Origin: Bacilli bacterium | GTDB lineage: Bacteria > Bacillota_I > Bacilli_A > RFN20 > CAG-826 | DNA: 64,000 nt | Assembly (NCBI GenBank): GCA_017940265.1 | Contig: JAGAYY010000025.1 | Coordinates: 256,711-320,710, forward strand | Reading direction: 5' to 3' | Shown here: in pieces, positions 1 through 64,000 of the stretch | How positions within the stretch are numbered: position 1 is the stretch's first letter | Layout of the letters: the number at the start of each line of letters is the position of its first letter | The notes under the pieces: generated by a model | Database searches by the model: none | Told to the model about the DNA's origin: nothing | What the model saw: the letters and a program-made list of their open reading frames with translations, nothing else | Translations under genes and position numbers: made by a program

Positions 1-1
1 G

Positions 2-322
2 ATTAATAGTTTTGAAGAATTAACTAAGCGATTAATTGAGATAAGAACCGATGTAGATGATGCTATTAATACATTAGAGCAGGTTCCTAGTACTGGCCCT
101 TCCGAATATGCTATCTATAGGTTCAAGGGAAATAAATCTATATCTATTAAAGACTACTTCGTTGATTCTAATATTTATAATGGGGCTATTTGGGGACCAG
201 AACCAAAATTGATGAGTGAATTAGAGGCTGAAGTAATTATTAAATATTTAGAATTTAGTAATAACGATGAGTATAAATACAGCATCATACATCTGGTACC
301 GGGAGAAACCAAGACTAAATAA
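2..322 (+). CDS. small basic-loop protein, tandem family copy 0 (5'-partial at window edge)
   Basis: Frame open from window edge to TAA 320-322 (own translation; not in ORF track, no Met). Family core AIYRFKGNKSISIKDYF..W.. Confidence 0.45.
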   Translation: MNSFEELTKRLIEIRTDVDDAINTLEQVPSTGPSEYAIYRFKGNKSISIKDYFVDSNIYNGAIWGPEPKLMSELEAEVIIKYLEFSNNDEYKYSIIHLVPGETKTK

Positions 323-512
323 GAAACGACCAATCATCCGAGAATACTACCAACGTAATCTTGATAAGGTTCCGGATTCAAACGCTTATTGGACTACTGA
401 TAAGAGTCGTGCTATGAGATTTAGTGAGGTGGGACTAGCCGATTGTTTTTGGTGGGCCTTAGATTCTATGGACCCATATAATTATGGATATGAAGAAATT
501 TGTGATAGTTAA
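267..512 (+). CDS. small basic-loop protein, family copy 1
   Basis: 81-aa ORF; core YIWYREKPRLNKKRPIIREYY..YWTTDKSRAMRF..GYEEI; overlaps copy 0 by 56 nt. Confidence 0.55.
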   Translation: MSINTASYIWYREKPRLNKKRPIIREYYQRNLDKVPDSNAYWTTDKSRAMRFSEVGLADCFWWALDSMDPYNYGYEEICDS

Positions 513-696
513 AACCAAAGGAAGTAAACGAAAATCTAAGAAAGAATATTTTATAGGAGAATGGCATTTTAGCCCAGATCCTAGAAATGCTACTTTGTTT
601 AACTCTAAGAAAGAGGCCTCTGGTATTAGGTTTAGACTTGAGACCGGAGCTGATACTTCTTGTGAGATCTATAAGATATTAGAATGGGATACCTAG
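484..696 (+). CDS. small basic-loop protein, family copy 2
   Basis: 70-aa ORF; core FVIVKTKGSKRKSKKEYF..RNATLF..EA. Confidence 0.6.
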   Translation: MDMKKFVIVKTKGSKRKSKKEYFIGEWHFSPDPRNATLFNSKKEASGIRFRLETGADTSCEIYKILEWDT

Positions 697-935
697 TCTA
701 TAAGGAGGGTGGTAGAAATAAACTTTCTATAATTCGATTCTACTTCAGGGAGGATACCGCTTCTAACTTGAAGTTTAGATTAACTAGAGAAAGAAAGGAA
801 GCTACTATATTTCCTAACTACGAAACTGCCAATAAAGCTCTCCACGATTATATTACAAAGTGTTTTTGTTTTGGCTGTGTGGATAAACCTGGAACACCAT
901 TTGGAATAGAAGATGAATTTGAGGAAATGGATTAG
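684..935 (+). CDS. small basic-loop protein, family copy 3
   Basis: 83-aa ORF; core LVYKEGGRNKLSIIRFYF..RKEATIF..GIEDEF; 13-nt overlap with copy 2. Confidence 0.6.
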   Translation: MGYLVYKEGGRNKLSIIRFYFREDTASNLKFRLTRERKEATIFPNYETANKALHDYITKCFCFGCVDKPGTPFGIEDEFEEMD

Positions 936-1227
936 TAGGTTTTTCTCTGAATCCCCATCCTTCCCTCCTCCACCATTAATTTCTTATTATATCGTTATCT
1001 ATGTATTAAAAGGACGAAAGAAAAAGTCTAGGAAAAGGTGGTGGTATGCAGGAGAATATAAGGGAGAACCAGTTTGGACAATAGATCAAGACGCTGCTAA
1101 GAAATTTGATGAACATAGTGAACACGGAGAAATCATGTTTATAGTAAAAGACCTATACGCCCGAACTCCGGAAGCCTTAGAGGTTGGTTATGTCAAGTTA
1201 CGCTATCAAGAAAGGACGTGGAAATAA
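913..1227 (+). CDS. small basic-loop protein, family copy 4
   Basis: 104-aa ORF; core IVIYVLKGRKKKSRKRWWY..VWTIDQDAAKKF. Confidence 0.6.
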   Translation: MNLRKWISRFFSESPSFPPPPLISYYIVIYVLKGRKKKSRKRWWYAGEYKGEPVWTIDQDAAKKFDEHSEHGEIMFIVKDLYARTPEALEVGYVKLRYQERTWK

Positions 1228-1360
1228 AAGATGGCCTACTAGGTGGTGGACTAGTAATGGTTGGGGTCCTAGAAGAGAAGCTACCATATATGACTATGAT
1301 TCTGCTCTTCTAATGACATTAATGATACATGATAATTGCCAAGTTTTTAAAGTGGATTAA
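1190..1360 (+). CDS. small basic-loop protein, family copy 5 (56 aa, below ORF-track cutoff)
   Basis: Own translation: MSSYAIKKGRGNKRWPTRWWTSNGWGPRREATIYDYDSALL..*; ATG 1190, TAA 1358-1360; fills the gap between copies 4 and 6 and carries the family motifs. Confidence 0.45.
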   Translation: MSSYAIKKGRGNKRWPTRWWTSNGWGPRREATIYDYDSALLMTLMIHDNCQVFKVD

Positions 1361-1610
1361 GGGACTAAAGAAAAAGAAAGAGCCTACTATAATACATCGA
1401 ACATTCTGGCTTATCCGACTTTCTGGAAATAAACGAAAATCTGGAAAACTATATTATACTAGGGCTGAGAAAAAGTGGGTAGATAAAAATTCAGCTACTA
1501 GATTTTTTAGTCCTAAGGATGCAGAAAATATTACCAAAGCACTTAAACTTATCGGCTATGACTGCAGAGTTGAAGAAGAAATTCAGAATATTCCGATTAA
1601 TAGGAAATAA
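1329..1610 (+). CDS. small basic-loop protein, family copy 6
   Basis: 93-aa ORF; core FWLIRLSGNKRKSGKLYY..NSATRFF..DAENI..GYDCRVEEE. Confidence 0.6.
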   Translation: MIIAKFLKWIKGLKKKKEPTIIHRTFWLIRLSGNKRKSGKLYYTRAEKKWVDKNSATRFFSPKDAENITKALKLIGYDCRVEEEIQNIPINRK

Positions 1611-1815
1611 AAAGAAAAAGAGAAAATTATACTTTGATGCAAGAAACCCAGATATTCCGACTTTTAGTCAAAAAGAATATATATTTACTAGTACTGAATC
1701 AATAGTAAGAAAAGCTGTTGTTAGAATATTAGATTTTCATCCAGAAGCAAAACTAGGATATGAAGAGGTGGATAGTAATGACAACTTGGGGATCACAAAA
1801 GAAAAAGACTCTTGA
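1558..1815 (+). CDS. small basic-loop protein, family copy 7
   Basis: Core FRIFRLIGNKKKKRKLYF..LGYEEV. Longest ORF starts at 1519; the internal ATG at 1558 gives a shorter overlap. Start uncertain. Confidence 0.5.
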   Translation: MTAELKKKFRIFRLIGNKKKKRKLYFDARNPDIPTFSQKEYIFTSTESIVRKAVVRILDFHPEAKLGYEEVDSNDNLGITKEKDS

Positions 1816-1993
1816 GTATATATGTAGAACAGAAGATAATACTGCTTTTACATTAACAAAAGAAAAATCAGAAGCATATTTATTTGATGACTTTAAAGTT
1901 GCGGCTGATCTAAGGGCCAGCATAATGAAACTCTATTATGGAAAACGAGTTATTATCAAAGAAACAGATTTTAATATCATATCGAGGAAATAA
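1760..1993 (+). CDS. small basic-loop protein, family copy 8
   Basis: 77-aa ORF; core WIVMTTWGSQKKKTLEYI..SEAYLF; 56-nt overlap with copy 7. Confidence 0.55.
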   Translation: MKRWIVMTTWGSQKKKTLEYICRTEDNTAFTLTKEKSEAYLFDDFKVAADLRASIMKLYYGKRVIIKETDFNIISRK

Positions 1994-2156
1994 AAAGAGA
2001 TCATTTTCCGGGTATATCCAACATATTGGGCCTCTTAAAACTAAAATAACTAAAGACAGAAAGGAAGCTACTATATTTTCTGATCTTTCCTCCCTGTTTC
2101 TAGCCATCAAAGTAACCCCTGGAAGAACGAAAACAAAAAATTTGAGTGAAAGTTAA
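1938..2156 (+). CDS. small basic-loop protein, family copy 9
   Basis: 72-aa ORF; core ILISYRGNKKRSFSGYI..RKEATIF; 56-nt overlap with copy 8. Confidence 0.55.
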   Translation: MENELLSKKQILISYRGNKKRSFSGYIQHIGPLKTKITKDRKEATIFSDLSSLFLAIKVTPGRTKTKNLSES

Positions 2157-2175
2157 TTCTTTCACTCTTTTATTT
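2144..2175. terminator. bidirectional intrinsic terminator at the convergence of + and - gene trains
   Basis: Perfect 9-bp stem GAGTGAAAG(2144-2152)/CTTTCACTC(2159-2167), loop TTAATT, followed by TTTTATTT and preceded by an A-run. Both converging stop codons lie inside it. Confidence 0.6.
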
Positions 2176-2497
2176 CCACACCAAAATAAAACCACAAGAT
2201 ATACTTGAGCTCAGGAAGTGTAGGATCTTCGGAATAAGGAGATTCTATATATCTTGGAGTATTAATCACTTGATCTAATATTTCATATTTAACCCATCTC
2301 GGACCAAATAACTTCAACCCAGGGAGACTATGAAACAAAGATACTCCCATATACTGAATTCCCTTAAATATTCTAGGACTTAATAGCCTAAACTTTTGAC
2401 CTTTACCTTTTCCAATAATTTCTAGGTAGAGTCTTGGTCTTATTTTAACATAATAGATAATTACTGAACCACATACTATAACCCAATATTTATACAT
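2162..2497 (-). CDS. hypothetical protein with N-terminal hydrophobic segment
   Basis: 111-aa ORF directly downstream of the flotillin gene; N-terminus YWVIVCGSVIIYYV. Confidence 0.5.
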   Translation of the reverse strand: MYKYWVIVCGSVIIYYVKIRPRLYLEIIGKGKGQKFRLLSPRIFKGIQYMGVSLFHSLPGLKLFGPRWVKYEILDQVINTPRYIESPYSEDPTLPELKYILWFYFGVEIKE

Positions 2498-2539
2498 AGA
2501 AAATGAGAGAGTCCTTTTTTTTTGAACCCTCTCATAAAT

Positions 2540-4102
2540 TTATTTAACAACAACGCCAGTATCGACTGAACCATCACCCTCGATCTTAACATTACGATCG
2601 GTTTTAGCAGCGATAGTATTGGTCTTAAGAATGTCGGCCATATCAACACCAGTCACGTCCTTCATAACATCCATGGTCTGTTTAATTACAGAAGGAACAT
2701 TACCTGCAAATCCTGCAGCCTCAGTTCCAGTAGTACCATAAATCTTGATATCACCAATCTTACCCATTGGTTCAGCAATACTTCGTGCAACCTCTGGCAT
2801 AACCTTTTCTGTCATCTTGGTTAGAATATCAATTACAGCGACATGACCATATTTCTCATAGGCTTCTGCTTTCTTCTGCATAGCTTGAGCTTCTGCCTCA
2901 CCCTTAGCCAGGATACCGGCTGCTTCTGCCTCTAATCCTGCTTGTTTAGCCGCAGCCTCAGCTTTACCCTTCGCTTCAATACCTGCAGCTTCCTGAAGAG
3001 CAGAATACTTATCAGCATCAGCTTTAACCTGAATAGCTTTAGCCTCCTGTTCAGCTAAATATGCCTTAGCTTCAGCCTCACGCTTCTGTTGTTCAAGTTT
3101 TGCCTGAGCATCAATCTCTGTCTGATATTTCTTAGCATCAGAGTTTACTTGAGTTTGATACTTTTCAGCATCGGCTTGAGCATTAACCTGGGCCTTAAGT
3201 TCATTTTGCTTAATTTTGATCTTTTCCTCAGAAAGAACTTGTTCACGCTTAGTTTGTTCAATCTGGGCATCAACAGTTTTAGTGTTGATAGTTTTTTGCT
3301 GTTCCTGCTTCTGAATTTCATATGCAGCATCAGCTTCAGCTTTCTTTGTGTCAGAGACCTTTTTAAGATCTGCTTTTTTAATTTCAAGCTCATTATTACG
3401 TTCAGCAATCTCAGTCTCTGTCTTAACTCTCACATCATTTGCTGTTTTCTTTGCTTCCTGTTCAGCAACGGCAATGTCACGTTCTGCATTTGCTTTGGTA
3501 ATAGCTGCATTCTTTCGGATAGCATAAGTATTATCAGCACCTAAGTTCTCGATAAGTTTATTTGAATCAGTTATGTTCTGAATATTACAAGAAATAACTT
3601 CAAGACCAAGTTTTGCCATATCCTTAGCAGCTTTTGCCTGAATTTCATCTGAGAACTTATCCCTGTCCGTGATTAAATTTTGGAGGGTTATGGCGCCAAC
3701 CACCTCTCTCATATTTCCCTCTAATGAATCCTTAATCTCAGAAGCAATCTGGGATGGATTCATGTTAAGAAAGTTTTTAGCGGCTAATCTTGTACCAGCT
3801 CCATCAGGTAAAGCTCTTACTTTGCACACAGCATCAACCATAACATCAATAAAATCATGCGTTGGTACTGGGATAGAAGTTTTTACATCCACAGAAACCT
3901 GGCCAAGAAACACCTTATCAAGACGTTCCAAGATAGGAATCTTAAATCCACCTGTACCAATAAGAACTCGAGGTTCTTTTTTAAGACCTGATAAAATGTA
4001 GGCATAAGATGGAGGAGCCTTAACATACATACTGAAGGCTAGTACCACCAATAGAACTACAACAATTGCAATTCCAATTAATACTAAATTTGAAGTAAAC
4101 AT
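2540..4102 (-). CDS. flotillin-like SPFH/Band-7 membrane protein
   Basis: 520 aa. N-terminal TM helix, SPFH core (..ILSGLKKEPRVLIGTGGFKIPILERL..GLEVISCNIQNITD..), long Ala/Glu/Lys/Gln coiled coil (AEAEAKA.., GLEAEAAGILAKGEAEAQA), C-terminal flotillin-type tail. Confidence 0.9.
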   Translation of the reverse strand: MFTSNLVLIGIAIVVVLLVVLAFSMYVKAPPSYAYILSGLKKEPRVLIGTGGFKIPILERLDKVFLGQVSVDVKTSIPVPTHDFIDVMVDAVCKVRALPDGAGTRLAAKNFLNMNPSQIASEIKDSLEGNMREVVGAITLQNLITDRDKFSDEIQAKAAKDMAKLGLEVISCNIQNITDSNKLIENLGADNTYAIRKNAAITKANAERDIAVAEQEAKKTANDVRVKTETEIAERNNELEIKKADLKKVSDTKKAEADAAYEIQKQEQQKTINTKTVDAQIEQTKREQVLSEEKIKIKQNELKAQVNAQADAEKYQTQVNSDAKKYQTEIDAQAKLEQQKREAEAKAYLAEQEAKAIQVKADADKYSALQEAAGIEAKGKAEAAAKQAGLEAEAAGILAKGEAEAQAMQKKAEAYEKYGHVAVIDILTKMTEKVMPEVARSIAEPMGKIGDIKIYGTTGTEAAGFAGNVPSVIKQTMDVMKDVTGVDMADILKTNTIAAKTDRNVKIEGDGSVDTGVVVK

Positions 4103-4132
4103 AATTTTTAGTTTATTTGTTTAATAATACAT

Positions 4133-4420
4133 TTATAAGGAATATACCCTTTCTCCAATTTTAAGAACATAATAAATCTTTCCAGGTTCGGCTCCCCAAT
4201 CTGGATTTCCGGATTTCACTTCTATTCCGTTAAGTTTAAATCTCATTCGTCTTGATAGGTCACTGCTCTTAGGATAACCAAGAGTAAATTCAACGAAGTC
4301 ATAGTGTTTTCCAACTAGTCTCTTCGTCCAATATTCTGTTATTTCTCGGTACTCTTCTATTTTGATACCAGCCTCAATTAATCGATACCATATTTCTTTA
4401 AGTGATAAGTATAATATCAT
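4133..4420 (-). CDS. hypothetical protein (possible ASCH/PUA-like fold)
   Basis: 95-aa ORF; LSLKEIWYRLIEAGIKIEEYRE..YW resembles the ASCH N-terminal pattern; weak, by eye. Confidence 0.55.
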   Translation of the reverse strand: MILYLSLKEIWYRLIEAGIKIEEYREITEYWTKRLVGKHYDFVEFTLGYPKSSDLSRRMRFKLNGIEVKSGNPDWGAEPGKIYYVLKIGERVYSL

Positions 4421-4604
4421 AATGATCTACAAAATTATCATTATCTAGGTCCTTAATAGCTTCTTCCTCAGTATCAAATCTACAGGCACAAACATGATGA
4501 CTGGTAAGATTAACGAAACAATATTTACCAGAGGCACGATCAAACATAATCTCTGTTTCTCGCACAGATCCATCCTTTCTAGTGACTATTATTCTTCTCG
4601 GCAT
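4398..4604 (-). CDS. hypothetical protein
   Basis: 68-aa ORF in overlapping minus-strand gene train. Confidence 0.5.
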   Translation of the reverse strand: MPRRIIVTRKDGSVRETEIMFDRASGKYCFVNLTSHHVCACRFDTEEEAIKDLDNDNFVDHYDIILIT

Positions 4605-5217
4605 CTTTTCCCTCTAGGATTAGTTGTATATCGAATGAACTCTTCCAAGCTAGATCTTCTGGTATATCACTAGCACTTACACTTAGTTCACCAGTAAATT
4701 TATCCGTTGAAACCCACACACCTTCCCGAGGATAATCATCATTCTTTTCAAAGTAGAGATTTATTTCGTAGTCATCATCATAAATTTCCGGATCTATAAT
4801 TCCAGCACGATCTGTAGTATATCCAAGTACATCAAGAACAGGGTACAACTCCTCTATAACCCACTTCATATTCTTTGCATGTGCCATAGCGATTTTATAT
4901 TCCTGCAAGATCGGATTACAGACTACCTTAATAGTTTCTTCGAGTATATCAAGACTATATTTATTACGTATGTCCGGCTCCTTAACTAATAGAATTCCCG
5001 GACTTCCAAATTCATCATCATTTGTATAGAAAGTGTTATTTGAGATAAAGATGCTATCTACCTCCCCTGATGTATTATCTACATTAATCCATACAAACCT
5101 ATCATCCTTCCCCTCATAATAAAAAGAAGTGAATTCCTCTTCTATATCAGTATTATCTGGAGAAGGTTTATATCCGTATAACCTAAGTATCTTTTCGTAT
5201 GTATTTATAGACTGCAT
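4579..5217 (-). CDS. hypothetical acidic protein
   Basis: 212-aa ORF in gene train, no recognisable motif. Confidence 0.7.
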   Translation of the reverse strand: MQSINTYEKILRLYGYKPSPDNTDIEEEFTSFYYEGKDDRFVWINVDNTSGEVDSIFISNNTFYTNDDEFGSPGILLVKEPDIRNKYSLDILEETIKVVCNPILQEYKIAMAHAKNMKWVIEELYPVLDVLGYTTDRAGIIDPEIYDDDYEINLYFEKNDDYPREGVWVSTDKFTGELSVSASDIPEDLAWKSSFDIQLILEGKDAEKNNSH

Positions 5218-5614
5218 AATGTTCTAATAAAGGTAATCCATTTATTCTCTGTTTCAGTATCGACTTAAGAACTTTATCCGGATTTCTGAAGTGAATACAT
5301 TTTCCACGTTCTTTATCTGTTATCTCACTACCAACGTTTATACTAATTGAATCAATCTCCTTAACCGGTATTTTAGATGCAGTAGTATATTTATTTTTCC
5401 TGATAAAATCTAATACTGCTGTATATCTGAAATTTATAGTAATCATGGAGGGTATCCAAGAAGTATCTACCTGATCTAATGCTTCCCAGATAGTTTTCCC
5501 CTCAGACATACTTTCCTTGAGATTACTAACTAATACATGAGGGTCGATTCTTCTTGTATCAGGTAACTCAAGATAAAACCAAAGAGACTTTCCTATAAAT
5601 CCAGAATCAATCAT
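5183..5614 (-). CDS. hypothetical protein
   Basis: 143-aa ORF in gene train. Confidence 0.65.
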   Translation of the reverse strand: MIDSGFIGKSLWFYLELPDTRRIDPHVLVSNLKESMSEGKTIWEALDQVDTSWIPSMITINFRYTAVLDFIRKNKYTTASKIPVKEIDSISINVGSEITDKERGKCIHFRNPDKVLKSILKQRINGLPLLEHYAVYKYIRKDT

Positions 5615-6015
5615 AAGGCATCAATCGCATTAATCAATATTTCTCGCTCATCTTTTCCTATATAAGCGTCTGTCACAATTTTCTTTAATCGTTTCTTAAG
5701 AACCTCGAGGTCTTGGATAGGGCACATCTTTATTTCATGTGTCTTCTCATCCATATAGTAACCGAGAGATTCCAACAAAGATTTCATATCATCTACCTGT
5801 TCCTCTTTAGCTACTCTCCAAAAATGAGGCCAAGTATCATCATGTCTTTTAATTCCCCACTTAGTAATTCGTGTGACAGAATCCATTTCAATTCCTGGCG
5901 GCGGATATTCACATCTAGATCCCAAGCCTTCATAGATAGCATAGTACGGTTCCCCAAAACTATCGTTATCTCTGTTCACTAAGATCTCACCTTTCTTATA
6001 ACTTAGAGGCCTCAT
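5611..6015 (-). CDS. hypothetical protein, tandem paralog 1 of 3
   Basis: N-terminus YKKGEILV..YAIYEG and C-terminus LKKRLKKIV..EREILINAIDAL are shared with the next two ORFs. Confidence 0.7.
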   Translation of the reverse strand: MRPLSYKKGEILVNRDNDSFGEPYYAIYEGLGSRCEYPPPGIEMDSVTRITKWGIKRHDDTWPHFWRVAKEEQVDDMKSLLESLGYYMDEKTHEIKMCPIQDLEVLKKRLKKIVTDAYIGKDEREILINAIDAL

Positions 6016-6410
6016 ACAAGACTATCGATTGCATCTGTTAATATAGCTTTATCGGTTTCAGACCTGTCAGACTCGACAACAAGTTCTAATAGTTTATTCT
6101 TAAGAACTTCCATATCGAAAATTCTATTAAGTCTAAGTTCACCTTTTAGATTTAAGTGATAACCCATTTCTGTCAAAATATCAAGGGCAGTTTCTAATTC
6201 CATACCCTTAGCACTTTTCCATTGATGGTTCCAGATTTTCATATCTCTCCAGACCCTACCAACAGAATCGAGTAAATATGCAGAACTTAGCATTTTCCCA
6301 TGAGCTTCACCAATTTCCTCTTGATAGATACAAAACCTAGGCCCTGTTGTTCTCGGAGGGTCAGCTGGTTGGATCAATATCTCTCCCTTCCTGAATTTTG
6401 CTGATTCCAT
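6012..6410 (-). CDS. hypothetical protein, tandem paralog 2 of 3
   Basis: FRKGEILI..FCIYQE..LKNKLLELV..DKAILTDAIDSL. Confidence 0.7.
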   Translation of the reverse strand: MESAKFRKGEILIQPADPPRTTGPRFCIYQEEIGEAHGKMLSSAYLLDSVGRVWRDMKIWNHQWKSAKGMELETALDILTEMGYHLNLKGELRLNRIFDMEVLKNKLLELVVESDRSETDKAILTDAIDSLV

Positions 6411-6813
6411 CTAGTAAGTATTGTTTTTCTGTCTCTTCAATATCAGAACACAAGATAGCTTCAAATAATCTAGACTTAAGGTCCTTGGGAATACCAGGTC
6501 TAGGAATACTTCGATATTCTCCCTCAATCCATACCTTCCCTTGATCCTTAAGATATCTATTTATAGTTTCTACCTCTCCTGGACAAGCTAACTTCCAATT
6601 TGGGACATAAGTACTCATCCATTCCTGTCTACCTCCATCCCAAATATGATCTACCCAACCACGATTCTTTTCTTTTTTACTGTAACCCTGAAAAATACCA
6701 AGAACATGGATTGGATTCTCAATACCAAGATCTATATCAGCAGAAACATAATCACCTTTCTTGAACCCTGTATGTACTGTAGACATATACACTCTCAATT
6801 TCTGGTTCATCAT
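6361..6813 (-). CDS. hypothetical protein, tandem paralog 3 of 3
   Basis: FKKGDYV..LGIFQG..LKSRLFEAI..EKQYLLDGISKI. Confidence 0.65.
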   Translation of the reverse strand: MMNQKLRVYMSTVHTGFKKGDYVSADIDLGIENPIHVLGIFQGYSKKEKNRGWVDHIWDGGRQEWMSTYVPNWKLACPGEVETINRYLKDQGKVWIEGEYRSIPRPGIPKDLKSRLFEAILCSDIEETEKQYLLDGISKIQEGRDIDPTS

Positions 6814-7348
6814 AGAGATAGTCTGTCATGGTGTTTTGGTCACCTATATAAGATCCCCATTTCTCCCATCTCCAACCATCTCTGGGTGGTTCATCTTTCT
6901 TGCGGATCTCCGACATTATAATAACGAATTCAAAACCCTTCCATTTTTCCAAGGCCTTAATTCTTTTATCACGTTCGAGGATTTGCTGGTAATTATCACA
7001 TACACCATAAGGATAGGAGATCCATACCTTACCTTTCTCGTGCTCTCCAAGTCTTTTAATGAAACCAGTACTAATACCTAGGAGACTAGATAATTTACCC
7101 AGGTTCCTTTTGGTGGGTAGATATTCACAGTTCACTAAATGATATGTTCGCTCAAGAAACATAGGCTTATTAACATCCCAATATTCATATATCCCCGGGG
7201 CTAACTCTTTAAAAACGTCACCTATCTTGAGATCCCGCCACATCCTATATACATCTTCTCCATAATCTCGCCTGAAGTCTTCTAATAATTCAGTGCGACC
7301 AGGAGAACTAACATAATACTCATTCGAATCAAAATATAATTTTTTCAT
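6752..7348 (-). CDS. hypothetical protein
   Basis: Longest ORF runs to 7471 but overlaps the upstream gene. ATG at 7348 (MKKLYFDSNEYY..) follows the stop of the 7375-7686 gene. Confidence 0.6.
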   Translation of the reverse strand: MKKLYFDSNEYYVSSPGRTELLEDFRRDYGEDVYRMWRDLKIGDVFKELAPGIYEYWDVNKPMFLERTYHLVNCEYLPTKRNLGKLSSLLGISTGFIKRLGEHEKGKVWISYPYGVCDNYQQILERDKRIKALEKWKGFEFVIIMSEIRKKDEPPRDGWRWEKWGSYIGDQNTMTDYLYDEPEIESVYVYSTYRVQER

Positions 7349-7374
7349 ATCTAATAATAAGGAAAATAAAAGAA

Positions 7375-7686
7375 CTAGATAACAACATAATCGTTTTCTA
7401 GTTCTATTTCCAAGTATATGTAATAACATCCCGGTAGATCCTCTAGAATCCAAGTTCCTTTTCCAGGACATGAATCTCCGAGAGGCGTCCGAATTATTAT
7501 ACCATCTACCATTCCATTTGGCGTTCGGATTTTATCCATATAAGCATATTCACCAGCAAACTCCAGGATCTCATCATAGTTATCGCCAGTAAATTTAATT
7601 GCCCTATGAACTTTTCCTTTCTTCTTATGATTCCAAGTAGGTCTTAATCGAATCACACCACTACTATTGTTCTTCGTTAAGTTCAA
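7375..7686 (-). CDS. hypothetical protein
   Basis: 103-aa ORF in gene train. Confidence 0.6.
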   Translation of the reverse strand: MNLTKNNSSGVIRLRPTWNHKKKGKVHRAIKFTGDNYDEILEFAGEYAYMDKIRTPNGMVDGIIIRTPLGDSCPGKGTWILEDLPGCYYIYLEIELENDYVVI

Positions 7687-8071
7687 GTTGTTCAGTTTTA
7701 ATTACACTACAATACATAATAGGTTTTCCTGGATGTATGATTATCTCTGAGTTCCCTAAGTTTATTAAATGAGTAGTTAGTTCACCATCAGCAGTAAATA
7801 GACAATCCATTAATAAACACGTATTCCTATTCCCAGAATGTTTTATTATTGAGTAGGCATCATTTGACGGTAGAGTAGCTTGAGTAGGGATAAACCTATA
7901 CAAATGAAATCCAGGAAAAACAAGATCCGACGGAATAATTATATCAGAACACGGAAGGAGGACAGATTCAGGAAGATCATCTGGATAATACACTTTAAGC
8001 ACTACGCCAGATCCAAATATCAGGACTGGATCTCTTGTGTTTCTAATCTTACGGTAACTTAAAGAAATCAT
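7664..8071 (-). CDS. hypothetical protein (weak dUTPase/dCTP-deaminase-like pattern)
   Basis: 135 aa; ..ADGELTTHLINLGNSEIIIHPGKPIMYCSVI resembles the dUTPase beta-barrel motif; weak. Confidence 0.55.
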   Translation of the reverse strand: MISLSYRKIRNTRDPVLIFGSGVVLKVYYPDDLPESVLLPCSDIIIPSDLVFPGFHLYRFIPTQATLPSNDAYSIIKHSGNRNTCLLMDCLFTADGELTTHLINLGNSEIIIHPGKPIMYCSVIKTEQLELNEEQ

Positions 8072-8471
8072 ATACTTCCTCCCAATCTACTTCAGGGTCA
8101 AAACCAAATTTATCATCTATTCCAATATTGAAGTAGAGCTTATCGGAGAAACACTGTAATTCCGTATTTTGTACCTCGGGATTTTCGTTTATCCAATCCA
8201 CCTTGATACCATCTACCTCCAGTCTCTCCTTGTATTTCATTAGCTGATCAGTGTAAGATGAGGACCATAGAATTATTCTTATCTCTTCTCTCCTCGACAT
8301 ATTCCTTAATGTATCGAGGGCTAACGGATAATACTCGTAGGTTTCTATCCTTTCATAGGATGGTCTGAATATAGTTCCATGTATATCAACCAAGACATAT
8401 ATCCTATCCCATCCTTTCTTGGCGGCTCTTTTATACGCTGCACTAAATGCATTCACCAGGTTCATACTCAA
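8049..8471 (-). CDS. hypothetical protein (possible HAD-like nucleotidase)
   Basis: 140 aa; YVLVDIHGTIF resembles a degenerate DxDxT motif I; weak. Confidence 0.55.
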   Translation of the reverse strand: MSMNLVNAFSAAYKRAAKKGWDRIYVLVDIHGTIFRPSYERIETYEYYPLALDTLRNMSRREEIRIILWSSSYTDQLMKYKERLEVDGIKVDWINENPEVQNTELQCFSDKLYFNIGIDDKFGFDPEVDWEEVYDFFKLP

Positions 8472-8682
8472 CTATTACTTTTGTTTTGATCTTACCTTTC
8501 TGTATGTATAAGTAATCAGATATCGACTGCGCTTCTCTATAACTACCATACTTAGCTGAATCATCTTTATTCGGGGTCCAAACAGGATCTTGACTATTAA
8601 CATTCATATCAAAACCTGCAAAATATATTTTTCTTTTTCCGAACTTTTTATTTCTAGGCTTCAACCGAATTATACAATCCAT
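8443..8682 (-). CDS. small basic-loop protein, minus-strand family copy M1
   Basis: CIIRLKPRNKKFGKRKIYF..VWTPNKDDSAKY..EA; same family as 2-2156. Confidence 0.6.
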   Translation of the reverse strand: MDCIIRLKPRNKKFGKRKIYFAGFDMNVNSQDPVWTPNKDDSAKYGSYREAQSISDYLYIQKGKIKTKVIVEYEPGECI

Positions 8683-8933
8683 GCTTCAACTCCCTTAGGA
8701 TATTCGATTATCTCTGGTCTCTTAACGCCATCAATCTTTGTTTGAAGTATTTCCAATGATCTAGAGACTTCTCCATGATTATCATATAACCTCATTTTCC
8801 TGGGATCTATAGTCCATCTAGCGGTAAAATTCAGGTTTAGTAAAAAGGGCCCATGAAAGTCTACCAAGTATATTACCTTAGACTTCTTTTTGTTTCCCAT
8901 CCGACTCCTTATGTACCAGATCTTTTTCTTCAT
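8670..8933 (-). CDS. small basic-loop protein, copy M2
   Basis: IWYIRSRMGNKKKSKVIYL..RWTIDPRKMRLY; 13-nt overlap with M1. Confidence 0.6.
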   Translation of the reverse strand: MKKKIWYIRSRMGNKKKSKVIYLVDFHGPFLLNLNFTARWTIDPRKMRLYDNHGEVSRSLEILQTKIDGVKRPEIIEYPKGVEAWIV

Positions 8934-9138
8934 ACGATGTTACAAAAGAGCCCTTAATCCCAAGAATTCCCATAAGTACCATAGTATCTAGGTGACCTTT
9001 AGCTATAACCAAAGAATCGAAAGTGATATTGGTAGTTCCTTGAAAAATAGGAATAAACTTACCACTATCTGGATCTCCCCATATACCATTAAAATATTGT
9101 ATCCTTCTCTTGTGCTTCCTAGCAATTACATATTTCAA
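8878..9138 (-). CDS. small basic-loop protein, copy M3 (divergent)
   Basis: YVIARKHKRRIQYF..; 56-nt overlap with M2. Confidence 0.5.
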   Translation of the reverse strand: MKYVIARKHKRRIQYFNGIWGDPDSGKFIPIFQGTTNITFDSLVIAKGHLDTMVLMGILGIKGSFVTSYEEKDLVHKESDGKQKEV

Positions 9139-9356
9139 CAGTAACGATCCTCCTCTATTTTGATGGGGTATAATCCGAAGATTCCAAGTTCACATATAAC
9201 ACCCAAGGATAGTCTATAATCAGGACATCTATACGCCTCTTGAAAGGAACTAGTCCACTTCACTACTGGTTCTGGACTCTTTAGGTAACGTTTCGATTTC
9301 TTTTTCTGATATCCGCTTCTTACGATTAACCAATTTAACATACAGCCATTTTCCAC
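9135..9356 (-). CDS. small basic-loop protein, copy M4
   Basis: WLIVRSGYQKKKSKRYL..KWTSSFQEAY; alternative start at 9341. Confidence 0.55.
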   Translation of the reverse strand: MENGCMLNWLIVRSGYQKKKSKRYLKSPEPVVKWTSSFQEAYRCPDYRLSLGVICELGIFGLYPIKIEEDRYC

Positions 9357-9456
9357 CAGTATAACCTAACCTAGCAAGATTAAGTTTATCGGTGATCCAA
9401 GAATAACACCAAAAAACTATTATTCCTGACAGAAAACCTACTAGAAACCAAATCAA
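9250..9456 (-). CDS. possible small membrane protein
   Basis: 68-aa ORF; N-terminal TM (IWFLVGFLSGIIVFWCY). Overlaps M4 by about 100 nt in another frame, so extent is doubtful. Confidence 0.35.
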   Translation of the reverse strand: MIWFLVGFLSGIIVFWCYSWITDKLNLARLGYTGGKWLYVKLVNRKKRISEKEIETLPKESRTSSEVD

Positions 9457-9821
9457 TGTTCTGCCTCAATTATATAGGGATAAAGACCAAACACCGGAAA
9501 AGAATATCCTCTAGTCTTTATCTTATAAGTTTTTCCTATCTCTAACGTACCAAATGCCTTAGAAGACATTAAACCAGATGGTGTTATCTCATAGGTTCCT
9601 TTATCTGTTCCTACCAGGTATTTGTAGGATAAGGATTTATTATCCTTACTACCTGTTAATTCTTGTTGAGCATTAACAGATATAACCTTAGCTAATACAA
9701 TATCCTCCTTAGTAAATTCAAGAATAGCAGAACAAATAATAGCTACCAGAAGTCCAAGTACTAATAATCCTTTAGTCGCTTTCATATTTTTCGAGTTCTT
9801 TATTAATTTCAGATAATCCAT
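9453..9821 (-). CDS. membrane-anchored hypothetical protein
   Basis: 122 aa; signal-anchor GLLVLGLLVAIICSAIL. Confidence 0.65.
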   Translation of the reverse strand: MDYLKLIKNSKNMKATKGLLVLGLLVAIICSAILEFTKEDIVLAKVISVNAQQELTGSKDNKSLSYKYLVGTDKGTYEITPSGLMSSKAFGTLEIGKTYKIKTRGYSFPVFGLYPYIIEAEH

Positions 9822-9884
9822 AATCTTCTGCAGCTCTTACACGACCGAGTTGTATAAGTCTGTGAATAATTCCACGTTTTTCTT

Positions 9885-10157
9885 TTAAGTGTTCGTATCT
9901 TGACATAATCCAATATTATAATGTTCTCTCAATAGGTCAAGCGTATCCTGAACATGGGTAGGTATACTGACTAGTGGTTTAAGGATTGGATCGATGTCGT
10001 CTATATGAACATCAACTACCTCTCCATCCTCACGTAGAACAGTTACATTATTTGTATGATATCCCAGTCCCATTAATACATAGGTTGAACCAAGAATTCT
10101 ATGTCTAACTTTTACTCTGAATGGAAGCAATAAAGCTAATAAATCTTTCTTACTCAT
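9885..10157 (-). CDS. hypothetical protein
   Basis: 90-aa ORF. Confidence 0.6.
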   Translation of the reverse strand: MSKKDLLALLLPFRVKVRHRILGSTYVLMGLGYHTNNVTVLREDGEVVDVHIDDIDPILKPLVSIPTHVQDTLDLLREHYNIGLCQDTNT

Positions 10158-10209
10158 TTAACATTTTTATCCATCTCTATTAATAAGGAAAAAGAAGGGA
10201 GAAAGAAAC

Positions 10210-10575
10210 CTAAACTTCTTCCTCTCCTTTCTGAATCCATTCTACTATAATTCCATCTCGTTCCGGACATCTATAATTACACTCATGACACTTGATTTCT
10301 CTAGTACAATTCTTTCGGTAAATACAGAAAACTTTTCCTCCTTCAAGCCTCTCTAACTCAAGACGCCGTTTTCTGAGTTTCTCCGCTGACCAGAAATACC
10401 ATATGACAGAGACTATTCCAAATAGATTAATCACACGGGTTAACCAAAAATTTGTTATTATTAGGCTACCGATAGAATACCCTAAGAAAATAACCTCGAA
10501 CGATGTAATAAATAGACGTTCTTGAAAAGCGAACTTAACTCCTGCTTCTAAGCTCTTCCACTTTTCCGAAAGCAT
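10210..10575 (-). CDS. membrane protein with C-terminal Cys cluster
   Basis: Two hydrophobic helices, then CIYRKNCTREIKCHECNYRCPE. Longest ORF starts at 10623; ATG 10575 reduces overlap. Confidence 0.5.
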   Translation of the reverse strand: MLSEKWKSLEAGVKFAFQERLFITSFEVIFLGYSIGSLIITNFWLTRVINLFGIVSVIWYFWSAEKLRKRRLELERLEGGKVFCIYRKNCTREIKCHECNYRCPERDGIIVEWIQKGEEEV

Positions 10576-10822
10576 TGATGAGCCATTCCTTAAGGGTTTT
10601 CTTGAATTCTCCGTTTGTATCATTGACTAAATCATACAGAAAACCGCTCGGAATATAAGCTATCTGTCTGAAAAAGCATCTTCCATCTGCCATCATCCTG
10701 TAGTCACCGTATAAGTCTCTTGGTTTCTTTTCCAGGAGGCCAAGAGTCTTCACACACAACATATGATCATAGCCTATTAAGGTAACCGATATACCACTAG
10801 TCCCTGTCATCTTAATTCTCAT
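10535..10822 (-). CDS. hypothetical protein
   Basis: 95-aa ORF. Confidence 0.5.
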   Translation of the reverse strand: MRIKMTGTSGISVTLIGYDHMLCVKTLGLLEKKPRDLYGDYRMMADGRCFFRQIAYIPSGFLYDLVNDTNGEFKKTLKEWLINAFGKVEELRSRS

Positions 10823-11310
10823 AGGTCATTAACATCTATGTAGTCAATACCATAGTTTTCCGCACACTTCAGATCAGAGTCAGAGAATTGGCCTGGTTTA
10901 CCTGAGGCATCACCAATCATTAACATCTCGGGTTTAGAAACTACAATTCCTAAGGTTGGTAGAATCTTAAGACAGGTATGATCCAACATCCCCGGGTTTG
11001 GTTTTCGATAAGGATCAGTCTTGGAGTTTCTTGGACAATATACCCATCGGACTGGAACCCCTAGGTACTCTTCGAAGGCTCTCACCAGGTACTCGATCTT
11101 GCCCTTAACCCAATTTTCATGATTAACTTTACCGATTGCTATACCTCCCTGATTTGTTACTATAACCAATACTTCAGGACTCATTTCCCTGATTTTATCC
11201 AAGACATCAAACTTAATTTTCATATCCCAAATACCCTTAGGGAATGAACTACCAGTGAGGGTATCTATCAAAGTACCGTCTAGGTCCGCAAATACAACTT
11301 TCTTTTTCAT
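10819..11310 (-). CDS. HAD-superfamily (subfamily IIIA-type) phosphatase, polynucleotide-3'-phosphatase/GmhB-like
   Basis: Motif I FADLDGTL, motif II VTNQGGI, Lys motif YRKPNPGML, motif IV IGDASG..DSD. Confidence 0.8.
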   Translation of the reverse strand: MKKKVVFADLDGTLIDTLTGSSFPKGIWDMKIKFDVLDKIREMSPEVLVIVTNQGGIAIGKVNHENWVKGKIEYLVRAFEEYLGVPVRWVYCPRNSKTDPYRKPNPGMLDHTCLKILPTLGIVVSKPEMLMIGDASGKPGQFSDSDLKCAENYGIDYIDVNDL

Positions 11311-11576
11311 CTTCTTAAAAATAATTTAATTAATGGGAGACTATCTTCCTGGATACCTAACTTATGTAACATATAAGCCTCCTGTTCAGCCATAAATAAT
11401 AACAATACTAAAAATACACTAGCCCAACATAGCAGATAAATAAATCCCATTTGTAATTTATCACTCAAGGTTGGACATTTCTCTTCAGTTCTTCCCATTA
11501 GCCTAACCATTAATACACAGAGCAGGCTAACTATTCCAGGCATTTCTAAATATTGAAACCACCAAGTTATTTCCAT
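11307..11576 (-). CDS. small membrane protein
   Basis: 89 aa, 2-3 hydrophobic helices. Confidence 0.5.
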   Translation of the reverse strand: MEITWWFQYLEMPGIVSLLCVLMVRLMGRTEEKCPTLSDKLQMGFIYLLCWASVFLVLLLFMAEQEAYMLHKLGIQEDSLPLIKLFLRR

Positions 11577-11845
11577 ACTATTTCTTTTCGTAGATAACCC
11601 TTTCCACTACAGACAGGACACGTATCGGAAAGTTCGATATCTTCCATCTTACATGTTAATTCATTCCTTATGCTCTCCACTCGATGATTAATTCTTCCGG
11701 TACCATAACAATTATCACACCTCTTCCGGATACCATCGAGTTCCTCTTCATAGGCTCGACAGGCTTCTTCGTTCCTGAATTCCTTACCGTCCTTAGCTAC
11801 ATAGATCGTTTCCTTGATTACCCTTTCTTTTTCGTAAGTCCGCAT
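11567..11845 (-). CDS. DnaJ-type zinc-finger protein
   Basis: Two CxxCxGxG units: CDNCYGTG and CPVCSGKG. Confidence 0.65.
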   Translation of the reverse strand: MRTYEKERVIKETIYVAKDGKEFRNEEACRAYEEELDGIRKRCDNCYGTGRINHRVESIRNELTCKMEDIELSDTCPVCSGKGYLRKEIVWK

Positions 11846-12065
11846 ATTTATTTCCTATATTAATAACTTTGACTAGGGCAGATGGGATTCTTATCCATTC
11901 ACTATCTCTTTTTGCTTCAACCACTTCTTCTCCATGTAATACACCAGGATAAGATCTAATGTCTGTTACTTCCCATAAATCACCTGGCTTGGTTGAAATT
12001 GAGAATCTAGACTTATTAGCTTCTATATACCTGAAGGCCTCGTGAGTTATGATCATTCCTCTCAT
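11793..12065 (-). CDS. hypothetical protein
   Basis: 90-aa ORF. Confidence 0.5.
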   Translation of the reverse strand: MRGMIITHEAFRYIEANKSRFSISTKPGDLWEVTDIRSYPGVLHGEEVVEAKRDSEWIRIPSALVKVINIGNKYADLRKRKGNQGNDLCS

Positions 12066-13054
12066 TGCCGTAACCTTCTAAGTAAATCCAGTACATCAAG
12101 TTCCGGATCCCTGACCAACAAAGATTCTAGGGTCATGGCATTAATAAATACCTGACCATTAATTTTCACCGTATCTCCGATGGTACAACCCTCTAAGCCC
12201 ATAATCGGATCTTCCTTCGGCTCTAGAGTATAAGAGTCTTGATCGATGTAAGGAATAGGACCGGTCGTTGTTTCATACCGATCGAGTTCCCGGGCTATAA
12301 CTTTGATTCTTTTATTCCCAGGTCCTAGAATCATATCACCTACCTGGAACCTAATGACGATCGGTTTTCCCTCGGCCGATAAATACCTACCATCCGACAA
12401 TAACCTCTCCATTAGTTTCTTTTTCTGAGTAGGGGAAGCAGGATACATAGGTTCTTCTTTTAAGTCATCGAAGCCATACAGTACCACATCCCCTCCGACC
12501 GTCTCCAAGATATCACCTTCTATCGGACTCCACTCCTCGAAATAGTCTTGAATTCCAGTTTCCCATGAATGTTTCTTCTGGGCCGTATCTTCCTCCGTTA
12601 TACACCCGGGAAATTCTGACAGATATATACCACCGGCTCTATACGGGAAAGAACCATTACTCATCTTCACGTCTTTGAGGCAACGATACCAATGACCTTT
12701 CTCTGGTATTTCCCGGATATCCTCTGAAAACCCGATGTGCTTACCAGAATCGAATACATACTCTTCTCCGGTAATTCCTATGAGAATTCCCTTGTCATAC
12801 TTCTTCCCGGGTTTGAGTTTCGGAGGTATGAAATCGGCCCATTCATTGGTGGACATAGGAAACAGAACACATTTCTTAAAACCACCAAGTCGACCTTCCT
12901 CATCCAGAATTATTTCCTTTCCATCCGGGTCTACCACAACGATTTTCCCATCTGAATTCACTTCTTTGTAGGTAACGGAACCATCAACCAACGGACACCT
13001 AAGACTAAATCCTGGTGTAGCTCCCTTAAGTATATCAATTATCTTTTTCTCCAT
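12062..13054 (-). CDS. hypothetical protein carrying the 'KDVxM..GC(I/L)T(E/D)ED' module
   Basis: 330 aa; WYRCLKDVKMSNGSFPYRAGGIYLSEFPGCITEED..HSW is shared with 27693-27932 and 27907-28455. Confidence 0.75.
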   Translation of the reverse strand: MEKKIIDILKGATPGFSLRCPLVDGSVTYKEVNSDGKIVVVDPDGKEIILDEEGRLGGFKKCVLFPMSTNEWADFIPPKLKPGKKYDKGILIGITGEEYVFDSGKHIGFSEDIREIPEKGHWYRCLKDVKMSNGSFPYRAGGIYLSEFPGCITEEDTAQKKHSWETGIQDYFEEWSPIEGDILETVGGDVVLYGFDDLKEEPMYPASPTQKKKLMERLLSDGRYLSAEGKPIVIRFQVGDMILGPGNKRIKVIARELDRYETTTGPIPYIDQDSYTLEPKEDPIMGLEGCTIGDTVKINGQVFINAMTLESLLVRDPELDVLDLLRRLRQ

Positions 13055-13427
13055 AACACCAACAACTAGCTGAATGAATAGTAGACGGATCCTCTGGATT
13101 ATACTTAGATACAGTAGTCAAATATTCATGACCTTGAATTGTATCTATGTATAATCTATAAGGTCTTGAATCCTCACCTACCTTATTGTACACCTTATAA
13201 TTTTTGACTCTAGGAGAAGGGTTACTATCACAAGACCCCAAGACTAAAGCCATCACGCAAACAGTCATTAACTTTTTCATAACTTTAATTGGAATTAATA
13301 TTAAGAGGATTACTACGAAACATACATATCCGTAGTCCTTTATCCCTGCCAAACACAATAAGCAACCTAATCCGAAGACCAGCCCAAGACAAACCAAGAG
13401 AGCTAACTCAACGGGATTGCTCTTCAT
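13035..13427 (-). CDS. membrane protein with internal lipoprotein-type signal (possible nested start at 13280)
   Basis: Two TM helices, then in-frame MKKLMTVCVMALVLGSC (lipobox). Longest ORF starts at 13469. Confidence 0.45.
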   Translation of the reverse strand: MKSNPVELALLVCLGLVFGLGCLLCLAGIKDYGYVCFVVILLILIPIKVMKKLMTVCVMALVLGSCDSNPSPRVKNYKVYNKVGEDSRPYRLYIDTIQGHEYLTTVSKYNPEDPSTIHSASCWCYGEKDN

Positions 13428-14406
13428 AATCTTGTCTCTTAATGAAATAATACACCGTACCCATTCCATAATCTACCTTGATCTCTGGTTTCAACATCCT
13501 AAGTCTTTTCTGTATCTCCTTCCTTTCCTTGGGCGCAGAAGATAAAAGTTTCCCTTGGAGTTCGGTATATTCTGGATTTTCTATAATGGTCTGGTGATGA
13601 TGAGAGGTCTTAACACCTAGAACCTCAACACCGACCCACTCTTCTTCAATCCGGATAGCCTTAGAGGAACTAGACCCAGAATCATAGAAACCTCTCCCGG
13701 TGGCATCTTTCCCTAGACAATAGGCATAATAGTTATAATAGTCTATAGTCCCACAACCATATACCGGGAATTTCTTGATGACCTGACCAACTCTAGCGAA
13801 TGCATCAAAGAAGTAGACAGGTTCACGATACTCAGGCTTATAATTCTGAGGCTCACACATATAAGTTCCACCTTTCCATGGTGTAACTCTAACTTGACCA
13901 AACTTAGGAATCCAGAGTCGTTGATTATATTGAATTCTCATCTTCCCAAATCCTTTCTTATTTGTACACCCAAGATCTAAGTCACGTTCTCTGATTATCC
14001 CGGAAGAATCAACCCAGAATGGTCTCTTCCCTCCATATGGCCGTAGTACCTGAGAATCTTCATCCATGGTACGATACGACGGGAGGTCCTTAACATGCTG
14101 ATCCCCGACGTCTAAGAACCGAGTATAGCCAAGGGAATCGATAGAGGGAAGATCTTTAGTTTTATGGTTATATTCCTTAATGAACTCGTCAATCCCTCGG
14201 CCAACAAATTTCCGAAGGAGACCTATCAAATATTTACGTTCAGGTTCAGTTCTCCCCAAGCGTTGACCTCCGGAAGTAGGACCGGATTTACTAACCCATC
14301 TTCTATGAATCCCAAGCCTAGTTCCCTCATACCGATCCATCTCATGTCGGTTGAACCTAAAGTCTTTCCATTTCTTAACTTTAATATTCCATTTCTTATT
14401 ACTCAT
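13408..14406 (-). CDS. hypothetical protein
   Basis: About 332 aa from ATG 14406 (MSNKKWNIKV..); no recognisable motif. Confidence 0.75.
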   Translation of the reverse strand: MSNKKWNIKVKKWKDFRFNRHEMDRYEGTRLGIHRRWVSKSGPTSGGQRLGRTEPERKYLIGLLRKFVGRGIDEFIKEYNHKTKDLPSIDSLGYTRFLDVGDQHVKDLPSYRTMDEDSQVLRPYGGKRPFWVDSSGIIRERDLDLGCTNKKGFGKMRIQYNQRLWIPKFGQVRVTPWKGGTYMCEPQNYKPEYREPVYFFDAFARVGQVIKKFPVYGCGTIDYYNYYAYCLGKDATGRGFYDSGSSSSKAIRIEEEWVGVEVLGVKTSHHHQTIIENPEYTELQGKLLSSAPKERKEIQKRLRMLKPEIKVDYGMGTVYYFIKRQDYEEQSR

Positions 14407-14546
14407 ATCAATTATAAGGAAATTACACATCTACTTCTTATATTCGAATCATTATAGAGCGGAATGTAAAATATCGGTCGCTCTTGTACTTTCGATTGTT
14501 AAGTTTCGCTGTGTAAATATTTAGTCATCCCTAATACATTTGCAAA

Positions 14547-16589
14547 TCATTTTCTTGATATTATTTCAAATCCATCTTTAACTCCAGAATCAGTAATTAC
14601 CTTAACTACTTTGAGATTAAAATAGTTTTCTAAATTTTTTGCCTTAGCGACTGATTTATACCCTAATTTTTCATAGATATCCTTTAGTGTAGATTTTATA
14701 TAAACATAAGAATATCTACTACCAACCTCAAAAGTAGAATACACAAGGTCCTCTAATTCTTCCTGCTTTTCTGAATTTTGACTTATTCTATTCCACTCTC
14801 GTTCTATATCAGCTTCTAGATATTTGAGCGCTTTCATCCGTTCTGTTCCGAAAGCTAGGTAATAATCCTTAAATTTACCAGGGAGTCTATCTAAGAACTT
14901 TCCCATATTCTCGGGATCAAGACTAACCTCTATATTATGTATAAACTTAATTTTATCTGGAAATGTCGTTAGTCCATTGAATTCCACTAATAAATCTGAT
15001 ATTCTACTATCCTGGGCTAGGAATCCAGCTTCTCCTAAGGCATTATACACACTGAATCTATCTTTATAATCTACTTGCTGGATATCGAAAGCTCTCATCT
15101 CCGATACCAACATTAGGTTATTAAATACCGGGAGAAGATCAGAACCCGCATGATGATTAACGGCAACATAGTCATTTAAGTAGTGAGATAACTTAATTTC
15201 ACTCTCGTATTTCTTAGCCAATGAATGTCTTTTAGTAGGGTCAGCATCTCTGTATATGTCTAAGAGGTCATAACTAGCTTGTTTTTTCTCTTCTAGGCGT
15301 TTATCAAAAACCTCCTTCGTCTGTTCCTCCTCTGTTGTTTTAACTACCAGATAAGCAGAATTCTTCCAAGGGTTAATATCGAGTCTTTGTCTACCCATAA
15401 TCTGTTCTAAGTCCATACTAATATCAACACTAAGACAATCTATATTACTATCACAGAAAATGAAAGTTCTAGCATTGGTACTATAGAAATCAGCACCGAG
15501 GTATACTGTTCTAGTACAAAAAGTAAACATCTTATGAGGTTCACCTTGTTTAGGAATAGAGCCAATAGCATCAATAGTCCCTGCCTTAGCCCTTTTCATT
15601 GACGGTCGGCCTAATTCGGAAAGAGCCTTATTGAATGCCTGCTTAATTAATTTATTATTTTCGAGAGTCTTAGCACATAGAACGTTACATTGATCTGGAG
15701 TTAATCTATTGTTGATGATAGCCCTAACAATAGCTTTAACTGAATTAACATATATAACTGCCTCCTTAGATACTACTTCATAGGGTCGGCCATCTTCTCC
15801 TATATATCTTCTCCTCTCATACTCCCCACTCAGGTATGGTTGGATTATTTTATTGATCTCTTCATTCAGTCCACGCTTAGTATATCTAACCTCAATCTTC
15901 GGACTAATAACTCGATCCGGATCTTCTTTACTCCAATTAAGTTCATAGTATGGAAGATTCTTAAATTCATCCAGCATATCTAAGTATTCATCTAACATAG
16001 GAGTAGCGGATACAAAGCAAACCTTCTGAATACCTAGGAGCTGATATAAGAGTTCAAGTTCTGTATGAGATTTGAAGCGTGAATCAATGAAGATGCTTTG
16101 AAACTCATCCACTACTATATAGAAATCTTCTAAGACTCCGAGTTCAACTAATACTTCCTTGATATGACGGAATGAATCATAGGTAACTAGAATCTTAGCA
16201 GCTTTTCTATTAAATCTGCATTTCCGGACATAATCTCTGGCTCTATCCTTAAACTCCAAGACTCTTTCAATACTTGGGACTGGTGGATCTACTATTTTTG
16301 CACCTTTAGTCATAGTACTAATATCCTTGTCATATCCAACAACGGATTCAATGTCATTTCTTGCATAGAATACTTCTCCTTGATGTTGATCCTCCTTATT
16401 CTCTAAGAGAAACCGGCGGGGACTACATACGACAACATTAAGTCCGCACCTGATACAATACTCTGTGAAACCGCAACCAGTCAGTGTCTTGTTCAAAATA
16501 TGAGGAGAGTTAAAGTTTTCTAATCCATATTCACTCCACTCTCCTATGTACCTTATTCCTTTTGGTACTACAATCTCTTTTCTATTCAT
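14547..16589 (-). CDS. SF2 helicase-like protein, paralog 1 (Walker A Lys replaced)
   Basis: Motif order GCGFTEY (I, no Lys), CSPRRFLLEN (Ia), VVDEFQS (II), VSATP (III), QIMGRQR (VI). The 718-aa track ORF uses a TTG at 16703. The ATG at 16589 matches the paralog N-terminus, and the 16590-16703 stretch is conserved as DNA with a stop-containing stretch upstream of paralog 2. Confidence 0.8.
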   Translation of the reverse strand: MNRKEIVVPKGIRYIGEWSEYGLENFNSPHILNKTLTGCGFTEYCIRCGLNVVVCSPRRFLLENKEDQHQGEVFYARNDIESVVGYDKDISTMTKGAKIVDPPVPSIERVLEFKDRARDYVRKCRFNRKAAKILVTYDSFRHIKEVLVELGVLEDFYIVVDEFQSIFIDSRFKSHTELELLYQLLGIQKVCFVSATPMLDEYLDMLDEFKNLPYYELNWSKEDPDRVISPKIEVRYTKRGLNEEINKIIQPYLSGEYERRRYIGEDGRPYEVVSKEAVIYVNSVKAIVRAIINNRLTPDQCNVLCAKTLENNKLIKQAFNKALSELGRPSMKRAKAGTIDAIGSIPKQGEPHKMFTFCTRTVYLGADFYSTNARTFIFCDSNIDCLSVDISMDLEQIMGRQRLDINPWKNSAYLVVKTTEEEQTKEVFDKRLEEKKQASYDLLDIYRDADPTKRHSLAKKYESEIKLSHYLNDYVAVNHHAGSDLLPVFNNLMLVSEMRAFDIQQVDYKDRFSVYNALGEAGFLAQDSRISDLLVEFNGLTTFPDKIKFIHNIEVSLDPENMGKFLDRLPGKFKDYYLAFGTERMKALKYLEADIEREWNRISQNSEKQEELEDLVYSTFEVGSRYSYVYIKSTLKDIYEKLGYKSVAKAKNLENYFNLKVVKVITDSGVKDGFEIISRK

Positions 16590-17098
16590 GTTTTTAAATT
16601 TTATTATTCTATCCACCCTTGTATTTTTGGGCGGAATCAGGTCTTTATTCGATAGTAAGGATTTGAGAGCTTCTGAAGTGTGAAACTTCGATTTTATTTT
16701 CAATTTTCAAACATATCCTTATATGAATGTTTGGGTTCAAAAAAGTCGAAAAAATGTATAGGTTATATTGTTAAAACAAAAGGAATCTCGCCTTGGCTTT
16801 CGCCTCGGCTCGAGTCCATTCAAGGGATCTTCGGCTAAAGCCTTCGATCACATTCGGTCGGTTCCCTCCCTCACCTTGAATATAGTATTAGGTCTTGTAA
16901 TATCCTTTACTTCAAGTCTTTGAAGTAAAGATTCTGGTCCGGGCAACGACGAGCTTTAGCGAGGAGGGGCTAGGTGGGCGGACCAGAATGACGAAGTCTT
17001 TGATAACCCTAGAATCATATCAAATAAGTTATCATAGATAACACCCTAGATTCATTTATATACAAAGACAAATACTATAAGCAGAAGCTCTCAACTTC
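16590..17098 (-). promoter_or_regulatory. long structured upstream/leader region of SF2-like paralog 1
   Basis: No credible ORF. GC-rich island 16781-16990 with perfect 11-bp hairpins (16905-16930 and 16931-16989). Block 16655-16686 is conserved with 42708-42737. Confidence 0.45.
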
Positions 17099-17145
17099 AA
17101 AAAAAAAAAAAAAGCTCCGCGCCCGTGTTTTTAACGGTTGCGCGG
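17099..17145 (-). terminator. rho-independent terminator
   Basis: On the minus strand: stem CCGCGC..GCGCGG (17117-17145) with inner CCG/CGG, followed by 15 consecutive T (17099-17113). The stop of gene 17131-17493 lies in the loop. Confidence 0.85.
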
Positions 17146-17493
17146 CTTATTGTTGATTTGGTATTCGTGCATTGGATACCAGACCTCGGTTACTGTAATT
17201 CTATCTCCTACCTTCATATCATAGTAACCTTGAACTCCACGTCGGGATATCTCAAGCCCGGAATCTAATCTAACTCTAACCTTCCTGCGACAATGTTTAG
17301 AGCTTCGTTTACCAATGATAGTTCCGGTATGGGTGACTGGTTTGTGGTATTGGTTAACCACTGAATCACTAAATAGAGGATAAGTTTTAATCCACACGTA
17401 GTCTTTTGTTTCTTTGACTACTACCGGTCGTTTAGGTTCGGTACATCCTATTATTATCAGGAAGAGCGTTACTAGTCTACATAATTTCCACAT
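17131..17493 (-). CDS. putative lipoprotein
   Basis: 120 aa; signal plus lipobox LFLIIIGC. Confidence 0.65.
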   Translation of the reverse strand: MWKLCRLVTLFLIIIGCTEPKRPVVVKETKDYVWIKTYPLFSDSVVNQYHKPVTHTGTIIGKRSSKHCRRKVRVRLDSGLEISRRGVQGYYDMKVGDRITVTEVWYPMHEYQINNKPRNR

Positions 17494-17678
17494 ACCTTAC
17501 ATCTCTTAACAACACCTTCATCTTCCAAAGACTTCATCCATTCTTCTAGTGGTTCATTTGCCTTCCTAAATTCCTTATAGGCCTCATGTAGTCTTATTCT
17601 AGTCTGATAATCCATATACCACAGAGTTCCCACTAATATTACAGCCACTAGGACTAATACTACTTTTATTTTCCCCAT
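17472..17678 (-). CDS. small single-pass membrane protein
   Basis: 68 aa; KVVLVLVAVILVGTLWY. Confidence 0.55.
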   Translation of the reverse strand: MGKIKVVLVLVAVILVGTLWYMDYQTRIRLHEAYKEFRKANEPLEEWMKSLEDEGVVKRCKVCGNYVD

Positions 17679-18013
17679 TTGTCAATTATTCCTAACTTCA
17701 TTGCTTCTTTATACTCCTCAGGTCCGGAAAACACGTCAGCTAATTTTCCTGGAAGTCTAATGTCATCTACACTTATTCCCATATACTCCATACAATCTAG
17801 AGGAGTTATATTCCCATGTTCTGCTTCTAGATGATGAGACGAACAGAGAGCGGCACCATTAGAGAGATAATATCCTCCATCTTTCCATAACCCTCGATCT
17901 AAGATATGGTGAGCATCAACAGCTTCTTTGGTGCAACCGGGAACACAACATTTACCACTTGTCCTCTTGAATACTTGCTCTTTGAATTCTTGTCTTGTTA
18001 GCAGCTCTTCCAT
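17666..18013 (-). CDS. HNH endonuclease
   Basis: CCVPGC..DAHHILDR..NGAALCSSHHLEAEHG (Cys pair, HH..N..H core). Confidence 0.8.
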   Translation of the reverse strand: MEELLTRQEFKEQVFKRTSGKCCVPGCTKEAVDAHHILDRGLWKDGGYYLSNGAALCSSHHLEAEHGNITPLDCMEYMGISVDDIRLPGKLADVFSGPEEYKEAMKLGIIDKWGK

Positions 18014-18384
18014 TTATCAAACTCTTTCTTTTTCTCTTCCAGATATTTTAGGTGTGATCTAGCTTCTTTTAGTTCTTTGTCGATAGTTTTGGTAGCATTC
18101 TCATAAAGTTTGGACTGAATAATTTCCCATATATCGTCTGGAATTTCTGAGTACCTAATTCGTTCACTAGGTTCCCATAAGTTTTCATTTACGGTTGGGT
18201 CTTCGAATACATAGTTAATCCAATCCTCACCATCTCTATCGGCCTCATAACAATAACTAAGGGTAATTGATTTATCCATTAGTCGTATTCTGGGGTAGAC
18301 ATGTTCATATGGGGTGGATTGATACCTCGGATTATTATTAACTAGATTAGCAAAGAATAATCCTACTTTTTCATCTATAATCAT
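17998..18384 (-). CDS. hypothetical protein
   Basis: 128-aa ORF. Confidence 0.65.
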   Translation of the reverse strand: MIIDEKVGLFFANLVNNNPRYQSTPYEHVYPRIRLMDKSITLSYCYEADRDGEDWINYVFEDPTVNENLWEPSERIRYSEIPDDIWEIIQSKLYENATKTIDKELKEARSHLKYLEEKKKEFDKWKSC

Positions 18385-18452
18385 TACCTGATCACTTCAT
18401 CTGCTGCAATAAGGTAATATACTTCTTATGTTCTTAATCCTATCATGTAGCT

Positions 18453-19559
18453 TCATACTATTTCCCATTTAACTTCTTGTGCTTCGTAATATTCTGGGAG
18501 GACTAGAGAAGATATCATTTTATCTATTACCTCTTCCGGAACAATAGCCTCCCTGGAATGATTTCTCTTAGTTTGTTCTTCGGGCGTAGTCTCCAGATAT
18601 ATGATTTTGACTCTTGCCTTATAGGATTCGAAAAGATCTATTAGTTGTCCTCTCGACCTACCTAAGTTGGTTGCATTCCATACGAAGGATTCTTTTCTCC
18701 TTAGGTATTCTTTTGCTTTCTCCTTGGCGGCCTGAATTATTTTACCGTCGATCGAACCCGGCTTAAGTCCTAATTCCTCCCTAATCTGATCCAAGGAAAT
18801 TACGGCCAGATCAGAGTTCTTCTTTATCCACGTGTCCTTGCCTGTTCCCGGAAGACCACACATAAGGATTACTTCTCCCCAGGTGTCATCAAATAAGGAA
18901 GGTCTAGAACAATTCCCCGTTCCGAATCCTAGGAACTTATGATCTGAATAAGGATCTTCTCCAAGGTGTCCCATCCCCTCTAGTAATCCTTCATCTTCTG
19001 CCAAGACCCTGAAATATTCAATATTTTCCAAGGAAACTTCTTTATCGGCGCAGATTCTTCCTTGGATATCTGCTTTCGAGAGTCTATACAAGAGATCTAA
19101 ATTAAAATCTGGGCTGAGGAATCCGGTAGCAGCAATCCGATAGAGTTTAGGAATTCCGTCACTATCGGTTAAAGCATGTGGAGGAAAACCATGATACCTA
19201 ACGAGAGAGACAACCGCTTCTCTGTACAGCATAGCCTCTTTAGTTCCTACTAATCCGAACTTTTTCCATAATATCTCACGGGTCATTTTTGCACCGATGA
19301 TAGAGTGATTTGGACATACTATATCACCGTTGCCTAGGTCTTGAGTGGTTCTGATTTTCCCGATATCATGAAGAAGAGCTGCAATCCTGAGGATAGATTC
19401 CTGATATTCGGTAAGGCCAATAGTGTCTAGAGAATCATAGACTAGTCTGGTATGTGTATAGACATCTCCTTCTCCATGGTATTTCTTGTCTTGTGGAGTT
19501 TCTTTCAAGGAGTCGACCAGACCGGATAAACAATTCTCTTCTATTTCCTTATACTTCAT
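18453..19559 (-). CDS. HD-Pnk type RNA/DNA end-healing enzyme (N-terminal HD phosphoesterase + C-terminal P-loop polynucleotide kinase)
   Basis: HD domain: HGEGDVYTHT.., LLHDIGK. Kinase: ILMCGLPGTGKDTWI. Start taken at ATG 19559 (longest ORF starts at 19601). Confidence 0.8.
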   Translation of the reverse strand: MKYKEIEENCLSGLVDSLKETPQDKKYHGEGDVYTHTRLVYDSLDTIGLTEYQESILRIAALLHDIGKIRTTQDLGNGDIVCPNHSIIGAKMTREILWKKFGLVGTKEAMLYREAVVSLVRYHGFPPHALTDSDGIPKLYRIAATGFLSPDFNLDLLYRLSKADIQGRICADKEVSLENIEYFRVLAEDEGLLEGMGHLGEDPYSDHKFLGFGTGNCSRPSLFDDTWGEVILMCGLPGTGKDTWIKKNSDLAVISLDQIREELGLKPGSIDGKIIQAAKEKAKEYLRRKESFVWNATNLGRSRGQLIDLFESYKARVKIIYLETTPEEQTKRNHSREAIVPEEVIDKMISSLVLPEYYEAQEVKWEIV

Positions 19560-20235
19560 ACACAAGTTTAGCTCGTTTCCAGTTTTTAGCCCAGAAGACA
19601 TCGGTTCTAACGTGATGAGGTCTTACGTACTTGCAAACATGGCGTGGAAATTCGTCCCCAAGACCAAATCCTTCGGTAGTTCTCATTACCACGCCCTCTT
19701 TCTCGATTCCGTAGGTTGAAGGATATTTCATTTGTTCGAGAATAAGTTCTTTAATTTGTTCCTCTGATTCTGCTACTCCTCTCCAAAGAACTGGGACATG
19801 TGGTATTTGTAAGAGCTCAGAGAATTCGGTCACTTCATCCCAAGAATACCATCTCTTATTATCCCTTACGGCGAAGAGATGATAGTAGGAAGGAAGTTTA
19901 TTGTACTCGATTGAATGAATTCCGAAGAGGTTTTCACCATAGATTAGTTCATCTTCACCAATCAAGTCCTTAAGGGTCCAGAATATACCACCAGTTCCCC
20001 ACATATTCCTAGACCAATCCGAGCGTGTGGGGGCGGCATGGGATCTGGCATAAACATCAAAGTGTGAACAAGACGTATTTTCTCCATCTAATTTCTCGGT
20101 TAGGACTATTTCTTTTCCTCTATAATCCTCAAACCAGCCATCATGGAGTAGTCTGTCATCTGATGTAGTCCCAGGTGAAAATGGGACATGATACGTTCTA
20201 GGATACTTCTGATTATCTATTATTTCTTTTTCCAT
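19549..20235 (-). CDS. ATP-dependent RNA ligase (RNA_ligase / nucleotidyltransferase-only type)
   Basis: YPRTYHVPFSPG.., motif I EKLDGEN, motif III IYGENLFG, motif IV EGVVMR, motif V KYVR. Confidence 0.85.
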   Translation of the reverse strand: MEKEIIDNQKYPRTYHVPFSPGTTSDDRLLHDGWFEDYRGKEIVLTEKLDGENTSCSHFDVYARSHAAPTRSDWSRNMWGTGGIFWTLKDLIGEDELIYGENLFGIHSIEYNKLPSYYHLFAVRDNKRWYSWDEVTEFSELLQIPHVPVLWRGVAESEEQIKELILEQMKYPSTYGIEKEGVVMRTTEGFGLGDEFPRHVCKYVRPHHVRTDVFWAKNWKRAKLVYEV

Positions 20236-20261
20236 AACAATAATAAGGAATAGCGGTTAAG

Positions 20262-21098
20262 CTATTCCGTATATAGTTCATTTATTGAGTCTAAAATAAG
20301 TTCCGCCAGATCTCTATGTGTATCTAGGTTATAATCTTGATCCCCTGTTTTTGAAGGATGGAAATAATCTGGCATTCTTAGTAATTTGGTATAAAGAGTG
20401 AGGAACCTATTAATTTCATAGTCCGCTTTCTCAAACACTTCAATTTCTTTGTCTGCCGGAAGTTGTTTGAACAGAGCCATGAAATATTCTGACATTCCCT
20501 CATGACTGTAGATGCCATATTTCTTGGACTTAATAATCTCTTGACATTTTTCGGGAAGCCATATTCCATCTCCTACACCTTTTCCAAAGAATTTAGGAAG
20601 TTTTAGGTTTCTATGATTCTTCCATTCTTTAATGATATCCCTAAACCCAGATAATAAATCCTCTTTTGTCTTAGTAAATTCTAGGTAGATACTTTCATGT
20701 TCCATCATTAAGGATAAGGTAGGGTTTTGATTTCGGAGTCTATTAGTAATCGGAAGAATTCTAGTATATGTATCTTTATCCTTACCTTCCCAATACTTAA
20801 TATTATCCTGAAGGCCTTTCCCATAGAGACAACGTTCTACGCTTTTTAGGATTTCTTCAATACCTACTCCAAAATAATTTTCTAGAGCATCAACAACTGG
20901 CCCGGAATCTATATTCCCTACTGCTCCATAATCATCATATTTTCCATACACCGGAAGAAAATATGGAGCAATAACTGAGTCTGGATAGTACAACTCTCTA
21001 AAACCTCTATGTGTTTCTATTCCGATAAAACACGCTACTCTCTGCCCTGCTAATATTGGGAGACGAGATAAAAATCCTGTAGTATTAAAACATCCCAT
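20262..21098 (-). CDS. hypothetical protein
   Basis: 278-aa ORF. Confidence 0.75.
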   Translation of the reverse strand: MGCFNTTGFLSRLPILAGQRVACFIGIETHRGFRELYYPDSVIAPYFLPVYGKYDDYGAVGNIDSGPVVDALENYFGVGIEEILKSVERCLYGKGLQDNIKYWEGKDKDTYTRILPITNRLRNQNPTLSLMMEHESIYLEFTKTKEDLLSGFRDIIKEWKNHRNLKLPKFFGKGVGDGIWLPEKCQEIIKSKKYGIYSHEGMSEYFMALFKQLPADKEIEVFEKADYEINRFLTLYTKLLRMPDYFHPSKTGDQDYNLDTHRDLAELILDSINELYTE

Positions 21099-21329
21099 TT
21101 ATATTTTTCCTCCAAAATATTTAAACCAATATTCATAGAACGGCTTAAACCAATGATTAACCGTCCATACCAAAGCTCCTATTAAAACCACTAACCAAGA
21201 GAAAGCTGCTATATCAATAGAGAATGTACCTTTCTTCTCTAAGGCATTATCTTTAGCTATAATAATTAAAGCCAGCAAAACACCGATAAGATATATTCCA
21301 GCTACACTAATAAATGCTATCATACTCAC
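21099..21329 (-). CDS. small two-TM membrane protein
   Basis: 76 aa, two hydrophobic helices. Confidence 0.6.
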   Translation of the reverse strand: MSMIAFISVAGIYLIGVLLALIIIAKDNALEKKGTFSIDIAAFSWLVVLIGALVWTVNHWFKPFYEYWFKYFGGKI

Positions 21330-22014
21330 TAAGTTTCTTTTGTGTATCCTCTATTTCAGTCTTAGTAGGTTCATGATTCGGATCTAGCCTTAAAATTTGT
21401 TCCTGCAGTTTTAGGATTTCTTTAAGTCTTCGATATTCTTTGTCCAGCCGTTTCTTAGGTGTGGGAGGTATATAAGATGCGCATTTTTCTTCTATATCGT
21501 CTCCCTGTTCAAATAGAAACTTAAACTCTCTAATATCGTGTCCAAAGAATTCTGCATCTTTTAAAGCATAGGATTTCTTAATGACTTCGGATTTATCATG
21601 ATCTACATTTTCCGGGTTAGCTAAGAAACAAAATCCTACACTTTCAATATCTTTAAGCATTTCTTCTAGACTATCGAATCCACATATTTGAATTCCATGG
21701 TCTGTATCCATTCCTGTAGCTGGGTAATCGAAGTGAATAAGTCGGAGAGCACAATATTCTTCTACCTTATTCCCCGGTGTACTCTCTAATGCTTCCTCTA
21801 GTTCTTCCCAAGTATTTTCTCCAAGAGCTACTAACTTTTTCAAGAGAGGTTCCATTCGCATAAACCTTCTATAGAGATTAAGCTTAGTATCCCAGAGCAA
21901 ATATAGGCGTTGAGCTCTTTTATATCCGTCATTAAATCCCCAGAAACAGATTGCTTCTTCCTGATTTCCTTTTAGCTTGGTTAATTCTGTTTTAATGTCC
22001 ATAAGCTTCTTCAT
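21307..22014 (-). CDS. hypothetical protein
   Basis: 235-aa ORF. Confidence 0.7.
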   Translation of the reverse strand: MKKLMDIKTELTKLKGNQEEAICFWGFNDGYKRAQRLYLLWDTKLNLYRRFMRMEPLLKKLVALGENTWEELEEALESTPGNKVEEYCALRLIHFDYPATGMDTDHGIQICGFDSLEEMLKDIESVGFCFLANPENVDHDKSEVIKKSYALKDAEFFGHDIREFKFLFEQGDDIEEKCASYIPPTPKKRLDKEYRRLKEILKLQEQILRLDPNHEPTKTEIEDTQKKLSEYDSIY

Positions 22015-22154
22015 TTATTACCGCCTTTAGTTCGCTTGCCAAGTTCGGATTCTAGATCTTTGACTCGTCGGATTGCTTCCAGCGAGACAACGAATGCTAC
22101 GAGTCCTAAGAATAATCCGAAAACTAAGCAAGCACTGAGAAAGGCGGTTTTCAT
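22011..22154 (-). CDS. small membrane protein (47 aa, below ORF-track cutoff)
   Basis: Own translation MKTAFLSACLVFGLFLGLVAFVVSLEAIRRVKDLESELGKRTKGGNK*; ATGA start/stop overlaps with both neighbours. Confidence 0.4.
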   Translation of the reverse strand: MKTAFLSACLVFGLFLGLVAFVVSLEAIRRVKDLESELGKRTKGGNK

Positions 22155-22378
22155 CTTGGTTCAATTACGCTAATGTTTCCGTTATTTCCCGTAGTGATTA
22201 AGAGAGTTCTGTAGTCGGAAGTTCTTATTTTCCAAACTGTCACGTGATTTCCATCCAAGACACCACTGTAAATAATTCTCTCACTACCTATCCTCTCACC
22301 TCCCCGTCTATATTGTGGGGTGGCATATATTAATACTGCTACTAATACTATAATAATAATTACTAATAATTTTTTCAT
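22151..22378 (-). CDS. small secreted/membrane-anchored protein
   Basis: 75 aa; KKLLVIIIIVLVAVLIY. Confidence 0.55.
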   Translation of the reverse strand: MKKLLVIIIIVLVAVLIYATPQYRRGGERIGSERIIYSGVLDGNHVTVWKIRTSDYRTLLITTGNNGNISVIEPR

Positions 22379-22998
22379 ATTAATTCGTCTTTAAATTTCA
22401 TAGCAACATCCATTGGTATACTAACTCTTTTAGGGAGCCCATCTACCATAGCTAAATTCCAACATGCGCACTTAACCGGTTCCTTATAGGTCCACCCCGA
22501 ACAAGTTTTATTTTCAACGCACTTAGGAGCAGGACAACCAACTCTACATATATGATCTTCTTTGATAAACGGCTGTCCTTTATAGAATTTATTCCAGCTT
22601 TCCTCACTTTCTTTTAGAGAAGATTCAGGATATTCTTCATAGCCACAAGTGAATGAATGTAAGGTGAAGAGATGACCCACTAGACTTTTGATCTTTTCTC
22701 TCCTCCACTCAATCTCTTTTTGTGCATCTTCTTGAGTATGTCCGAATGCTAAATTATTTCTTGTTATTGCACCGGGCTGTAATGAGAAATACCAAGAAAG
22801 ACATCTATTATCATGTGGAGCTCCATCTAGGAAGGCATACTCTATATAAGTCCCTTCCTCATCTTCTCTTAGCCATACATATTTTTTCTCTTCTCCAGAT
22901 AATATGGCATGAACTCTTATAACTTCTAATTCATCATTTGTTGGTTTCATATTATTTATAAGGAAATAAAAGAAAGAAGACTTAATGTCCTCTTTCAT
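22375..22998 (-). CDS. hypothetical Cys-rich protein
   Basis: 207-aa ORF. Confidence 0.7.
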   Translation of the reverse strand: MKEDIKSSFFYFLINNMKPTNDELEVIRVHAILSGEEKKYVWLREDEEGTYIEYAFLDGAPHDNRCLSWYFSLQPGAITRNNLAFGHTQEDAQKEIEWRREKIKSLVGHLFTLHSFTCGYEEYPESSLKESEESWNKFYKGQPFIKEDHICRVGCPAPKCVENKTCSGWTYKEPVKCACWNLAMVDGLPKRVSIPMDVAMKFKDELI

Positions 22999-23600
22999 TT
23001 TACTATACCCTTAACACATTCAGAAACTAACTTACCATCTGCTCTTTCGAACGCTTTCTTTGCTTTTCCTATAGTTGGGCCCATCTCTTTTTGTGTGATC
23101 CCGTCAGGAAAATTTTCATTAAGCCATTCGATAATATCCTCACGACTAGCTTCTTTCGGTAGCCAAAATTCTAGGATACTTAATTCATATTTCTCCTTCT
23201 CAAGTTGAGTTCCTTTATAAATGCCAATATTTTCCTTATGAGCCTTAACAAGTTTTTCTATAATAGGTCTAGAGAATTGTTCTGGCATTAAGTTAATCCT
23301 CTCCTCCATAGTCTGATCGATAACTTTGACCTCTACAAGTTTATTAGTTTTCTCATCTTTTACTGTTTCGAGGTGAGTTGTAATTTTTCCTTCTGAAATC
23401 AAGAAATCAATGAGCTCCTGATTTTTAGTTAACTCCTCCATAAACAGGGACTTAATGATTTTGAAGAGCCCAAGTTTAGTAGAAAGACTAAAAAGTTTCT
23501 CTGATTCTTCGACTGTTATTTCTCTACCCTTTGTTTCTAACTTAAGAGGCATATATTCATCTGTTACCTCTTTGATCAATCTGTTAATATTAATTTCCAT
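22995..23600 (-). CDS. hypothetical protein with GatB/YqeY-like C-terminus
   Basis: 201 aa; C-terminus ..QKEMGPTIGKAKKAFERADGKLVSECVKGIV resembles the YqeY domain; by eye. Confidence 0.65.
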   Translation of the reverse strand: MEININRLIKEVTDEYMPLKLETKGREITVEESEKLFSLSTKLGLFKIIKSLFMEELTKNQELIDFLISEGKITTHLETVKDEKTNKLVEVKVIDQTMEERINLMPEQFSRPIIEKLVKAHKENIGIYKGTQLEKEKYELSILEFWLPKEASREDIIEWLNENFPDGITQKEMGPTIGKAKKAFERADGKLVSECVKGIVK

Positions 23601-23609
23601 AACTTTACT

Positions 23610-23924
23610 TTATTTATTATCACGATTCTTTCCTATATGATAACCATCACAGAATAAGCACTTATAGTATGAAAAATGTTTACCGTGTTTAAGGCTCATT
23701 TTCTCTGCACTCTTTCTAGCGGTTTCTTTTGTATTATACATTATTTTAGGTTTCCCTGAGGTTTGATTTATATGGGAATTAATCGAGAAAGCACCCCAAG
23801 CATTTCGTGTTATAAAGAAATTTCTGAAGGCTGTTCCTCGTTTGATTTGATCCCATAACCAAATCCAGAGGTTCTTTAATTTTATTCTAGGCATACTGTT
23901 ATAATAGTTTCTTCTCCCATCCAA
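23610..23924 (-). CDS. hypothetical protein
   Basis: 104 aa; C-terminal YYKCLFCDGYHIG. Confidence 0.6.
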   Translation of the reverse strand: MDGRRNYYNSMPRIKLKNLWIWLWDQIKRGTAFRNFFITRNAWGAFSINSHINQTSGKPKIMYNTKETARKSAEKMSLKHGKHFSYYKCLFCDGYHIGKNRDNK

Positions 23925-24100
23925 CCTATCGTACTTCTAACGCTTTTAATTTTAGATGGTGGAATATCTCCGATTGATAATTCACATCCAGGAATTAATG
24001 AGGGAAGAGGAAAATTAGCAATTACCTCTATACTCTCATATTCTGGTTTCTCTACTATAACTTTATAAACTCTGTCTAAATATATTTCTCTATTTTTCAT
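23882..24100 (-). CDS. hypothetical protein
   Basis: 72-aa ORF. Confidence 0.5.
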   Translation of the reverse strand: MKNREIYLDRVYKVIVEKPEYESIEVIANFPLPSLIPGCELSIGDIPPSKIKSVRSTIGWMGEETIITVCLE

Positions 24101-24121
24101 ATGTCTCGGAAGGAGGTTGGT

Positions 24122-24373
24122 TTATTCCTCCTGCTCTTCTCTGCGTCTTTCTAATTCCCTCGCCCAAAAGTCTCTCCATCCTTCTTTCTTATATTTAGCC
24201 TTATAGTTAGGATAGTATTTTTCTTTACCTTCTTTCTGGATAAAGGGATCATTAGGCTCGCAGTAGTTATCTAGCATTCCATCTATTTCCCTGAACCAAT
24301 AACCTAAATAACCACATGCCCATCCTCCGTCATCCTTACAGAGGTGAACACAGATTCTACAGTTACTTGCCAC
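24122..24373 (-). CDS. hypothetical protein
   Basis: 83-aa ORF. Confidence 0.55.
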   Translation of the reverse strand: MASNCRICVHLCKDDGGWACGYLGYWFREIDGMLDNYCEPNDPFIQKEGKEKYYPNYKAKYKKEGWRDFWARELERRREEQEE

Positions 24374-24761
24374 AGTGTAGAAGTATATTAATCACTCTTT
24401 TACATCTATCTCTGAATCTCATTGCCTTCTCTTTGGTTCCGTGAGCAAGAAGGTTAGCATATATTTTTTCTTGGGTTATCCTTATATATTTTACCCTAGA
24501 CCTATCCATTGCCTTAAGGATTATCCAGAAATTCATAGGAACTTCTCCACCCTCTTTGGTTAACTTAAGATCCAGCACTCCTATTTCTCTCCTCAGTCCT
24601 TTGGATTCGAAGCATTCAGTACAGATATGCCCTTTCACTGGCCAATCTTCTTTTTGGCAAGTATCAATCCATATTTTGTCCTTAACCACAAACCAATCTT
24701 CAGGCTTAGTGAGATAGGAACCACAGCTATCACACTTAAATCTCTTGTCCTCAGTTCTCAT
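24363..24761 (-). CDS. zinc-finger protein
   Basis: CDSCGS..C..CTEC Cys pairs. Confidence 0.6.
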   Translation of the reverse strand: MRTEDKRFKCDSCGSYLTKPEDWFVVKDKIWIDTCQKEDWPVKGHICTECFESKGLRREIGVLDLKLTKEGGEVPMNFWIILKAMDRSRVKYIRITQEKIYANLLAHGTKEKAMRFRDRCKRVINILLHCGK

Positions 24762-25513
24762 TTCTTAATCTCAATATAGAATTCATGTGTAACCCATTTT
24801 TCCCACGAACCTTCGATCCGGAGAACTGTACCTACCGGAAGATTCCATCTCTTAATAAGTCTAGAAATTTTTCTCTTCGAGAGGGGACCCCAGAAATTTG
24901 CTGTGTTAGTTTGTTTGTCACTTTCATGGGCTTCTTGCCAAGTATACCACATCCTAGTTCTTTCATCATACCAGAAACTATCTCCTTCCGGTTCCTTGAC
25001 TACTTGAATCCACCACCAAATTTTTCGATCTCGGAGTTGACACCAATATTTGACGTCTTTGATTCTGTAGTGTTTACTCCCCTTACGAATATAGTTATCA
25101 TAGTCTGAAGTTCTAGCCTTAATGTTTTCGTAACTAAATTTATATTGTACTTCCCGTAGTCTCTCCTGAATGAACTCTATCGGGCAATTACGAATCAACC
25201 AGATATCAAATACACAAGAGGTATTCCATAGTACACATTCACCTACCTCATCTATCGGAGTAGGTTTCCAATCAGGGCCCCAGAGTTTTTTCTCTTCGGC
25301 TATATACTCCGGATTTTCTAGGTTTTTCTGATATCGATCACGTTGTCCTTTGATTGACTCTTCGAACTCGGGCTTAGTCCACTCCCATAAATAATTCTTC
25401 GGGTTTAATCTATTTCCATAGTCATCGGTCACTATTCCTACCGACTCAACCCATTTTTTAACCTCTAAGTACTGTTCCCACTTTTTGAAATAGGTTTTAT
25501 CAATTCCTGCCAT
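24758..25513 (-). CDS. hypothetical Trp-rich protein
   Basis: 251-aa ORF. Confidence 0.75.
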   Translation of the reverse strand: MAGIDKTYFKKWEQYLEVKKWVESVGIVTDDYGNRLNPKNYLWEWTKPEFEESIKGQRDRYQKNLENPEYIAEEKKLWGPDWKPTPIDEVGECVLWNTSCVFDIWLIRNCPIEFIQERLREVQYKFSYENIKARTSDYDNYIRKGSKHYRIKDVKYWCQLRDRKIWWWIQVVKEPEGDSFWYDERTRMWYTWQEAHESDKQTNTANFWGPLSKRKISRLIKRWNLPVGTVLRIEGSWEKWVTHEFYIEIKK

Positions 25514-26003
25514 ACCACATTAAGGTGTTATTAATTCTAGCATTTAGTGAACTCCATTTATTATCCCGTGGTTTCCATCTCTCCCTTAATAACTCCTTCC
25601 TCTCTAATAAATCCATATGGTGTTCGGGAGTTGGAAGTATTCTAGGATTAAGGGATGAAAACCATTCCAAGGCTTCGGGGTCTAGTGGATACATGATAGG
25701 TTCTGCTTGTTTATCCCTCCAAAGATGACGATATACAGCAATAGTATGTCTTATATCCGTTAATCCGTCTATCTCCTCGTCATTCAGTTCCTTAAGATTC
25801 AGACCTTTATACGCCCAAGAAATATGTTTAATAATTTTTCTTAAGGTATCGAAATCAGCATGATCTTCAGGGATGAATTTACCAAAGAGAGTGATTGCAT
25901 TATCTGGCACTTTCTTAGGGAGATAGAAACTAATCTTATTTTCTTTCAATAATTCTTTTACTGTTTCTATAATTTGTTTGTTATTCATGTTGTACTTTTT
26001 CAA
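25500..26003 (-). CDS. hypothetical protein
   Basis: 167-aa ORF. Confidence 0.7.
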   Translation of the reverse strand: MKKYNMNNKQIIETVKELLKENKISFYLPKKVPDNAITLFGKFIPEDHADFDTLRKIIKHISWAYKGLNLKELNDEEIDGLTDIRHTIAVYRHLWRDKQAEPIMYPLDPEALEWFSSLNPRILPTPEHHMDLLERKELLRERWKPRDNKWSSLNARINNTLMWYGRN

Positions 26004-26226
26004 AAACCCACATTGCTATATAACATCCTAGGAAATTAGTTGACGCCGCTATAATAATCGAAACTAGCAGGTCAGTCTCAGATATAAATTTAACTACTAC
26101 TGCTGAGAATGTATAACAAATACAATTCATCAGTGAGGCTATTAATTTTCCTGACTTAACAACTAAGAGGGTTCTGAAAATATGTAAGAAAACATTAATG
26201 AATGATATAATTATAAACCAAACCAT
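25981..26226 (-). CDS. small multi-pass membrane protein
   Basis: 81 aa, 3 hydrophobic helices. Confidence 0.55.
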   Translation of the reverse strand: MVWFIIISFINVFLHIFRTLLVVKSGKLIASLMNCICYTFSAVVVKFISETDLLVSIIIAASTNFLGCYIAMWVFEKVQHE

Positions 26227-26332
26227 TCTTTTCTTTTAATAATTTTCATATATTTGTTTCTTTTTCATGTTAAAAATAAATGGAGGAGAGGGACTTAATC
26301 AATAAATCCCTTCCCCTTCATTAATAAGGCAT

Positions 26333-27397
26333 TCAGAGCTTACACCCTAGGATAGCCTTAGTTAATAGGTCAATAGCTCCTCCAATATCCCTCCAATCCA
26401 TAGTCTCAACAGGTGTATGCATTGATAGAAGAGGAAGACTAAGAAGTGTAGTCTCAGCATCAGCACTCTCTAAGTAGAATTTAGCTGTATTTGTTCCACC
26501 TATTCTTGAGACTGAATCTTGTGTCTTAATTTCTCCTTCTACGGCGACTTTTCGGAGGAGAGAGTTTAGGCGACGAGATTTATCTTGGCCATACTCGAGT
26601 ACAACTCCAGAGCCAAGTTTTATGTCGCCATACTTTTCCTCCGGGTATTGACCGCCGTGATTAGCATGAGTAACATCTAGGTCTATTGAAATATCGGGAT
26701 TGATCTGATGTGCGGCTCGATGTGCTCCTAACAAACCAGATTCTTCACCAGTACAAGCAAGTCCTATGATAGTATACTTAGTTTCCCATTCTCCAGAGCA
26801 AGCAGACAGGTTACGTAAAACTTCGGATACTACGAAAACACCCGCCTTATCATCTAGGGAATTACCATGAAGCTTAGTCTTACCAAATTCTAAATTTATA
26901 TGACGGCCAGGAACTATCAATGAACCAACCCGTATTCCATATTCCTCTATAACTTCTTCTTTAGATTCGGCTCCAATATCAATTCTCATATCGTCTAGGT
27001 CATAAGCTTTCTCCTTAAGTTTCTCTTCTCCGTATTCTATATGTATGGCTGGTTTATGCACTACGCCTTCTACGGTACCACCCATTACATCATAACCTTT
27101 CATTACCAAGACATTCCGACCTGGGAGCACTTTTTTATCAATACCACCCATTCCGGTTGGCACTAAGAATCCGTCTTTAGTTATAAATCTAACTGCCATA
27201 CAAATTTCATCGATATGGCCGGACAATAATATCTTAGTTGGTCCAGTTCCTAACGAAAAAGCTAAGTTGCCAGATTTATCTTGATAATAACGATTTCCTA
27301 TTGTACTCATCTCATCCTCCCACGCTTTCAGTCCTAAGGTTTCGAGACCACTGGGAGTAGGAGTCTCTAGGAGTTTCTTTAAGAATTGTTTTTGCAT
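26333..27397 (-). CDS. M42-family metallo-aminopeptidase (FrvX/YsdC/PepA-like)
   Basis: LLETPTPSG.., GHIDEICMAV, LDDKAGVFV, CTGEESGLLGA, SMHTPVE: the canonical M42 metal-ligand blocks in order. Confidence 0.9.
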   Translation of the reverse strand: MQKQFLKKLLETPTPSGLETLGLKAWEDEMSTIGNRYYQDKSGNLAFSLGTGPTKILLSGHIDEICMAVRFITKDGFLVPTGMGGIDKKVLPGRNVLVMKGYDVMGGTVEGVVHKPAIHIEYGEEKLKEKAYDLDDMRIDIGAESKEEVIEEYGIRVGSLIVPGRHINLEFGKTKLHGNSLDDKAGVFVVSEVLRNLSACSGEWETKYTIIGLACTGEESGLLGAHRAAHQINPDISIDLDVTHANHGGQYPEEKYGDIKLGSGVVLEYGQDKSRRLNSLLRKVAVEGEIKTQDSVSRIGGTNTAKFYLESADAETTLLSLPLLSMHTPVETMDWRDIGGAIDLLTKAILGCKL

Positions 27398-27498
27398 ATT
27401 TCTCTCATTATATTAATTACTTCATCTTCCATAATACCATTTCTTCGAGCAATACTTGAAATTGCTCTCATAATATCCTTAGCTGCCTCGTCGTTCAT
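27379..27498 (-). CDS. possible 39-aa protein (below ORF-track cutoff)
   Basis: Own translation MNDEAAKDIMRAISSIARRNGIMEDEVINIMREICKNNS*; fills the 100-nt gap upstream of the M42 gene. Confidence 0.3.
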   Translation of the reverse strand: MNDEAAKDIMRAISSIARRNGIMEDEVINIMREICKNNS

Positions 27499-27499
27499 T

Positions 27500-27709
27500 T
27501 TAGTGATAGTGATTTTCTATAGTATGATGTTCTCCGCAATTAGGACAAACTACCCATTTTTTATACCACCCAGAATTACCAGGACCTAGGATACCATTAT
27601 TCCAAGAATCTTCTCTAGTGTCAGATTGTAGATAAGCAAACTCACACCCACATTTTTTACAAATTACTACCTTTTCTTCGGTAGGATTAGGATTATTGAT
27701 TATTCTCAT
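27500..27709 (-). CDS. zinc-ribbon protein
   Basis: CKKCGC..CPNCGEHH. Confidence 0.6.
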   Translation of the reverse strand: MRIINNPNPTEEKVVICKKCGCEFAYLQSDTREDSWNNGILGPGNSGWYKKWVVCPNCGEHHTIENHYH

Positions 27710-27932
27710 AATATAGTTTTTTATTCTTATTAACTAAAACAAAATGTTCCTTAAAAGATTCGAGCGTCTCTAGATCATCTGTCCAATAATGTGTCTTAGT
27801 TCCATCCTCATTAGTAAGACAATCTTGAACTTCGCATATATAGATTTTTCCTTTTAGATAGAGTACATCACCAGTATCCATCTTAACATCTTTTATGCAT
27901 TTAACCTTATCTCCAGGAATTAGTGTAAACAT
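27693..27932 (-). CDS. hypothetical protein with 'KDVxM..C(L)T(N/D)EDG' module
   Basis: GDKVKCIKDVKMDTGDVLYLKGKIYICEVQDCLTNEDGTKTHYW. Confidence 0.6.
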   Translation of the reverse strand: MFTLIPGDKVKCIKDVKMDTGDVLYLKGKIYICEVQDCLTNEDGTKTHYWTDDLETLESFKEHFVLVNKNKKLYYENNQ

Positions 27933-28455
27933 CTAGTAATCGTAGAATTCCTGCCTCAATTGCTTCCTCCGGGATATTATACAAGAAACCACCAGAATGA
28001 TTTTGGCAATTATACATAAATTTTCCTTCCTTCGAGATCGCTTCAATCCAGATCCCATATCTTTTCCATACCCAAGAAATAGCTACCCAAATTGATGGAG
28101 CAAGGATTAGGTCTGGTTCAGAATTATCATACCTGATTTGTGCATCTTCGAAAGTTCCATCCTGATAATACACAGTATAGAGCTCAGACTTAAATCCCAG
28201 CTCTTTTAATAACTTAGAAACCTTAAAAGAACAGTAACTTTCTTTTACTTTCACTTCCGGAGGAACAGACTTACAGAAGAAAGAATCGAAGTAGAAAACG
28301 TTACTCCAATGATGATCTTTGTTTCCATCTTCATCCGTCAGGCATCCATCCATTTCAGAGATATATGTAGTACCTTTTCGATAGGCGATGTCCTTCGGAT
28401 TACCATTCATACACACATCTTTATAGCATAACCATCTATCTCCGACTTTAATCAT
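27907..28455 (-). CDS. hypothetical protein with 'KDVxM..C(L)T(N/D)EDG' module
   Basis: GDRWLCYKDVCMNGNPKDIAYRKGTTYISEMDGCLTDEDGNKDHHW. Confidence 0.7.
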   Translation of the reverse strand: MIKVGDRWLCYKDVCMNGNPKDIAYRKGTTYISEMDGCLTDEDGNKDHHWSNVFYFDSFFCKSVPPEVKVKESYCSFKVSKLLKELGFKSELYTVYYQDGTFEDAQIRYDNSEPDLILAPSIWVAISWVWKRYGIWIEAISKEGKFMYNCQNHSGGFLYNIPEEAIEAGILRLLDVYTNSWR

Positions 28456-29312
28456 AATTTTCTGAGATCAATTCTTTGTCCACGTTTTCCACCAGAGATA
28501 CATGGAGATAGGGAAAACCATTCTTGAAGATCTTTAGCAGCAGGAGTACGATCAGGGAAACCACATCTAATATATATTTCCTTTAATCTCTCCTTAACTC
28601 CTGAAGCTCCATCTAATAATTCTTCCCCCAGCCTAAATTCCTTGTACACCTCAGAAGCTAGGTCTGGATATTCTGGACCTATGGTTTCGTCCGGTCTGCA
28701 AAATTCAGGCTCTTCTCGATTACCTACCTCCTTAGATTCACCCATATACCTAAGGTGCTCTTGAATCCACTCCGGTAATAAACTCACAGCAGAATCAGTG
28801 GTCAATCCTTCCCGAGCAAGTTCTAGTTTCTTATAAGTGGTCGGCAGGATAGAAATTTTACGCAGTACTTCTTTTTCTGCCGACGATAATCCTAGAAACT
28901 TATTTGCTGCTCGGAGATTATCGACCCCAACTAAATCGGTGAGGTAATTTTCGGAGTCTATAGTATACAAAATCTCATAATCCAGAGTCTTATTTTCCCA
29001 ACTCCTTCCCAATATCCTCAGGGCACCAAGAACTTCAGATACTCGTCTCTCATGTTCTCTCTCCGACACTCTCCTAAGCTCTGTTACCCCTTTCCATTCT
29101 ATCAAGCCGGGAAGTTCTGTAAGTAAGGAGAGTTTATAATAGTCGGTAGTTTTGATCCCTAGATATTTCCAAGGCCTTAGGTTGGCTCGAATTCTATCAG
29201 AGAGTTCTAACTCCGGGAATGTATATAGTAACTCCGTTCTTCCCAGGTCAAATTCTCTTCTAGGTTCTTCAGATAAATATACTAAATCTTTCTTTTTTAT
29301 AACCCTAATCAT
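28452..29312 (-). CDS. hypothetical protein sharing the C-terminal module of the two SF2-like proteins
   Basis: C-terminus VYKEF..LKEIYIRCGF..AAKDLQEWFSL..GGKRGQRI aligns with ..LKDIYEKLGY..AKNLENYFNL.. (paralog 1) and ..IRKIYSELGM..ATDLNNYFVF.. (paralog 2). First gene of the minus arm. Confidence 0.75.
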   Translation of the reverse strand: MIRVIKKKDLVYLSEEPRREFDLGRTELLYTFPELELSDRIRANLRPWKYLGIKTTDYYKLSLLTELPGLIEWKGVTELRRVSEREHERRVSEVLGALRILGRSWENKTLDYEILYTIDSENYLTDLVGVDNLRAANKFLGLSSAEKEVLRKISILPTTYKKLELAREGLTTDSAVSLLPEWIQEHLRYMGESKEVGNREEPEFCRPDETIGPEYPDLASEVYKEFRLGEELLDGASGVKERLKEIYIRCGFPDRTPAAKDLQEWFSLSPCISGGKRGQRIDLRKL

Positions 29313-29355
29313 AAAATCTTTATCAATATTAAGGAAAAGACGGCAAAATTAGACC

Positions 29356-29417
29356 AAAAATCCCAAAAAATCCTTGAAAAATTGTCGGAATCCCTTATCC
29401 TATGAAGTAATATCAAG
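29356..29417 (+). promoter_or_regulatory. conserved intergenic element, copy 1 (phased A-tracts + TTGTCGGAATCCCTTATCCTATGAAGT)
   Basis: About 80% identical without gaps to 47711-47773; lies in the divergent control region. Confidence 0.5.
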
Positions 29418-29554
29418 TCGAGGTAAGTATATTATTTCAGGGATAGACTAGTGTTCCAGGAGTTGGGAAAGGAGATCTAACGGGTGGAATCTCGTCTTGA
29501 TCACTCCGACTGCCTTGGAACCAGTCTTCCCTTCTTTTTAATTTTCTAAATACT

Positions 29555-30043
29555 ATGATAAAAGAATTATTATTGTTAATTTGGATTTTTATTATTGATT
29601 ATCCAAGGAAACATAGACTCTTAGATATTCACCCAGAAACTAAGTATTTTCCTATCGGAAAAACTAAAGAGAGAATGTGGGCAGGTTATGTAATTCATAG
29701 AGGAGAGTTTGAGCAGTGGTATGATAATAGAGTTAGGTGGCTTCATTTAAACATACATCTCGCCCAAGCCAGAACACACCATGTTACTTGGATTGGTTGG
29801 TACTTAGATTATTTCTTTGAAACATTGATAGGAGCACTTTACCTATCATCCTGGAAAGGTGGCTCTCTAACAAACCGATATGAAGTCGAAGCATTATCTA
29901 ATGAGGATGACATGTACTATCTCTCTAACTATAATTCAGAGAGTATCAAGAGATATAGAATTCCACTATCCCAGAGAAAAGAATTATGGGAATCAGTTGG
30001 AAAAGATAAAACCAAACTAAAAGAATTAATTAAGTCAATATGA
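29555..30043 (+). CDS. hypothetical protein (HExxH-less paralog of 34781-35272)
   Basis: ..W.GWYLDYFFETL..RYEVEAL..DDMYY aligns with ..WIKYYWGYLIEWL..KYEVEAY..DDTY. Confidence 0.7.
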   Translation: MIKELLLLIWIFIIDYPRKHRLLDIHPETKYFPIGKTKERMWAGYVIHRGEFEQWYDNRVRWLHLNIHLAQARTHHVTWIGWYLDYFFETLIGALYLSSWKGGSLTNRYEVEALSNEDDMYYLSNYNSESIKRYRIPLSQRKELWESVGKDKTKLKELIKSI

Positions 30044-30504
30044 TATTAATAAGAACATTCTCGAAAACTTGGGAATCTCTTAAGACTCCTGAGGAACGCT
30101 CCAAGAAAGCTAAAGAACTTCTTGAGGCTAGAAAGAAAATCAACACCAGAAAAGAAAACCTTAAGACTAAATACGCCGAAGATTTAGAGAAAGCGGGTCT
30201 TGGTGAATTGAAAGGCAAAGATGGTAAACGAATTAATACCAGAGGCGTTGATGAAAAATTTAAATCTGATATGGCTGATCTGAAGAGATATCAAGAATCT
30301 ATTCAGGATACCACCAAACGCAAACCTTCCTTCAAACCTAAAACCACCCCTAAAATAAACCCTGAGACTCTCAAAAAAGTAGGTAAGGGAGCAGGAGTTG
30401 TTGCCGGAGTAGTGGGAGCTGGTCTGGCTGGAAAAGCTGTTTATAAGAAAGTAAAAAATAAGAAGAGAGAAAATGAAGTTCGTGGGAGGTTTAATACAAA
30501 ATGA
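30040..30504 (+). CDS. leader-bearing basic protein with Gly/Ala-rich hydrophobic segment
   Basis: N-terminus MILIRTFS; GKGAGVVAGVVGAGLAGKAVY. Confidence 0.7.
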   Translation: MILIRTFSKTWESLKTPEERSKKAKELLEARKKINTRKENLKTKYAEDLEKAGLGELKGKDGKRINTRGVDEKFKSDMADLKRYQESIQDTTKRKPSFKPKTTPKINPETLKKVGKGAGVVAGVVGAGLAGKAVYKKVKNKKRENEVRGRFNTK

Positions 30505-30884
30505 GTATCTTAGTTAAAAATATAATCCGTGGGTCTAAATGTCCAGAGGAGAGATCCTATCAGGCTATATCTATCGGCTTAGACACTAAACCAGACTCTT
30601 ACCTAATCCTGGCGGAGGACGGATATTACCCTAAGACCTTCAACCTGCATTTTCATGGGATACACCTTCTCTCAGAATATGAAGTGGACTCTGTATTAGA
30701 TGCTCTAGTTGCATATCTTCAACCAGGTACTTACTTAGCTAGAGCAGGAGAATCAATCCCAGAGGAGCATGGATGGTGGATGAAACTAACCTATAAGCTT
30801 GAGGAAACAACAGCTATCCGGGTTCTTCATTCTAGATACAACCACTTAGAAAAAACATATTGGAATATACTTAAGAAACAATGA
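30501..30884 (+). CDS. hypothetical protein
   Basis: 127-aa ORF, ATGA-coupled to both neighbours. Confidence 0.65.
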   Translation: MSILVKNIIRGSKCPEERSYQAISIGLDTKPDSYLILAEDGYYPKTFNLHFHGIHLLSEYEVDSVLDALVAYLQPGTYLARAGESIPEEHGWWMKLTYKLEETTAIRVLHSRYNHLEKTYWNILKKQ

Positions 30885-31615
30885 TTACGCAAGTTCCATA
30901 CACCAAAGAAAACGTTGAGAGATATAAATCTTCGGATAATCTTCTCCGACATGCTAGAACTAAAGGATGTGATGGGATAATTCTGGTGGATGGAACTAAA
31001 CTCGTCGGCTATGTGGGTTGGGAAAAGAACTGGATTATTTCTCTCGAAGTTTCTAGTGATTATCGCTCCAAGGGTTTCGGCGGTAAATTACTCGACAAAG
31101 CTATTAAGAAAGGTTGCAACGGTCTAACTGTCGATTTTGAGAATACCGTTGCTATTTCATTATATAAGTCGAGAGGATTTATAACCGCCGGATGGATTGG
31201 AGCGGATAGGATAAATATGGTTAAGGTGGATTCATTTTTCCTGGTTTCTGCTACACCAAAGTTAAAAACGGCAGAACCTAAGGTAAAAGTGTATAAAACA
31301 ATCGAAGACGCAATAACCGGAAGATACCTAGACCAGAACCTAACCGGAAAGACATTAACCGTTTATTTTCCAAGAACAAAACTAAATCCGGAATCTCTCC
31401 TTAAACCTTCCCTCACTGACTGTCCATATGGTTTAGTGGTTGATGAATATTGGTACCTCAGAGATATGGATGTGATAGAAATCAGTACCATCCGAATCGA
31501 CCAGGAGATAGGAACCATCTCATATCACACTGGCCCTAGATCATCCCTCAAGCGTATAAAAAGATGGAGATGGCACGAAGAATTAAAGGGATGGGAGAAA
31601 ACTAAATTATTATGA
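30881..31615 (+). CDS. GNAT-family N-acetyltransferase with C-terminal extension
   Basis: ..ISLEVSSDYRSKGFGGKLLDKAI..ISLYKSRGF (GNAT motif A). Confidence 0.7.
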   Translation: MITQVPYTKENVERYKSSDNLLRHARTKGCDGIILVDGTKLVGYVGWEKNWIISLEVSSDYRSKGFGGKLLDKAIKKGCNGLTVDFENTVAISLYKSRGFITAGWIGADRINMVKVDSFFLVSATPKLKTAEPKVKVYKTIEDAITGRYLDQNLTGKTLTVYFPRTKLNPESLLKPSLTDCPYGLVVDEYWYLRDMDVIEISTIRIDQEIGTISYHTGPRSSLKRIKRWRWHEELKGWEKTKLL

Positions 31616-31684
31616 GAATTAAACGTAAACATATTCCACCTACTCTAGATGATGTGATAATTAGGGTAATCAAGAAACGCCGCC

Positions 31685-31927
31685 ATGAAGATAAAGAGAA
31701 ATAACTATATAATAGGACTCGGGAAACAAAGAATCAAAGGTATGAAACCCGCACAAATCAAATTCCTAGATTCAAATCTCAAGTCTGTCAATGAATGGAT
31801 AAGCCCTGGGAAATATAACTCCCTTAAGGTTAACCACTCAAAAGAATCGACCCTCAAGAGAATTGGTCGGGCAGAATCAACTAAGATGAGTGAACCCGAA
31901 TTCTCTAAGGCGATTGAAAAACTTTAA
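31685..31927 (+). CDS. hypothetical basic protein
   Basis: 80 aa, N-terminus MKIKRNNY. A 30-aa ORF (31612-31704, MRIKRKHIPP..) overlaps its start. Confidence 0.5.
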   Translation: MKIKRNNYIIGLGKQRIKGMKPAQIKFLDSNLKSVNEWISPGKYNSLKVNHSKESTLKRIGRAESTKMSEPEFSKAIEKL

Positions 31928-32156
31928 TTATTTAATAACATGTGTACAACTAAAATTTGCAAGAAAGCCGGAAAATTATTGGTTAAACCATTGAAGTGGT
32001 ATATCAGAACTTCGGCTAGGAACTATGAGAACATGTTTGGTGAGAATCTTCAGTATGTTAGATTCTGGATGTAAAAACATGTATTTTTAGAGATGTAAAA
32101 CACAGAGAGTGCCTAGGAAACGCTTAGGGTATACCACTCTCGTGTTGGTGGTGTTG

Positions 32157-32164
32157 TACATTTG
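32157..32164 (+). promoter_or_regulatory. Bacteroidota-type -7 promoter box (TAnnTTTG)
   Basis: TACATTTG lies 13 nt upstream of the lipoprotein ATG, after a 250-nt non-coding gap and a 7-bp hairpin (32104-32140). Confidence 0.35.
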
Positions 32165-32176
32165 TGACAAACTAAA

Positions 32177-33883
32177 ATGAAGAAAATAATACTATTAATC
32201 TTAACTACTCTTCTTCTCATTGGCTGTATCAAAGGTCCTGAATATAATGAGTCCGAGGTAGTTAAGGGAAATATAGAAAATATATTTGGGAATACTTTTG
32301 ATCCTGAACATGATTGGAGCAGCATAGTCTCTGGAGAAATTACGGTAACTCCACTTTCAGGATCAACAGAAATCCAGATATTAGCTTATACAGAAGATGG
32401 GACTCTTAAGATATTAACTAAATCAGAAGGAAATTCAGAAACAAAACTTAAGTATGATGCTCCTAATACAATGATAGCTCTTTTTGTAGCTTGTATCTCT
32501 GAAGGTGGTGGTTATTATATAAAAGAAATAAAACCTACAGATAAGATAGTTTCTTTTCTTATGCCATTATCAACAAGAGCTATAACTCGTAGTAGTATGG
32601 ATGGGAGTAAAAGACTAACTATAATTGGAAGTGAAATATCCTATGAAACTCAGCGTGGATATCCTGGGTTTGAGTCTGAGATATTATATCAGTTTAATTC
32701 AGTCCCTTATACTGTTTCTAATTATGATCTTTCCACCTTAGTAATCCTGAGGTCTATTATATTTACTTATCTTCCAAATGGTAGAAAATATAATAATCTA
32801 CCTCAAATAAAAGAAAGTGGTTATTATAATGAAAACTGTTATGCTATCACAACCGGAAAAGAACCTATCATAGTTTCACCTATTTATAAGAATGATGGTG
32901 GATATCATGAGGTAGAAACTTGTGAACTATATTACTATTATTTCAAGGATCCAGAAACTGATATTAAATCCCTTCCTAAGTATAGACTAATTAAACTTAA
33001 CGAATGTATTAAAGGTGATGATGTCCTAGAAAAGCATTGTTCATATAAACTTGTCTATTGGAAGAAAGATGGAACTGGCACTTATGATTTCCCTCCTGGA
33101 TATAAGATTGGGTTTATGTTAAGGAGTAATTATAAGAATGACGTTAAGAAAGGTGAACTCTATTTTGATGGACGTCTAAATACTGAAATCAATAAACATG
33201 GCCATTTTGCTTCCTCTAAGTTAGGTCCAGTAGATCCCAGAATGTGTTGGTTAAGTATAAATCATATGATGCTAATGTGTTGTGAAGGAGGAACGGATTC
33301 AGATTTCAACGACGTAATTCTAGAGGTCTCAGGTGGCGTAGAGCCAATTGAAATTCCTATCACACCTGAATACAATTCTTATACTTTTCTTTTCGAGGAT
33401 CAACTTTTAGGTGACTATGACATGAATGATGTTGTACTTAAGGCAGAAAGATTAAGTGACACTAAAATTAAATATTCACTTTTGGCTTGCGGAGCCTGTG
33501 ATGAACTATATCTTAGAAACTTAGGAGGTAAGGTATTAAATGAAGGTACCGAAATTCATAGGATCTTAGGCTCGGAGGGATTTATTAATACTGTTTCTAA
33601 GAGCATAGAACCTATTACAGAAATTATAACAGTACCTAAGACGTTTAGTTTTAATAATTTGGACGAACAGGTTTATATATATAATAAAACAACCAACCGT
33701 GAAATCAGGATGTCCCAAAAAGGGCAAGATCCTCACGGCATAATGATCCCCACAGATTTCAAATGGCCTAAGGAGAAAATATGTATTAAAGATGCCTACC
33801 TCGGATTTGGATCTTGGGGACATAATAAAATCGATAGCATCGGATGGTACTTAAGTCCGGTGGAAAATAATGTAATAAAATGA
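32177..33883 (+). CDS. surface lipoprotein with LruC/DUF4842-type C-terminal domain
   Basis: Signal plus lipobox LLLIGC. FEDQLLGDYDMNDVVLK and DSDFNDVILEV match the D-x-D-[FYM]-N-D-[VL]-V signature of LruC-domain proteins. Confidence 0.8.
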   Translation: MKKIILLILTTLLLIGCIKGPEYNESEVVKGNIENIFGNTFDPEHDWSSIVSGEITVTPLSGSTEIQILAYTEDGTLKILTKSEGNSETKLKYDAPNTMIALFVACISEGGGYYIKEIKPTDKIVSFLMPLSTRAITRSSMDGSKRLTIIGSEISYETQRGYPGFESEILYQFNSVPYTVSNYDLSTLVILRSIIFTYLPNGRKYNNLPQIKESGYYNENCYAITTGKEPIIVSPIYKNDGGYHEVETCELYYYYFKDPETDIKSLPKYRLIKLNECIKGDDVLEKHCSYKLVYWKKDGTGTYDFPPGYKIGFMLRSNYKNDVKKGELYFDGRLNTEINKHGHFASSKLGPVDPRMCWLSINHMMLMCCEGGTDSDFNDVILEVSGGVEPIEIPITPEYNSYTFLFEDQLLGDYDMNDVVLKAERLSDTKIKYSLLACGACDELYLRNLGGKVLNEGTEIHRILGSEGFINTVSKSIEPITEIITVPKTFSFNNLDEQVYIYNKTTNREIRMSQKGQDPHGIMIPTDFKWPKEKICIKDAYLGFGSWGHNKIDSIGWYLSPVENNVIK

Positions 33884-34230
33884 AAATTATACGACTTAAA
33901 CAATTCTCTAAGAAAGAGGATGCTGCTAAAACTGCTGCTGTTGCTGGGTCTGTAGTTGGGCTTGGTGGTGCAGCTACTTCTCTCGGTGCTAAGGTTGCCG
34001 AACAGAAGACACAAAAAGATATTGCCGATGCTCTTAAGAAAATCACAGGCAATGAAACCGGTATTAAAGGAAAGAAAGCCCTCTTAGACAAGGCTTCCGA
34101 GCTCAGCAAGAAAAAGGGCCTATTAGAGAAGATAGGTAAAAAGGCTGGCAAAATTGGTAAAGTAGGTCTTGGTGTATCTGTTGCAGGTGGAGCTACCTAT
34201 AAGGCTCTTAAGAAAAACGACAAGAAATGA
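33880..34230 (+). CDS. leader-bearing Gly/Ala-rich protein
   Basis: MKIIRLKQFS; AAVAGSVVGLGGAATSLGA; VGLGVSVAGGA. Confidence 0.7.
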   Translation: MKIIRLKQFSKKEDAAKTAAVAGSVVGLGGAATSLGAKVAEQKTQKDIADALKKITGNETGIKGKKALLDKASELSKKKGLLEKIGKKAGKIGKVGLGVSVAGGATYKALKKNDKK

Positions 34231-34781
34231 AGAAAACCATTTTATCTATATTAGCATTTGTTTTGATCTTAGGTGGTATTATACTATATTGTGTAGTCAA
34301 CAGTCCTAAGCAGCAGAAACTTGTGTTAGAAAATACGATATCGTTAGATCGTGAGAGTATGTATTTAATAGATAGTACATATTTCTGGTATGAATCACAG
34401 ATCGAACTTAAAGATATGATGAGTGATTCTCTATCTACCGATACTATTATATCTATTAGGAATATATTTCAGGATACAATTCCTAAGGTCTATATCTACA
34501 TACATACTTTTGGTGTAGATAGTGTTAGATTAAGTGTACGAGATGATTTCGTTGTTGGGGATTCTGATATGAGTAGTGATTCAATTAAAGTAACGTTCGA
34601 TAAGGCTTTCCAGTTAATGAAAAACTCAGGTCTCTATATTCCCAATAGTAGATATTGTACCCTTAGAAAGGAAGTAGGCTCTAAAGAAGCTAATCCACAA
34701 TACATCTTTGGAAACGATAAAGTTCAGATCTATGTTGATGCTGTGACAGGTAACGTCTCCGATACAAATCCCGCTTATTAA
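34227..34781 (+). CDS. membrane-anchored protein
   Basis: N-terminal TM ILSILAFVLILGGIILYCVV. Confidence 0.7.
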   Translation: MKKTILSILAFVLILGGIILYCVVNSPKQQKLVLENTISLDRESMYLIDSTYFWYESQIELKDMMSDSLSTDTIISIRNIFQDTIPKVYIYIHTFGVDSVRLSVRDDFVVGDSDMSSDSIKVTFDKAFQLMKNSGLYIPNSRYCTLRKEVGSKEANPQYIFGNDKVQIYVDAVTGNVSDTNPAY

Positions 34782-35272
34782 TGAGGTTCTTTAAAGAAAT
34801 CTGGACATTTATTCAGCTATTCTTTACTGGAATGGATAAGAGTAAGACTGAATTAGAGCCCTGGGGAGTTAAGTATATACTTTCTGGGAAATACAAATAT
34901 ATGTGTTGGTGTGGTAGAGTATTATTCCACCTAGAGAAACCAGAAGAAGGTATCTTGGTAGGTGAGGATAAAAATCATGAGACTCTTCACCTAATACAAG
35001 CTCATGATTCCGGTTCTTGGATTAAGTATTACTGGGGTTACCTCATTGAATGGCTAAAAGGTGGTGGTCCGTTCTCTAAAAAGTCTTATTATGTCGGAAA
35101 ATATGAGGTAGAGGCATATGCTAAGGAAGGAGATGACACCTATATCTCAAGGAGACCAGCCGGAAACGTAGATAAATTCATTCTTAAAGATAAAACCCAA
35201 GAATGGAAGAACGGTCGGAAGAGTTCTTATCTCTTCAAACTCTACATTAAAGAAAAATTTAAAGATATATGA
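34781..35272 (+). CDS. putative HExxH zinc-metallopeptidase-like protein
   Basis: DKNHETLHLIQAHD (HExxH), plus downstream YEVEAYA glutamate block. Confidence 0.6.
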   Translation: MRFFKEIWTFIQLFFTGMDKSKTELEPWGVKYILSGKYKYMCWCGRVLFHLEKPEEGILVGEDKNHETLHLIQAHDSGSWIKYYWGYLIEWLKGGGPFSKKSYYVGKYEVEAYAKEGDDTYISRRPAGNVDKFILKDKTQEWKNGRKSSYLFKLYIKEKFKDI

Positions 35273-35583
35273 TTATCAAACGCTTTTCCCGTTCTAATGA
35301 AGATCTTGAGAAGTTAAGTGATTATGAACTTACCAAGATAATTAAGAAAGGAGAAAATAGACATAAAACAACTCGGGATTTAGGCACCGCATCTGGACTA
35401 GTAGGGGCAGCTATAGCGGGAAACCTAGCTAAGCGAGATCTAATCAATGCGGCTGGTGCTGGTTTTATGGTTGGTGCGATTCCGGGTCTAGTAGCTGGTA
35501 TTAAAAGTGGTAAAAAGAAAAAGGAAGAGGCTGAAACTGCTACTAAAATTCTAAGAAAAAGGAGAAATAAAAATGATAATTAA
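35269..35583 (+). CDS. leader-bearing Gly/Ala-rich protein
   Basis: MIIKRFS; SGLVGAAIAGNLA..AAGAGFMVGAIPGLVAGI. Confidence 0.7.
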   Translation: MIIKRFSRSNEDLEKLSDYELTKIIKKGENRHKTTRDLGTASGLVGAAIAGNLAKRDLINAAGAGFMVGAIPGLVAGIKSGKKKKEEAETATKILRKRRNKNDN

Positions 35584-35989
35584 ACGTCAGAAAACATTTG
35601 GAGTTAAATCAAAAGCTCTCGGTTTATTAGCCCCAGGTTCTTATCAAGCCAAAGAAGCTGCTAAGTATGGTTACGATGAGGACGAATATAAGAAAAAAAG
35701 AGCTGGATATGCACTTAAGGGACTTTTTGCACCAGGAACAAGTACCTATATGAAAAAGAAAGCTCAAGAAATGCATGAGGAAGGTAAATCTCAAAAAGAA
35801 ATTCGTAACTTTCTTGAAAATAAAGGAAAGCATAAGAGTTCTGGACGTGTGGCTGCTGGAGTTGCTGAAGCCTTAACAGGTAGTGCTGGTGGTGTTGGTC
35901 ATACAATTGCTCAAGGTGTCGGTATCTATGATAAAGTAACCGGACATAGAGTTAAATATAAGAAGAAAAATGCTAGTCCTAAGAAATAA
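35573..35989 (+). CDS. leader-bearing protein
   Basis: MIIKRQKTFG; VAAGVAEALTGSAGGVGHTIAQGVG. Confidence 0.7.
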   Translation: MIIKRQKTFGVKSKALGLLAPGSYQAKEAAKYGYDEDEYKKKRAGYALKGLFAPGTSTYMKKKAQEMHEEGKSQKEIRNFLENKGKHKSSGRVAAGVAEALTGSAGGVGHTIAQGVGIYDKVTGHRVKYKKKNASPKK

Positions 35990-36392
35990 AAAGCCTATCA
36001 GAAAAATAGGTGGAATATATTGCTTCAAGGCTAATACATCGAATGAAATAATAATTGAACATATCTTGCGTGACTTTGCTCTTAAACTCTATGGGATAAT
36101 GAAAGAATACTATGACCCTAGAGTTGGTTGTTCTAGTCTTTGTACTTATGAGATCTTCGATAAACACTGGGGACTTGATGATCCAGGTGATGTTTCTAGT
36201 ACAGGGCAAGAAATCTATAGTGAGATACCTTCGGAGAAAGTTGCAGGCTACATAAGAGAACTCGATCCTAATTTCTCTAAGGAAACCGTCCGAAGATCTT
36301 TTGATGGTGGCGAATTTCCAATCATCAAGATATGGAAAGGCTATCATGAGGGGAGAAATGAGATTCACGTTACTTATCATATTTGCAGATGA
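35970..36392 (+). CDS. hypothetical protein
   Basis: 140-aa ORF. Confidence 0.65.
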   Translation: MLVLRNKKPIRKIGGIYCFKANTSNEIIIEHILRDFALKLYGIMKEYYDPRVGCSSLCTYEIFDKHWGLDDPGDVSSTGQEIYSEIPSEKVAGYIRELDPNFSKETVRRSFDGGEFPIIKIWKGYHEGRNEIHVTYHICR

Positions 36393-36532
36393 TAGTTTTA
36401 AGACAACAAAATTATAGTAAAAAACGATATGAGGATGTTATACCTTTTGGAAATACTAAGAAAAAAGATAAACCGAAAGAGTATAAAACAAAAAGTCCAG
36501 AAACAGATAAACCCTTGGAACAGTTTGAATAA
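36389..36532 (+). CDS. leader-bearing 47-aa basic protein (below ORF-track cutoff)
   Basis: Own translation MIVLRQQNYSKKRYEDVIPFGNTKKKDKPKEYKTKSPETDKPLEQFE*; ATGA overlap with the upstream stop. Confidence 0.45.
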   Translation: MIVLRQQNYSKKRYEDVIPFGNTKKKDKPKEYKTKSPETDKPLEQFE

Positions 36533-36540
36533 AATCTATT

Positions 36541-36597
36541 CTCTTGTAGCGATCACCTCTTTTATACCGGATCTACTCTTCGATGAGACTACAAGAG
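36541..36597 (+). promoter_or_regulatory. late-region hairpin element S1
   Basis: 9-bp stem CTCTTGTAG/CTACAAGAG closing a loop that ends in CTACTCTTCGATGAG; TATAAT lies 4 nt downstream. Confidence 0.6.
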
Positions 36598-36715
36598 CTG
36601 TTATAATCCTTGCTCGATAAGATATGAAAGTTAGGAATTAAGGAGCGGGAGTATCAAAGTCAGCGCTCCTTATTTTACTTTCAAAATTCTATCGAGCCTT
36701 AAAACCAGAATGAAT

Positions 36716-36904
36716 ATGAAAATAAAACGTAAGAATTTCGCTGTTAAAGTAATTAGCGATGATCTAATTAAGAAACAAGTAGCGGCAGAAGTCAAGAAAA
36801 GTACAGATTGGATATTAAAAAATAAACCATCCATAAAATTCCTTCGACCTGCCACTAAGAAGAGTAGTTGGTTTAGTAAGAAGGAAGGAGAAAAAGATGA
36901 ATAA
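36716..36904 (+). CDS. leader-bearing small basic protein
   Basis: MKIKRKNFA (longest ORF starts at 36710); overlaps the terL start by 8 nt. Confidence 0.55.
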   Translation: MKIKRKNFAVKVISDDLIKKQVAAEVKKSTDWILKNKPSIKFLRPATKKSSWFSKKEGEKDE

Positions 36905-37538
36905 CCTAGATTTTATAGATCATTCCCCCAAGTTTGATCCTTTGGCAAGTGAAAGGGAAATAGATAATGCTTCCCTTGAAAAACAATACGCATCTTTAAG
37001 TGAAGAAGAAAAAAATTTAGTTTATGCTAAACTGAATGGCTATAGGTATATTCCACCAACTATACGTCAAATGTGGGAAGACACTTATTTTTTAGGTGGA
37101 GAAGCTTTTTACAATAAAGGTATTGCATTATTTGATTACTGGAAAAAAGTTCTTGAGGATGATATATTCAGTGGTCCTTTTTTTATAAAGAAGAACTATA
37201 TAGTAGCTAGTGGTGCTATAGGAATTGGCAAAAGTACGTTCGCTAGGTTATGCTGGATGGAGAATCACGCTAGAATGCTTTCAATGCGTCAGCCCTATAG
37301 TACTCTTAAGATTGTTCCAAAAACACTAAGTTATGTAATAATGCATAAATCTGAAGAAACTGCAATTGTAGAGTTTAAGAGATGGTTTTTAAGAGACGTT
37401 ATGGAATTATCTCCATTTTTTAAAAATGTCAAAAACGAAAATTTTAAATTCAAAGTAATTTGTAGCGGTCCAAGAGGTGTAGCAGGATTAGGTAGTGATA
37501 GAAATGTCGTCTATATTGGTAACAGTATAGATTATTAG
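36897..37538 (+). CDS. terL: terminase large subunit, N-terminal (ATPase) part
   Basis: Walker A VASGAIGIGKSTFA. The frame ends at TAG 37536-38, before any Walker B or nuclease domain. Confidence 0.85.
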   Translation: MNNLDFIDHSPKFDPLASEREIDNASLEKQYASLSEEEKNLVYAKLNGYRYIPPTIRQMWEDTYFLGGEAFYNKGIALFDYWKKVLEDDIFSGPFFIKKNYIVASGAIGIGKSTFARLCWMENHARMLSMRQPYSTLKIVPKTLSYVIMHKSEETAIVEFKRWFLRDVMELSPFFKNVKNENFKFKVICSGPRGVAGLGSDRNVVYIGNSIDY

Positions 37539-37755
37539 TGGGCAAAAACGGTGAAAGGTGTGATTCCTAATACCGTGCTAATTTAAAAGTTAACATATTT
37601 AAATAGTGTAACGAGTAGGCAGTGAAACTTTTATAAAGAATATAATCTGCCCAAGAGTGTCCGCCATCCTTCCTAGGAAGGATGAAAATGTACTCTGAAC
37701 TAATGCGAACAAGAAGTATTAGAACTACAAGATAAATAGCTTGTAGGATAACATA
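37539..37755 (+). mobile_element. structured insertion in terL: candidate ORF-less group I intron
   Basis: No ORF. Nested perfect helices: 37548-52/37572-76, 37618-22/37647-51, 37654-58/37692-96, 37665-73/37676-84 (9 bp), 37700-04/37718-22, 37725-31/37740-46 (7 bp). The boundaries are only the ORF limits, not mapped splice sites. Confidence 0.5.
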
Positions 37756-39060
37756 TTGGTTATTTTTTACCTAATAAGTGAATCTAATTTCTGGACCCCA
37801 TCTGAATTAGCTTTTGATAAGATTTCAACCGCCTTAATAAGATTTAAATCAAGATTTAACTCAGATACTCTACAAAATGTAGGACAAATTATCATTGACT
37901 CTTCTGCTAAAGGTGTACTAGATAGTACAAAGTGGTTTGTTGAGAATTCAGATCCTAAATATACCTGGTTTGATAGTCCTGCTCACTACGAAGTTAGGCC
38001 CCAAGATTATAAGGAGTCAGATGGAAAAACGTTTAAAGTATTTACCGGTAGTGGAAAATATCCGCCTCAAATATTGGCTAATGATGATAACCCTGACCCT
38101 TCTATATATGATCCCGATAAAATAATAAAAGTACCTATTCAATTATTACGCGACTATAAAAGAGCTTTAGTAAAAAGTTTACAGGATTATTCAGGTATTA
38201 GTACTGGAAGTACTGATTCTTTCTTCGGTGGAAATATTAAACACATTGTTGAATCTTCTACTATAATAAATAGAATTCCTGAAATAATAACCGTAGATTT
38301 TTATGATAAAACAGACAGGCTCTTAGATCATATATGGCCAATGTTATCTTTACTTCCTTATAAAACTCCAATTTGGTTAGGACTTGACCTTAGTTATGCT
38401 AAAGGAGGAGATAAAACAGGAATAGCTATATCTACATTTGAGGGCTGGGAAATAATAAACGGCACTAAACTTCCAAAAATGGCTGTTAGATTAATTGTAG
38501 CTATCCAAAATAAAGAAGGTCAAGAAATATCATTATTCCACATAGAACAGCTAATAATGGATTTACATAAGAGATTTAATCTAACAGTAAATGCAGATGC
38601 TGCATATTCTAGACAAATCTTACAAGCTTGCGATAGGGAAGGAATTAATAATAATGGTAGAATATCAACTGATATTGTTCCATGTGAGCCAGCACTTTAT
38701 ACAAAATCTGCAATAAATGGTGGACAAGTTCAACTAGTCATACATAAAAGATTTCAGAGAGAAGCTTATGATTTATATTATACAGAAAAAGGGAAAGTAG
38801 ATCACCCTAAAAAAGCTTCTATTAGTAATGACTTTGACAATCCACCAGGTAATCCAACTCCAGAAAAAGGAAGTAAGGACTGTTGGGATGCAGTATGTCA
38901 AAGCTTATATGGTATCAAACTAAGTATTGATGCCGGAGACGAATATGGAATGAATGGCGGATATTATAAAGAACTACAGGTAATGAATAAAGTGACTGAT
39001 GACCCAAGAGAAAGATCTAGAGAAATAGTTCAATCTATGATGGAGTCAGTATTCGATTAA
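37756..39060 (+). CDS. terL: terminase large subunit, C-terminal part (rest of ATPase + RNase H-like nuclease)
   Basis: ..VIFYLISESNFW.., nuclease acidic blocks WLGLDLSYAKGGDKTGIAI, VNADAAYS, KDCWDAV. The frame is open from 37747, and the 'start' at 37756 is a TTG artefact. Confidence 0.85.
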   Translation: MVIFYLISESNFWTPSELAFDKISTALIRFKSRFNSDTLQNVGQIIIDSSAKGVLDSTKWFVENSDPKYTWFDSPAHYEVRPQDYKESDGKTFKVFTGSGKYPPQILANDDNPDPSIYDPDKIIKVPIQLLRDYKRALVKSLQDYSGISTGSTDSFFGGNIKHIVESSTIINRIPEIITVDFYDKTDRLLDHIWPMLSLLPYKTPIWLGLDLSYAKGGDKTGIAISTFEGWEIINGTKLPKMAVRLIVAIQNKEGQEISLFHIEQLIMDLHKRFNLTVNADAAYSRQILQACDREGINNNGRISTDIVPCEPALYTKSAINGGQVQLVIHKRFQREAYDLYYTEKGKVDHPKKASISNDFDNPPGNPTPEKGSKDCWDAVCQSLYGIKLSIDAGDEYGMNGGYYKELQVMNKVTDDPRERSREIVQSMMESVFD

Positions 39061-39093
39061 AGTGTAATAAGGTAGTTATGCACTAAATAAACT

Positions 39094-40965
39094 ATGAAAT
39101 TGAAAACTAATAAACATAAGATTATGAATAAAGTAAATTGGAAAAATGAATTATCTAAACTTCGAGAATATATTGAAGTGAAACATATGACATTCGAGGA
39201 GGTTGGAAAAATATATAATAAGCCTAAAGGACAAATCGAAGTTGTATGTATAAGATATGGTATTAAATATGCCCATAGAAAAGTTTTCCCTTGGAGAGAA
39301 GATGAAATAAATACTGTCAAAGAGGAATTGCTTAAAGGTAAAACCTATGAAGAAATTTCTGAGTTACTACCAGGGAGAACCAAAAATGCGGTAAAGTCTC
39401 TTTATGAATATCATAGTAAGGAATTAAATTTAGTAAAACCTAAAAAACCAAATGGTATTACTAGTGAAAATGAAATAAAAATAAAGGAACTAGTATTAGA
39501 TGGTTATCCTGACCCTTGGATAAAACAATTAACTGGAGTATCTACTGATTGGATTTTAAAAGTAAAAGAAAAATACAATATTATTCAACCTAGTATAGAA
39601 GAACTACAAGATAAAGGTATATTTTTTACTAGTACTCCTAATATTACGCGTATAGAAACTGAATTGACTAAAGAAAAATTAATTTTATTACTGAATGACA
39701 ACGTTTCTATATGTGAAATGTCCAGAAGATATAGTATAAATATAAACACTATAAGAAATTTAGTAAGACGCCTTGGTTGGAAAGATGAAAAACTTGCATC
39801 TGCTAAAAATCTTAAACGCAAATTATATAAAGAGATACATGGGATAATAAATCCTACAGAAAAGCAACTTAATAAATCTTTCTTAAGCATATTTACTAGA
39901 GATTATATTCTAGATCTTCTCATAAGAAATGAATATAGTCTTAAGAAATGTTCATTAGAGCTTGATAATATAGATCCGAAATGTATATCTAGTGCTATAA
40001 AGAAATATAATATTGATATACCAGAAGATTTTGATTATAAAAGAAAATTTGGTCCATCATTTCAAAGTAGAATGGAGAACAATAGGAAAGAGTTTAGAGA
40101 ATATATGAATATTTATTTTCCGGATTATGAAATTATAGAAGATTATATTGGATCAGAAGAACATATAAAGCTAAGATGCAAAATACATCCGGAAGAAATT
40201 ATAGTAACCACTCCTTACTCTATAAAAACTATATTTACTTTACATGATGAAAACGGAAATATAATAGGAACTAAGCACCTCTGCAAAAAGTGTAAAGACC
40301 TAGAAGAAATCGCTAAAAAACTAACTGTTATTAAAAAAGAAATAGAAGAAACTTTTCCTGGTAAATTTGATCTTTCTGAATCAACTATAGAAAAAGTTTT
40401 TGTTTCTGAAAAATCTGGGCATAAATTAGTACTTACTAATATAAAATGCAATAAATGTGGTAATGTGTTTAAAGCAGATATTTATGACATTAGAAACAGT
40501 GGAGTTTGTAAGTTCTGTGATCTAAAATCTTCTGGAGAAATAAAAACAAAAACAGTTCTAGATAGACTTGGGATAAGCTATACAGAACAAAAATTAAACA
40601 ATCATGCAGTTCCCAAAGAAATAAGATCAATGGGTATATTTATAGATTTTTGTTTGGAGTATAATGGAAAAGAAATATGGATTGAATATAATGGTTCTCA
40701 ACATTATAAGTTTTCCACTAAATTTCATCAGAATATGGATGAATTTAAAAATAATATTCTACGTGATCTTTATGAGAGAAAATATTGTGAAGAGAATGGA
40801 ATACTTCTTATAGAAATACCATATACTTTCGATACTATAGATAAAATCCAAAATCTCTTACAGAAGGTAATTATTGATGGTCAGGATATAAATACTATCA
40901 TTGACTATAAACCTTTCTATGAGAAGATTAATAAACTTGGTGGTATATATGCAAATAATACGTAA
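39094..40965 (+). CDS. free-standing homing-endonuclease-like protein (multi-HTH + Zn-ribbons + PD-(D/E)XK/Vsr-like C-terminus)
   Basis: At least 5 HTH-like modules (e.g. MTFEEVGKIYNKPKGQIEVVCIRYGI; VSICEMSRRYSININTIRNLVRRLGW). CKKC/CNKCG..CKFC. C-terminus SSGEIKTKTVLDRLGI..FIDFCL..IWIEYNGSQHY. Markedly more AT-rich than terL. Confidence 0.6.
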   Translation: MKLKTNKHKIMNKVNWKNELSKLREYIEVKHMTFEEVGKIYNKPKGQIEVVCIRYGIKYAHRKVFPWREDEINTVKEELLKGKTYEEISELLPGRTKNAVKSLYEYHSKELNLVKPKKPNGITSENEIKIKELVLDGYPDPWIKQLTGVSTDWILKVKEKYNIIQPSIEELQDKGIFFTSTPNITRIETELTKEKLILLLNDNVSICEMSRRYSININTIRNLVRRLGWKDEKLASAKNLKRKLYKEIHGIINPTEKQLNKSFLSIFTRDYILDLLIRNEYSLKKCSLELDNIDPKCISSAIKKYNIDIPEDFDYKRKFGPSFQSRMENNRKEFREYMNIYFPDYEIIEDYIGSEEHIKLRCKIHPEEIIVTTPYSIKTIFTLHDENGNIIGTKHLCKKCKDLEEIAKKLTVIKKEIEETFPGKFDLSESTIEKVFVSEKSGHKLVLTNIKCNKCGNVFKADIYDIRNSGVCKFCDLKSSGEIKTKTVLDRLGISYTEQKLNNHAVPKEIRSMGIFIDFCLEYNGKEIWIEYNGSQHYKFSTKFHQNMDEFKNNILRDLYERKYCEENGILLIEIPYTFDTIDKIQNLLQKVIIDGQDINTIIDYKPFYEKINKLGGIYANNT

Positions 40966-41434
40966 CTTTAAGTGTTCGGCCTGTGGAGAATGCTGCCGAC
41001 ACATATCACACGTTCTTCCTGAGTATGACATCGGGAATGGGACTTGTTGCTGGCTAGATCAGAGCACTAATCTTTGTCGAATCTACCAAAAGAGGCCATT
41101 GATCTGTCGTGTGAAAGAATATTGGCAGCAAATTCTCAGGCCGGAAGGAATAAGTTGGGAAGATTGGTGCCGTGAAAATTATAAAGCTTGTGCGAGGATG
41201 AAGAAGAAAACAAACATAATCCAGGCTATCTTATCTATTTCAGAGGGATTAGATAAGAACAAAGATTATGGGGATGATAAGGTCTCTATAACTTGGCAAC
41301 CTAATCCCGGAAGATGGTGTGTTAATATAGGGGACTTTGAGTTTGGAACCCTGACAGAACAATATCTTACCCAACTCCCAGAAGATAAAGTGATGGAGAT
41401 CTGGGAAAGACTAAATAAAAAAGACCAGACTTAA
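40949..41434 (+). CDS. YkgJ/CxxCxxCC-family zinc/iron-chelating protein
   Basis: MQIIRNFKCSACGECCRH..C..CRIYQKRPLICR; start at ATG 40949 (longest ORF starts at 40901). Confidence 0.7.
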   Translation: MQIIRNFKCSACGECCRHISHVLPEYDIGNGTCCWLDQSTNLCRIYQKRPLICRVKEYWQQILRPEGISWEDWCRENYKACARMKKKTNIIQAILSISEGLDKNKDYGDDKVSITWQPNPGRWCVNIGDFEFGTLTEQYLTQLPEDKVMEIWERLNKKDQT

Positions 41435-41547
41435 TACGTCTGGCTCCCTTGGGTTTTAAATCCCATAACCTTAGTACAGAGACCTATAATCTCTGGTACT
41501 CTCGGATCTTTCTTACATATATAGGGTTCCTGAGACGATCCAAATTT

Positions 41548-41590
41548 CCTCATGCGTCTTCTGGTGACTACTCTTCGATGAGACATGAGG
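41548..41590 (+). promoter_or_regulatory. late-region hairpin element S2
   Basis: 7-bp stem CCTCATG/CATGAGG closing a loop that ends in CTACTCTTCGATGAG; TATAAT lies 6 nt downstream. Confidence 0.6.
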
Positions 41591-41845
41591 AACAATTATA
41601 ATAAACTTAAAAATATGATTACAGGAGAAACTACCTTATGTGTTTTGCGTCACGGGAATACATACGCAACAATCCTCAAGACTACAGAAGATACTTATGA
41701 TGTCTATAGAGGAAATGACTTAATGTATGAAGAAGTAACATACACCGAAGCCTGCGAGTTCTACAAAGCTTTTATGGCTACTAAATCACTAAACCATTCA
41801 GAAGAGATTATATGTATAACAAAGAAACAACCCATATTATCCTAG
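41585..41845 (+). CDS. hypothetical protein
   Basis: 86-aa ORF; alternative start at 41615, because ATG 41585 sits in the S2 stem. Confidence 0.55.
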   Translation: MRNNYNKLKNMITGETTLCVLRHGNTYATILKTTEDTYDVYRGNDLMYEEVTYTEACEFYKAFMATKSLNHSEEIICITKKQPILS

Positions 41846-42498
41846 GAACAGCTCACCTAGGTTCTACCCCAGGAAAATGTAGTCCAGATTCTAAATTCAG
41901 AGAAGCAGTATGGAGTAGAGAAATTATTGCTGAACTTGCCCCTGCCCTTGAAAGTTATGGTTGGACGGTACATGTTGATTATCCCTCAATGCTTCCCGGT
42001 CCTGCTCTCAAAGACAAAGACCCAAAGAAAGAACAATCCAAAGAACTTCAGTATAGGGTTGGATTCGTTAACGGTCTTTGCAAACGACATGGCAAAGAGA
42101 ATTGTATCTACGTGTCAATTCATGTTAATGGAGCTGGAAATGGAGGGAAATGGTTAGGAGCTAGAGGATGGAGCGCTTATACTTCTCCGGGGCAAACAAA
42201 AAGTGATATCCTAGCCTCTGACTTATACTGGGCCGCTACCAAAAATATTGTCCCTGATTACTCTAAAACTGGTGAATGGGTCGGAAGTCAGAAACCTATC
42301 AGGACAGATCTCTCAGATGGTGACCCCGATCTAGAAGAGAGATTATATGTTCTTACTAAAACCCTCTGTCCTGCCGTCCTAACCGAAAATCTCTTCCAGG
42401 ATAATAAGGACGATGTCAGTTTCCTTACCTCAGATCTAGGCCGACAATTAATCCTGAGGACTCATGTAGAAGGAATATTACGATTCTTAGAACGATAA
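41812..42498 (+). CDS. N-acetylmuramoyl-L-alanine amidase (Amidase_3 type endolysin)
   Basis: IILGTAHLGSTPGKCSPD.., YVSIHVNGAGNGG, GWSAYTSPGQTKSD, AVLTENLFQDNKDD. Confidence 0.9.
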   Translation: MYNKETTHIILGTAHLGSTPGKCSPDSKFREAVWSREIIAELAPALESYGWTVHVDYPSMLPGPALKDKDPKKEQSKELQYRVGFVNGLCKRHGKENCIYVSIHVNGAGNGGKWLGARGWSAYTSPGQTKSDILASDLYWAATKNIVPDYSKTGEWVGSQKPIRTDLSDGDPDLEERLYVLTKTLCPAVLTENLFQDNKDDVSFLTSDLGRQLILRTHVEGILRFLER

Positions 42499-42820
42499 TT
42501 ACAAGATGATAGATTTCCATTTTCTCTCGCGCCAGGGGAACCGGAAAGGGAGCCCCTTAATGCCTATCTGCCGATGACGGCATTAAGGCCGCTACGCGGA
42601 AGGCTAAAGCCATTGAACTCCTCTCCCTAATTCCAATTTTTCTAATTTTTTGGTGCCAAAATAATATATTAAACCAATTACAGTAAAAATTGCGTTATAA
42701 ATAGAAATTTCACGCCTCAGAGAAGCTCAAATCCTAATATGTGATGTAGAGAATCGGGCTTCCCCGATTCCCTTGGCCGGTTTATTGGCCAAGGAATTAA
42801 CTTTAAATATAAAACATATT
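42499..42820 (+). promoter_or_regulatory. structured upstream/leader region of SF2-like paralog 2
   Basis: GC-rich island with a 10-bp hairpin (42555-64/42579-88). Block 42708-42737 is conserved with 16655-16686. Two perfect 8-bp hairpins (42751-70, 42771-94) lie just before ATG 42821. Confidence 0.45.
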
Positions 42821-44839
42821 ATGGATATAGTTAAATTAGAAAATGGAAAATCTTTAATAAGAGTTCCAGAAAATATAAGGTACATGAATGATTGGAAAGA
42901 ATTTGATTTCGATTTATTTCATGGACCTTATATTATTGACAAACAAATCCCAGGTTGCGGATTTACAGAGTATTGTCTTACTTCAGGAGATAATCTTATA
43001 CTATGTTCTCCTCGTAAGATTCTTCTAGAAAATAAAGCTAATCAACATCTAGGGGAAGTCTATTATGCTAAGAATGAGATGGAAACGGATCTTAGTATTG
43101 ATAGAGATTCTACTAAAAAGGTTAAGAAGTTATCTAGGGAAACTAAGAAAGAGGATATACATGCTGTTCTTGAAGCTATCGAAAAAATGTATAAAGGGTT
43201 GGATGAGTACATAGAAGATAGAATTAAGAATAGAAAACCTATTAAAATATTGGTTACCTATGATTCTTTCAAACATATCAAGAATTATCTTTTAAAAAGA
43301 AGTAGTCCAGAGCTAGATATCCTAGGATCATTTAAAATAGTGATAGATGAATTCCAGTCGGTTTTTGTAGATTCACACTTTAAACCAACAGTAGAATTAG
43401 ATTTTGTTAATCAACTTTTGGGGTTATCTAATAACATTTGTTTTGTCTCAGCGACTCCTATGCTAGATAAATACCTTAAGCAGGTTGATTATTTCAAGGA
43501 TCTACCATATTTTGAATTTGATTGGGAAACTTTAGATCCGGGCAGAGTTATTAAGCCTGAACTTAAGGTTAGAAAAGAAAGATCTGTTTATGGTAAAGCA
43601 GTTAATATTATTCAAGAGTACCTAGATGGGAAATTTGCTGTTCTTGCAGATCCTACCTCAGGTAAATTAGTTAAAAGTACAGAGGCCGTATTTTATGTAA
43701 ATTCTGTCTTAGGAATTATTAAGATAATAGGAAAAGCTGGTCTTACACCAGATCAGGTTAATATTTTATGTTCTAATACTCCACAAAATCAGAAGAAGAT
43801 TAGAAAAATGTTAGGCAAGGGATTTGTGATTGGTTCAGTTCCCTTGAAAGGGCAGCCACATAAGATGTTTACATTCTGTACTCGAACTGTTTACTTAGGA
43901 GCAGACTTCTACTCAATGTGTGCTAGAACCTTTATATTTAGTGATGCTAATGTGGACTCTATGGCTATTGATATTTCTCTCGACTTACCACAGATTCTAG
44001 GTCGACAGAGGCGTATAGAAAATCCATGGAAGAATCATGCAGAATTCTACTTCAAAACTATTGGAAAAACTAAAGAAGAAACTATAGAAATATTTAGTAA
44101 ACGTCTTGATGAAAAACTAAGGGAAACCTATAGACTTCTGAGAGCTTTTGAAGGAGCAGTAGAGGAAGATAAATCGGCACTATTGAGGAAATATACAAAA
44201 GATATTGCTTCATCTAATTATATGGATGATTATGTATCGATAAGTTTTGTCAATGGTGAGAAAATACCAGTTAAGAACAATCTTGTATACATCTCTGAAC
44301 AACGAGCTTATGAAATACAGCAAATAGATTATAAAGATAGATTCTCAGTTTTTAGTTCTATACAGAAAGAAGGATTGAAACTAGATAGATTAAGTAAAGC
44401 AATAGGAAGGTTAAGGGAGACTTCTATTCCTTTCTCAGCTCGACTAAAATATTTATGTGAATCTACCGAGTATTCTGATGAGGAAAAGAAAATAATAGCG
44501 CAACAAGCTTCGGAGAGCTTTGATAGATATTATAATCTCCTAGGACCTGAAAGATGTAAGGCGCTAAGATATAATATTACTGATCTTAAAAAAGAAATAG
44601 CCGATATTTCTATACCAAAAGAAAAGATAAGTCAAACTTTTCAGAGTAATTTTTTGGTTGGTGCTAGATATTCTAATGTTCAGGCTAAAGAAATTATTAG
44701 AAAAATTTATTCTGAACTTGGTATGAATAAATCACCTAAGGCAACTGACCTAAACAACTATTTTGTTTTTAAGAAAGTAAAATTTCCTGATTCAACCGGA
44801 AAAATGATAAACGGTATTGAAATTCTAGGAACTAAATAA
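42821..44839 (+). CDS. SF2 helicase-like protein, paralog 2 (Walker A Lys replaced)
   Basis: PGCGFTEY, CSPRKILLEN, VIDEFQS, VSATP, QILGRQR. Collinear with 14547-16589. The track start at 42773 is a TTG inside a hairpin. Confidence 0.8.
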   Translation: MDIVKLENGKSLIRVPENIRYMNDWKEFDFDLFHGPYIIDKQIPGCGFTEYCLTSGDNLILCSPRKILLENKANQHLGEVYYAKNEMETDLSIDRDSTKKVKKLSRETKKEDIHAVLEAIEKMYKGLDEYIEDRIKNRKPIKILVTYDSFKHIKNYLLKRSSPELDILGSFKIVIDEFQSVFVDSHFKPTVELDFVNQLLGLSNNICFVSATPMLDKYLKQVDYFKDLPYFEFDWETLDPGRVIKPELKVRKERSVYGKAVNIIQEYLDGKFAVLADPTSGKLVKSTEAVFYVNSVLGIIKIIGKAGLTPDQVNILCSNTPQNQKKIRKMLGKGFVIGSVPLKGQPHKMFTFCTRTVYLGADFYSMCARTFIFSDANVDSMAIDISLDLPQILGRQRRIENPWKNHAEFYFKTIGKTKEETIEIFSKRLDEKLRETYRLLRAFEGAVEEDKSALLRKYTKDIASSNYMDDYVSISFVNGEKIPVKNNLVYISEQRAYEIQQIDYKDRFSVFSSIQKEGLKLDRLSKAIGRLRETSIPFSARLKYLCESTEYSDEEKKIIAQQASESFDRYYNLLGPERCKALRYNITDLKKEIADISIPKEKISQTFQSNFLVGARYSNVQAKEIIRKIYSELGMNKSPKATDLNNYFVFKKVKFPDSTGKMINGIEILGTK

Positions 44840-45005
44840 ACAAGAATATTGTCTATCCCGAAAGGGCTGGGCAATATTTCTTTTAACCATGTACAAAATA
44901 TGAAAAGAAATTTTTGGGGCACAAGACCGGGTAGTGCTCGCAGAATAATTAAGAAACCCAAATCCCCGGCTATCAAAGATTCTGGGGTATTAATGTCTAT
45001 TGATT

Positions 45006-45524
45006 ATGAAGGTAATACGACAAAATAAGGTTATTATCGATGCTCTTAAGGGGATTGATACAACGAAAATTAACTTGGATGATCGAGAATTTCATTTTAT
45101 AGACGAAGTAACTCAGGGGCCAGGTTATACTAAGGTTTGTATTTCTGGTGGTCTTAATGGAAGAGGTATCTGGTCTAACTATTTCGAAGTCCTGGCTAAA
45201 GTTATGTTTCAGATAGAACTTAGGTTTCCTGACGCTTTTGTTGTATCACTGGAGAATGATACTGCGGATGATATTTTCTATCTCTACATAGGTATTCCGA
45301 ATGATAATGAGGAACGTATTTTCTCTAAGGCATCCGGACGAGAAACGGTACCTGACTCTATCGTTAAGAAAGTTAAAGCAGGTGAAGGAGTAATTCATCA
45401 GTATAAAGGAAAATGGAGAATTGTTAGTATGAAAACTAACCCTCCCACTTTTTGGAACGCTGAGTATGAGACTAGGGAAAAAGCTGAATCTGCGCTTAAA
45501 GCATATCAAGCAAATAAAAGATGA
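45006..45524 (+). CDS. hypothetical protein
   Basis: ATG 45006 (MKVIRQNKV..); the track start at 45000 is a TTG. Confidence 0.65.
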   Translation: MKVIRQNKVIIDALKGIDTTKINLDDREFHFIDEVTQGPGYTKVCISGGLNGRGIWSNYFEVLAKVMFQIELRFPDAFVVSLENDTADDIFYLYIGIPNDNEERIFSKASGRETVPDSIVKKVKAGEGVIHQYKGKWRIVSMKTNPPTFWNAEYETREKAESALKAYQANKR

Positions 45525-46882
45525 TAACATTTAAAGAAAAAACAACAGATCTCCTAGACGAAAAAGACTTCCTCCCTAAGGCTATAGATAGTTTTTTCAA
45601 GTTTAGGGGAAGGGAATTGTACTCAGAACCAATCTCCTCTACAAAGCCGTCGGGAACAAAATTGGCCGGACTCTCTAAGGGCAAATTTTCTACTCCGGAG
45701 GTTAAGGGGATAATTAAGGAAGTAACTATAATACATCCAGCTTCTCACCGTGAATATAAGGCTTCGGAGTTTGTGTATACAGGAAAACCAAAGGACTCTA
45801 CTCTTGATTTAGGTTTCAAGGTATCGGTGAAAGAAGGCTTAATAGTACCTGAAGAATTTGAATACTATAATTTCCTGATGTACACTTTAGGAAAATACAC
45901 AGGAGATTATGACTACAAATTTGTTATGGTGGGCTCTAATCCCCCTAAGCCAATTATCACTATTCCAAACTCAAAGACTGGATGGATAAATCTAGTAAGG
46001 GCATTGACTGAATTTTGTGTTTCCCTTAAGTTATTCTTCGGGATTAAGTATTATGTTTGGTTAGTCCCCGAGGAAGTTCCAGAAGCAAAGAATTTCTCAG
46101 GACTTGCATCTTTTATACCTACTCTTACTTCACTGGTCTATAAAACAATAGTACTCCCTATCCTTAAAAAACGTGTAGCTCTTAAGTGGGAAAAATCATT
46201 AACTACTAAATACTCTTCTTCTCTTCTCCCTAAGCTTCTCAAGAAAATAAAAGGAGATTGGGGAGATAAACTGATATTAGGGGATTGTACGCAGCAGTCA
46301 TATTATCTCAACCTAACTAAAGGAAAACAAGCAGCAGAGGTTAGGAAGGTATTTACGAACAAGAAATTCCTAGAAGATGAAGGGATAGATCCAGAGAGAA
46401 GAAGATGTCCAGTTGATTGGTGGGCATTTGCAGCTTCGAAAGAAAAAGATCTGATAATGATTTCTGACCTAGATCCTGTTCCTGCTATTTTCCATGAGGT
46501 TGGACATTTCTTAGCTAACAATGAAAATCTATTAGGTCCCATTCAGAGAGCTTCCCATCGTGGAGTATTCAGTGATGGATTCGTTTCACTAGCCTCATTT
46601 CTTTTAGGTACTGGAGGGGGTATAGCTGGAAGCCCGGTAGGAGAAATATCAGGGTGGGTAGTTTCTATACTTCTTAAGTTCCCTACCTTGTGCACAGAAT
46701 TTATGGCTTCGTGGTATGGACTCCAGCTTATGAAGTCGTTAGGTGCTACTGATAAGGACCTGACAGAAGCTAAGTATGCATTTAAGACAGCATTCTCTAC
46801 TTATGTACTATCTGCCTTAGGAAAAGCTGGCAATTCTGGATATGGTCGTCTATTAGGTGAAGGAATTAAACGATATAAATAA
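45521..46882 (+). CDS. leader-bearing HExxH zinc metalloprotease with C-terminal membrane segments
   Basis: MITFKEKT..; PAIFHEVGHFLA; hydrophobic LASFLLGTGGGIAGSPVGEISGWVVSILL. Confidence 0.7.
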   Translation: MITFKEKTTDLLDEKDFLPKAIDSFFKFRGRELYSEPISSTKPSGTKLAGLSKGKFSTPEVKGIIKEVTIIHPASHREYKASEFVYTGKPKDSTLDLGFKVSVKEGLIVPEEFEYYNFLMYTLGKYTGDYDYKFVMVGSNPPKPIITIPNSKTGWINLVRALTEFCVSLKLFFGIKYYVWLVPEEVPEAKNFSGLASFIPTLTSLVYKTIVLPILKKRVALKWEKSLTTKYSSSLLPKLLKKIKGDWGDKLILGDCTQQSYYLNLTKGKQAAEVRKVFTNKKFLEDEGIDPERRRCPVDWWAFAASKEKDLIMISDLDPVPAIFHEVGHFLANNENLLGPIQRASHRGVFSDGFVSLASFLLGTGGGIAGSPVGEISGWVVSILLKFPTLCTEFMASWYGLQLMKSLGATDKDLTEAKYAFKTAFSTYVLSALGKAGNSGYGRLLGEGIKRYK

Positions 46883-46883
46883 T

Positions 46884-47678
46884 ATGGTTACAATCAAACA
46901 AGGAAGCAAGGGACCAGAGGTAACTCGTCTTGCTAAACTCCTCGGTCTTTCCCCAAGGACCGTATGTGATAAGGAGATGTCTGATGCTATGTGTGCCTAT
47001 CAGAAAGCTTGGGGACTCACAGCGGATGGTGTTTTTGGGTATAAATCTTGGAAACATATCTTGATCGCTGAGAGATATTCAAAAAATAAGTCTGGGAAAA
47101 TAGTTGACTCAGATTATGAATTATTTGCCTGGCTCCTGGGATGTGAGGCTATAATGATTAAAGCTTTTGTATCTGTAGAGTCTGGAGGTTCTGGTTTTCT
47201 TCCTTCTGGTAGACCTAGGATTCTTTTTGAGTCTTATCAATTCTGGAAGAACCTTAAGGCTGAAGGAATCGACCCCAACAAATATCTCCCCGAGTATTCT
47301 GACGTTATAACCACTAAATGGATCAAGAATTACAAGGGAGGTGAAGGAGAATGGACTCGGATGGAAAAAGCTAGAAAGATATCTCAGGGGGCAGCTAATA
47401 AATCAGCTTCTTGGGGTATGCTTCAGATTATGGGATTCAATTATTCTTTATGTGCCGAACCCTCTATTACTAAATTTGTTGAGGATATGGGAAAAGACGA
47501 ATTCACACAACTTAGCCTGGGAATTGAATTTATGAGATCGGCAGGAATAGTTCCATACATGATCTCTAAAGATTTCACTAAGCTAGCTAAGAAGTATAAT
47601 GGTCCGGGTTATGCTGCCAACAAGTACGATTTGAAGCTTAAAAACGCATATTACAGCCTAAAATCGAAGAAAAACTAG
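46884..47678 (+). CDS. peptidoglycan-binding domain + N-acetylmuramidase (DUF3380-type)
   Basis: PG_binding_1-like KQGSKGPEVTRLAKLLGL..YQKAWGLTADGVFG. Muramidase blocks VSVESGGSGF, ILFESYQFW, SWGMLQIMGFNY, KYNGPGYAANKYD. Confidence 0.85.
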   Translation: MVTIKQGSKGPEVTRLAKLLGLSPRTVCDKEMSDAMCAYQKAWGLTADGVFGYKSWKHILIAERYSKNKSGKIVDSDYELFAWLLGCEAIMIKAFVSVESGGSGFLPSGRPRILFESYQFWKNLKAEGIDPNKYLPEYSDVITTKWIKNYKGGEGEWTRMEKARKISQGAANKSASWGMLQIMGFNYSLCAEPSITKFVEDMGKDEFTQLSLGIEFMRSAGIVPYMISKDFTKLAKKYNGPGYAANKYDLKLKNAYYSLKSKKN

Positions 47679-47710
47679 TTATTTTGGCATATTAACTGTC
47701 ATTTTGGCCG

Positions 47711-47773
47711 AAAAATCCCAAAAAATCATCAAAAATTTGTCGGATACCCTTATACCATGAAGTTAAACATCGA
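47711..47773 (+). promoter_or_regulatory. conserved intergenic element, copy 2
   Basis: AAAAATCCCAAAAAATC..AAAAATTTGTCGGATACCCTTATACCATGAAGT; about 80% identical to 29356-29417; directly upstream of the portal gene. Confidence 0.5.
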
Positions 47774-47826
47774 TATTTTCCTCCTTCCCCGAGTAATATC
47801 GATTCTATAAATTGAAATTATTACTT

Positions 47827-49488
47827 ATGAAGAAGAGTGAAAATATGATTCAAAAGATGTTCGGATCATTCGCAATCGGATCAAGTCGTGTACCAATCCG
47901 AAGTAATGTATATCGAACAGGTGGAGGGTATTCGGCAATTGGCGGAACTGGTGGAGCGTCGATTTTCGATAGCTTTGACAGAAAATCTCCACTTCTCGGA
48001 AATGCTAGTCCGAGTAATCGTATCTCTGGGTATATCGATCGAATTGGAGAGCTCAAGGGATACCAACTTTTAGATATCTCGAAGCTTGCAACTAATTTCT
48101 TCGCCGACTATGTAACGAATTTCTTAGTCGATGGAAATGGACAGCAACTCGTGACTATATTAAATGAAGAGGATGATTCAACCGACGAACAGGTGACTGA
48201 GCGTATTAACAACATCCTCTCGAAAGACCTGAAAATTCTAGACTGGATTCGAGATCACTTACAGGATTATATATTCTATGGTGAGTACTTCGGAATGTTA
48301 CAGAAATCTCAGGATGAAACTGGTCATACGAAGTTCAGAATTGAGGAACTGCATGACCCGATTTGTGTAATTACCAAGAAAAAGCGCAATTCTGATGGTG
48401 AGATGGAAGAAACTTATCTTGCCAGAGGTGAAGATGGTGGTATTTACGAGATTCCAAGAAATGAGATCGTCTATATTGCCTCTCAGAACTTGCGCTTAAT
48501 AAATGACCTCTCTGACGAATGGAAAGAGAATGAGAAGAAACAGAAAAAACTAATCCTTAAGGGTGAGAGCAATCGAGATAAGGTACTTAAGTCAGAATCT
48601 TATATGACCTCTGAACCTCTCCTGTATGCTCTAATCCTGAAGGTTAAGGAGTTAGTTATTAAAGAGTTATTAGTTAGCCTGATCTCTCTTCGTGACTTAT
48701 CTTCAGTACAAATTTTTCTCCTTCAGTTCGATAAATCCATTCCCCTAGAAAGTGCTAATGAATTATGTGCTAGAGCCACTAAGTTAGCTAATAATACAAA
48801 CGAACTTGGTAGCTTTCTGTCCAGTCAATTTGATGTGATTTCCTTTATTGAAAACACCTTGACCCAGAGTGCTAAATTCGTTCCTGACTATAACTCTACT
48901 CTGGGAGGTAAGAATTCAATGCTCCCCTTAGATAAGCTCACTGATAAACTCTTAGATATTATGCAGACCCTTGATCAATGTAAGGGTAATATCTTAGGTC
49001 CCCTTGGTCTTCCTACTACTATGATGGATTCAACCTCTGGTAATAAATGGCAAGTCCTTCAACAATCAGAACGTGCTAATTCAAGAGTTACCGGATTTAT
49101 GTCAGGGATTAAGGATTCTATGATTTCCTTAGTTTGCACGATCTATCGAACCCTGTATAATGATGAACTTGATCCTGGACTTATTAAACTTCATATCGCT
49201 GAGAAAACGAGCGTAGAGTATAATAATCAGATCAACCAATCAGAATCAGTAAGTGGTTTAGTTCAGGGTATAACTGGTATTGTTCAGAATGCAATTCAGA
49301 CTCTTGAAACTGCTGCCCCACTCATTGATGGAAAAGCGTTCTTGAGTTATATTCAGACACTTATCAAGAACATAGACTCTAATACCGGTGACTTAATAAC
49401 AGAGGAATCACTAGAATCATACCTTAAGTTATTACAGGCTAAGGTTGACTCACAGTACGAACAATTAGGATTAACACCAGATGAATAA
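47827..49488 (+). CDS. putative portal protein
   Basis: About 550 aa. First gene of a T4-like head module (portal, small proteins, protease, scaffold, MCP). Called from position and size only. Alternative start at 47845 gives MIQKMFG, which matches the leader. The track start at 47812 is a TTG. Confidence 0.55.
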   Translation: MKKSENMIQKMFGSFAIGSSRVPIRSNVYRTGGGYSAIGGTGGASIFDSFDRKSPLLGNASPSNRISGYIDRIGELKGYQLLDISKLATNFFADYVTNFLVDGNGQQLVTILNEEDDSTDEQVTERINNILSKDLKILDWIRDHLQDYIFYGEYFGMLQKSQDETGHTKFRIEELHDPICVITKKKRNSDGEMEETYLARGEDGGIYEIPRNEIVYIASQNLRLINDLSDEWKENEKKQKKLILKGESNRDKVLKSESYMTSEPLLYALILKVKELVIKELLVSLISLRDLSSVQIFLLQFDKSIPLESANELCARATKLANNTNELGSFLSSQFDVISFIENTLTQSAKFVPDYNSTLGGKNSMLPLDKLTDKLLDIMQTLDQCKGNILGPLGLPTTMMDSTSGNKWQVLQQSERANSRVTGFMSGIKDSMISLVCTIYRTLYNDELDPGLIKLHIAEKTSVEYNNQINQSESVSGLVQGITGIVQNAIQTLETAAPLIDGKAFLSYIQTLIKNIDSNTGDLITEESLESYLKLLQAKVDSQYEQLGLTPDE

Positions 49489-49729
49489 AGAAAAACATGG
49501 ACAAGCCGTAGGAGTAGCAACAACTTTAACAGGAGCGGGACTTATGGCTGCAGGAAAACTCGCTGGCGCAAAGAAATTCCAAGAATATGCTGGTGAGGGT
49601 ATTAAGAAACATGCTAAGACCTTAAAAGTAGCCGGTCCTATTCTCACAGCTGGGGGAATTGGATTGACTGGGGTTAGTACTTATAAACTCAAGAGAAAGA
49701 AGAAAGATGATAGTTCTGAGAAGAAGTAA
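49481..49729 (+). CDS. small Gly/Ala-rich (glycine-zipper-like) protein
   Basis: VGVATTLTGAGLMAAGKLAGA..LTAGGIGLTGV. Confidence 0.6.
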   Translation: MNKEKHGQAVGVATTLTGAGLMAAGKLAGAKKFQEYAGEGIKKHAKTLKVAGPILTAGGIGLTGVSTYKLKRKKKDDSSEKK

Positions 49730-50036
49730 ATCATTCTCCTCTCCTGAACAATCCCAAGAAGTTACATCTCGTGATCTTTTGGTCGAGCAAATGAAACAGC
49801 AACGTCAATTACTTCAGACTCAGAGGTTGCGCGAAAAATTACAGGCTCAAGAACGGCGCGACATGATGAAAAATCTTAGGGAGGCTCAGAAGGATAGTGA
49901 CGAAGACAAGAACGACCAGATGAAAAATCAGGTTAAGATAAACAAGATACAAGCAGAACAGAATGATGGCGCCAAAAATGTAAGCCTGTATAAAACTCGC
50001 GCAAAAACTGTTCCCCCTGTATCAATGAAAGTCTAA
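49707..50036 (+). CDS. leader-bearing basic coiled-coil protein
   Basis: MIVLRRSKSFS. Confidence 0.6.
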   Translation: MIVLRRSKSFSSPEQSQEVTSRDLLVEQMKQQRQLLQTQRLREKLQAQERRDMMKNLREAQKDSDEDKNDQMKNQVKINKIQAEQNDGAKNVSLYKTRAKTVPPVSMKV

Positions 50037-50043
50037 AGAAAAT

Positions 50044-50139
50044 ATGGAACTGAAAGAGAAAACATTTACCAAGGAAGTTGAGAATGGACCACAGGAAACC
50101 GATGAGTCCAAAATCTATAATCCACTCCGCCCATGGTAA
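50044..50139 (+). CDS. possible 31-aa leader-bearing peptide (below ORF-track cutoff)
   Basis: Own translation MELKEKTFTKEVENGPQETDESKIYNPLRPW*; its stop overlaps the next ATG. Confidence 0.3.
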   Translation: MELKEKTFTKEVENGPQETDESKIYNPLRPW

Positions 50140-50324
50140 TCAAGCGTAAAAAGAAGAAAGTATCGGGCGAAGAACTACGTGATGTTCTCTCCGATCATGT
50201 CCTGGAACCTACCACCGACGTACTTAATAAGGTCGAAGAATCTAAGGTAGGTCAAGTAGCACCCGTCAAGAAAAAGACGAGGATGGTACGAAACTTTATT
50301 ACTGGAGTCAAGGCATACTCCTGA
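50133..50324 (+). CDS. leader-bearing small protein
   Basis: MVIKRKKKKVS. Confidence 0.5.
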   Translation: MVIKRKKKKVSGEELRDVLSDHVLEPTTDVLNKVEESKVGQVAPVKKKTRMVRNFITGVKAYS

Positions 50325-50338
50325 TAAAAGAAACAATT

Positions 50339-50650
50339 ATGTATATACGTAGAAAAGCATTCTCAGTAGCAACGATTGATGGTGAGGAAAAGTTATTCTC
50401 TACTAAGGATCGTGCCAAGAAAGCAGCTGAAGGAACTGCCGTAGCTGGTGGTGTAGCTGCTGTTGGTCTTGCTGGTGCTCATAAACTGGGTGATAAGATT
50501 AAGAATAAGATTGCCAAAGAAACTGAAGAAGCTGGTTATAAATCAAGAAAGAATCAGAAACTTGAGAAGGTAGCCGAAAAACTTCAGAAACCAGGTGAAA
50601 AAGTATCTAAAGGTCTTGCCAAGGTTCTTAAGAGAGTTACTAAGCGATAA
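50339..50650 (+). CDS. leader-bearing Gly/Ala-rich protein
   Basis: MYIRRKAFS..EEKLFS..; GTAVAGGVAAVGLAGA. Confidence 0.65.
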   Translation: MYIRRKAFSVATIDGEEKLFSTKDRAKKAAEGTAVAGGVAAVGLAGAHKLGDKIKNKIAKETEEAGYKSRKNQKLEKVAEKLQKPGEKVSKGLAKVLKRVTKR

Positions 50651-50660
50651 ACACCTATAA

Positions 50661-50706
50661 TCCTAGGGAGAACATAATGGTTCTATGATTCGATTCAACC
50701 CTAGGA
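50661..50706 (+). promoter_or_regulatory. late-region hairpin element S4 (divergent copy)
   Basis: 8-bp stem TCCTAGGG/CCCTAGGA. The loop ends in CTA-TGA-TTCGAT-TCA, so the 3-bp mini-stem flanking TTCGAT covaries with CTC..GAG of S1-S3. Confidence 0.4.
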
Positions 50707-50722
50707 ACTAATTACACAAAAA

Positions 50723-50977
50723 ATGCCTATGGAAAAACTAAAAGAAATTTGGCACAAGATCCTAGCCTACATCTATGATATGGAGTATGGAGTTGGCAAG
50801 ACCCATTACATCATACTTAGCGTATTCATAGGTTTTCTGTTTGGGGCTTGTCCTGTAGTAGCTTTCATGCTCGGATACAATTACGAGCGATCAAAGGAAG
50901 GTAAGGCTGATATAAAATCTGCCCTAACCTATTTTGCAGCAGCCTTTGTAGGTTGTTTTGTTAGACACATAATCTGA
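50723..50977 (+). CDS. small membrane protein
   Basis: 84 aa, two hydrophobic helices. Confidence 0.6.
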   Translation: MPMEKLKEIWHKILAYIYDMEYGVGKTHYIILSVFIGFLFGACPVVAFMLGYNYERSKEGKADIKSALTYFAAAFVGCFVRHII

Positions 50978-51063
50978 GGTACTGGGGAGGGGAGAACAAA
51001 ACCTATTCTCTCTCTTCATCAGTTTTCCCCTACCCTATCCTCATTTCAAAAACTAAAACCAAT

Positions 51064-51741
51064 ATGATACACTCAAGTGACCCATTTAATGATCCAGAGT
51101 TCAAGAAACAGATCCTGGCGGGTGAAGGCGTGGATCAATTGGACGATGATAATGTTGAGGACGAAATTAAAGGTATGTTAACTAATGCCCCTGTCCTCCC
51201 CAGTAGCGCAAAAAATATAATCCTAGACTCTTCTGCAATCGTTAAATCAGAGAAAGACAAGAAGGCAGCTGAATTTAATCTTGCTCTTAATTCGATTATT
51301 ACCCGATACAATGAGGAGTACGGAACCGACATAAATATAGATTTCGGAAATATCTCTAATACTTTGGTGGCTGTTTCAGATCCCGAGAAGAGAAAAGTTT
51401 TAGAGTTATATGTATCCGAAGTCTTCAAATCAATAAAACCTATTCTCTTACTACATCTCCTAAATAGGTTAGTCCTGTGTTTAGATTATATCTTAGATCC
51501 GAAGAGAATGTTATCGGGCAATGAACTTAGTCTTCCCGATATGTTCTTAGCGGTAGAAAAACTCCAGGGCTACATATTAAACCTGCAAGAGATAATCGAA
51601 ACCAGTACTATCAAAGATTCTGATGCTATCCTTGAGAAGATTGCATCCGATAAAGACGACTCTACCATAAATTCGCCCGAGTCTAAGAAAGTAGTGGATG
51701 AATTTATGCAGCTCTTTAAGAGAGATCAGGGAATAGAATAA
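51064..51741 (+). CDS. hypothetical head-module protein
   Basis: 225-aa acidic ORF between the portal and the protease. Confidence 0.65.
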   Translation: MIHSSDPFNDPEFKKQILAGEGVDQLDDDNVEDEIKGMLTNAPVLPSSAKNIILDSSAIVKSEKDKKAAEFNLALNSIITRYNEEYGTDINIDFGNISNTLVAVSDPEKRKVLELYVSEVFKSIKPILLLHLLNRLVLCLDYILDPKRMLSGNELSLPDMFLAVEKLQGYILNLQEIIETSTIKDSDAILEKIASDKDDSTINSPESKKVVDEFMQLFKRDQGIE

Positions 51742-51821
51742 GATATAGACCAACTTCTGTCATAAATCATATATTTTGCCGCGTCCCCGAGTTGCGATAA
51801 CTAGGGGTCGAAACCTTAAAA

Positions 51822-51874
51822 GTCTTGGAGTGAATCTGTAATATGGACTCTACTCTTCGATGAGGCTCCAAGAC
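51822..51874 (+). promoter_or_regulatory. late-region hairpin element S3
   Basis: 9-bp stem GTCTTGGAG/CTCCAAGAC closing a loop that ends in CTACTCTTCGATGAG; upstream of the protease-scaffold-MCP genes. Confidence 0.6.
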
Positions 51875-51943
51875 CTAATTCAATATCAAACAGAATGCTC
51901 ATTAAACTGTGAGCTGATTTTTAACTTAATAAATAATTAATTT

Positions 51944-53176
51944 ATGCGTTGTAAGGTACGTGTTTTAAAATTTGGTACCAAAGCAAGTGATGGTAGCTTA
52001 ATCGGAGAATCTGTAGTACGGAGTTATCTAGAAACCCCGGAATGCATCGAGGATCTAAAAGCTCACCGCATGATAGGATCATTAACTCACAGAGTTCGTA
52101 ATATATCAGCACTAGGGTATTCAAGTGAAACGGCGTCAAATCTTAAGAAAACTATTGCCAAAGATGATGGACTTCTTTTGATTGATAGTAATTGTCCACC
52201 CACTCACTATGTTGATAAATTATGGATTGAAAATGGAGCACTTTGGGCCGAGTTACAAATTTTTGATGAAGAAGGATTTGATGATCAAGCTGTTCAGGCC
52301 ATTCGTAGACTTAAATCTCTCTTGAAATGTACTCAGATAGGCATTTCGAGCGTAATACTAGGCTTCTGGTCGGGCATGAAAGATGGTGTAGATGTTTTAG
52401 AGAAACTTGTACGCTGTAAGGGTATAGACTTTACTTTAAGCCCCAGTTTTCCTGGCAGTTATGTTACCGATGTCATGAATGATGATGGAACTGTTATTGA
52501 AAAAACTTACAGTATTCCACAAGAAGAAATGTTCGAAGGATATAGAGTAAAAACTTTCTCTAGTCTTGAGGGATTTGATATTAATGTTCCAAAAACTTCA
52601 AAGATTGAGAATAAGTTTACTATTCTAAAAGCTAAGGAATTTAATTCAATAACAGATCTTTCAACTGTTAATGATGAATGTGAGCCTAAACAGAAAGAAT
52701 TCACAGTAGCTTCAGTAAATGATCAGATTAGGATGACGAAACTTAGTCCTCGTATTAGGTTTAGACGTATAATCCTAGAATATCGTCAAGTCCTTAAGCA
52801 ACATGGTGGTATAGAAAAGATTGATGAAGAAACTTTGAGAATTATGAAGTCTTTGTTTGCTAATGAAATTCTTAAATTACTGCAGGAAGCTACTCCCCAG
52901 GTAATGAAAGGCAAACAACTTAATGCATTACTTGGCGCTGCATCTCTTAGTGCCGAAGTCAGAAAGGCTTGTAACTCTCTAAACCTTCCACTCAGATTAG
53001 CTTTGATGGAAAATAAGAAGCAAGGTTTTGTAAGTAAGGCTAGATATCAGAAGATTCAAGATGCTTATAATGACTTTGTTCATAGCATTTTGGCCTATGT
53101 ATTCGAAACTCCAACCACCAAGAAGCTACAGGAAGAGGAACTTAATCCAGAAGAAGGCAATGAAGGAAAGAATTAA
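51944..53176 (+). CDS. prohead (maturation) serine protease, T4 gp21-like, with C-terminal coiled-coil extension
   Basis: By eye, blocks MIGSLTH (His), LWIENGALWAELQIFDE, QIGISSVILG (Ser) and IDFTLSPSFPGSYV parallel the gp21 blocks ..GELNHP.., ..MWWKGNDVYGRARVIEG.., ..PGVSSRGLG.., ..VDAVWGPSAPDAWV.. as I recall them. Sits just upstream of the scaffold and MCP. Confidence 0.7.
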   Translation: MRCKVRVLKFGTKASDGSLIGESVVRSYLETPECIEDLKAHRMIGSLTHRVRNISALGYSSETASNLKKTIAKDDGLLLIDSNCPPTHYVDKLWIENGALWAELQIFDEEGFDDQAVQAIRRLKSLLKCTQIGISSVILGFWSGMKDGVDVLEKLVRCKGIDFTLSPSFPGSYVTDVMNDDGTVIEKTYSIPQEEMFEGYRVKTFSSLEGFDINVPKTSKIENKFTILKAKEFNSITDLSTVNDECEPKQKEFTVASVNDQIRMTKLSPRIRFRRIILEYRQVLKQHGGIEKIDEETLRIMKSLFANEILKLLQEATPQVMKGKQLNALLGAASLSAEVRKACNSLNLPLRLALMENKKQGFVSKARYQKIQDAYNDFVHSILAYVFETPTTKKLQEEELNPEEGNEGKN

Positions 53177-53963
53177 ATTATTTTCAGACCCCACCCCAAA
53201 AGAGAGGATTAAGCTTTTCTCTAAGGATGGTAGTGGAACAAAAGTAGTAGTTTGTGCAGATTGTGGGTTTAAACAAGAGACCTCCGCCCATACTACTAAT
53301 TTGCTATGTCCTAAATGTGGTAGTACCCGGTTTAATGTTCTTAGAGCTGTTTATAGCCCTGAAGTATCACCGGAGAAAATCGAAGAACAGGAATGGCAAA
53401 AAGAATTTAATGAAACAAGTGATGAGTTAGAACTTAGATTAAAGGAATTTTCGGGGACAAGTCTTAGTGCTGCCAACTTCGAAAAGGAATTTAGCGTCAT
53501 AGGAGTTACTTCCGAAGATCTTCAAGCGAGAGGTTATGCTAATACCGCTGAAGATGGAAGTATCGAGATTCCTAGCGATGCCTTCTTAATGTCGAGACTC
53601 TTCAGTAATATCAAGATCAGCATAACTAAAACGCTTGAACTAGATCCGGAAGTAATGAATGACGCTTCTACTGGCATATCTAAACTGGAAGAGGTCAGTG
53701 ATCTAAGTCCAAAGAGTATTGCCATAATCAAGAAAGTTCATGGATTTAAAGTCCCTGAGATAGATAAAGAGTCTTGGTTGGCTGATTCTGGTATACAAGG
53801 TGATTTGAAACTCGAGTTTGGTGGTCAGAATATGGATACACCAGAATTTCAATCATTACTAGCAGAAAGATATCCTGATGCTCCGGAGGATCTCTTTGAA
53901 GTTTTAAAAACAAAAGGTATAATCCGAGACACCGGAGATAACAGATTAGAAATCATAAAATAA
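53160..53963 (+). CDS. zinc-ribbon protein with duplicated leader
   Basis: MKERIKLFSDPTPKERIKLFSK..; CADCG..CPKCG; start at ATG 53160 (longest ORF starts at 53061). Confidence 0.7.
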   Translation: MKERIKLFSDPTPKERIKLFSKDGSGTKVVVCADCGFKQETSAHTTNLLCPKCGSTRFNVLRAVYSPEVSPEKIEEQEWQKEFNETSDELELRLKEFSGTSLSAANFEKEFSVIGVTSEDLQARGYANTAEDGSIEIPSDAFLMSRLFSNIKISITKTLELDPEVMNDASTGISKLEEVSDLSPKSIAIIKKVHGFKVPEIDKESWLADSGIQGDLKLEFGGQNMDTPEFQSLLAERYPDAPEDLFEVLKTKGIIRDTGDNRLEIIK

Positions 53964-53966
53964 ATT

Positions 53967-56075
53967 ATGGCTAATACACGTTTAATGGATCGACTCTTTA
54001 GTGCTACAGAAAATAAAGAGGAAGATGTTTTGAATCAGACCGCTCAGGAAATCGAGAAGGCTAAGGAAAATGGCTCTCACGATACGGATGAGTTGGCCTA
54101 TGAAAAGGTAGACGATAATAAAGTTAAAGTTACCGATAAGGAGAATGGTGAGGTTACTATGATCGAGAATTCAGAAGATGGTTACGATATCTATAACCCT
54201 GAGGACGTCTTAGAGGATGAGCAGCCCAAACTTGAGGGATTCTTGCATCCGGAAGTGGATGATCAGGTTGTTCCTGGTGAGCAGACTAATCCTACCGAGA
54301 AAGTCGAAGATCATGAAAATGAACCTATCTCTCCAAATGTAGAAGGTGGTGGTCTCAATCCAGAGGCAGGCCAGGAGAAGAGCGTTGAGGAAACAGCAGC
54401 TGAAGGTCCACAGCCTGAGGAAGGTAAGTGCCCTGAGTGCGGTAAGGAATCTTGTGAATGCAAAAAGGAAGAGCCCAAGAAGGAAGAGGAAGAGAAGAAG
54501 TTCTCTGTATATACTTCTAATTCTGCTGTTCATCGTATCTTCAGTGATCAGGAGTTCTGTGAGCGTTTGTTCTCAGAGGTTCTTGAATCAACTGGTGATG
54601 TTGAAGATGTTACTAAGGTTGGTAACCTCAAGATTGAGAAGACTGCAGACAATGAGCTGATTGTAACTGACTGTGCAACTGGTGATGCTGCTAAGGTATC
54701 TCTCGATGCAGAAGAGCTTTCTGTGACTGAACTTGAGAAGAAGACATTCTCTGAGGAGGGTTCAGAAGGTATTAATCAGCCAGATCAATTTGAACCTGTT
54801 CATGTAGTAGGTGTTGATACTGGTAATCATCAGTTAGTTGACTCTAGTGCATATGGCGCAGAGGAGGCTCAGGAATTAGCTAACCGCCTTACAGAGGCTG
54901 GCGTAGACGGCGTTCAGGTAATTGAAGATGAGGAGGCCGCTCGTGATTACGCTATCGACCTGTTGAATAATCTCGGTGTTAATAATCCCGAGAATGTTGA
55001 AGAGCCCGAAGAGGTTACTTTCAGTGACACAGAAGGCAAGGAATATAGCGTATTTGTTACTCGCTATTTCTCTAATAACACTATCTTCATGGATCGCTTA
55101 TTCAGTGAGTCTGCTAATGGTGTTGAAACCAGTCAGGCTAAGATTGAAGATGCTCTGAAGAGTGGTGACGAGATTGAAACCGATAGTGAAATTGTTACTC
55201 CAATTAGTGCTACAGAAGCTGTAGTCGAAGACAAGGATAATGACCAATTCACGAAGGTTACTCTCGTAGATGACGAACTTAAGCTTGATCCTATTTCTAA
55301 GGATGAAGCAGACGAACTTTTAGATGACGTCGCTGTTTCAGAAAAAGAGAAGGATTTCTCTGATATCTGGACAAATGAGGCTCGCACTAAGTTCTTCTCT
55401 GAAAATGAACCTATGACTGCTTACATGGAACGTCTATTCTCTGATGAAGAGAAGGAAGAACTAATTGAGGAAGCAATCGAGAAAGGTGAACAGAATGAGA
55501 CCGATACTATTGTTATTACTCCGGTAGATGCAGAAACTGCTATTATCCAGGATAAAGGAAATGGTGAGTTTACTAAAGCTGTTCTGTCAGAGGAAGATAT
55601 TGATCTCGCTCCTATCAGTGAGGAAGAAGCTGATAAATTAACTGAGGAGAAGAAGGTCGAGGAAGAGCCTAAGAAAGAAGAGAAAGAGGAAGAAAAGGGA
55701 TTCTCCGTACTCACTAAGTGGTTCACTCAGGTTGTTCCTGCACAGGCACAGCCCGTAGTAGCTGCTCCTCAAGCTGCTCCAGTTCCCGTTGCTCCTGCAG
55801 TTGATGAGAATGGTCAGCCTGTAGTTCCTGCTAATGAAGTACCTAGCGTAGAAGCTATCGAAGACAAGGCTATCGCTGCTGTTCAGCAAATTCAGGCTGC
55901 TGCTGCTGAAGCTGAGGCTCAGATTCTTAATGCTAAGGCTGCTCCGGTGGAGAATGCAGAAGTAGATCTTCAGGAAGCTCAGTTCTCTGAGAAGAAAGAC
56001 GAAAAGACTTTCTCTGCTAATGAAAACGATTCTCTCGTTTCTTGGCTGAACGGCATTTCTAAATTTCGTCGTTAA
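53967..56075 (+). CDS. acidic scaffolding-like protein with internal repeats
   Basis: 702 aa and highly acidic, immediately upstream of the MCP. Four RLFS-initiated modules; Ala/Pro/Gln-rich C-terminal region. Confidence 0.65.
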   Translation: MANTRLMDRLFSATENKEEDVLNQTAQEIEKAKENGSHDTDELAYEKVDDNKVKVTDKENGEVTMIENSEDGYDIYNPEDVLEDEQPKLEGFLHPEVDDQVVPGEQTNPTEKVEDHENEPISPNVEGGGLNPEAGQEKSVEETAAEGPQPEEGKCPECGKESCECKKEEPKKEEEEKKFSVYTSNSAVHRIFSDQEFCERLFSEVLESTGDVEDVTKVGNLKIEKTADNELIVTDCATGDAAKVSLDAEELSVTELEKKTFSEEGSEGINQPDQFEPVHVVGVDTGNHQLVDSSAYGAEEAQELANRLTEAGVDGVQVIEDEEAARDYAIDLLNNLGVNNPENVEEPEEVTFSDTEGKEYSVFVTRYFSNNTIFMDRLFSESANGVETSQAKIEDALKSGDEIETDSEIVTPISATEAVVEDKDNDQFTKVTLVDDELKLDPISKDEADELLDDVAVSEKEKDFSDIWTNEARTKFFSENEPMTAYMERLFSDEEKEELIEEAIEKGEQNETDTIVITPVDAETAIIQDKGNGEFTKAVLSEEDIDLAPISEEEADKLTEEKKVEEEPKKEEKEEEKGFSVLTKWFTQVVPAQAQPVVAAPQAAPVPVAPAVDENGQPVVPANEVPSVEAIEDKAIAAVQQIQAAAAEAEAQILNAKAAPVENAEVDLQEAQFSEKKDEKTFSANENDSLVSWLNGISKFRR

Positions 56076-56163
56076 ACAAGATATATAATCACATGCGGCT
56101 TTAATAAAATGTCCGGGGAAAATTCCCTGGACTCAGCCACATACAAAACACATAATCATAATT

Positions 56164-57624
56164 ATGAATAGCAATACATATTATTTGTCTATGATGCAGC
56201 AGCCCGCTATGATGGATGCTCTGCTTGCAAGCTCGGTTAGTGCTGAAGACGCTAATCTCCGTTCACGCGAGTATGCTAAGATGTTCTCTCGCAATGAAGA
56301 CCTGAAGAATGTATTTGGTCTTAATAACAGTGCTAATCTGATGCAGAAGACTTTCTCTGGTTATGCAGAGACTCCGCTGCTGAGCACGCAGTATTTCAAT
56401 GCTTCGGTTGCTTCTTATGTAAGCTCTTTCGCTGGCTATATGTCTATCGAGCGCGACTTTGATCAGCCTAATGGTCTGTTCTATTGGTTCGACGTTCTCG
56501 GTGTTACCGATATGCGTTCAATTATTCCTAACCTGGGTCCGGATCAGTATCAGGACATTCAGAGCATGGGTGGATTTGAACTCGAGATTACTCCTACTGC
56601 TAATGCTGACTATAGCGCACTGGTAGGTCGTAAGATTATCCCCGGTACTGTGCGTATTAAGATTAAGAATGCTACTGAGGCTTTCGAGCTGATTGATAAT
56701 GGTCAGGGTGCTTTCATGGCTGTTGCTAATAAGATCACTACTGGTACTGTTAACTATCTGAACGGTCGTATCGAGTTCACACTGGCTACTGCTCTGAGCG
56801 GTGATGCTAATACTGAGTCTATCGTTATCGTAGGTAAGGAAGACGTTACTGGTACTCCTTGCAATACCGTAGGTGCAAGCAATGCTCATACTAATGACAA
56901 GCGTTTCATTGCTAAGATGCAGCAAATTGGTCTGTCTACAGTTCCCGATATGCTGGTTGCTGAGTATAACATTGCAGCTCTCGGTGCAATGAAGAAGGCT
57001 ACTGGTGCTGATATGGCTACTTTCCTGTTCACCAAGCTGCGCGAGCTCTATACCAAGATGATTAACTACAAGCTGGTTAGCACTCTGGAAGAGGGTTATG
57101 TAGGTAACACTATGAATGACCTGGATCTGAGTGTTGCATCTGTTGGTGTATCTAGCAAGTTCCACGATTATCGTTCTCGCGTTGATGTATTCGATGCATA
57201 TCTGATCAACGTTGAGAGTGCACTGGCTACAAAGGCTGTTAAGGGTGTTAACACAACTGCTTATGTTGTTGGTAACCAGGCTGCTAACCAGTTCCAGAAG
57301 GGTGGTATGATTGGTAAGTTCGAGAAGAATACCAAGATGACCTACATCAACGACCTGCTTGGTTGGTACGACGGTGTTCCCGTGCTGCGTTCTACCGATA
57401 TCGCTGAGGCTCAAGGTGAGGGTACATTCTATGCTATCCACAAGACCGCTGATGGTCAGATGGCTCCTCTGGCTCGTGGTATCTACATGCCTTTGACAGA
57501 TACTCCTACCATTGGTAACTATAACAACCCAACTCAGATGGCTTCTGGTATCTACTACCAGGAGGGTACTAAGTACATGGCTCCTGAGCTGGTTCAGAAG
57601 GTTACCTTCAAGTACGGCATCTAA
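56164..57624 (+). CDS. major capsid protein (gp23-like position)
   Basis: 486 aa. Follows the protease and scaffold. Codon usage differs sharply from its neighbours (CTG/CGT/GGT-rich), as expected for a highly expressed gene. RSIIPNLG resembles the gp23 RRAIPNLIA block. Flanked by strong hairpins. Confidence 0.75.
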   Translation: MNSNTYYLSMMQQPAMMDALLASSVSAEDANLRSREYAKMFSRNEDLKNVFGLNNSANLMQKTFSGYAETPLLSTQYFNASVASYVSSFAGYMSIERDFDQPNGLFYWFDVLGVTDMRSIIPNLGPDQYQDIQSMGGFELEITPTANADYSALVGRKIIPGTVRIKIKNATEAFELIDNGQGAFMAVANKITTGTVNYLNGRIEFTLATALSGDANTESIVIVGKEDVTGTPCNTVGASNAHTNDKRFIAKMQQIGLSTVPDMLVAEYNIAALGAMKKATGADMATFLFTKLRELYTKMINYKLVSTLEEGYVGNTMNDLDLSVASVGVSSKFHDYRSRVDVFDAYLINVESALATKAVKGVNTTAYVVGNQAANQFQKGGMIGKFEKNTKMTYINDLLGWYDGVPVLRSTDIAEAQGEGTFYAIHKTADGQMAPLARGIYMPLTDTPTIGNYNNPTQMASGIYYQEGTKYMAPELVQKVTFKYGI

Positions 57625-57692
57625 ACTGTCAATAACAATTCTTGACCCCTCTAGGAAACTAGCGGGTCCTTAAGATAAAGAATTAAATCAAT

Positions 57693-57748
57693 AGAGAGGA
57701 ATTACACTGTCTTTTAACCGGAGAGTGTGTTCCTCTCTTACTTTTATA
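57693..57748 (+). terminator. intrinsic terminator after the MCP gene
   Basis: 9-bp stem AGAGAGGAA/TTCCTCTCT (57693-57738) with inner ACACT/AGTGT, followed by TACTTTTAT. Confidence 0.6.
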
Positions 57749-57753
57749 TAGAT

Positions 57754-58026
57754 ATGGCTACATACAAGCTAAAGAGAAAAACTTTTGGTATACCGGGTGC
57801 GCTTTTTGGTGCTAAAAACTTCAAGGCTATGGCTTCTGGAATGAAAGGTACAGAGGCTCTTAGTGCTGGTAAAAGAGCTCTCGAAGGCGCAAAAGGCCTG
57901 GCCAAATCAGTCGGAACGGTTGGTGCAGTAGGTGCTGTTGGGGCTGGCGCTCTTGCAAATAAAGCCGGAGCTAGTGAAGTCCTAAGTGGCGGTGAGAACA
58001 CTGCCCAAAAAATGGAATTCTCATAA
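57754..58026 (+). CDS. leader-bearing Gly/Ala-rich protein
   Basis: MATYKLKRKTFG..ALFG..; VGTVGAVGAVGAGALA. The track start at 57727 lies inside the terminator hairpin. Confidence 0.65.
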   Translation: MATYKLKRKTFGIPGALFGAKNFKAMASGMKGTEALSAGKRALEGAKGLAKSVGTVGAVGAVGAGALANKAGASEVLSGGENTAQKMEFS

Positions 58027-58030
58027 AAAC

Positions 58031-59161
58031 ATGACAAATAAAGTAATCTATAAGGGACTGGAACTAACAACCCTTAAGGGATGTAAATATTATAATGTTG
58101 TTGAGGGATGTGTATGCTCGATTGTAGATGATCCTACCCATTCTGTCCTCACCCTAACCTACACCCCTGGATCTAGCTCTTGGACTTTATCAGAGTTACT
58201 TGGGATACCTCGACTTGGAAGAGATCAAGAGATGGAACCTACTTATGGACCCGTTAGATTCCAGGAGGTTACAGTTTCTCTTGGGGGTATGGTTCTCAGG
58301 AAAATGACAGCCGATACCCACATAATCCACATTGTCATAGTATCAGATTCGGAATCTAGAGTTGTTCAGAATTATGAAGGAACAACTATTGTAGTTTCAC
58401 TTGAGGATAGTAAAAACCCAGATTTTGTTGAGTTTGTGTTTTATTCTGGCGGGCTCGTATATCTAAAACCCGTTGGACCTAAACCTAAATGCTGGACTTT
58501 TGCTAATTACCCAAGAATAATAATAGGAAATAAAAATCTAGTACTCAGCTCGGAAAATCAAGAGGTGTATAGTTTGCGTCGGAGATATGATGATTATGTT
58601 ATACGTGCGACTGACTACTTAGATCAATTCCTGGGAGAAGTTAGACGAATTCTAGACGGTTATGGGCTTGAGTTAGTTAGATTAAATAAGGAAACTACAC
58701 TAAAGAAAACCTCGCACGTAGTTTATAACATCACACAAACACCGACGCGAGAATTACACCCCGGACGTGACGAGCTGGATTCTAGAGTAATTTCATATAA
58801 ACTACCCATCGACTTCTACCTGAGAGCAACAGATATGCCTATGTTCTTTGATTTCAAGAGCAAGTACATAAACGTTAATCTTCTCACTAACTTGACAGAA
58901 TTTAAGACGGGTGATAGATATGGAAAAAGATGGACTGCTGCTGTGAAATGGGGATCAATTACCGAAGATTTTAATCACTTGTATCAACTCGACGATAACT
59001 CTAATTTCTCTTTCCAGTGTCAATTTAGGTGCGAACTCCATTTTTATGAAGCCTTCGACACTAGATATAAGTTCTTAGAGGAAATTGTCTATAATATCAA
59101 ATCTGACAATCATGATATCGTTCAGGAAGAAGCAGTCCCTCGTACAAGACCTAATGCCTGA
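58031..59161 (+). CDS. hypothetical structural-module protein
   Basis: 376 aa from ATG 58031 (the track start at 57986 is a GTG). Confidence 0.7.
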   Translation: MTNKVIYKGLELTTLKGCKYYNVVEGCVCSIVDDPTHSVLTLTYTPGSSSWTLSELLGIPRLGRDQEMEPTYGPVRFQEVTVSLGGMVLRKMTADTHIIHIVIVSDSESRVVQNYEGTTIVVSLEDSKNPDFVEFVFYSGGLVYLKPVGPKPKCWTFANYPRIIIGNKNLVLSSENQEVYSLRRRYDDYVIRATDYLDQFLGEVRRILDGYGLELVRLNKETTLKKTSHVVYNITQTPTRELHPGRDELDSRVISYKLPIDFYLRATDMPMFFDFKSKYINVNLLTNLTEFKTGDRYGKRWTAAVKWGSITEDFNHLYQLDDNSNFSFQCQFRCELHFYEAFDTRYKFLEEIVYNIKSDNHDIVQEEAVPRTRPNA

Positions 59162-59501
59162 AGCAATAGAGTACTTGGAAAAGACAGAGGGAAAATCATT
59201 TAACATTATACCTCCTGAAAAAGCTGACGAAACCTCAAGGGTAAATTCGAAAGCTATGGTCCTTGTATCCTTCGTTAAGAATGAATACGGATATTATCAG
59301 ATACAAGTTCAAGATAAGGAGTTATATAATTATACTCAGAAACTTATCAAAGATATATTTAGAATGAGAATTACTGATATTGATAGAGAACACCGAGTAA
59401 TAACTGCTGAATGCGATCACAAGGGAATAGCTCTACAAATTATTGATGTTCTTAGAGAAAAATATAATCTTTCTATAGTAGTTTCTGGCAAAAGTCGATA
59501 A
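59154..59501 (+). CDS. hypothetical protein
   Basis: ATG 59154 (MPEAIEYLEK..) overlaps the upstream stop by 8 nt. Confidence 0.6.
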   Translation: MPEAIEYLEKTEGKSFNIIPPEKADETSRVNSKAMVLVSFVKNEYGYYQIQVQDKELYNYTQKLIKDIFRMRITDIDREHRVITAECDHKGIALQIIDVLREKYNLSIVVSGKSR

Positions 59502-59507
59502 TATACT

Positions 59508-60089
59508 ATGATTATATTCAAACAAAAAACTTTCTCAGAGTATGATGCAATGAGAAGTTTAGTCGTCACTTTACAAAAATATGGTGACCGAACAAAATGG
59601 AAAACTATCGACTCTAGTGCAGTAGTTCCCGTTCTTCGTGGAAATAATGTAGTAATTGAAAGATTCGTAATATCAACTTCATTCTTACATAGAGATCGTT
59701 ATAGGATGTATTTAAAAATAGGTGCTAAAGCGAAACTCCCGGATGAAGTAAGATTACCAGAAAAAGTATATGATAAAAGACTTGGAAATGCATCTTTAAA
59801 CATAAATGTTGCTAATTTTGCTCCCGGTAGTCAACCTCAGCAAAAGAACAACTCAGTTATATTTAAGCAAAAAGAATTTAAAGGCGGTGGTGCTCCTCCT
59901 ACCGTAAGTGCTAACCTTTCTCCAAATATTGATCTTACATATCAAGTCAGAGAACTATTAGGAGAAGCAGTTAAATACGATAAGAAAGCTCGCTCACTTG
60001 TCTTAGAATTCAAATCAATTCAAGATGCAATTACAGCCTTAAATATACTACCTTTTGGTATAGACTATAATATATTCTTACTCAAATGA
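59508..60089 (+). CDS. leader-bearing protein
   Basis: MIIFKQKTFS; internal repeat of the leader VIFKQKEFKG. Confidence 0.7.
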   Translation: MIIFKQKTFSEYDAMRSLVVTLQKYGDRTKWKTIDSSAVVPVLRGNNVVIERFVISTSFLHRDRYRMYLKIGAKAKLPDEVRLPEKVYDKRLGNASLNINVANFAPGSQPQQKNNSVIFKQKEFKGGGAPPTVSANLSPNIDLTYQVRELLGEAVKYDKKARSLVLEFKSIQDAITALNILPFGIDYNIFLLK

Positions 60090-60307
60090 TAATCTTGCGT
60101 AAACAATTCTCAGGGACTAAGATCTTGAATACAAATGGTGCTCCCGGATTTATTAGGGGAAGAAAATATGATACTGACCTTGATAGACTTGGACGTATGG
60201 AGACATCACAACGAGAACTTCAGAGGACTGGGCAAATAGGGCAAGAGATTAGACAATTGGGAAAAGAATTAAATCAAGGAAGACTAGGAAAATGGCAAAA
60301 TTCGTAG
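60086..60307 (+). CDS. leader-bearing small protein
   Basis: MIILRKQFS. Confidence 0.6.
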   Translation: MIILRKQFSGTKILNTNGAPGFIRGRKYDTDLDRLGRMETSQRELQRTGQIGQEIRQLGKELNQGRLGKWQNS

Positions 60308-60564
60308 TTAAAAGAAAAACATTTGGAATTGCTGAAGCTGCACAGAATACGATCGGTACAGCCGCTGAAACTGCTGGTAATGTTGCTGATACTAAAATCG
60401 GTGGTATGGTAGGTGGACTTGCTACTGGAGGTGCTATTCAAAGTGCCTTGGGTCTTGGATTAGGTCCTTTAGGTTGGTTAGCAGGTGCAGCTCTCGGAAC
60501 AGCAGCTACTCGTGCCGCAGGTAAGGGTCTCAAATCCCTTGGTGAAAGTATTAAGACTGATTAA
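60292..60564 (+). CDS. leader-bearing glycine-zipper protein
   Basis: MAKFVVKRKTFG; GGMVGGLATGGAIQSALGLGLGPLGWLAGAALG. Confidence 0.7.
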   Translation: MAKFVVKRKTFGIAEAAQNTIGTAAETAGNVADTKIGGMVGGLATGGAIQSALGLGLGPLGWLAGAALGTAATRAAGKGLKSLGESIKTD

Positions 60565-60570
60565 AATACA

Positions 60571-61878
60571 ATGATAACATTCAAGCAGAAAAAATTTGCT
60601 ATTCCTGCAATTGCTATGGGAGCACTAAACGCTGCTGGAACTGTAGCTACCGTAGCAGGAATAAAACAGTCTGCTGATCAAGCCAAGGAAGCTGAGGAAC
60701 AAGCCGAAAAACAACGAGAAGCTATAGAAAAACAAACCAAAGCTCTCAATAAAATAGCTAAAGAAGCCAAATCTAATCCTGAGGTTGCCGATAAAGTTCA
60801 GAAAGAATTTGCTGCTACACCACTAATAAAAAATGTAGCCGGATTTGCAAAGGATGTATGGGGAACTCAGAAAGGCAACGTAAGCAAAGCTGCAAAAGCG
60901 GGCTTAGGTTTTGGTGCATTAGGTTGGGCAGGTAATAGATTAACAACATCCATAAAAGACCATGATGAGGGAAATGATGAAAAAAATCGTAGTTTCCTTA
61001 AGAAAGCCGCACTAGGTGCTGCTACCGTTGGGGGTGGTATCTTGGCTGCTAAAAAGGGAGTACTTGGAAAATCCGCTCAAGAATTCATGACTAATGGTGC
61101 AGGATCTAAAGCCTTAACCACAACCAAAGAAGCTATTAATCCAATTGTTCGAGATCCTAAAACCGGTTCTATCTCCAAAGGACAAACAGCTATGAAGGTT
61201 GGTATGAATGGTGTTTTTGTTGGGATGCCTGTTATGGGTTATCTTGGACAGAAAAAACAACAGGATGATCAAATTCAGAAAAGCTATTCGGATAGAAAAG
61301 ATTCTGGACTCCTTAAAGGATTAGCTGGTGCTGCAACATTAGCAGGAACAGTAGCCTTGGGTAGGAAAGGAATGCTAGGGGCTAAGGTTCAAAGAGGCAT
61401 TGGTAATGTCACTGCACACACTGGTGGGATTCTTAAGTCAGTTGGTGCTACTAAAACAGGTGATAAACTGGCGAAAAGTGGTGCTAATACTTTTGCTCAA
61501 GGATTCCGCGATAAGAATGGTAATGCTGTTATAGGTGCTGTCAAAAATAGTGTAGCAAATAAAAAATACAATACGGCTGCTGCTCCTAATAAAATATCAG
61601 ATGGAATATCTAAGGCGGGTAGCTTCTTAGGCTTCTATGGTAAAGGAGGTACTAAGGCCGTTCAGAATACAGCAAATACCTTGGCTAAATCAGATAATCA
61701 AATCTCTAAAAACGTAGGTGAGTTCTTACAAAAACACAAGACGACTGCTAATGTGGCTGGAAGTGTTGGAGCTCTTGCAGTAGGTGGAACAGTAATGGGA
61801 GCTGGTGAAAAACCATTCAAAGTACTAGATTCACGTGCCTACGATTATGAGAAACAACAAAATCAGGAGGTTCGATAA
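60571..61878 (+). CDS. leader-bearing large Gly/Ala/Lys-rich protein
   Basis: MITFKQKKFA; 435 aa with repeated KKGVLGKSAQ / RKGMLGAKVQ units. Confidence 0.75.
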   Translation: MITFKQKKFAIPAIAMGALNAAGTVATVAGIKQSADQAKEAEEQAEKQREAIEKQTKALNKIAKEAKSNPEVADKVQKEFAATPLIKNVAGFAKDVWGTQKGNVSKAAKAGLGFGALGWAGNRLTTSIKDHDEGNDEKNRSFLKKAALGAATVGGGILAAKKGVLGKSAQEFMTNGAGSKALTTTKEAINPIVRDPKTGSISKGQTAMKVGMNGVFVGMPVMGYLGQKKQQDDQIQKSYSDRKDSGLLKGLAGAATLAGTVALGRKGMLGAKVQRGIGNVTAHTGGILKSVGATKTGDKLAKSGANTFAQGFRDKNGNAVIGAVKNSVANKKYNTAAAPNKISDGISKAGSFLGFYGKGGTKAVQNTANTLAKSDNQISKNVGEFLQKHKTTANVAGSVGALAVGGTVMGAGEKPFKVLDSRAYDYEKQQNQEVR

Positions 61879-62312
61879 TGGCAACATACAAGTTAAAAAG
61901 AAAAGTTTTTACCAAGTATGATGAGACTGATAACTTGAAACGTATGAAAGACTCGGATATCCTTGCTGAACAAAAAAAGCAAGCTCCTGGTTACGGTTCA
62001 GTTGCAAGTCAAGCAGCTGGTGGCGCTATTGCTGGTGGTATAGCCGCAGGTGCAGCCGGAATTGCTAAAGGACTTGGAAATAAAGGTGCTAGAGTTGCTA
62101 CTGCTGGAGCTAATCTCTCCAAGTATGGAAAACTCGGAGCCATCGGTGGAGCTGCAATCCTCGGAGGTATGGCACTTAAAAATAGAAATAAACAGGCTGA
62201 GGAAAACAACTTCTATAATCGTCGTCTAGAATATGCTCAAAAACAAGCAATTAGACGCGAGAAAAAGGACTGGAAAGCCAATATGACACAGCGAGATGGG
62301 TACTCTTATTAA
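61878..62312 (+). CDS. leader-bearing glycine-zipper protein
   Basis: MATYKLKRKVFT; AAGGAIAGGIAAGAAGIA; LGAIGGAAILGGMA. Confidence 0.7.
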   Translation: MATYKLKRKVFTKYDETDNLKRMKDSDILAEQKKQAPGYGSVASQAAGGAIAGGIAAGAAGIAKGLGNKGARVATAGANLSKYGKLGAIGGAAILGGMALKNRNKQAEENNFYNRRLEYAQKQAIRREKKDWKANMTQRDGYSY

Positions 62313-62583
62313 ATTTCGACAAAAAAAGTTTGGAAAAGTAGAAAAGTTTTTGAAGACGCCTGCAGGAATTATTAGTACTACAGGTTTAGCAGTTTCTTCA
62401 GCCAATCTAACTACCAACGTAAGTAGACATCGAAACGATAAGAAATACCAAGAAAATCAGATTGAAGCTATGAATAAACTTACTTCTTCAATTAAAGGGC
62501 TGGATAAAACAGTTAAAGGAGTTGAGAAGGGAAAAGAAAATCTACACAGCTTCATAACATTTAAACCAAAACATAAGAAATGA
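62296..62583 (+). CDS. leader-bearing small protein
   Basis: MGTLIKFRQKKFG. Confidence 0.6.
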   Translation: MGTLIKFRQKKFGKVEKFLKTPAGIISTTGLAVSSANLTTNVSRHRNDKKYQENQIEAMNKLTSSIKGLDKTVKGVEKGKENLHSFITFKPKHKK

Positions 62584-63197
62584 TTCAGTTTAGACAAAAA
62601 CAATTTGGTCTAGGTGCTGATACTTTAAAATGGGCAGGCCTCGGTGGAATAGCTGGTCAAGTTGCATCTAAAATTCCTTACTTCAGAAAAAAAATAAGGG
62701 GAAAAGAAGATTGGTCAACTACTTTGGCTATCGTTGGAGGTGGTACTGTAATTGGTGCTGGTTTAGGTCTACTGGTTGGATTAACTAAGGACGCATCTCA
62801 AAAAATCAATCGAGCTACTACAGTCGATAGAAGACTTATGCAAAGTGTAATAGAAAATCTTAAGAAATCAGGACTTAAAGAAGATCAAGACTTTACCCGA
62901 GATCCAAAAATTGCTAACGACTTGAAGGTTAAAGTTTGCATAGTCATTTCTAAAGATTCAGGTAACTTACACCTCTTAGTTAATACAGTAGCAGACGCAA
63001 AATTAAAGACTGTTACTAACGGAATGGCTAAAAACATTCCAAACTCAGCTACAGTACATACAAAACTGTCAGATAAATATAACGATATATCGATATCAGC
63101 TATATCAGATTCTTCAGCTGACACAGGATTAATCACCGGAATTGCAGAATACTTCATACATAATAAGTATCCGGTCTATCTTGTTGAAGTTGGATAA
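62580..63197 (+). CDS. leader-bearing protein with glycine-zipper segment
   Basis: MIQFRQKQFG; LAIVGGGTVIGAGLGLLVGL. Confidence 0.7.
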   Translation: MIQFRQKQFGLGADTLKWAGLGGIAGQVASKIPYFRKKIRGKEDWSTTLAIVGGGTVIGAGLGLLVGLTKDASQKINRATTVDRRLMQSVIENLKKSGLKEDQDFTRDPKIANDLKVKVCIVISKDSGNLHLLVNTVADAKLKTVTNGMAKNIPNSATVHTKLSDKYNDISISAISDSSADTGLITGIAEYFIHNKYPVYLVEVG

Positions 63198-63224
63198 TAA
63201 CATTTAAATTCATAAATAATAATT

Positions 63225-64000
63225 ATGGCACAATGGACACAAACTCTTGAGCCGTATGTAAAAGTTCAAGAGCAAGTAATGACCGCACCACTTAATCCGA
63301 CTGCTGGTGAGGATTTGATTGTTGGTGTTGTTTTAATTTCCGATGCAGGTCCCAGTGTTCCCACTCTGATCTCAAGTCAGAAAGAATATTTGGAAACTTA
63401 TACTTCCAAAGATCTTACTCAGGATTATCTAGAATCCCTGAAGAAACTCTATACAGGAGCTGATAAGGAAATCCCCACGACAATGTGGGCTAATGGATAT
63501 CGTCTGGCTGGATCGAACCACATGTTAGTTGTTCGTGCATCTAAAGCTAATGATATCTATTTCTCAAAGCCAATGGCCAAGGGTGATATGAATACCTATA
63601 TTCTTCGCGATGGTCTTCTGATGAAGAAGGTTGGTCCGAGCGAGAAGGTATTTAAGTTTGTTCTTGACATTGATGCTGATGATGCCGATCACGATCAGGA
63701 CGGATGGGCTATTGCTATTAGTGGTGTAGGCGTTCTTGGTAATCGCACAACCGACGAAGGTCCTCAGTATGATTACTATGTTAATAACCTCCCCGACCTA
63801 GTAGAACAACTTAACGAAACCTCTAAGTTCTTCTCTCCTTCTTATAAATATTACACAGATGTTAAGTGTGAGAATGAGATCGAGATTGATGCTGATTCAG
63901 ACATCATTACCCGTGGAAAGGTTCGCGCAGTATTGTTTGATGAAGTATATCTTGGCTCTTACGCTATTGACACCACAGATGAACGTTGCCCTGAGGGTTA
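63225..64000 (+). CDS. contractile tail sheath protein (3'-partial, runs off window)
   Basis: Own translation from ATG 63225: MAQWTQTLEPYVKVQEQVMTAPLNPTAGEDLIVGVVLISDAGPSVPTLISSQKEYLETY..ANGYRLAGSNHMLVVRAS. Pattern resembles the N-terminus of T4 gp18-type sheaths. No stop before the window end. Confidence 0.55.
   Translation, partial: MAQWTQTLEPYVKVQEQVMTAPLNPTAGEDLIVGVVLISDAGPSVPTLISSQKEYLETYTSKDLTQDYLESLKKLYTGADKEIPTTMWANGYRLAGSNHMLVVRASKANDIYFSKPMAKGDMNTYILRDGLLMKKVGPSEKVFKFVLDIDADDADHDQDGWAIAISGVGVLGNRTTDEGPQYDYYVNNLPDLVEQLNETSKFFSPSYKYYTDVKCENEIEIDADSDIITRGKVRAVLFDEVYLGSYAIDTTDERCPEG

Follow-up and report, generated by a model that had tools for sequence, protein, structure and literature searches.

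The 64,000-nt stretch of DNA analysed here (the window) carries a head gene module in which a portal-position gene is followed by small basic proteins, an ORF that probably encodes a prohead serine protease, an acidic scaffold-like protein and the capsid protein (Table 1). This order is comparable to that of T4 genes 21-22-23 and recurs in two related loci, and it places the protease gene in the head module beside the scaffold-like and capsid genes, which is where a capsid maturation protease is expected. The ORF is called as a gene on 22 contigs of public assemblies and has 179 homologs; cluster representatives at 50% identity number 244.

The portal-position protein, assigned by size and position only, has no Pfam or PHROGs match. 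The capsid protein matched the putative major capsid protein of Escherichia phage vB_EcoM_IME392 by tblastn, and the best BFVD matches of its AF2 model are named major capsid proteins, the model itself being of low confidence (mean pLDDT 46, from a shallow alignment); hhalign detected no similarity to T4 gp23. Between the protease and the capsid protein, like gp22 in T4, lies the 702-aa acidic protein. For the zinc-ribbon gene, a start at 53061 (300 aa) was rejected in favour of one at 53160 (267 aa), since orthologs and public gene calls begin at the leader. We also considered a 63-aa ORF (50133-50324), which ends in KAYS, as a product-like inhibitor, but dropped the idea because the two relatives found do not share this ending.

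Table 1. Coordinates of the head module, of the parts of the protease ORF and of further leader-bearing ORFs in the window
Feature	Position (nt)	Strand	Remarks
Portal-position protein, 553 aa	47827-49488	+	12-residue leader ending KMFG (47854-47865)
Small basic proteins between portal and protease	49707-50650	+	Two leaders: 49707-50036, KSFS; 50339-50650, KAFS and KLFS
Predicted prohead protease gene with C-terminal module	51944-53176	+	ATG start, 410 aa
Protease domain, residues 1-185	51944-52498	+	Assemblin/gp21 fold (AF2, Foldseek, BFVD, hhalign)
Codon of His49, predicted catalytic His (SLTHR)	52088-52090	+	Invariant in alignments A1 and A3; pairs with T4 His85
Extra segment after catalytic His, about residues 53-87	52100-52204	+	hhalign gap; absent from T4 gp21
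Codon of Ser135, predicted nucleophile (GISSV)	52346-52348	+	Invariant; pairs with T4 Ser140
Codon of Asp162, predicted third catalytic residue (GIDFTLSPS)	52427-52429	+	Pairs with T4 Asp168 (GVDAVWGPS)
Disordered linker, residues 186-254	52499-52705	+	pLDDT <50 (AF2)
Linker motif sites (4), predicted self-cleavage	52502-52513; 52550-52561; 52634-52645; 52694-52705	+	KTYS; KTFS; KEFN; KEFT
C-terminal helical bundle, residues 255-400	52706-53143	+	All helical, pLDDT ~90 (AF2)
Zinc-ribbon protein, 267 aa	53160-53963	+	Predicted substrate; tandem leader MKERIKLFS-DPTPKERIKLFS and further sites
Acidic protein, 702 aa	53967-56075	+	pI 4.1; 15 motif sites; predicted scaffold/core protein
Major capsid protein, 486 aa	56164-57624	+	Predicted propeptide, residues 1-64 (56164-56355)
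Capsid motif sites	56278-56289; 56347-56358	+	KMFS; KTFS (residues 62-65)
Seven leader ORFs downstream of capsid gene	59508-63197	+	M-I-x-F-[KR]-Q-K-x-F-small; starts 59508, 60086, 60292, 60571, 61878, 62296, 62580
Further leader ORF	30040-30504	+	MILIRTFS
Further leader ORF	35269-35583	+	MIIKRFS
Further leader ORF	35573-35989	+	MIIKRQKTFG
Further leader ORF	36710-36904	+	MNMKIKRKNFA

Fold and predicted active site of the probable protease

The AF2 model divides the protein into a protease domain (residues 1-185, pLDDT mostly 75-96), a disordered stretch (190-253) and a helical domain (255-400). Its best PDB match is T4 gp21 (5JBL; Foldseek probability 1.0, E 2.4e-4), although the TM-score normalised on the target is no higher than 0.55 and 11-12% of the structurally aligned residues are identical; herpesvirus assemblins are the next matches (Foldseek probability 0.8-0.94, weak E-values of 0.15-0.5). 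BFVD returned 66 matches at E <= 0.001, the named ones being mostly T4-type and HK97-type prohead proteases, with protease-scaffold fusions among them. Against a gp21 family alignment, hhalign gave E-values of 5.9e-6 and 1.3e-5 in two independent runs (probabilities 80-85%), pairing His49, Arg52, Ser135, Asp162 and Ser168 with T4 His85, Arg88, Ser140, Asp168 and Ser174. Among relatives at 24-60% identity (alignment A3), His49, Arg52 and Ser135 never vary and Asp162 is at least 90% conserved; in alignment A1 Asp162 is invariant. We predict that His49, Ser135 and Asp162 form the catalytic triad, a His/Ser/Asp triad having been reported for the T4 and SPN3US proteases (PMC5694885).

An earlier note on this DNA, made from the sequence alone, had proposed a gp21-like prohead protease on the strength of a His in MIGSLTH (residues 43-49, nt 52070-52090) and a Ser in GISSVILG (residues 133-140, nt 52340-52363). 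The structural match to 5JBL, the hhalign E-values near 1e-5 and the invariance of His49 and Ser135 bear this out. An insertion of about 30 aa had also been noted between the two residues; the His-to-Ser spacing is indeed 86 residues here against 55 in T4 gp21, giving 31 extra residues, which hhalign puts immediately behind the His, at about residues 56-87. This segment takes a shorter form in distant family members and is modelled as short helices (pLDDT 75-85).

Plain HMMER against S77, which the note had suggested as a check, failed: none of 35 family members matched Pfam S77 (PF03420) or S78 (PF04586) even at E <= 10, a Pfam scan of all 35 turned up no protease family, and it was by profile comparison that the gp21 family was reached. 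The window protease itself gave no meaningful Pfam or PHROGs match, no chain among the PDB sequences was matched by its sequence (phmmer) or its profile (hmmsearch), and GenBank phages yielded no tblastn match to it or to two distant relatives. The connection to gp21 is thus one of profile-profile and structure comparison only, and the lack of an HMMER-level match to S77 or S78 makes this a new sequence family of known fold. As a calibration of hhalign, the same procedure missed an accepted homolog, phiKZ gp175, when the T4 family was compared with it; between the window family and phiKZ gp175 nothing was detected either.

What follows the protease domain had been described as a coiled-coil tail of about 230 aa. 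There is a C-terminal tail, but in the AF2 model it comprises a disordered linker of ~70 aa and then a helical bundle of ~145 aa. The four [KR]-x-[FY]-small positions of the linker are kept in 35 homologs while the intervening sequence varies in composition and length, and the same motif occurs in the protease linkers of more distant family members. In one distant relative the bundle is encoded by a separate gene beside a stand-alone protease, and in four other relatives it lies behind a different N-terminal domain; in all five, a KxFS motif stands immediately before it. The bundle is a candidate core-docking or scaffold-like domain. BFVD matches of the window protein include a 'prohead core scaffolding protein and protease' (Tenacibaculum phage PTm1); hhalign found no similarity between the C-terminal module and the T4 scaffold gp22.

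A basic-aromatic motif in the head proteins

The linker motif is strongly over-represented in the late genes. The forward-strand ORFs beyond 29.4 kb contain 30 instances of [KR]-x-F-S where 3.8 are expected (z 13), and those beyond 47 kb contain 25 where 1.5 are expected (z 20); the reverse-strand early genes show no enrichment (2 against 2.7 expected). An unbiased scan of three-residue patterns of the forms a.bc and abc ranked K.FS first and R.FS second in the late module, where [LI]-x-E is not enriched (117 against 123.5 expected). All 76 non-redundant related loci are enriched in the motif (z 9-30), and in none of them did z for [LI]xE or [SAG]xE rise above 2.0. The aromatic residue is itself constant and is followed by Ser in 45% of cases, Ala in 12%, Gly in 11% and Thr in 6%, with one ortholog family having Val, Trp or Phe at this position. 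These counts agree with the earlier claims of a non-T4 motif and of no L/I-x-E enrichment. The form proposed for the motif, x-F-S/G, captured a real enrichment but is better written [KR]-x-[FY]-[S/G/A/T].

The motif is also placed and conserved in a distinctive manner. Within the window it occurs at about 16 short N-terminal leaders, and the majority of sites are internal; for the capsid and portal-position proteins, as for p193 and p267, orthologs conserve the motif positions and differ in the flanks. Both capsid sites are invariant in 27 non-redundant orthologs, the second adjoining the highly conserved GYAETPLLSTQYF at the border between the variable and highly conserved parts of the protein. 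A QK[MLIV]F[GS] leader is present in 21 of the 22 non-redundant portal-position ortholog ORFs listed (45-70% identity), the exception being a fragment without its N-terminus, and the tandem RRKLFS leader of the zinc-ribbon protein is conserved in 29 non-redundant orthologs. Of the seven leader ORFs downstream of the capsid gene, those starting at 59508 and 60571 were the ones compared with orthologs for leader conservation. The 702-aa protein holds 15 KxF/Y-small sites against 0.8 expected, a count reached in 0 of 2000 shuffles, and only 7 [LI]xE against 12 expected. In the T4 scaffold gp22, taken as a reciprocal control, [LI]xE is found 16 times where 5.8 are expected, and KxF-small is absent.

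We infer that this motif is a site of proteolysis, cut on the C-terminal side of the aromatic residue, so that P3 would be basic, P1 aromatic and P1' small. This assignment is suggested by the constancy of F/Y and the variability of the next residue, from the P3-x-P1 pattern of known relatives and from the small P1' in T4. The P3-x-P1 pattern is that of the herpesvirus assemblins (V/L-x-A↓S, the arrow marking the scissile bond). It is likewise that of T4 (L/I-x-E↓; PMC12991175) and of SPN3US and phiKZ (A-x-E↓; PMC5694885). In T4, a small P1' is seen in gp23 (LTE↓A) and gp24 (LRE↓S). The re-tuned S1 pocket that had been suggested would be the structural basis of such a specificity, and the only hint of it in the sequence is that Arg142 of T4 gp21 (Ser+2), which is invariant there, is always hydrophobic in the window family (Val137 here). 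Candidates for lining S3 are the conserved acidic residues Asp16, Asp74/75 and Asp113. An S-x-R noticed by eye after the catalytic Ser of phiKZ is unsupported by alignment (hhalign null) and carries little weight.

Possible roles of the motif

We consider it likely that the ORF encodes a prohead serine protease of a huge phage near the gut 'Jug' phages and that the enzyme cuts at [KR]-x-[FY]-small. An alternative, which we regard as unlikely, is that the protease is real but that [KR]-x-[FY]-S serves for docking or capsid targeting, with the scaffold, the shell or the C-terminal bundle of the protease as its binding partner, the true cleavage specificity being different or loose. The leader M-I-I-x-R-x-K-x-F-S exceeds a minimal cleavage site in length and in patterning, in which it can be compared with the capsid-targeting sequence of T4 (PMC9958956), but the T4 sequence itself ends in a cleavage motif and the two roles are therefore not exclusive. 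Also against this reading, the motif is present 15 times inside the acidic scaffold-like protein and four times in the disordered linker of the protease, and it lies exactly at the variable/conserved boundary of the capsid protein. The small residue favoured after F/Y has the look of a protease P1' site, and no other motif was enriched in the late-module pattern scan.

Less likely still is that the motif is cut by another enzyme, either a HEVGH metallopeptidase-like protein encoded at 45521-46882 or a host protease. The HExxH protein lies ~5 kb upstream in the same module, matches Pfam Zn_peptidase_2 weakly (E 3e-4, short of the curated cut-off) and keeps its HExxH in relatives that carry it within the flank examined; however, it contains motif sites itself, which suggests that it is a substrate. 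A precedent for a host enzyme is staphylococcal phage 80alpha, in which Prp, a cysteine protease of the host, reportedly processes the capsid and scaffold leaders at F↓A, and the leaders seen here are like those of L27 and 80alpha in being short, N-terminal and terminated by F↓small. Phage 80alpha, however, is not known to have a protease gene of this kind, whereas the present phage encodes its own assemblin-fold protein, with an intact invariant His/Ser/Asp set, between portal and scaffold. The L27-type motif moreover lacks a basic P3, and neither a phage-encoded protease nor a predominance of internal sites fits Prp-type processing. Bacteroides-type hosts, to our knowledge, have neither the L27 extension nor Prp. 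Such a host has been suggested for related Jug phages (PMC12363816). Finally, the motif is conserved family-wide, distant members included, in the linker of the serine protease itself, as expected for self-processing; SPN3US gp245 and phiKZ gp175 are known to self-cleave C-terminally (PMC5694885).

It is very improbable that the protein combines an assemblin fold with a lack of catalytic activity, as a pseudo-protease or purely structural core protein on which maturation does not depend: inactive paralogs exist, as illustrated by the diverged second copy in SPN3US, gp117, which has no alignable catalytic His (PMC5694885), and the window protease is very divergent in sequence, but its predicted active-site residues are maintained across relatives as distant as 24% identity, the head module showed no further gene of protease fold, and the substrates' motif is strongly constrained.

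If the motif is cut by the phage's own protease, as we favour, the enzyme would be built into the prohead core, by analogy with T4, and would cut [KR]-x-[FY] before a small residue, mostly Ser but also Gly, Ala or Thr. The capsid protein would lose residues 1-64, with Ser65 as its mature N-terminus (SGYAETPLLSTQYFNASVASYVSSFAGYMSIER) if the cut is after Phe64; the portal-position protein would be trimmed by 12 residues, the 702-aa scaffold-like protein degraded to peptides at ~15 sites and the 267-aa zinc-ribbon protein processed. About a dozen small proteins would be processed at the leader M-(I/V)-(I/V)-x-(K/R)-x-K-x-F-small, which may double as a capsid-targeting tag. Self-cleavage at the four linker sites (residues 186-254) would free the catalytic domain from the C-terminal bundle, which probably anchors the enzyme in the core or serves as scaffold. 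The expected products are a fragment of about 21-22 kDa (residues 1-189 or 1-205) and a C-terminal one of about 18 kDa.

Such a scheme would leave the general picture of head maturation unchanged. A basic P3 and an aromatic P1 in the same fold would mean that retuning of both pockets is compatible with an unchanged assembly logic, namely a capsid propeptide of ~65 residues, a many-site scaffold, leader-tagged internal proteins and a self-releasing protease. The Lys/Arg-x-Phe/Tyr-Ser motif of the predicted substrates would make processed head proteins readable from sequence, and thereby provide a sequence-only listing of processed head and internal proteins in widespread uncultivated huge gut phages, with exact mature N-termini that are searchable in existing metaproteomes. 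The leader M-I-I-x-R-x-K-x-F↓S would label every packaged internal or ejected protein, ~16 in the window, several of which are small and glycine/alanine-rich and hence possibly membrane-active. The virion interior of abundant gut Jug-like phages would then be predictable from sequence alone, and leader and enzyme would constitute a new orthogonal pair of tag and protease by which cargo could be brought into capsids.

Comparison with known systems

On balance, we lean towards the view that the protein is the founding member of an undescribed assemblin-fold family, confined to uncultivated phages, whose specificity has switched at P3 (to Lys/Arg) and P1 (to Phe/Tyr) with a small P1', and whose leader is both a targeting and a cleavage tag. 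Members of the family were found in uncultivated phages only, many on contigs of >200 kb and some of 340-400 kb, with no relative in about 50,700 GenBank phage records. The documented motifs of the T4, phiKZ, 201phi2-1 and SPN3US prohead proteases are all cut after Glu. Herpesvirus assemblins cut after Ala. No prohead protease cutting after Phe was found in the literature searched, the coverage of which was incomplete, so that this is absence of evidence only.

T4 gp21 (MEROPS S77, PF03420, 5JBL) is the closest structure, has its His, Ser and Asp aligned with those of the window protein and is likewise encoded upstream of the scaffold and capsid genes. Its substrates offer further parallels, predicted for the window: an N-terminal capsid piece of ~64/65 residues, a scaffold with many sites and short leaders on internal proteins (PMC9958956), together with the P3-x-P1 form of the motif. 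The window protein nevertheless has none of the attributes of the gp21 family proper, which are an HMM match, a Glu cleavage motif and a single domain of ~210 aa. T4 gp21 is a single domain of 212 aa, whereas the window protein, at 410 aa, continues into a linker and a C-terminal helical module, carries the 31 extra residues after the catalytic His and has no HMMER-level similarity to it. In place of [LI]-x-E the predicted motif is [KR]-x-[FY], P3 changing from hydrophobic to basic and P1 from acidic to aromatic. Moreover, the first 186 residues of the window protease hold no motif site, and there is therefore no counterpart of the nine-residue self-cleaved blocking peptide of T4 gp21.

The phiKZ gp175 and SPN3US gp245 proteases also belong to the heads of huge phages and have a His/Ser/Asp triad, and they act at one short motif on many head and ejection proteins, at several sites per propeptide and at their own C-terminus (PMC5694885; PMC10052503). 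They differ from the window protease in their motif, [S/A/G]-x-E with the cut after Glu, which is not enriched in the window, and phiKZ gp175 has no detectable sequence relation to the window family.

The Jug (jumbo gut) phages, of 360-402 kb, have an annotated prohead protease to which the window gene can be likened by description only; it is listed among the virion genes and is itself called fragmented and/or highly divergent, and the main text does not mention propeptides (PMC12363816 / PMC12880540). Related loci on IMG/VR contigs of 340-400 kb encode capsid proteins 79-86% identical to that of the window, and the protease gene of these relatives has interruptions of ~180 nt, which fit the description 'fragmented'. 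The window protease, in contrast, is uninterrupted and only ~44% identical to the proteases of the 360-400 kb contigs.

Herpesvirus assemblins (MEROPS S21; HCMV UL80a, HSV UL26) form the second-best group of structural matches. They have no sequence similarity to the window protease, their triad is Ser-His-His, whereas Asp takes the third position here, and their P1 is Ala rather than Phe/Tyr. Their consensus, however, has Ser at P1', the residue that most often follows F/Y here, and the herpesvirus enzyme is fused to a scaffold-type C-terminal part from which it is released by self-cleavage at an internal site.

Predicted fold and catalytic residues of the protease

Sequence searches with the predicted prohead protease gave no significant match in Pfam or PHROGs, none among PDB chains either by phmmer or with the family profile, and none by tblastn against ∼50,700 GenBank phage records. 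HMMER against Pfam S77/S78, a check proposed in the earlier note, likewise failed, with 0 of 35 family members matching even at E ≤ 10. The identical gene call occurs in public assemblies on 22 contigs (4 of them in the 0.2–1 Mb class); we found 179 unannotated metagenome homologs, whose contigs reach 394 kb, and an exhaustive HMMER search yielded 244 cluster representatives of the family at 50% identity.

Structure comparison was informative. Using an alignment of 35 homologs as input, AlphaFold2 (AF2) modelled an α/β domain, a disordered stretch and a confident all-helical domain (Table). Foldseek against the PDB returned three chains of T4 gp21 (5JBL) as the sole matches below E 0.001 (probability 1.0, TM 0.55 on target), herpesvirus assemblins ranking after them. 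In BFVD, 66 entries matched the model at E ≤ 0.001, the named ones being mostly T4-type or HK97-type prohead proteases, with one protease-scaffold fusion among them. BFVD also holds A0A8S5SVR6 and A0A8S5SWE7 from Siphoviridae sp. ctDOT22 (metagenome-derived, UniProt), which match the capsid protein and the protease model. The capsid protein has its best match here (25% identity, E 5e-18), and the protease model matches an ‘uncharacterized protein’ at 20% identity (E 3.5e-7); ctDOT22 probably represents a relative that was deposited without annotation of its protease.

We aligned the family by hhalign with T4 gp21 and its relatives. The close family query paired protease residues 88–178 with gp21 98–184 (E 5.9e-6, probability 85%), and a broader query of stand-alone protease domains (24–60% identity) paired 35–176 with 71–182 (E 1.3e-5, probability 80%); for calibration, the accepted homolog phiKZ gp175 escapes detection by the same procedure. 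The two strings quoted in the earlier note are present, MIGSLTH at residues 43–49 and GISSVILG at 133–140. MIGSLTHRVR lies opposite ALGELNHPPR (His49 to T4 His85, Arg52 to Arg88), IGISSVILG opposite PGVSSRGLG (Ser135 to Ser140) and GIDFTLSPS opposite GVDAVWGPS (Asp162 to Asp168, Ser168 to Ser174). The insertion of about 30 residues proposed in the earlier note also holds: the His-to-Ser spacing is 86 versus 55 in T4, and the extra residues directly follow His49 and are fewer in distant relatives. His85 and Ser140 are changed in gp21 inactivation mutants (PMC12991175), and a His/Ser/Asp triad is described for the T4 and SPN3US proteases (PMC5694885); spacing and invariance suggest Asp168 as the T4 triad Asp. 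Four residues, His49, Arg52, Asp75 and Ser135, show no variation across the broad family alignment, and conservation of Asp162 is 90% or higher. The structural matches and the pairing of His, Ser and Asp thus support the claim of a gp21-like protease. Since it has the fold and catalytic residues of prohead proteases, yet no HMMER match, it lies outside the S77 sequence family: it represents a sequence family that is new and very divergent within a known kind of enzyme, with a predicted new specificity.

A motif shared by the predicted substrates

The x-F-S/G motif suggested previously is real and enriched, although it is better written as [KR]-x-[FY] followed by a small residue. We counted 30 [KR]-x-F-S sites in the plus-strand late module, where 3.8 are expected (z 13), and 25 beyond 47 kb, where 1.5 are expected (z 20), whereas the minus-strand early genes have 2 against 2.7. 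In an unbiased scan of three-residue patterns, the top two places in the late module went to K.FS (z 11.2) and then R.FS (z 7.5), and the early genes gave nothing comparable. The absence of L/I-x-E enrichment was confirmed, since in the late module [LI]-x-E, [SAG]-x-E and [VLI]-x-A-S all lacked comparable enrichment. The motif is enriched in all 76 non-redundant related loci from IMG/VR and ENA (z 9–30), where z for [LI]xE is at most 2.0. The scaffold gp22 of T4 served as a positive control: it has 16 [LI]xE against 5.8 expected and 0 KxF-small sites, a pattern reciprocal to that of the acidic 702-aa protein.

Predicted substrates are listed in the Table. Both capsid sites are invariant in 27 non-redundant orthologs, and the QKTFS site adjoins a nearly invariant GYAETPLLSTQYF, the 60 residues before it being variable; in T4, gp21 removes 65 residues from gp23 (PMC9958956). 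Of the 22 non-redundant ortholog ORFs listed for the portal-position protein, 21 keep its leader, and the remaining one is a fragment that lacks the N-terminus. About 12 small ORFs start M-(I/V)-(I/V)-x-(K/R)-x-K-x-F-(S/G/A/T), and some 16 late plus-strand ORFs share a similar leader. Because this leader exceeds the length of a minimal cleavage site, it may double as a tag for targeting to the capsid, as the CTS does in T4.

Table. Features of the protease, its predicted substrates and other genes in the window
Feature	Position (strand)	Observation
Protease ORF	51944-53176 (+)	ATG start, 410 aa
Protease α/β domain	residues 1-185	AF2 block-mean pLDDT 75-96
Protease disordered stretch	residues 190-253	AF2 model
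Protease all-helical domain	residues 255-400	confident in AF2 model
Protease linker sites		KTYS 187-190, KTFS 203-206, KEFN 231-234, KEFT 251-254
Capsid protein	56164-57624	KMFS 39-42, QKTFS 61-65
Portal-position protein		12-residue leader ending QK[MLIV]F-G or -S
702-aa protein	between protease and capsid genes	pI 4.1; 15 motif sites vs 0.8 expected
267-aa zinc-ribbon protein		tandem leader ...KLFS...KLFS at start, conserved in orthologs
Leader-bearing ORF starts	30040, 35269, 35573, 36710, 47827, 49707, 50339, 53160, 53967, 59508, 60086, 60292, 60571, 61878, 62296, 62580 (+)	
Small basic proteins	49481-49729, 50339-50650, 60292-60564, 60571-61878, 62580-63197 (+)	most with leader; Gly/Ala-rich hydrophobic stretches, e.g. 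GVATTLTGAGLMAAGKLAGA, IPAIAMGALNAAGTVATVAG; could be membrane-active internal or ejected proteins
HEVGH protein	45521-46882 (+)	453 aa; zinc-peptidase motif, then hydrophobic segments; weak Pfam Zn_peptidase_2 match (E 3e-4, below cut-off); HExxH retained in relatives at 25-35% identity; carries KxFS sites
Peptidoglycan-hydrolase-like gene	46857-47678 (+)	late module, directly upstream of portal-position gene; PHROG 1224 ‘endolysin’, head and packaging category, E 6e-62; may be a virion-borne lysin
Peptidoglycan-hydrolase-like gene	41812-42498 (+)	late module
623-aa ORF	39094-40965 (+)	amid late genes; HNH / intron-encoded homing-endonuclease matches (PHROG 559, E 2e-23); N-terminal region D5-like
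568-aa protein	32177-33883 (+)	lipoprotein-type signal MKKIILLILTTLLLIGC, which may hint at host cell-envelope type; DUF4114/DUF4842 matches
Strand switch	∼29300-29600	- (2.1-29.3 kb) to + (29.5 kb onward); GC skew sign flips, cumulative minimum near 30 kb; divergent transcription boundary, possibly also a replication landmark
SPFH/Band 7 + flotillin-domain protein	2540-4102 (-)	early strand; E 1e-19
HD domain + AAA_33 kinase-like domain	18453-19601 (-)	early strand; E 8e-22

Linker, C-terminal bundle and alternative readings

The tail that the earlier note described as a coiled coil is not demonstrably one; in the AF2 model it is a linker followed by a helical bundle. The four linker sites align in 35 of 35 homologs, even though the intervening stretches differ in both sequence and length. 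In one distantly related phage locus (L086) a stand-alone protease gene of 166 aa (47-547) is followed by an overlapping gene (540-1121) encoding KKFS...RVFS...KTFS and then the bundle domain. In four other relatives (P0322, P0327, P0335 and P0363) the bundle stands behind an unrelated N-terminal domain with KxFS directly before it, and P0363 has many further KxFS sites after it. The C-terminal bundle is a separable module in its own right, and its arrangement is as would be expected of a candidate core or scaffold module released by the protease. Its Foldseek matches in the PDB are generic helical bundles, and hhalign detected no similarity to T4 gp22.

It is possible that the motif is a docking signal rather than a cut site. 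However, cleavage is favoured by the internal sites in the scaffold-like 702-aa protein and the protease linker, by the boundary position of the capsid site and by the small residue after F/Y; moreover, the T4 targeting sequence itself ends in a cleavage motif. Another enzyme might cut the motif, either the metallopeptidase-like HEVGH protein encoded in the window or host Prp, which in phage 80alpha cuts F|A leaders. This is unlikely because the serine protease has conserved sites in its own linker and an intact triad. That the protease is an inactive paralog is also unlikely, given its invariant catalytic residues. We consider it quite likely that this is a prohead protease cutting at the motif.

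Relatives and comparison with known systems

The capsid protein is 79–86% identical to capsid proteins on IMG/VR contigs of 340–400 kb. Jug phages (360–402 kb), found in the guts of humans and animals and predicted to infect Bacteroides/Phocaeicola, were described in a 2025 preprint, published in 2026, which places a prohead protease among ‘fragmented and/or highly divergent’ genes and does not discuss propeptides in its main text (PMC12363816). In the 340–400 kb relatives (L045, L057, L061 and L063; protease match beginning at position 10001 in each) insertions of ∼180 nt, some accompanied by a change of frame, interrupt the protease gene after residues ∼75–79, 139 (shortly after the catalytic Ser) and ∼341–346, in agreement with the introns and fragmented genes that have been reported in Jug phages. 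In contrast, the protease gene in the window is uninterrupted.

In the leaders the residue after F/Y is mostly small (S 45%, A 12%, G 11%, T 6%); the aromatic residue is constant, and the next position is V, W or F in one ortholog family. Herpesvirus assemblin reads P3 and P1 of V/L-x-A|S and cuts after P1. T4 does the same at L/I-x-E| (PMC12991175), as do phiKZ and SPN3US at A-x-E| (PMC5694885), and the T4 P1′ residues are small (gp23 LTE|A, gp24 LRE|S). Provided that cleavage takes place at the motif, the cut likely falls after F/Y, and the predicted K-x-F|S matches the P3-x-P1 pattern of all these enzymes. We found no report in the literature of a prohead protease cutting after Phe. At the second position after the catalytic Ser, T4 gp21 has an invariant Arg142 whereas the residue in this family is Val, Ile or Leu throughout, the sole and weak sequence hint of the altered S1 pocket proposed earlier. 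In its layout of protease and C-terminal bundle the protein is similar to the protease-scaffold fusion of herpesviruses. The predicted release of the bundle resembles the way in which phiKZ gp175 and SPN3US gp245 cleave themselves near the C-terminus (PMC5694885).
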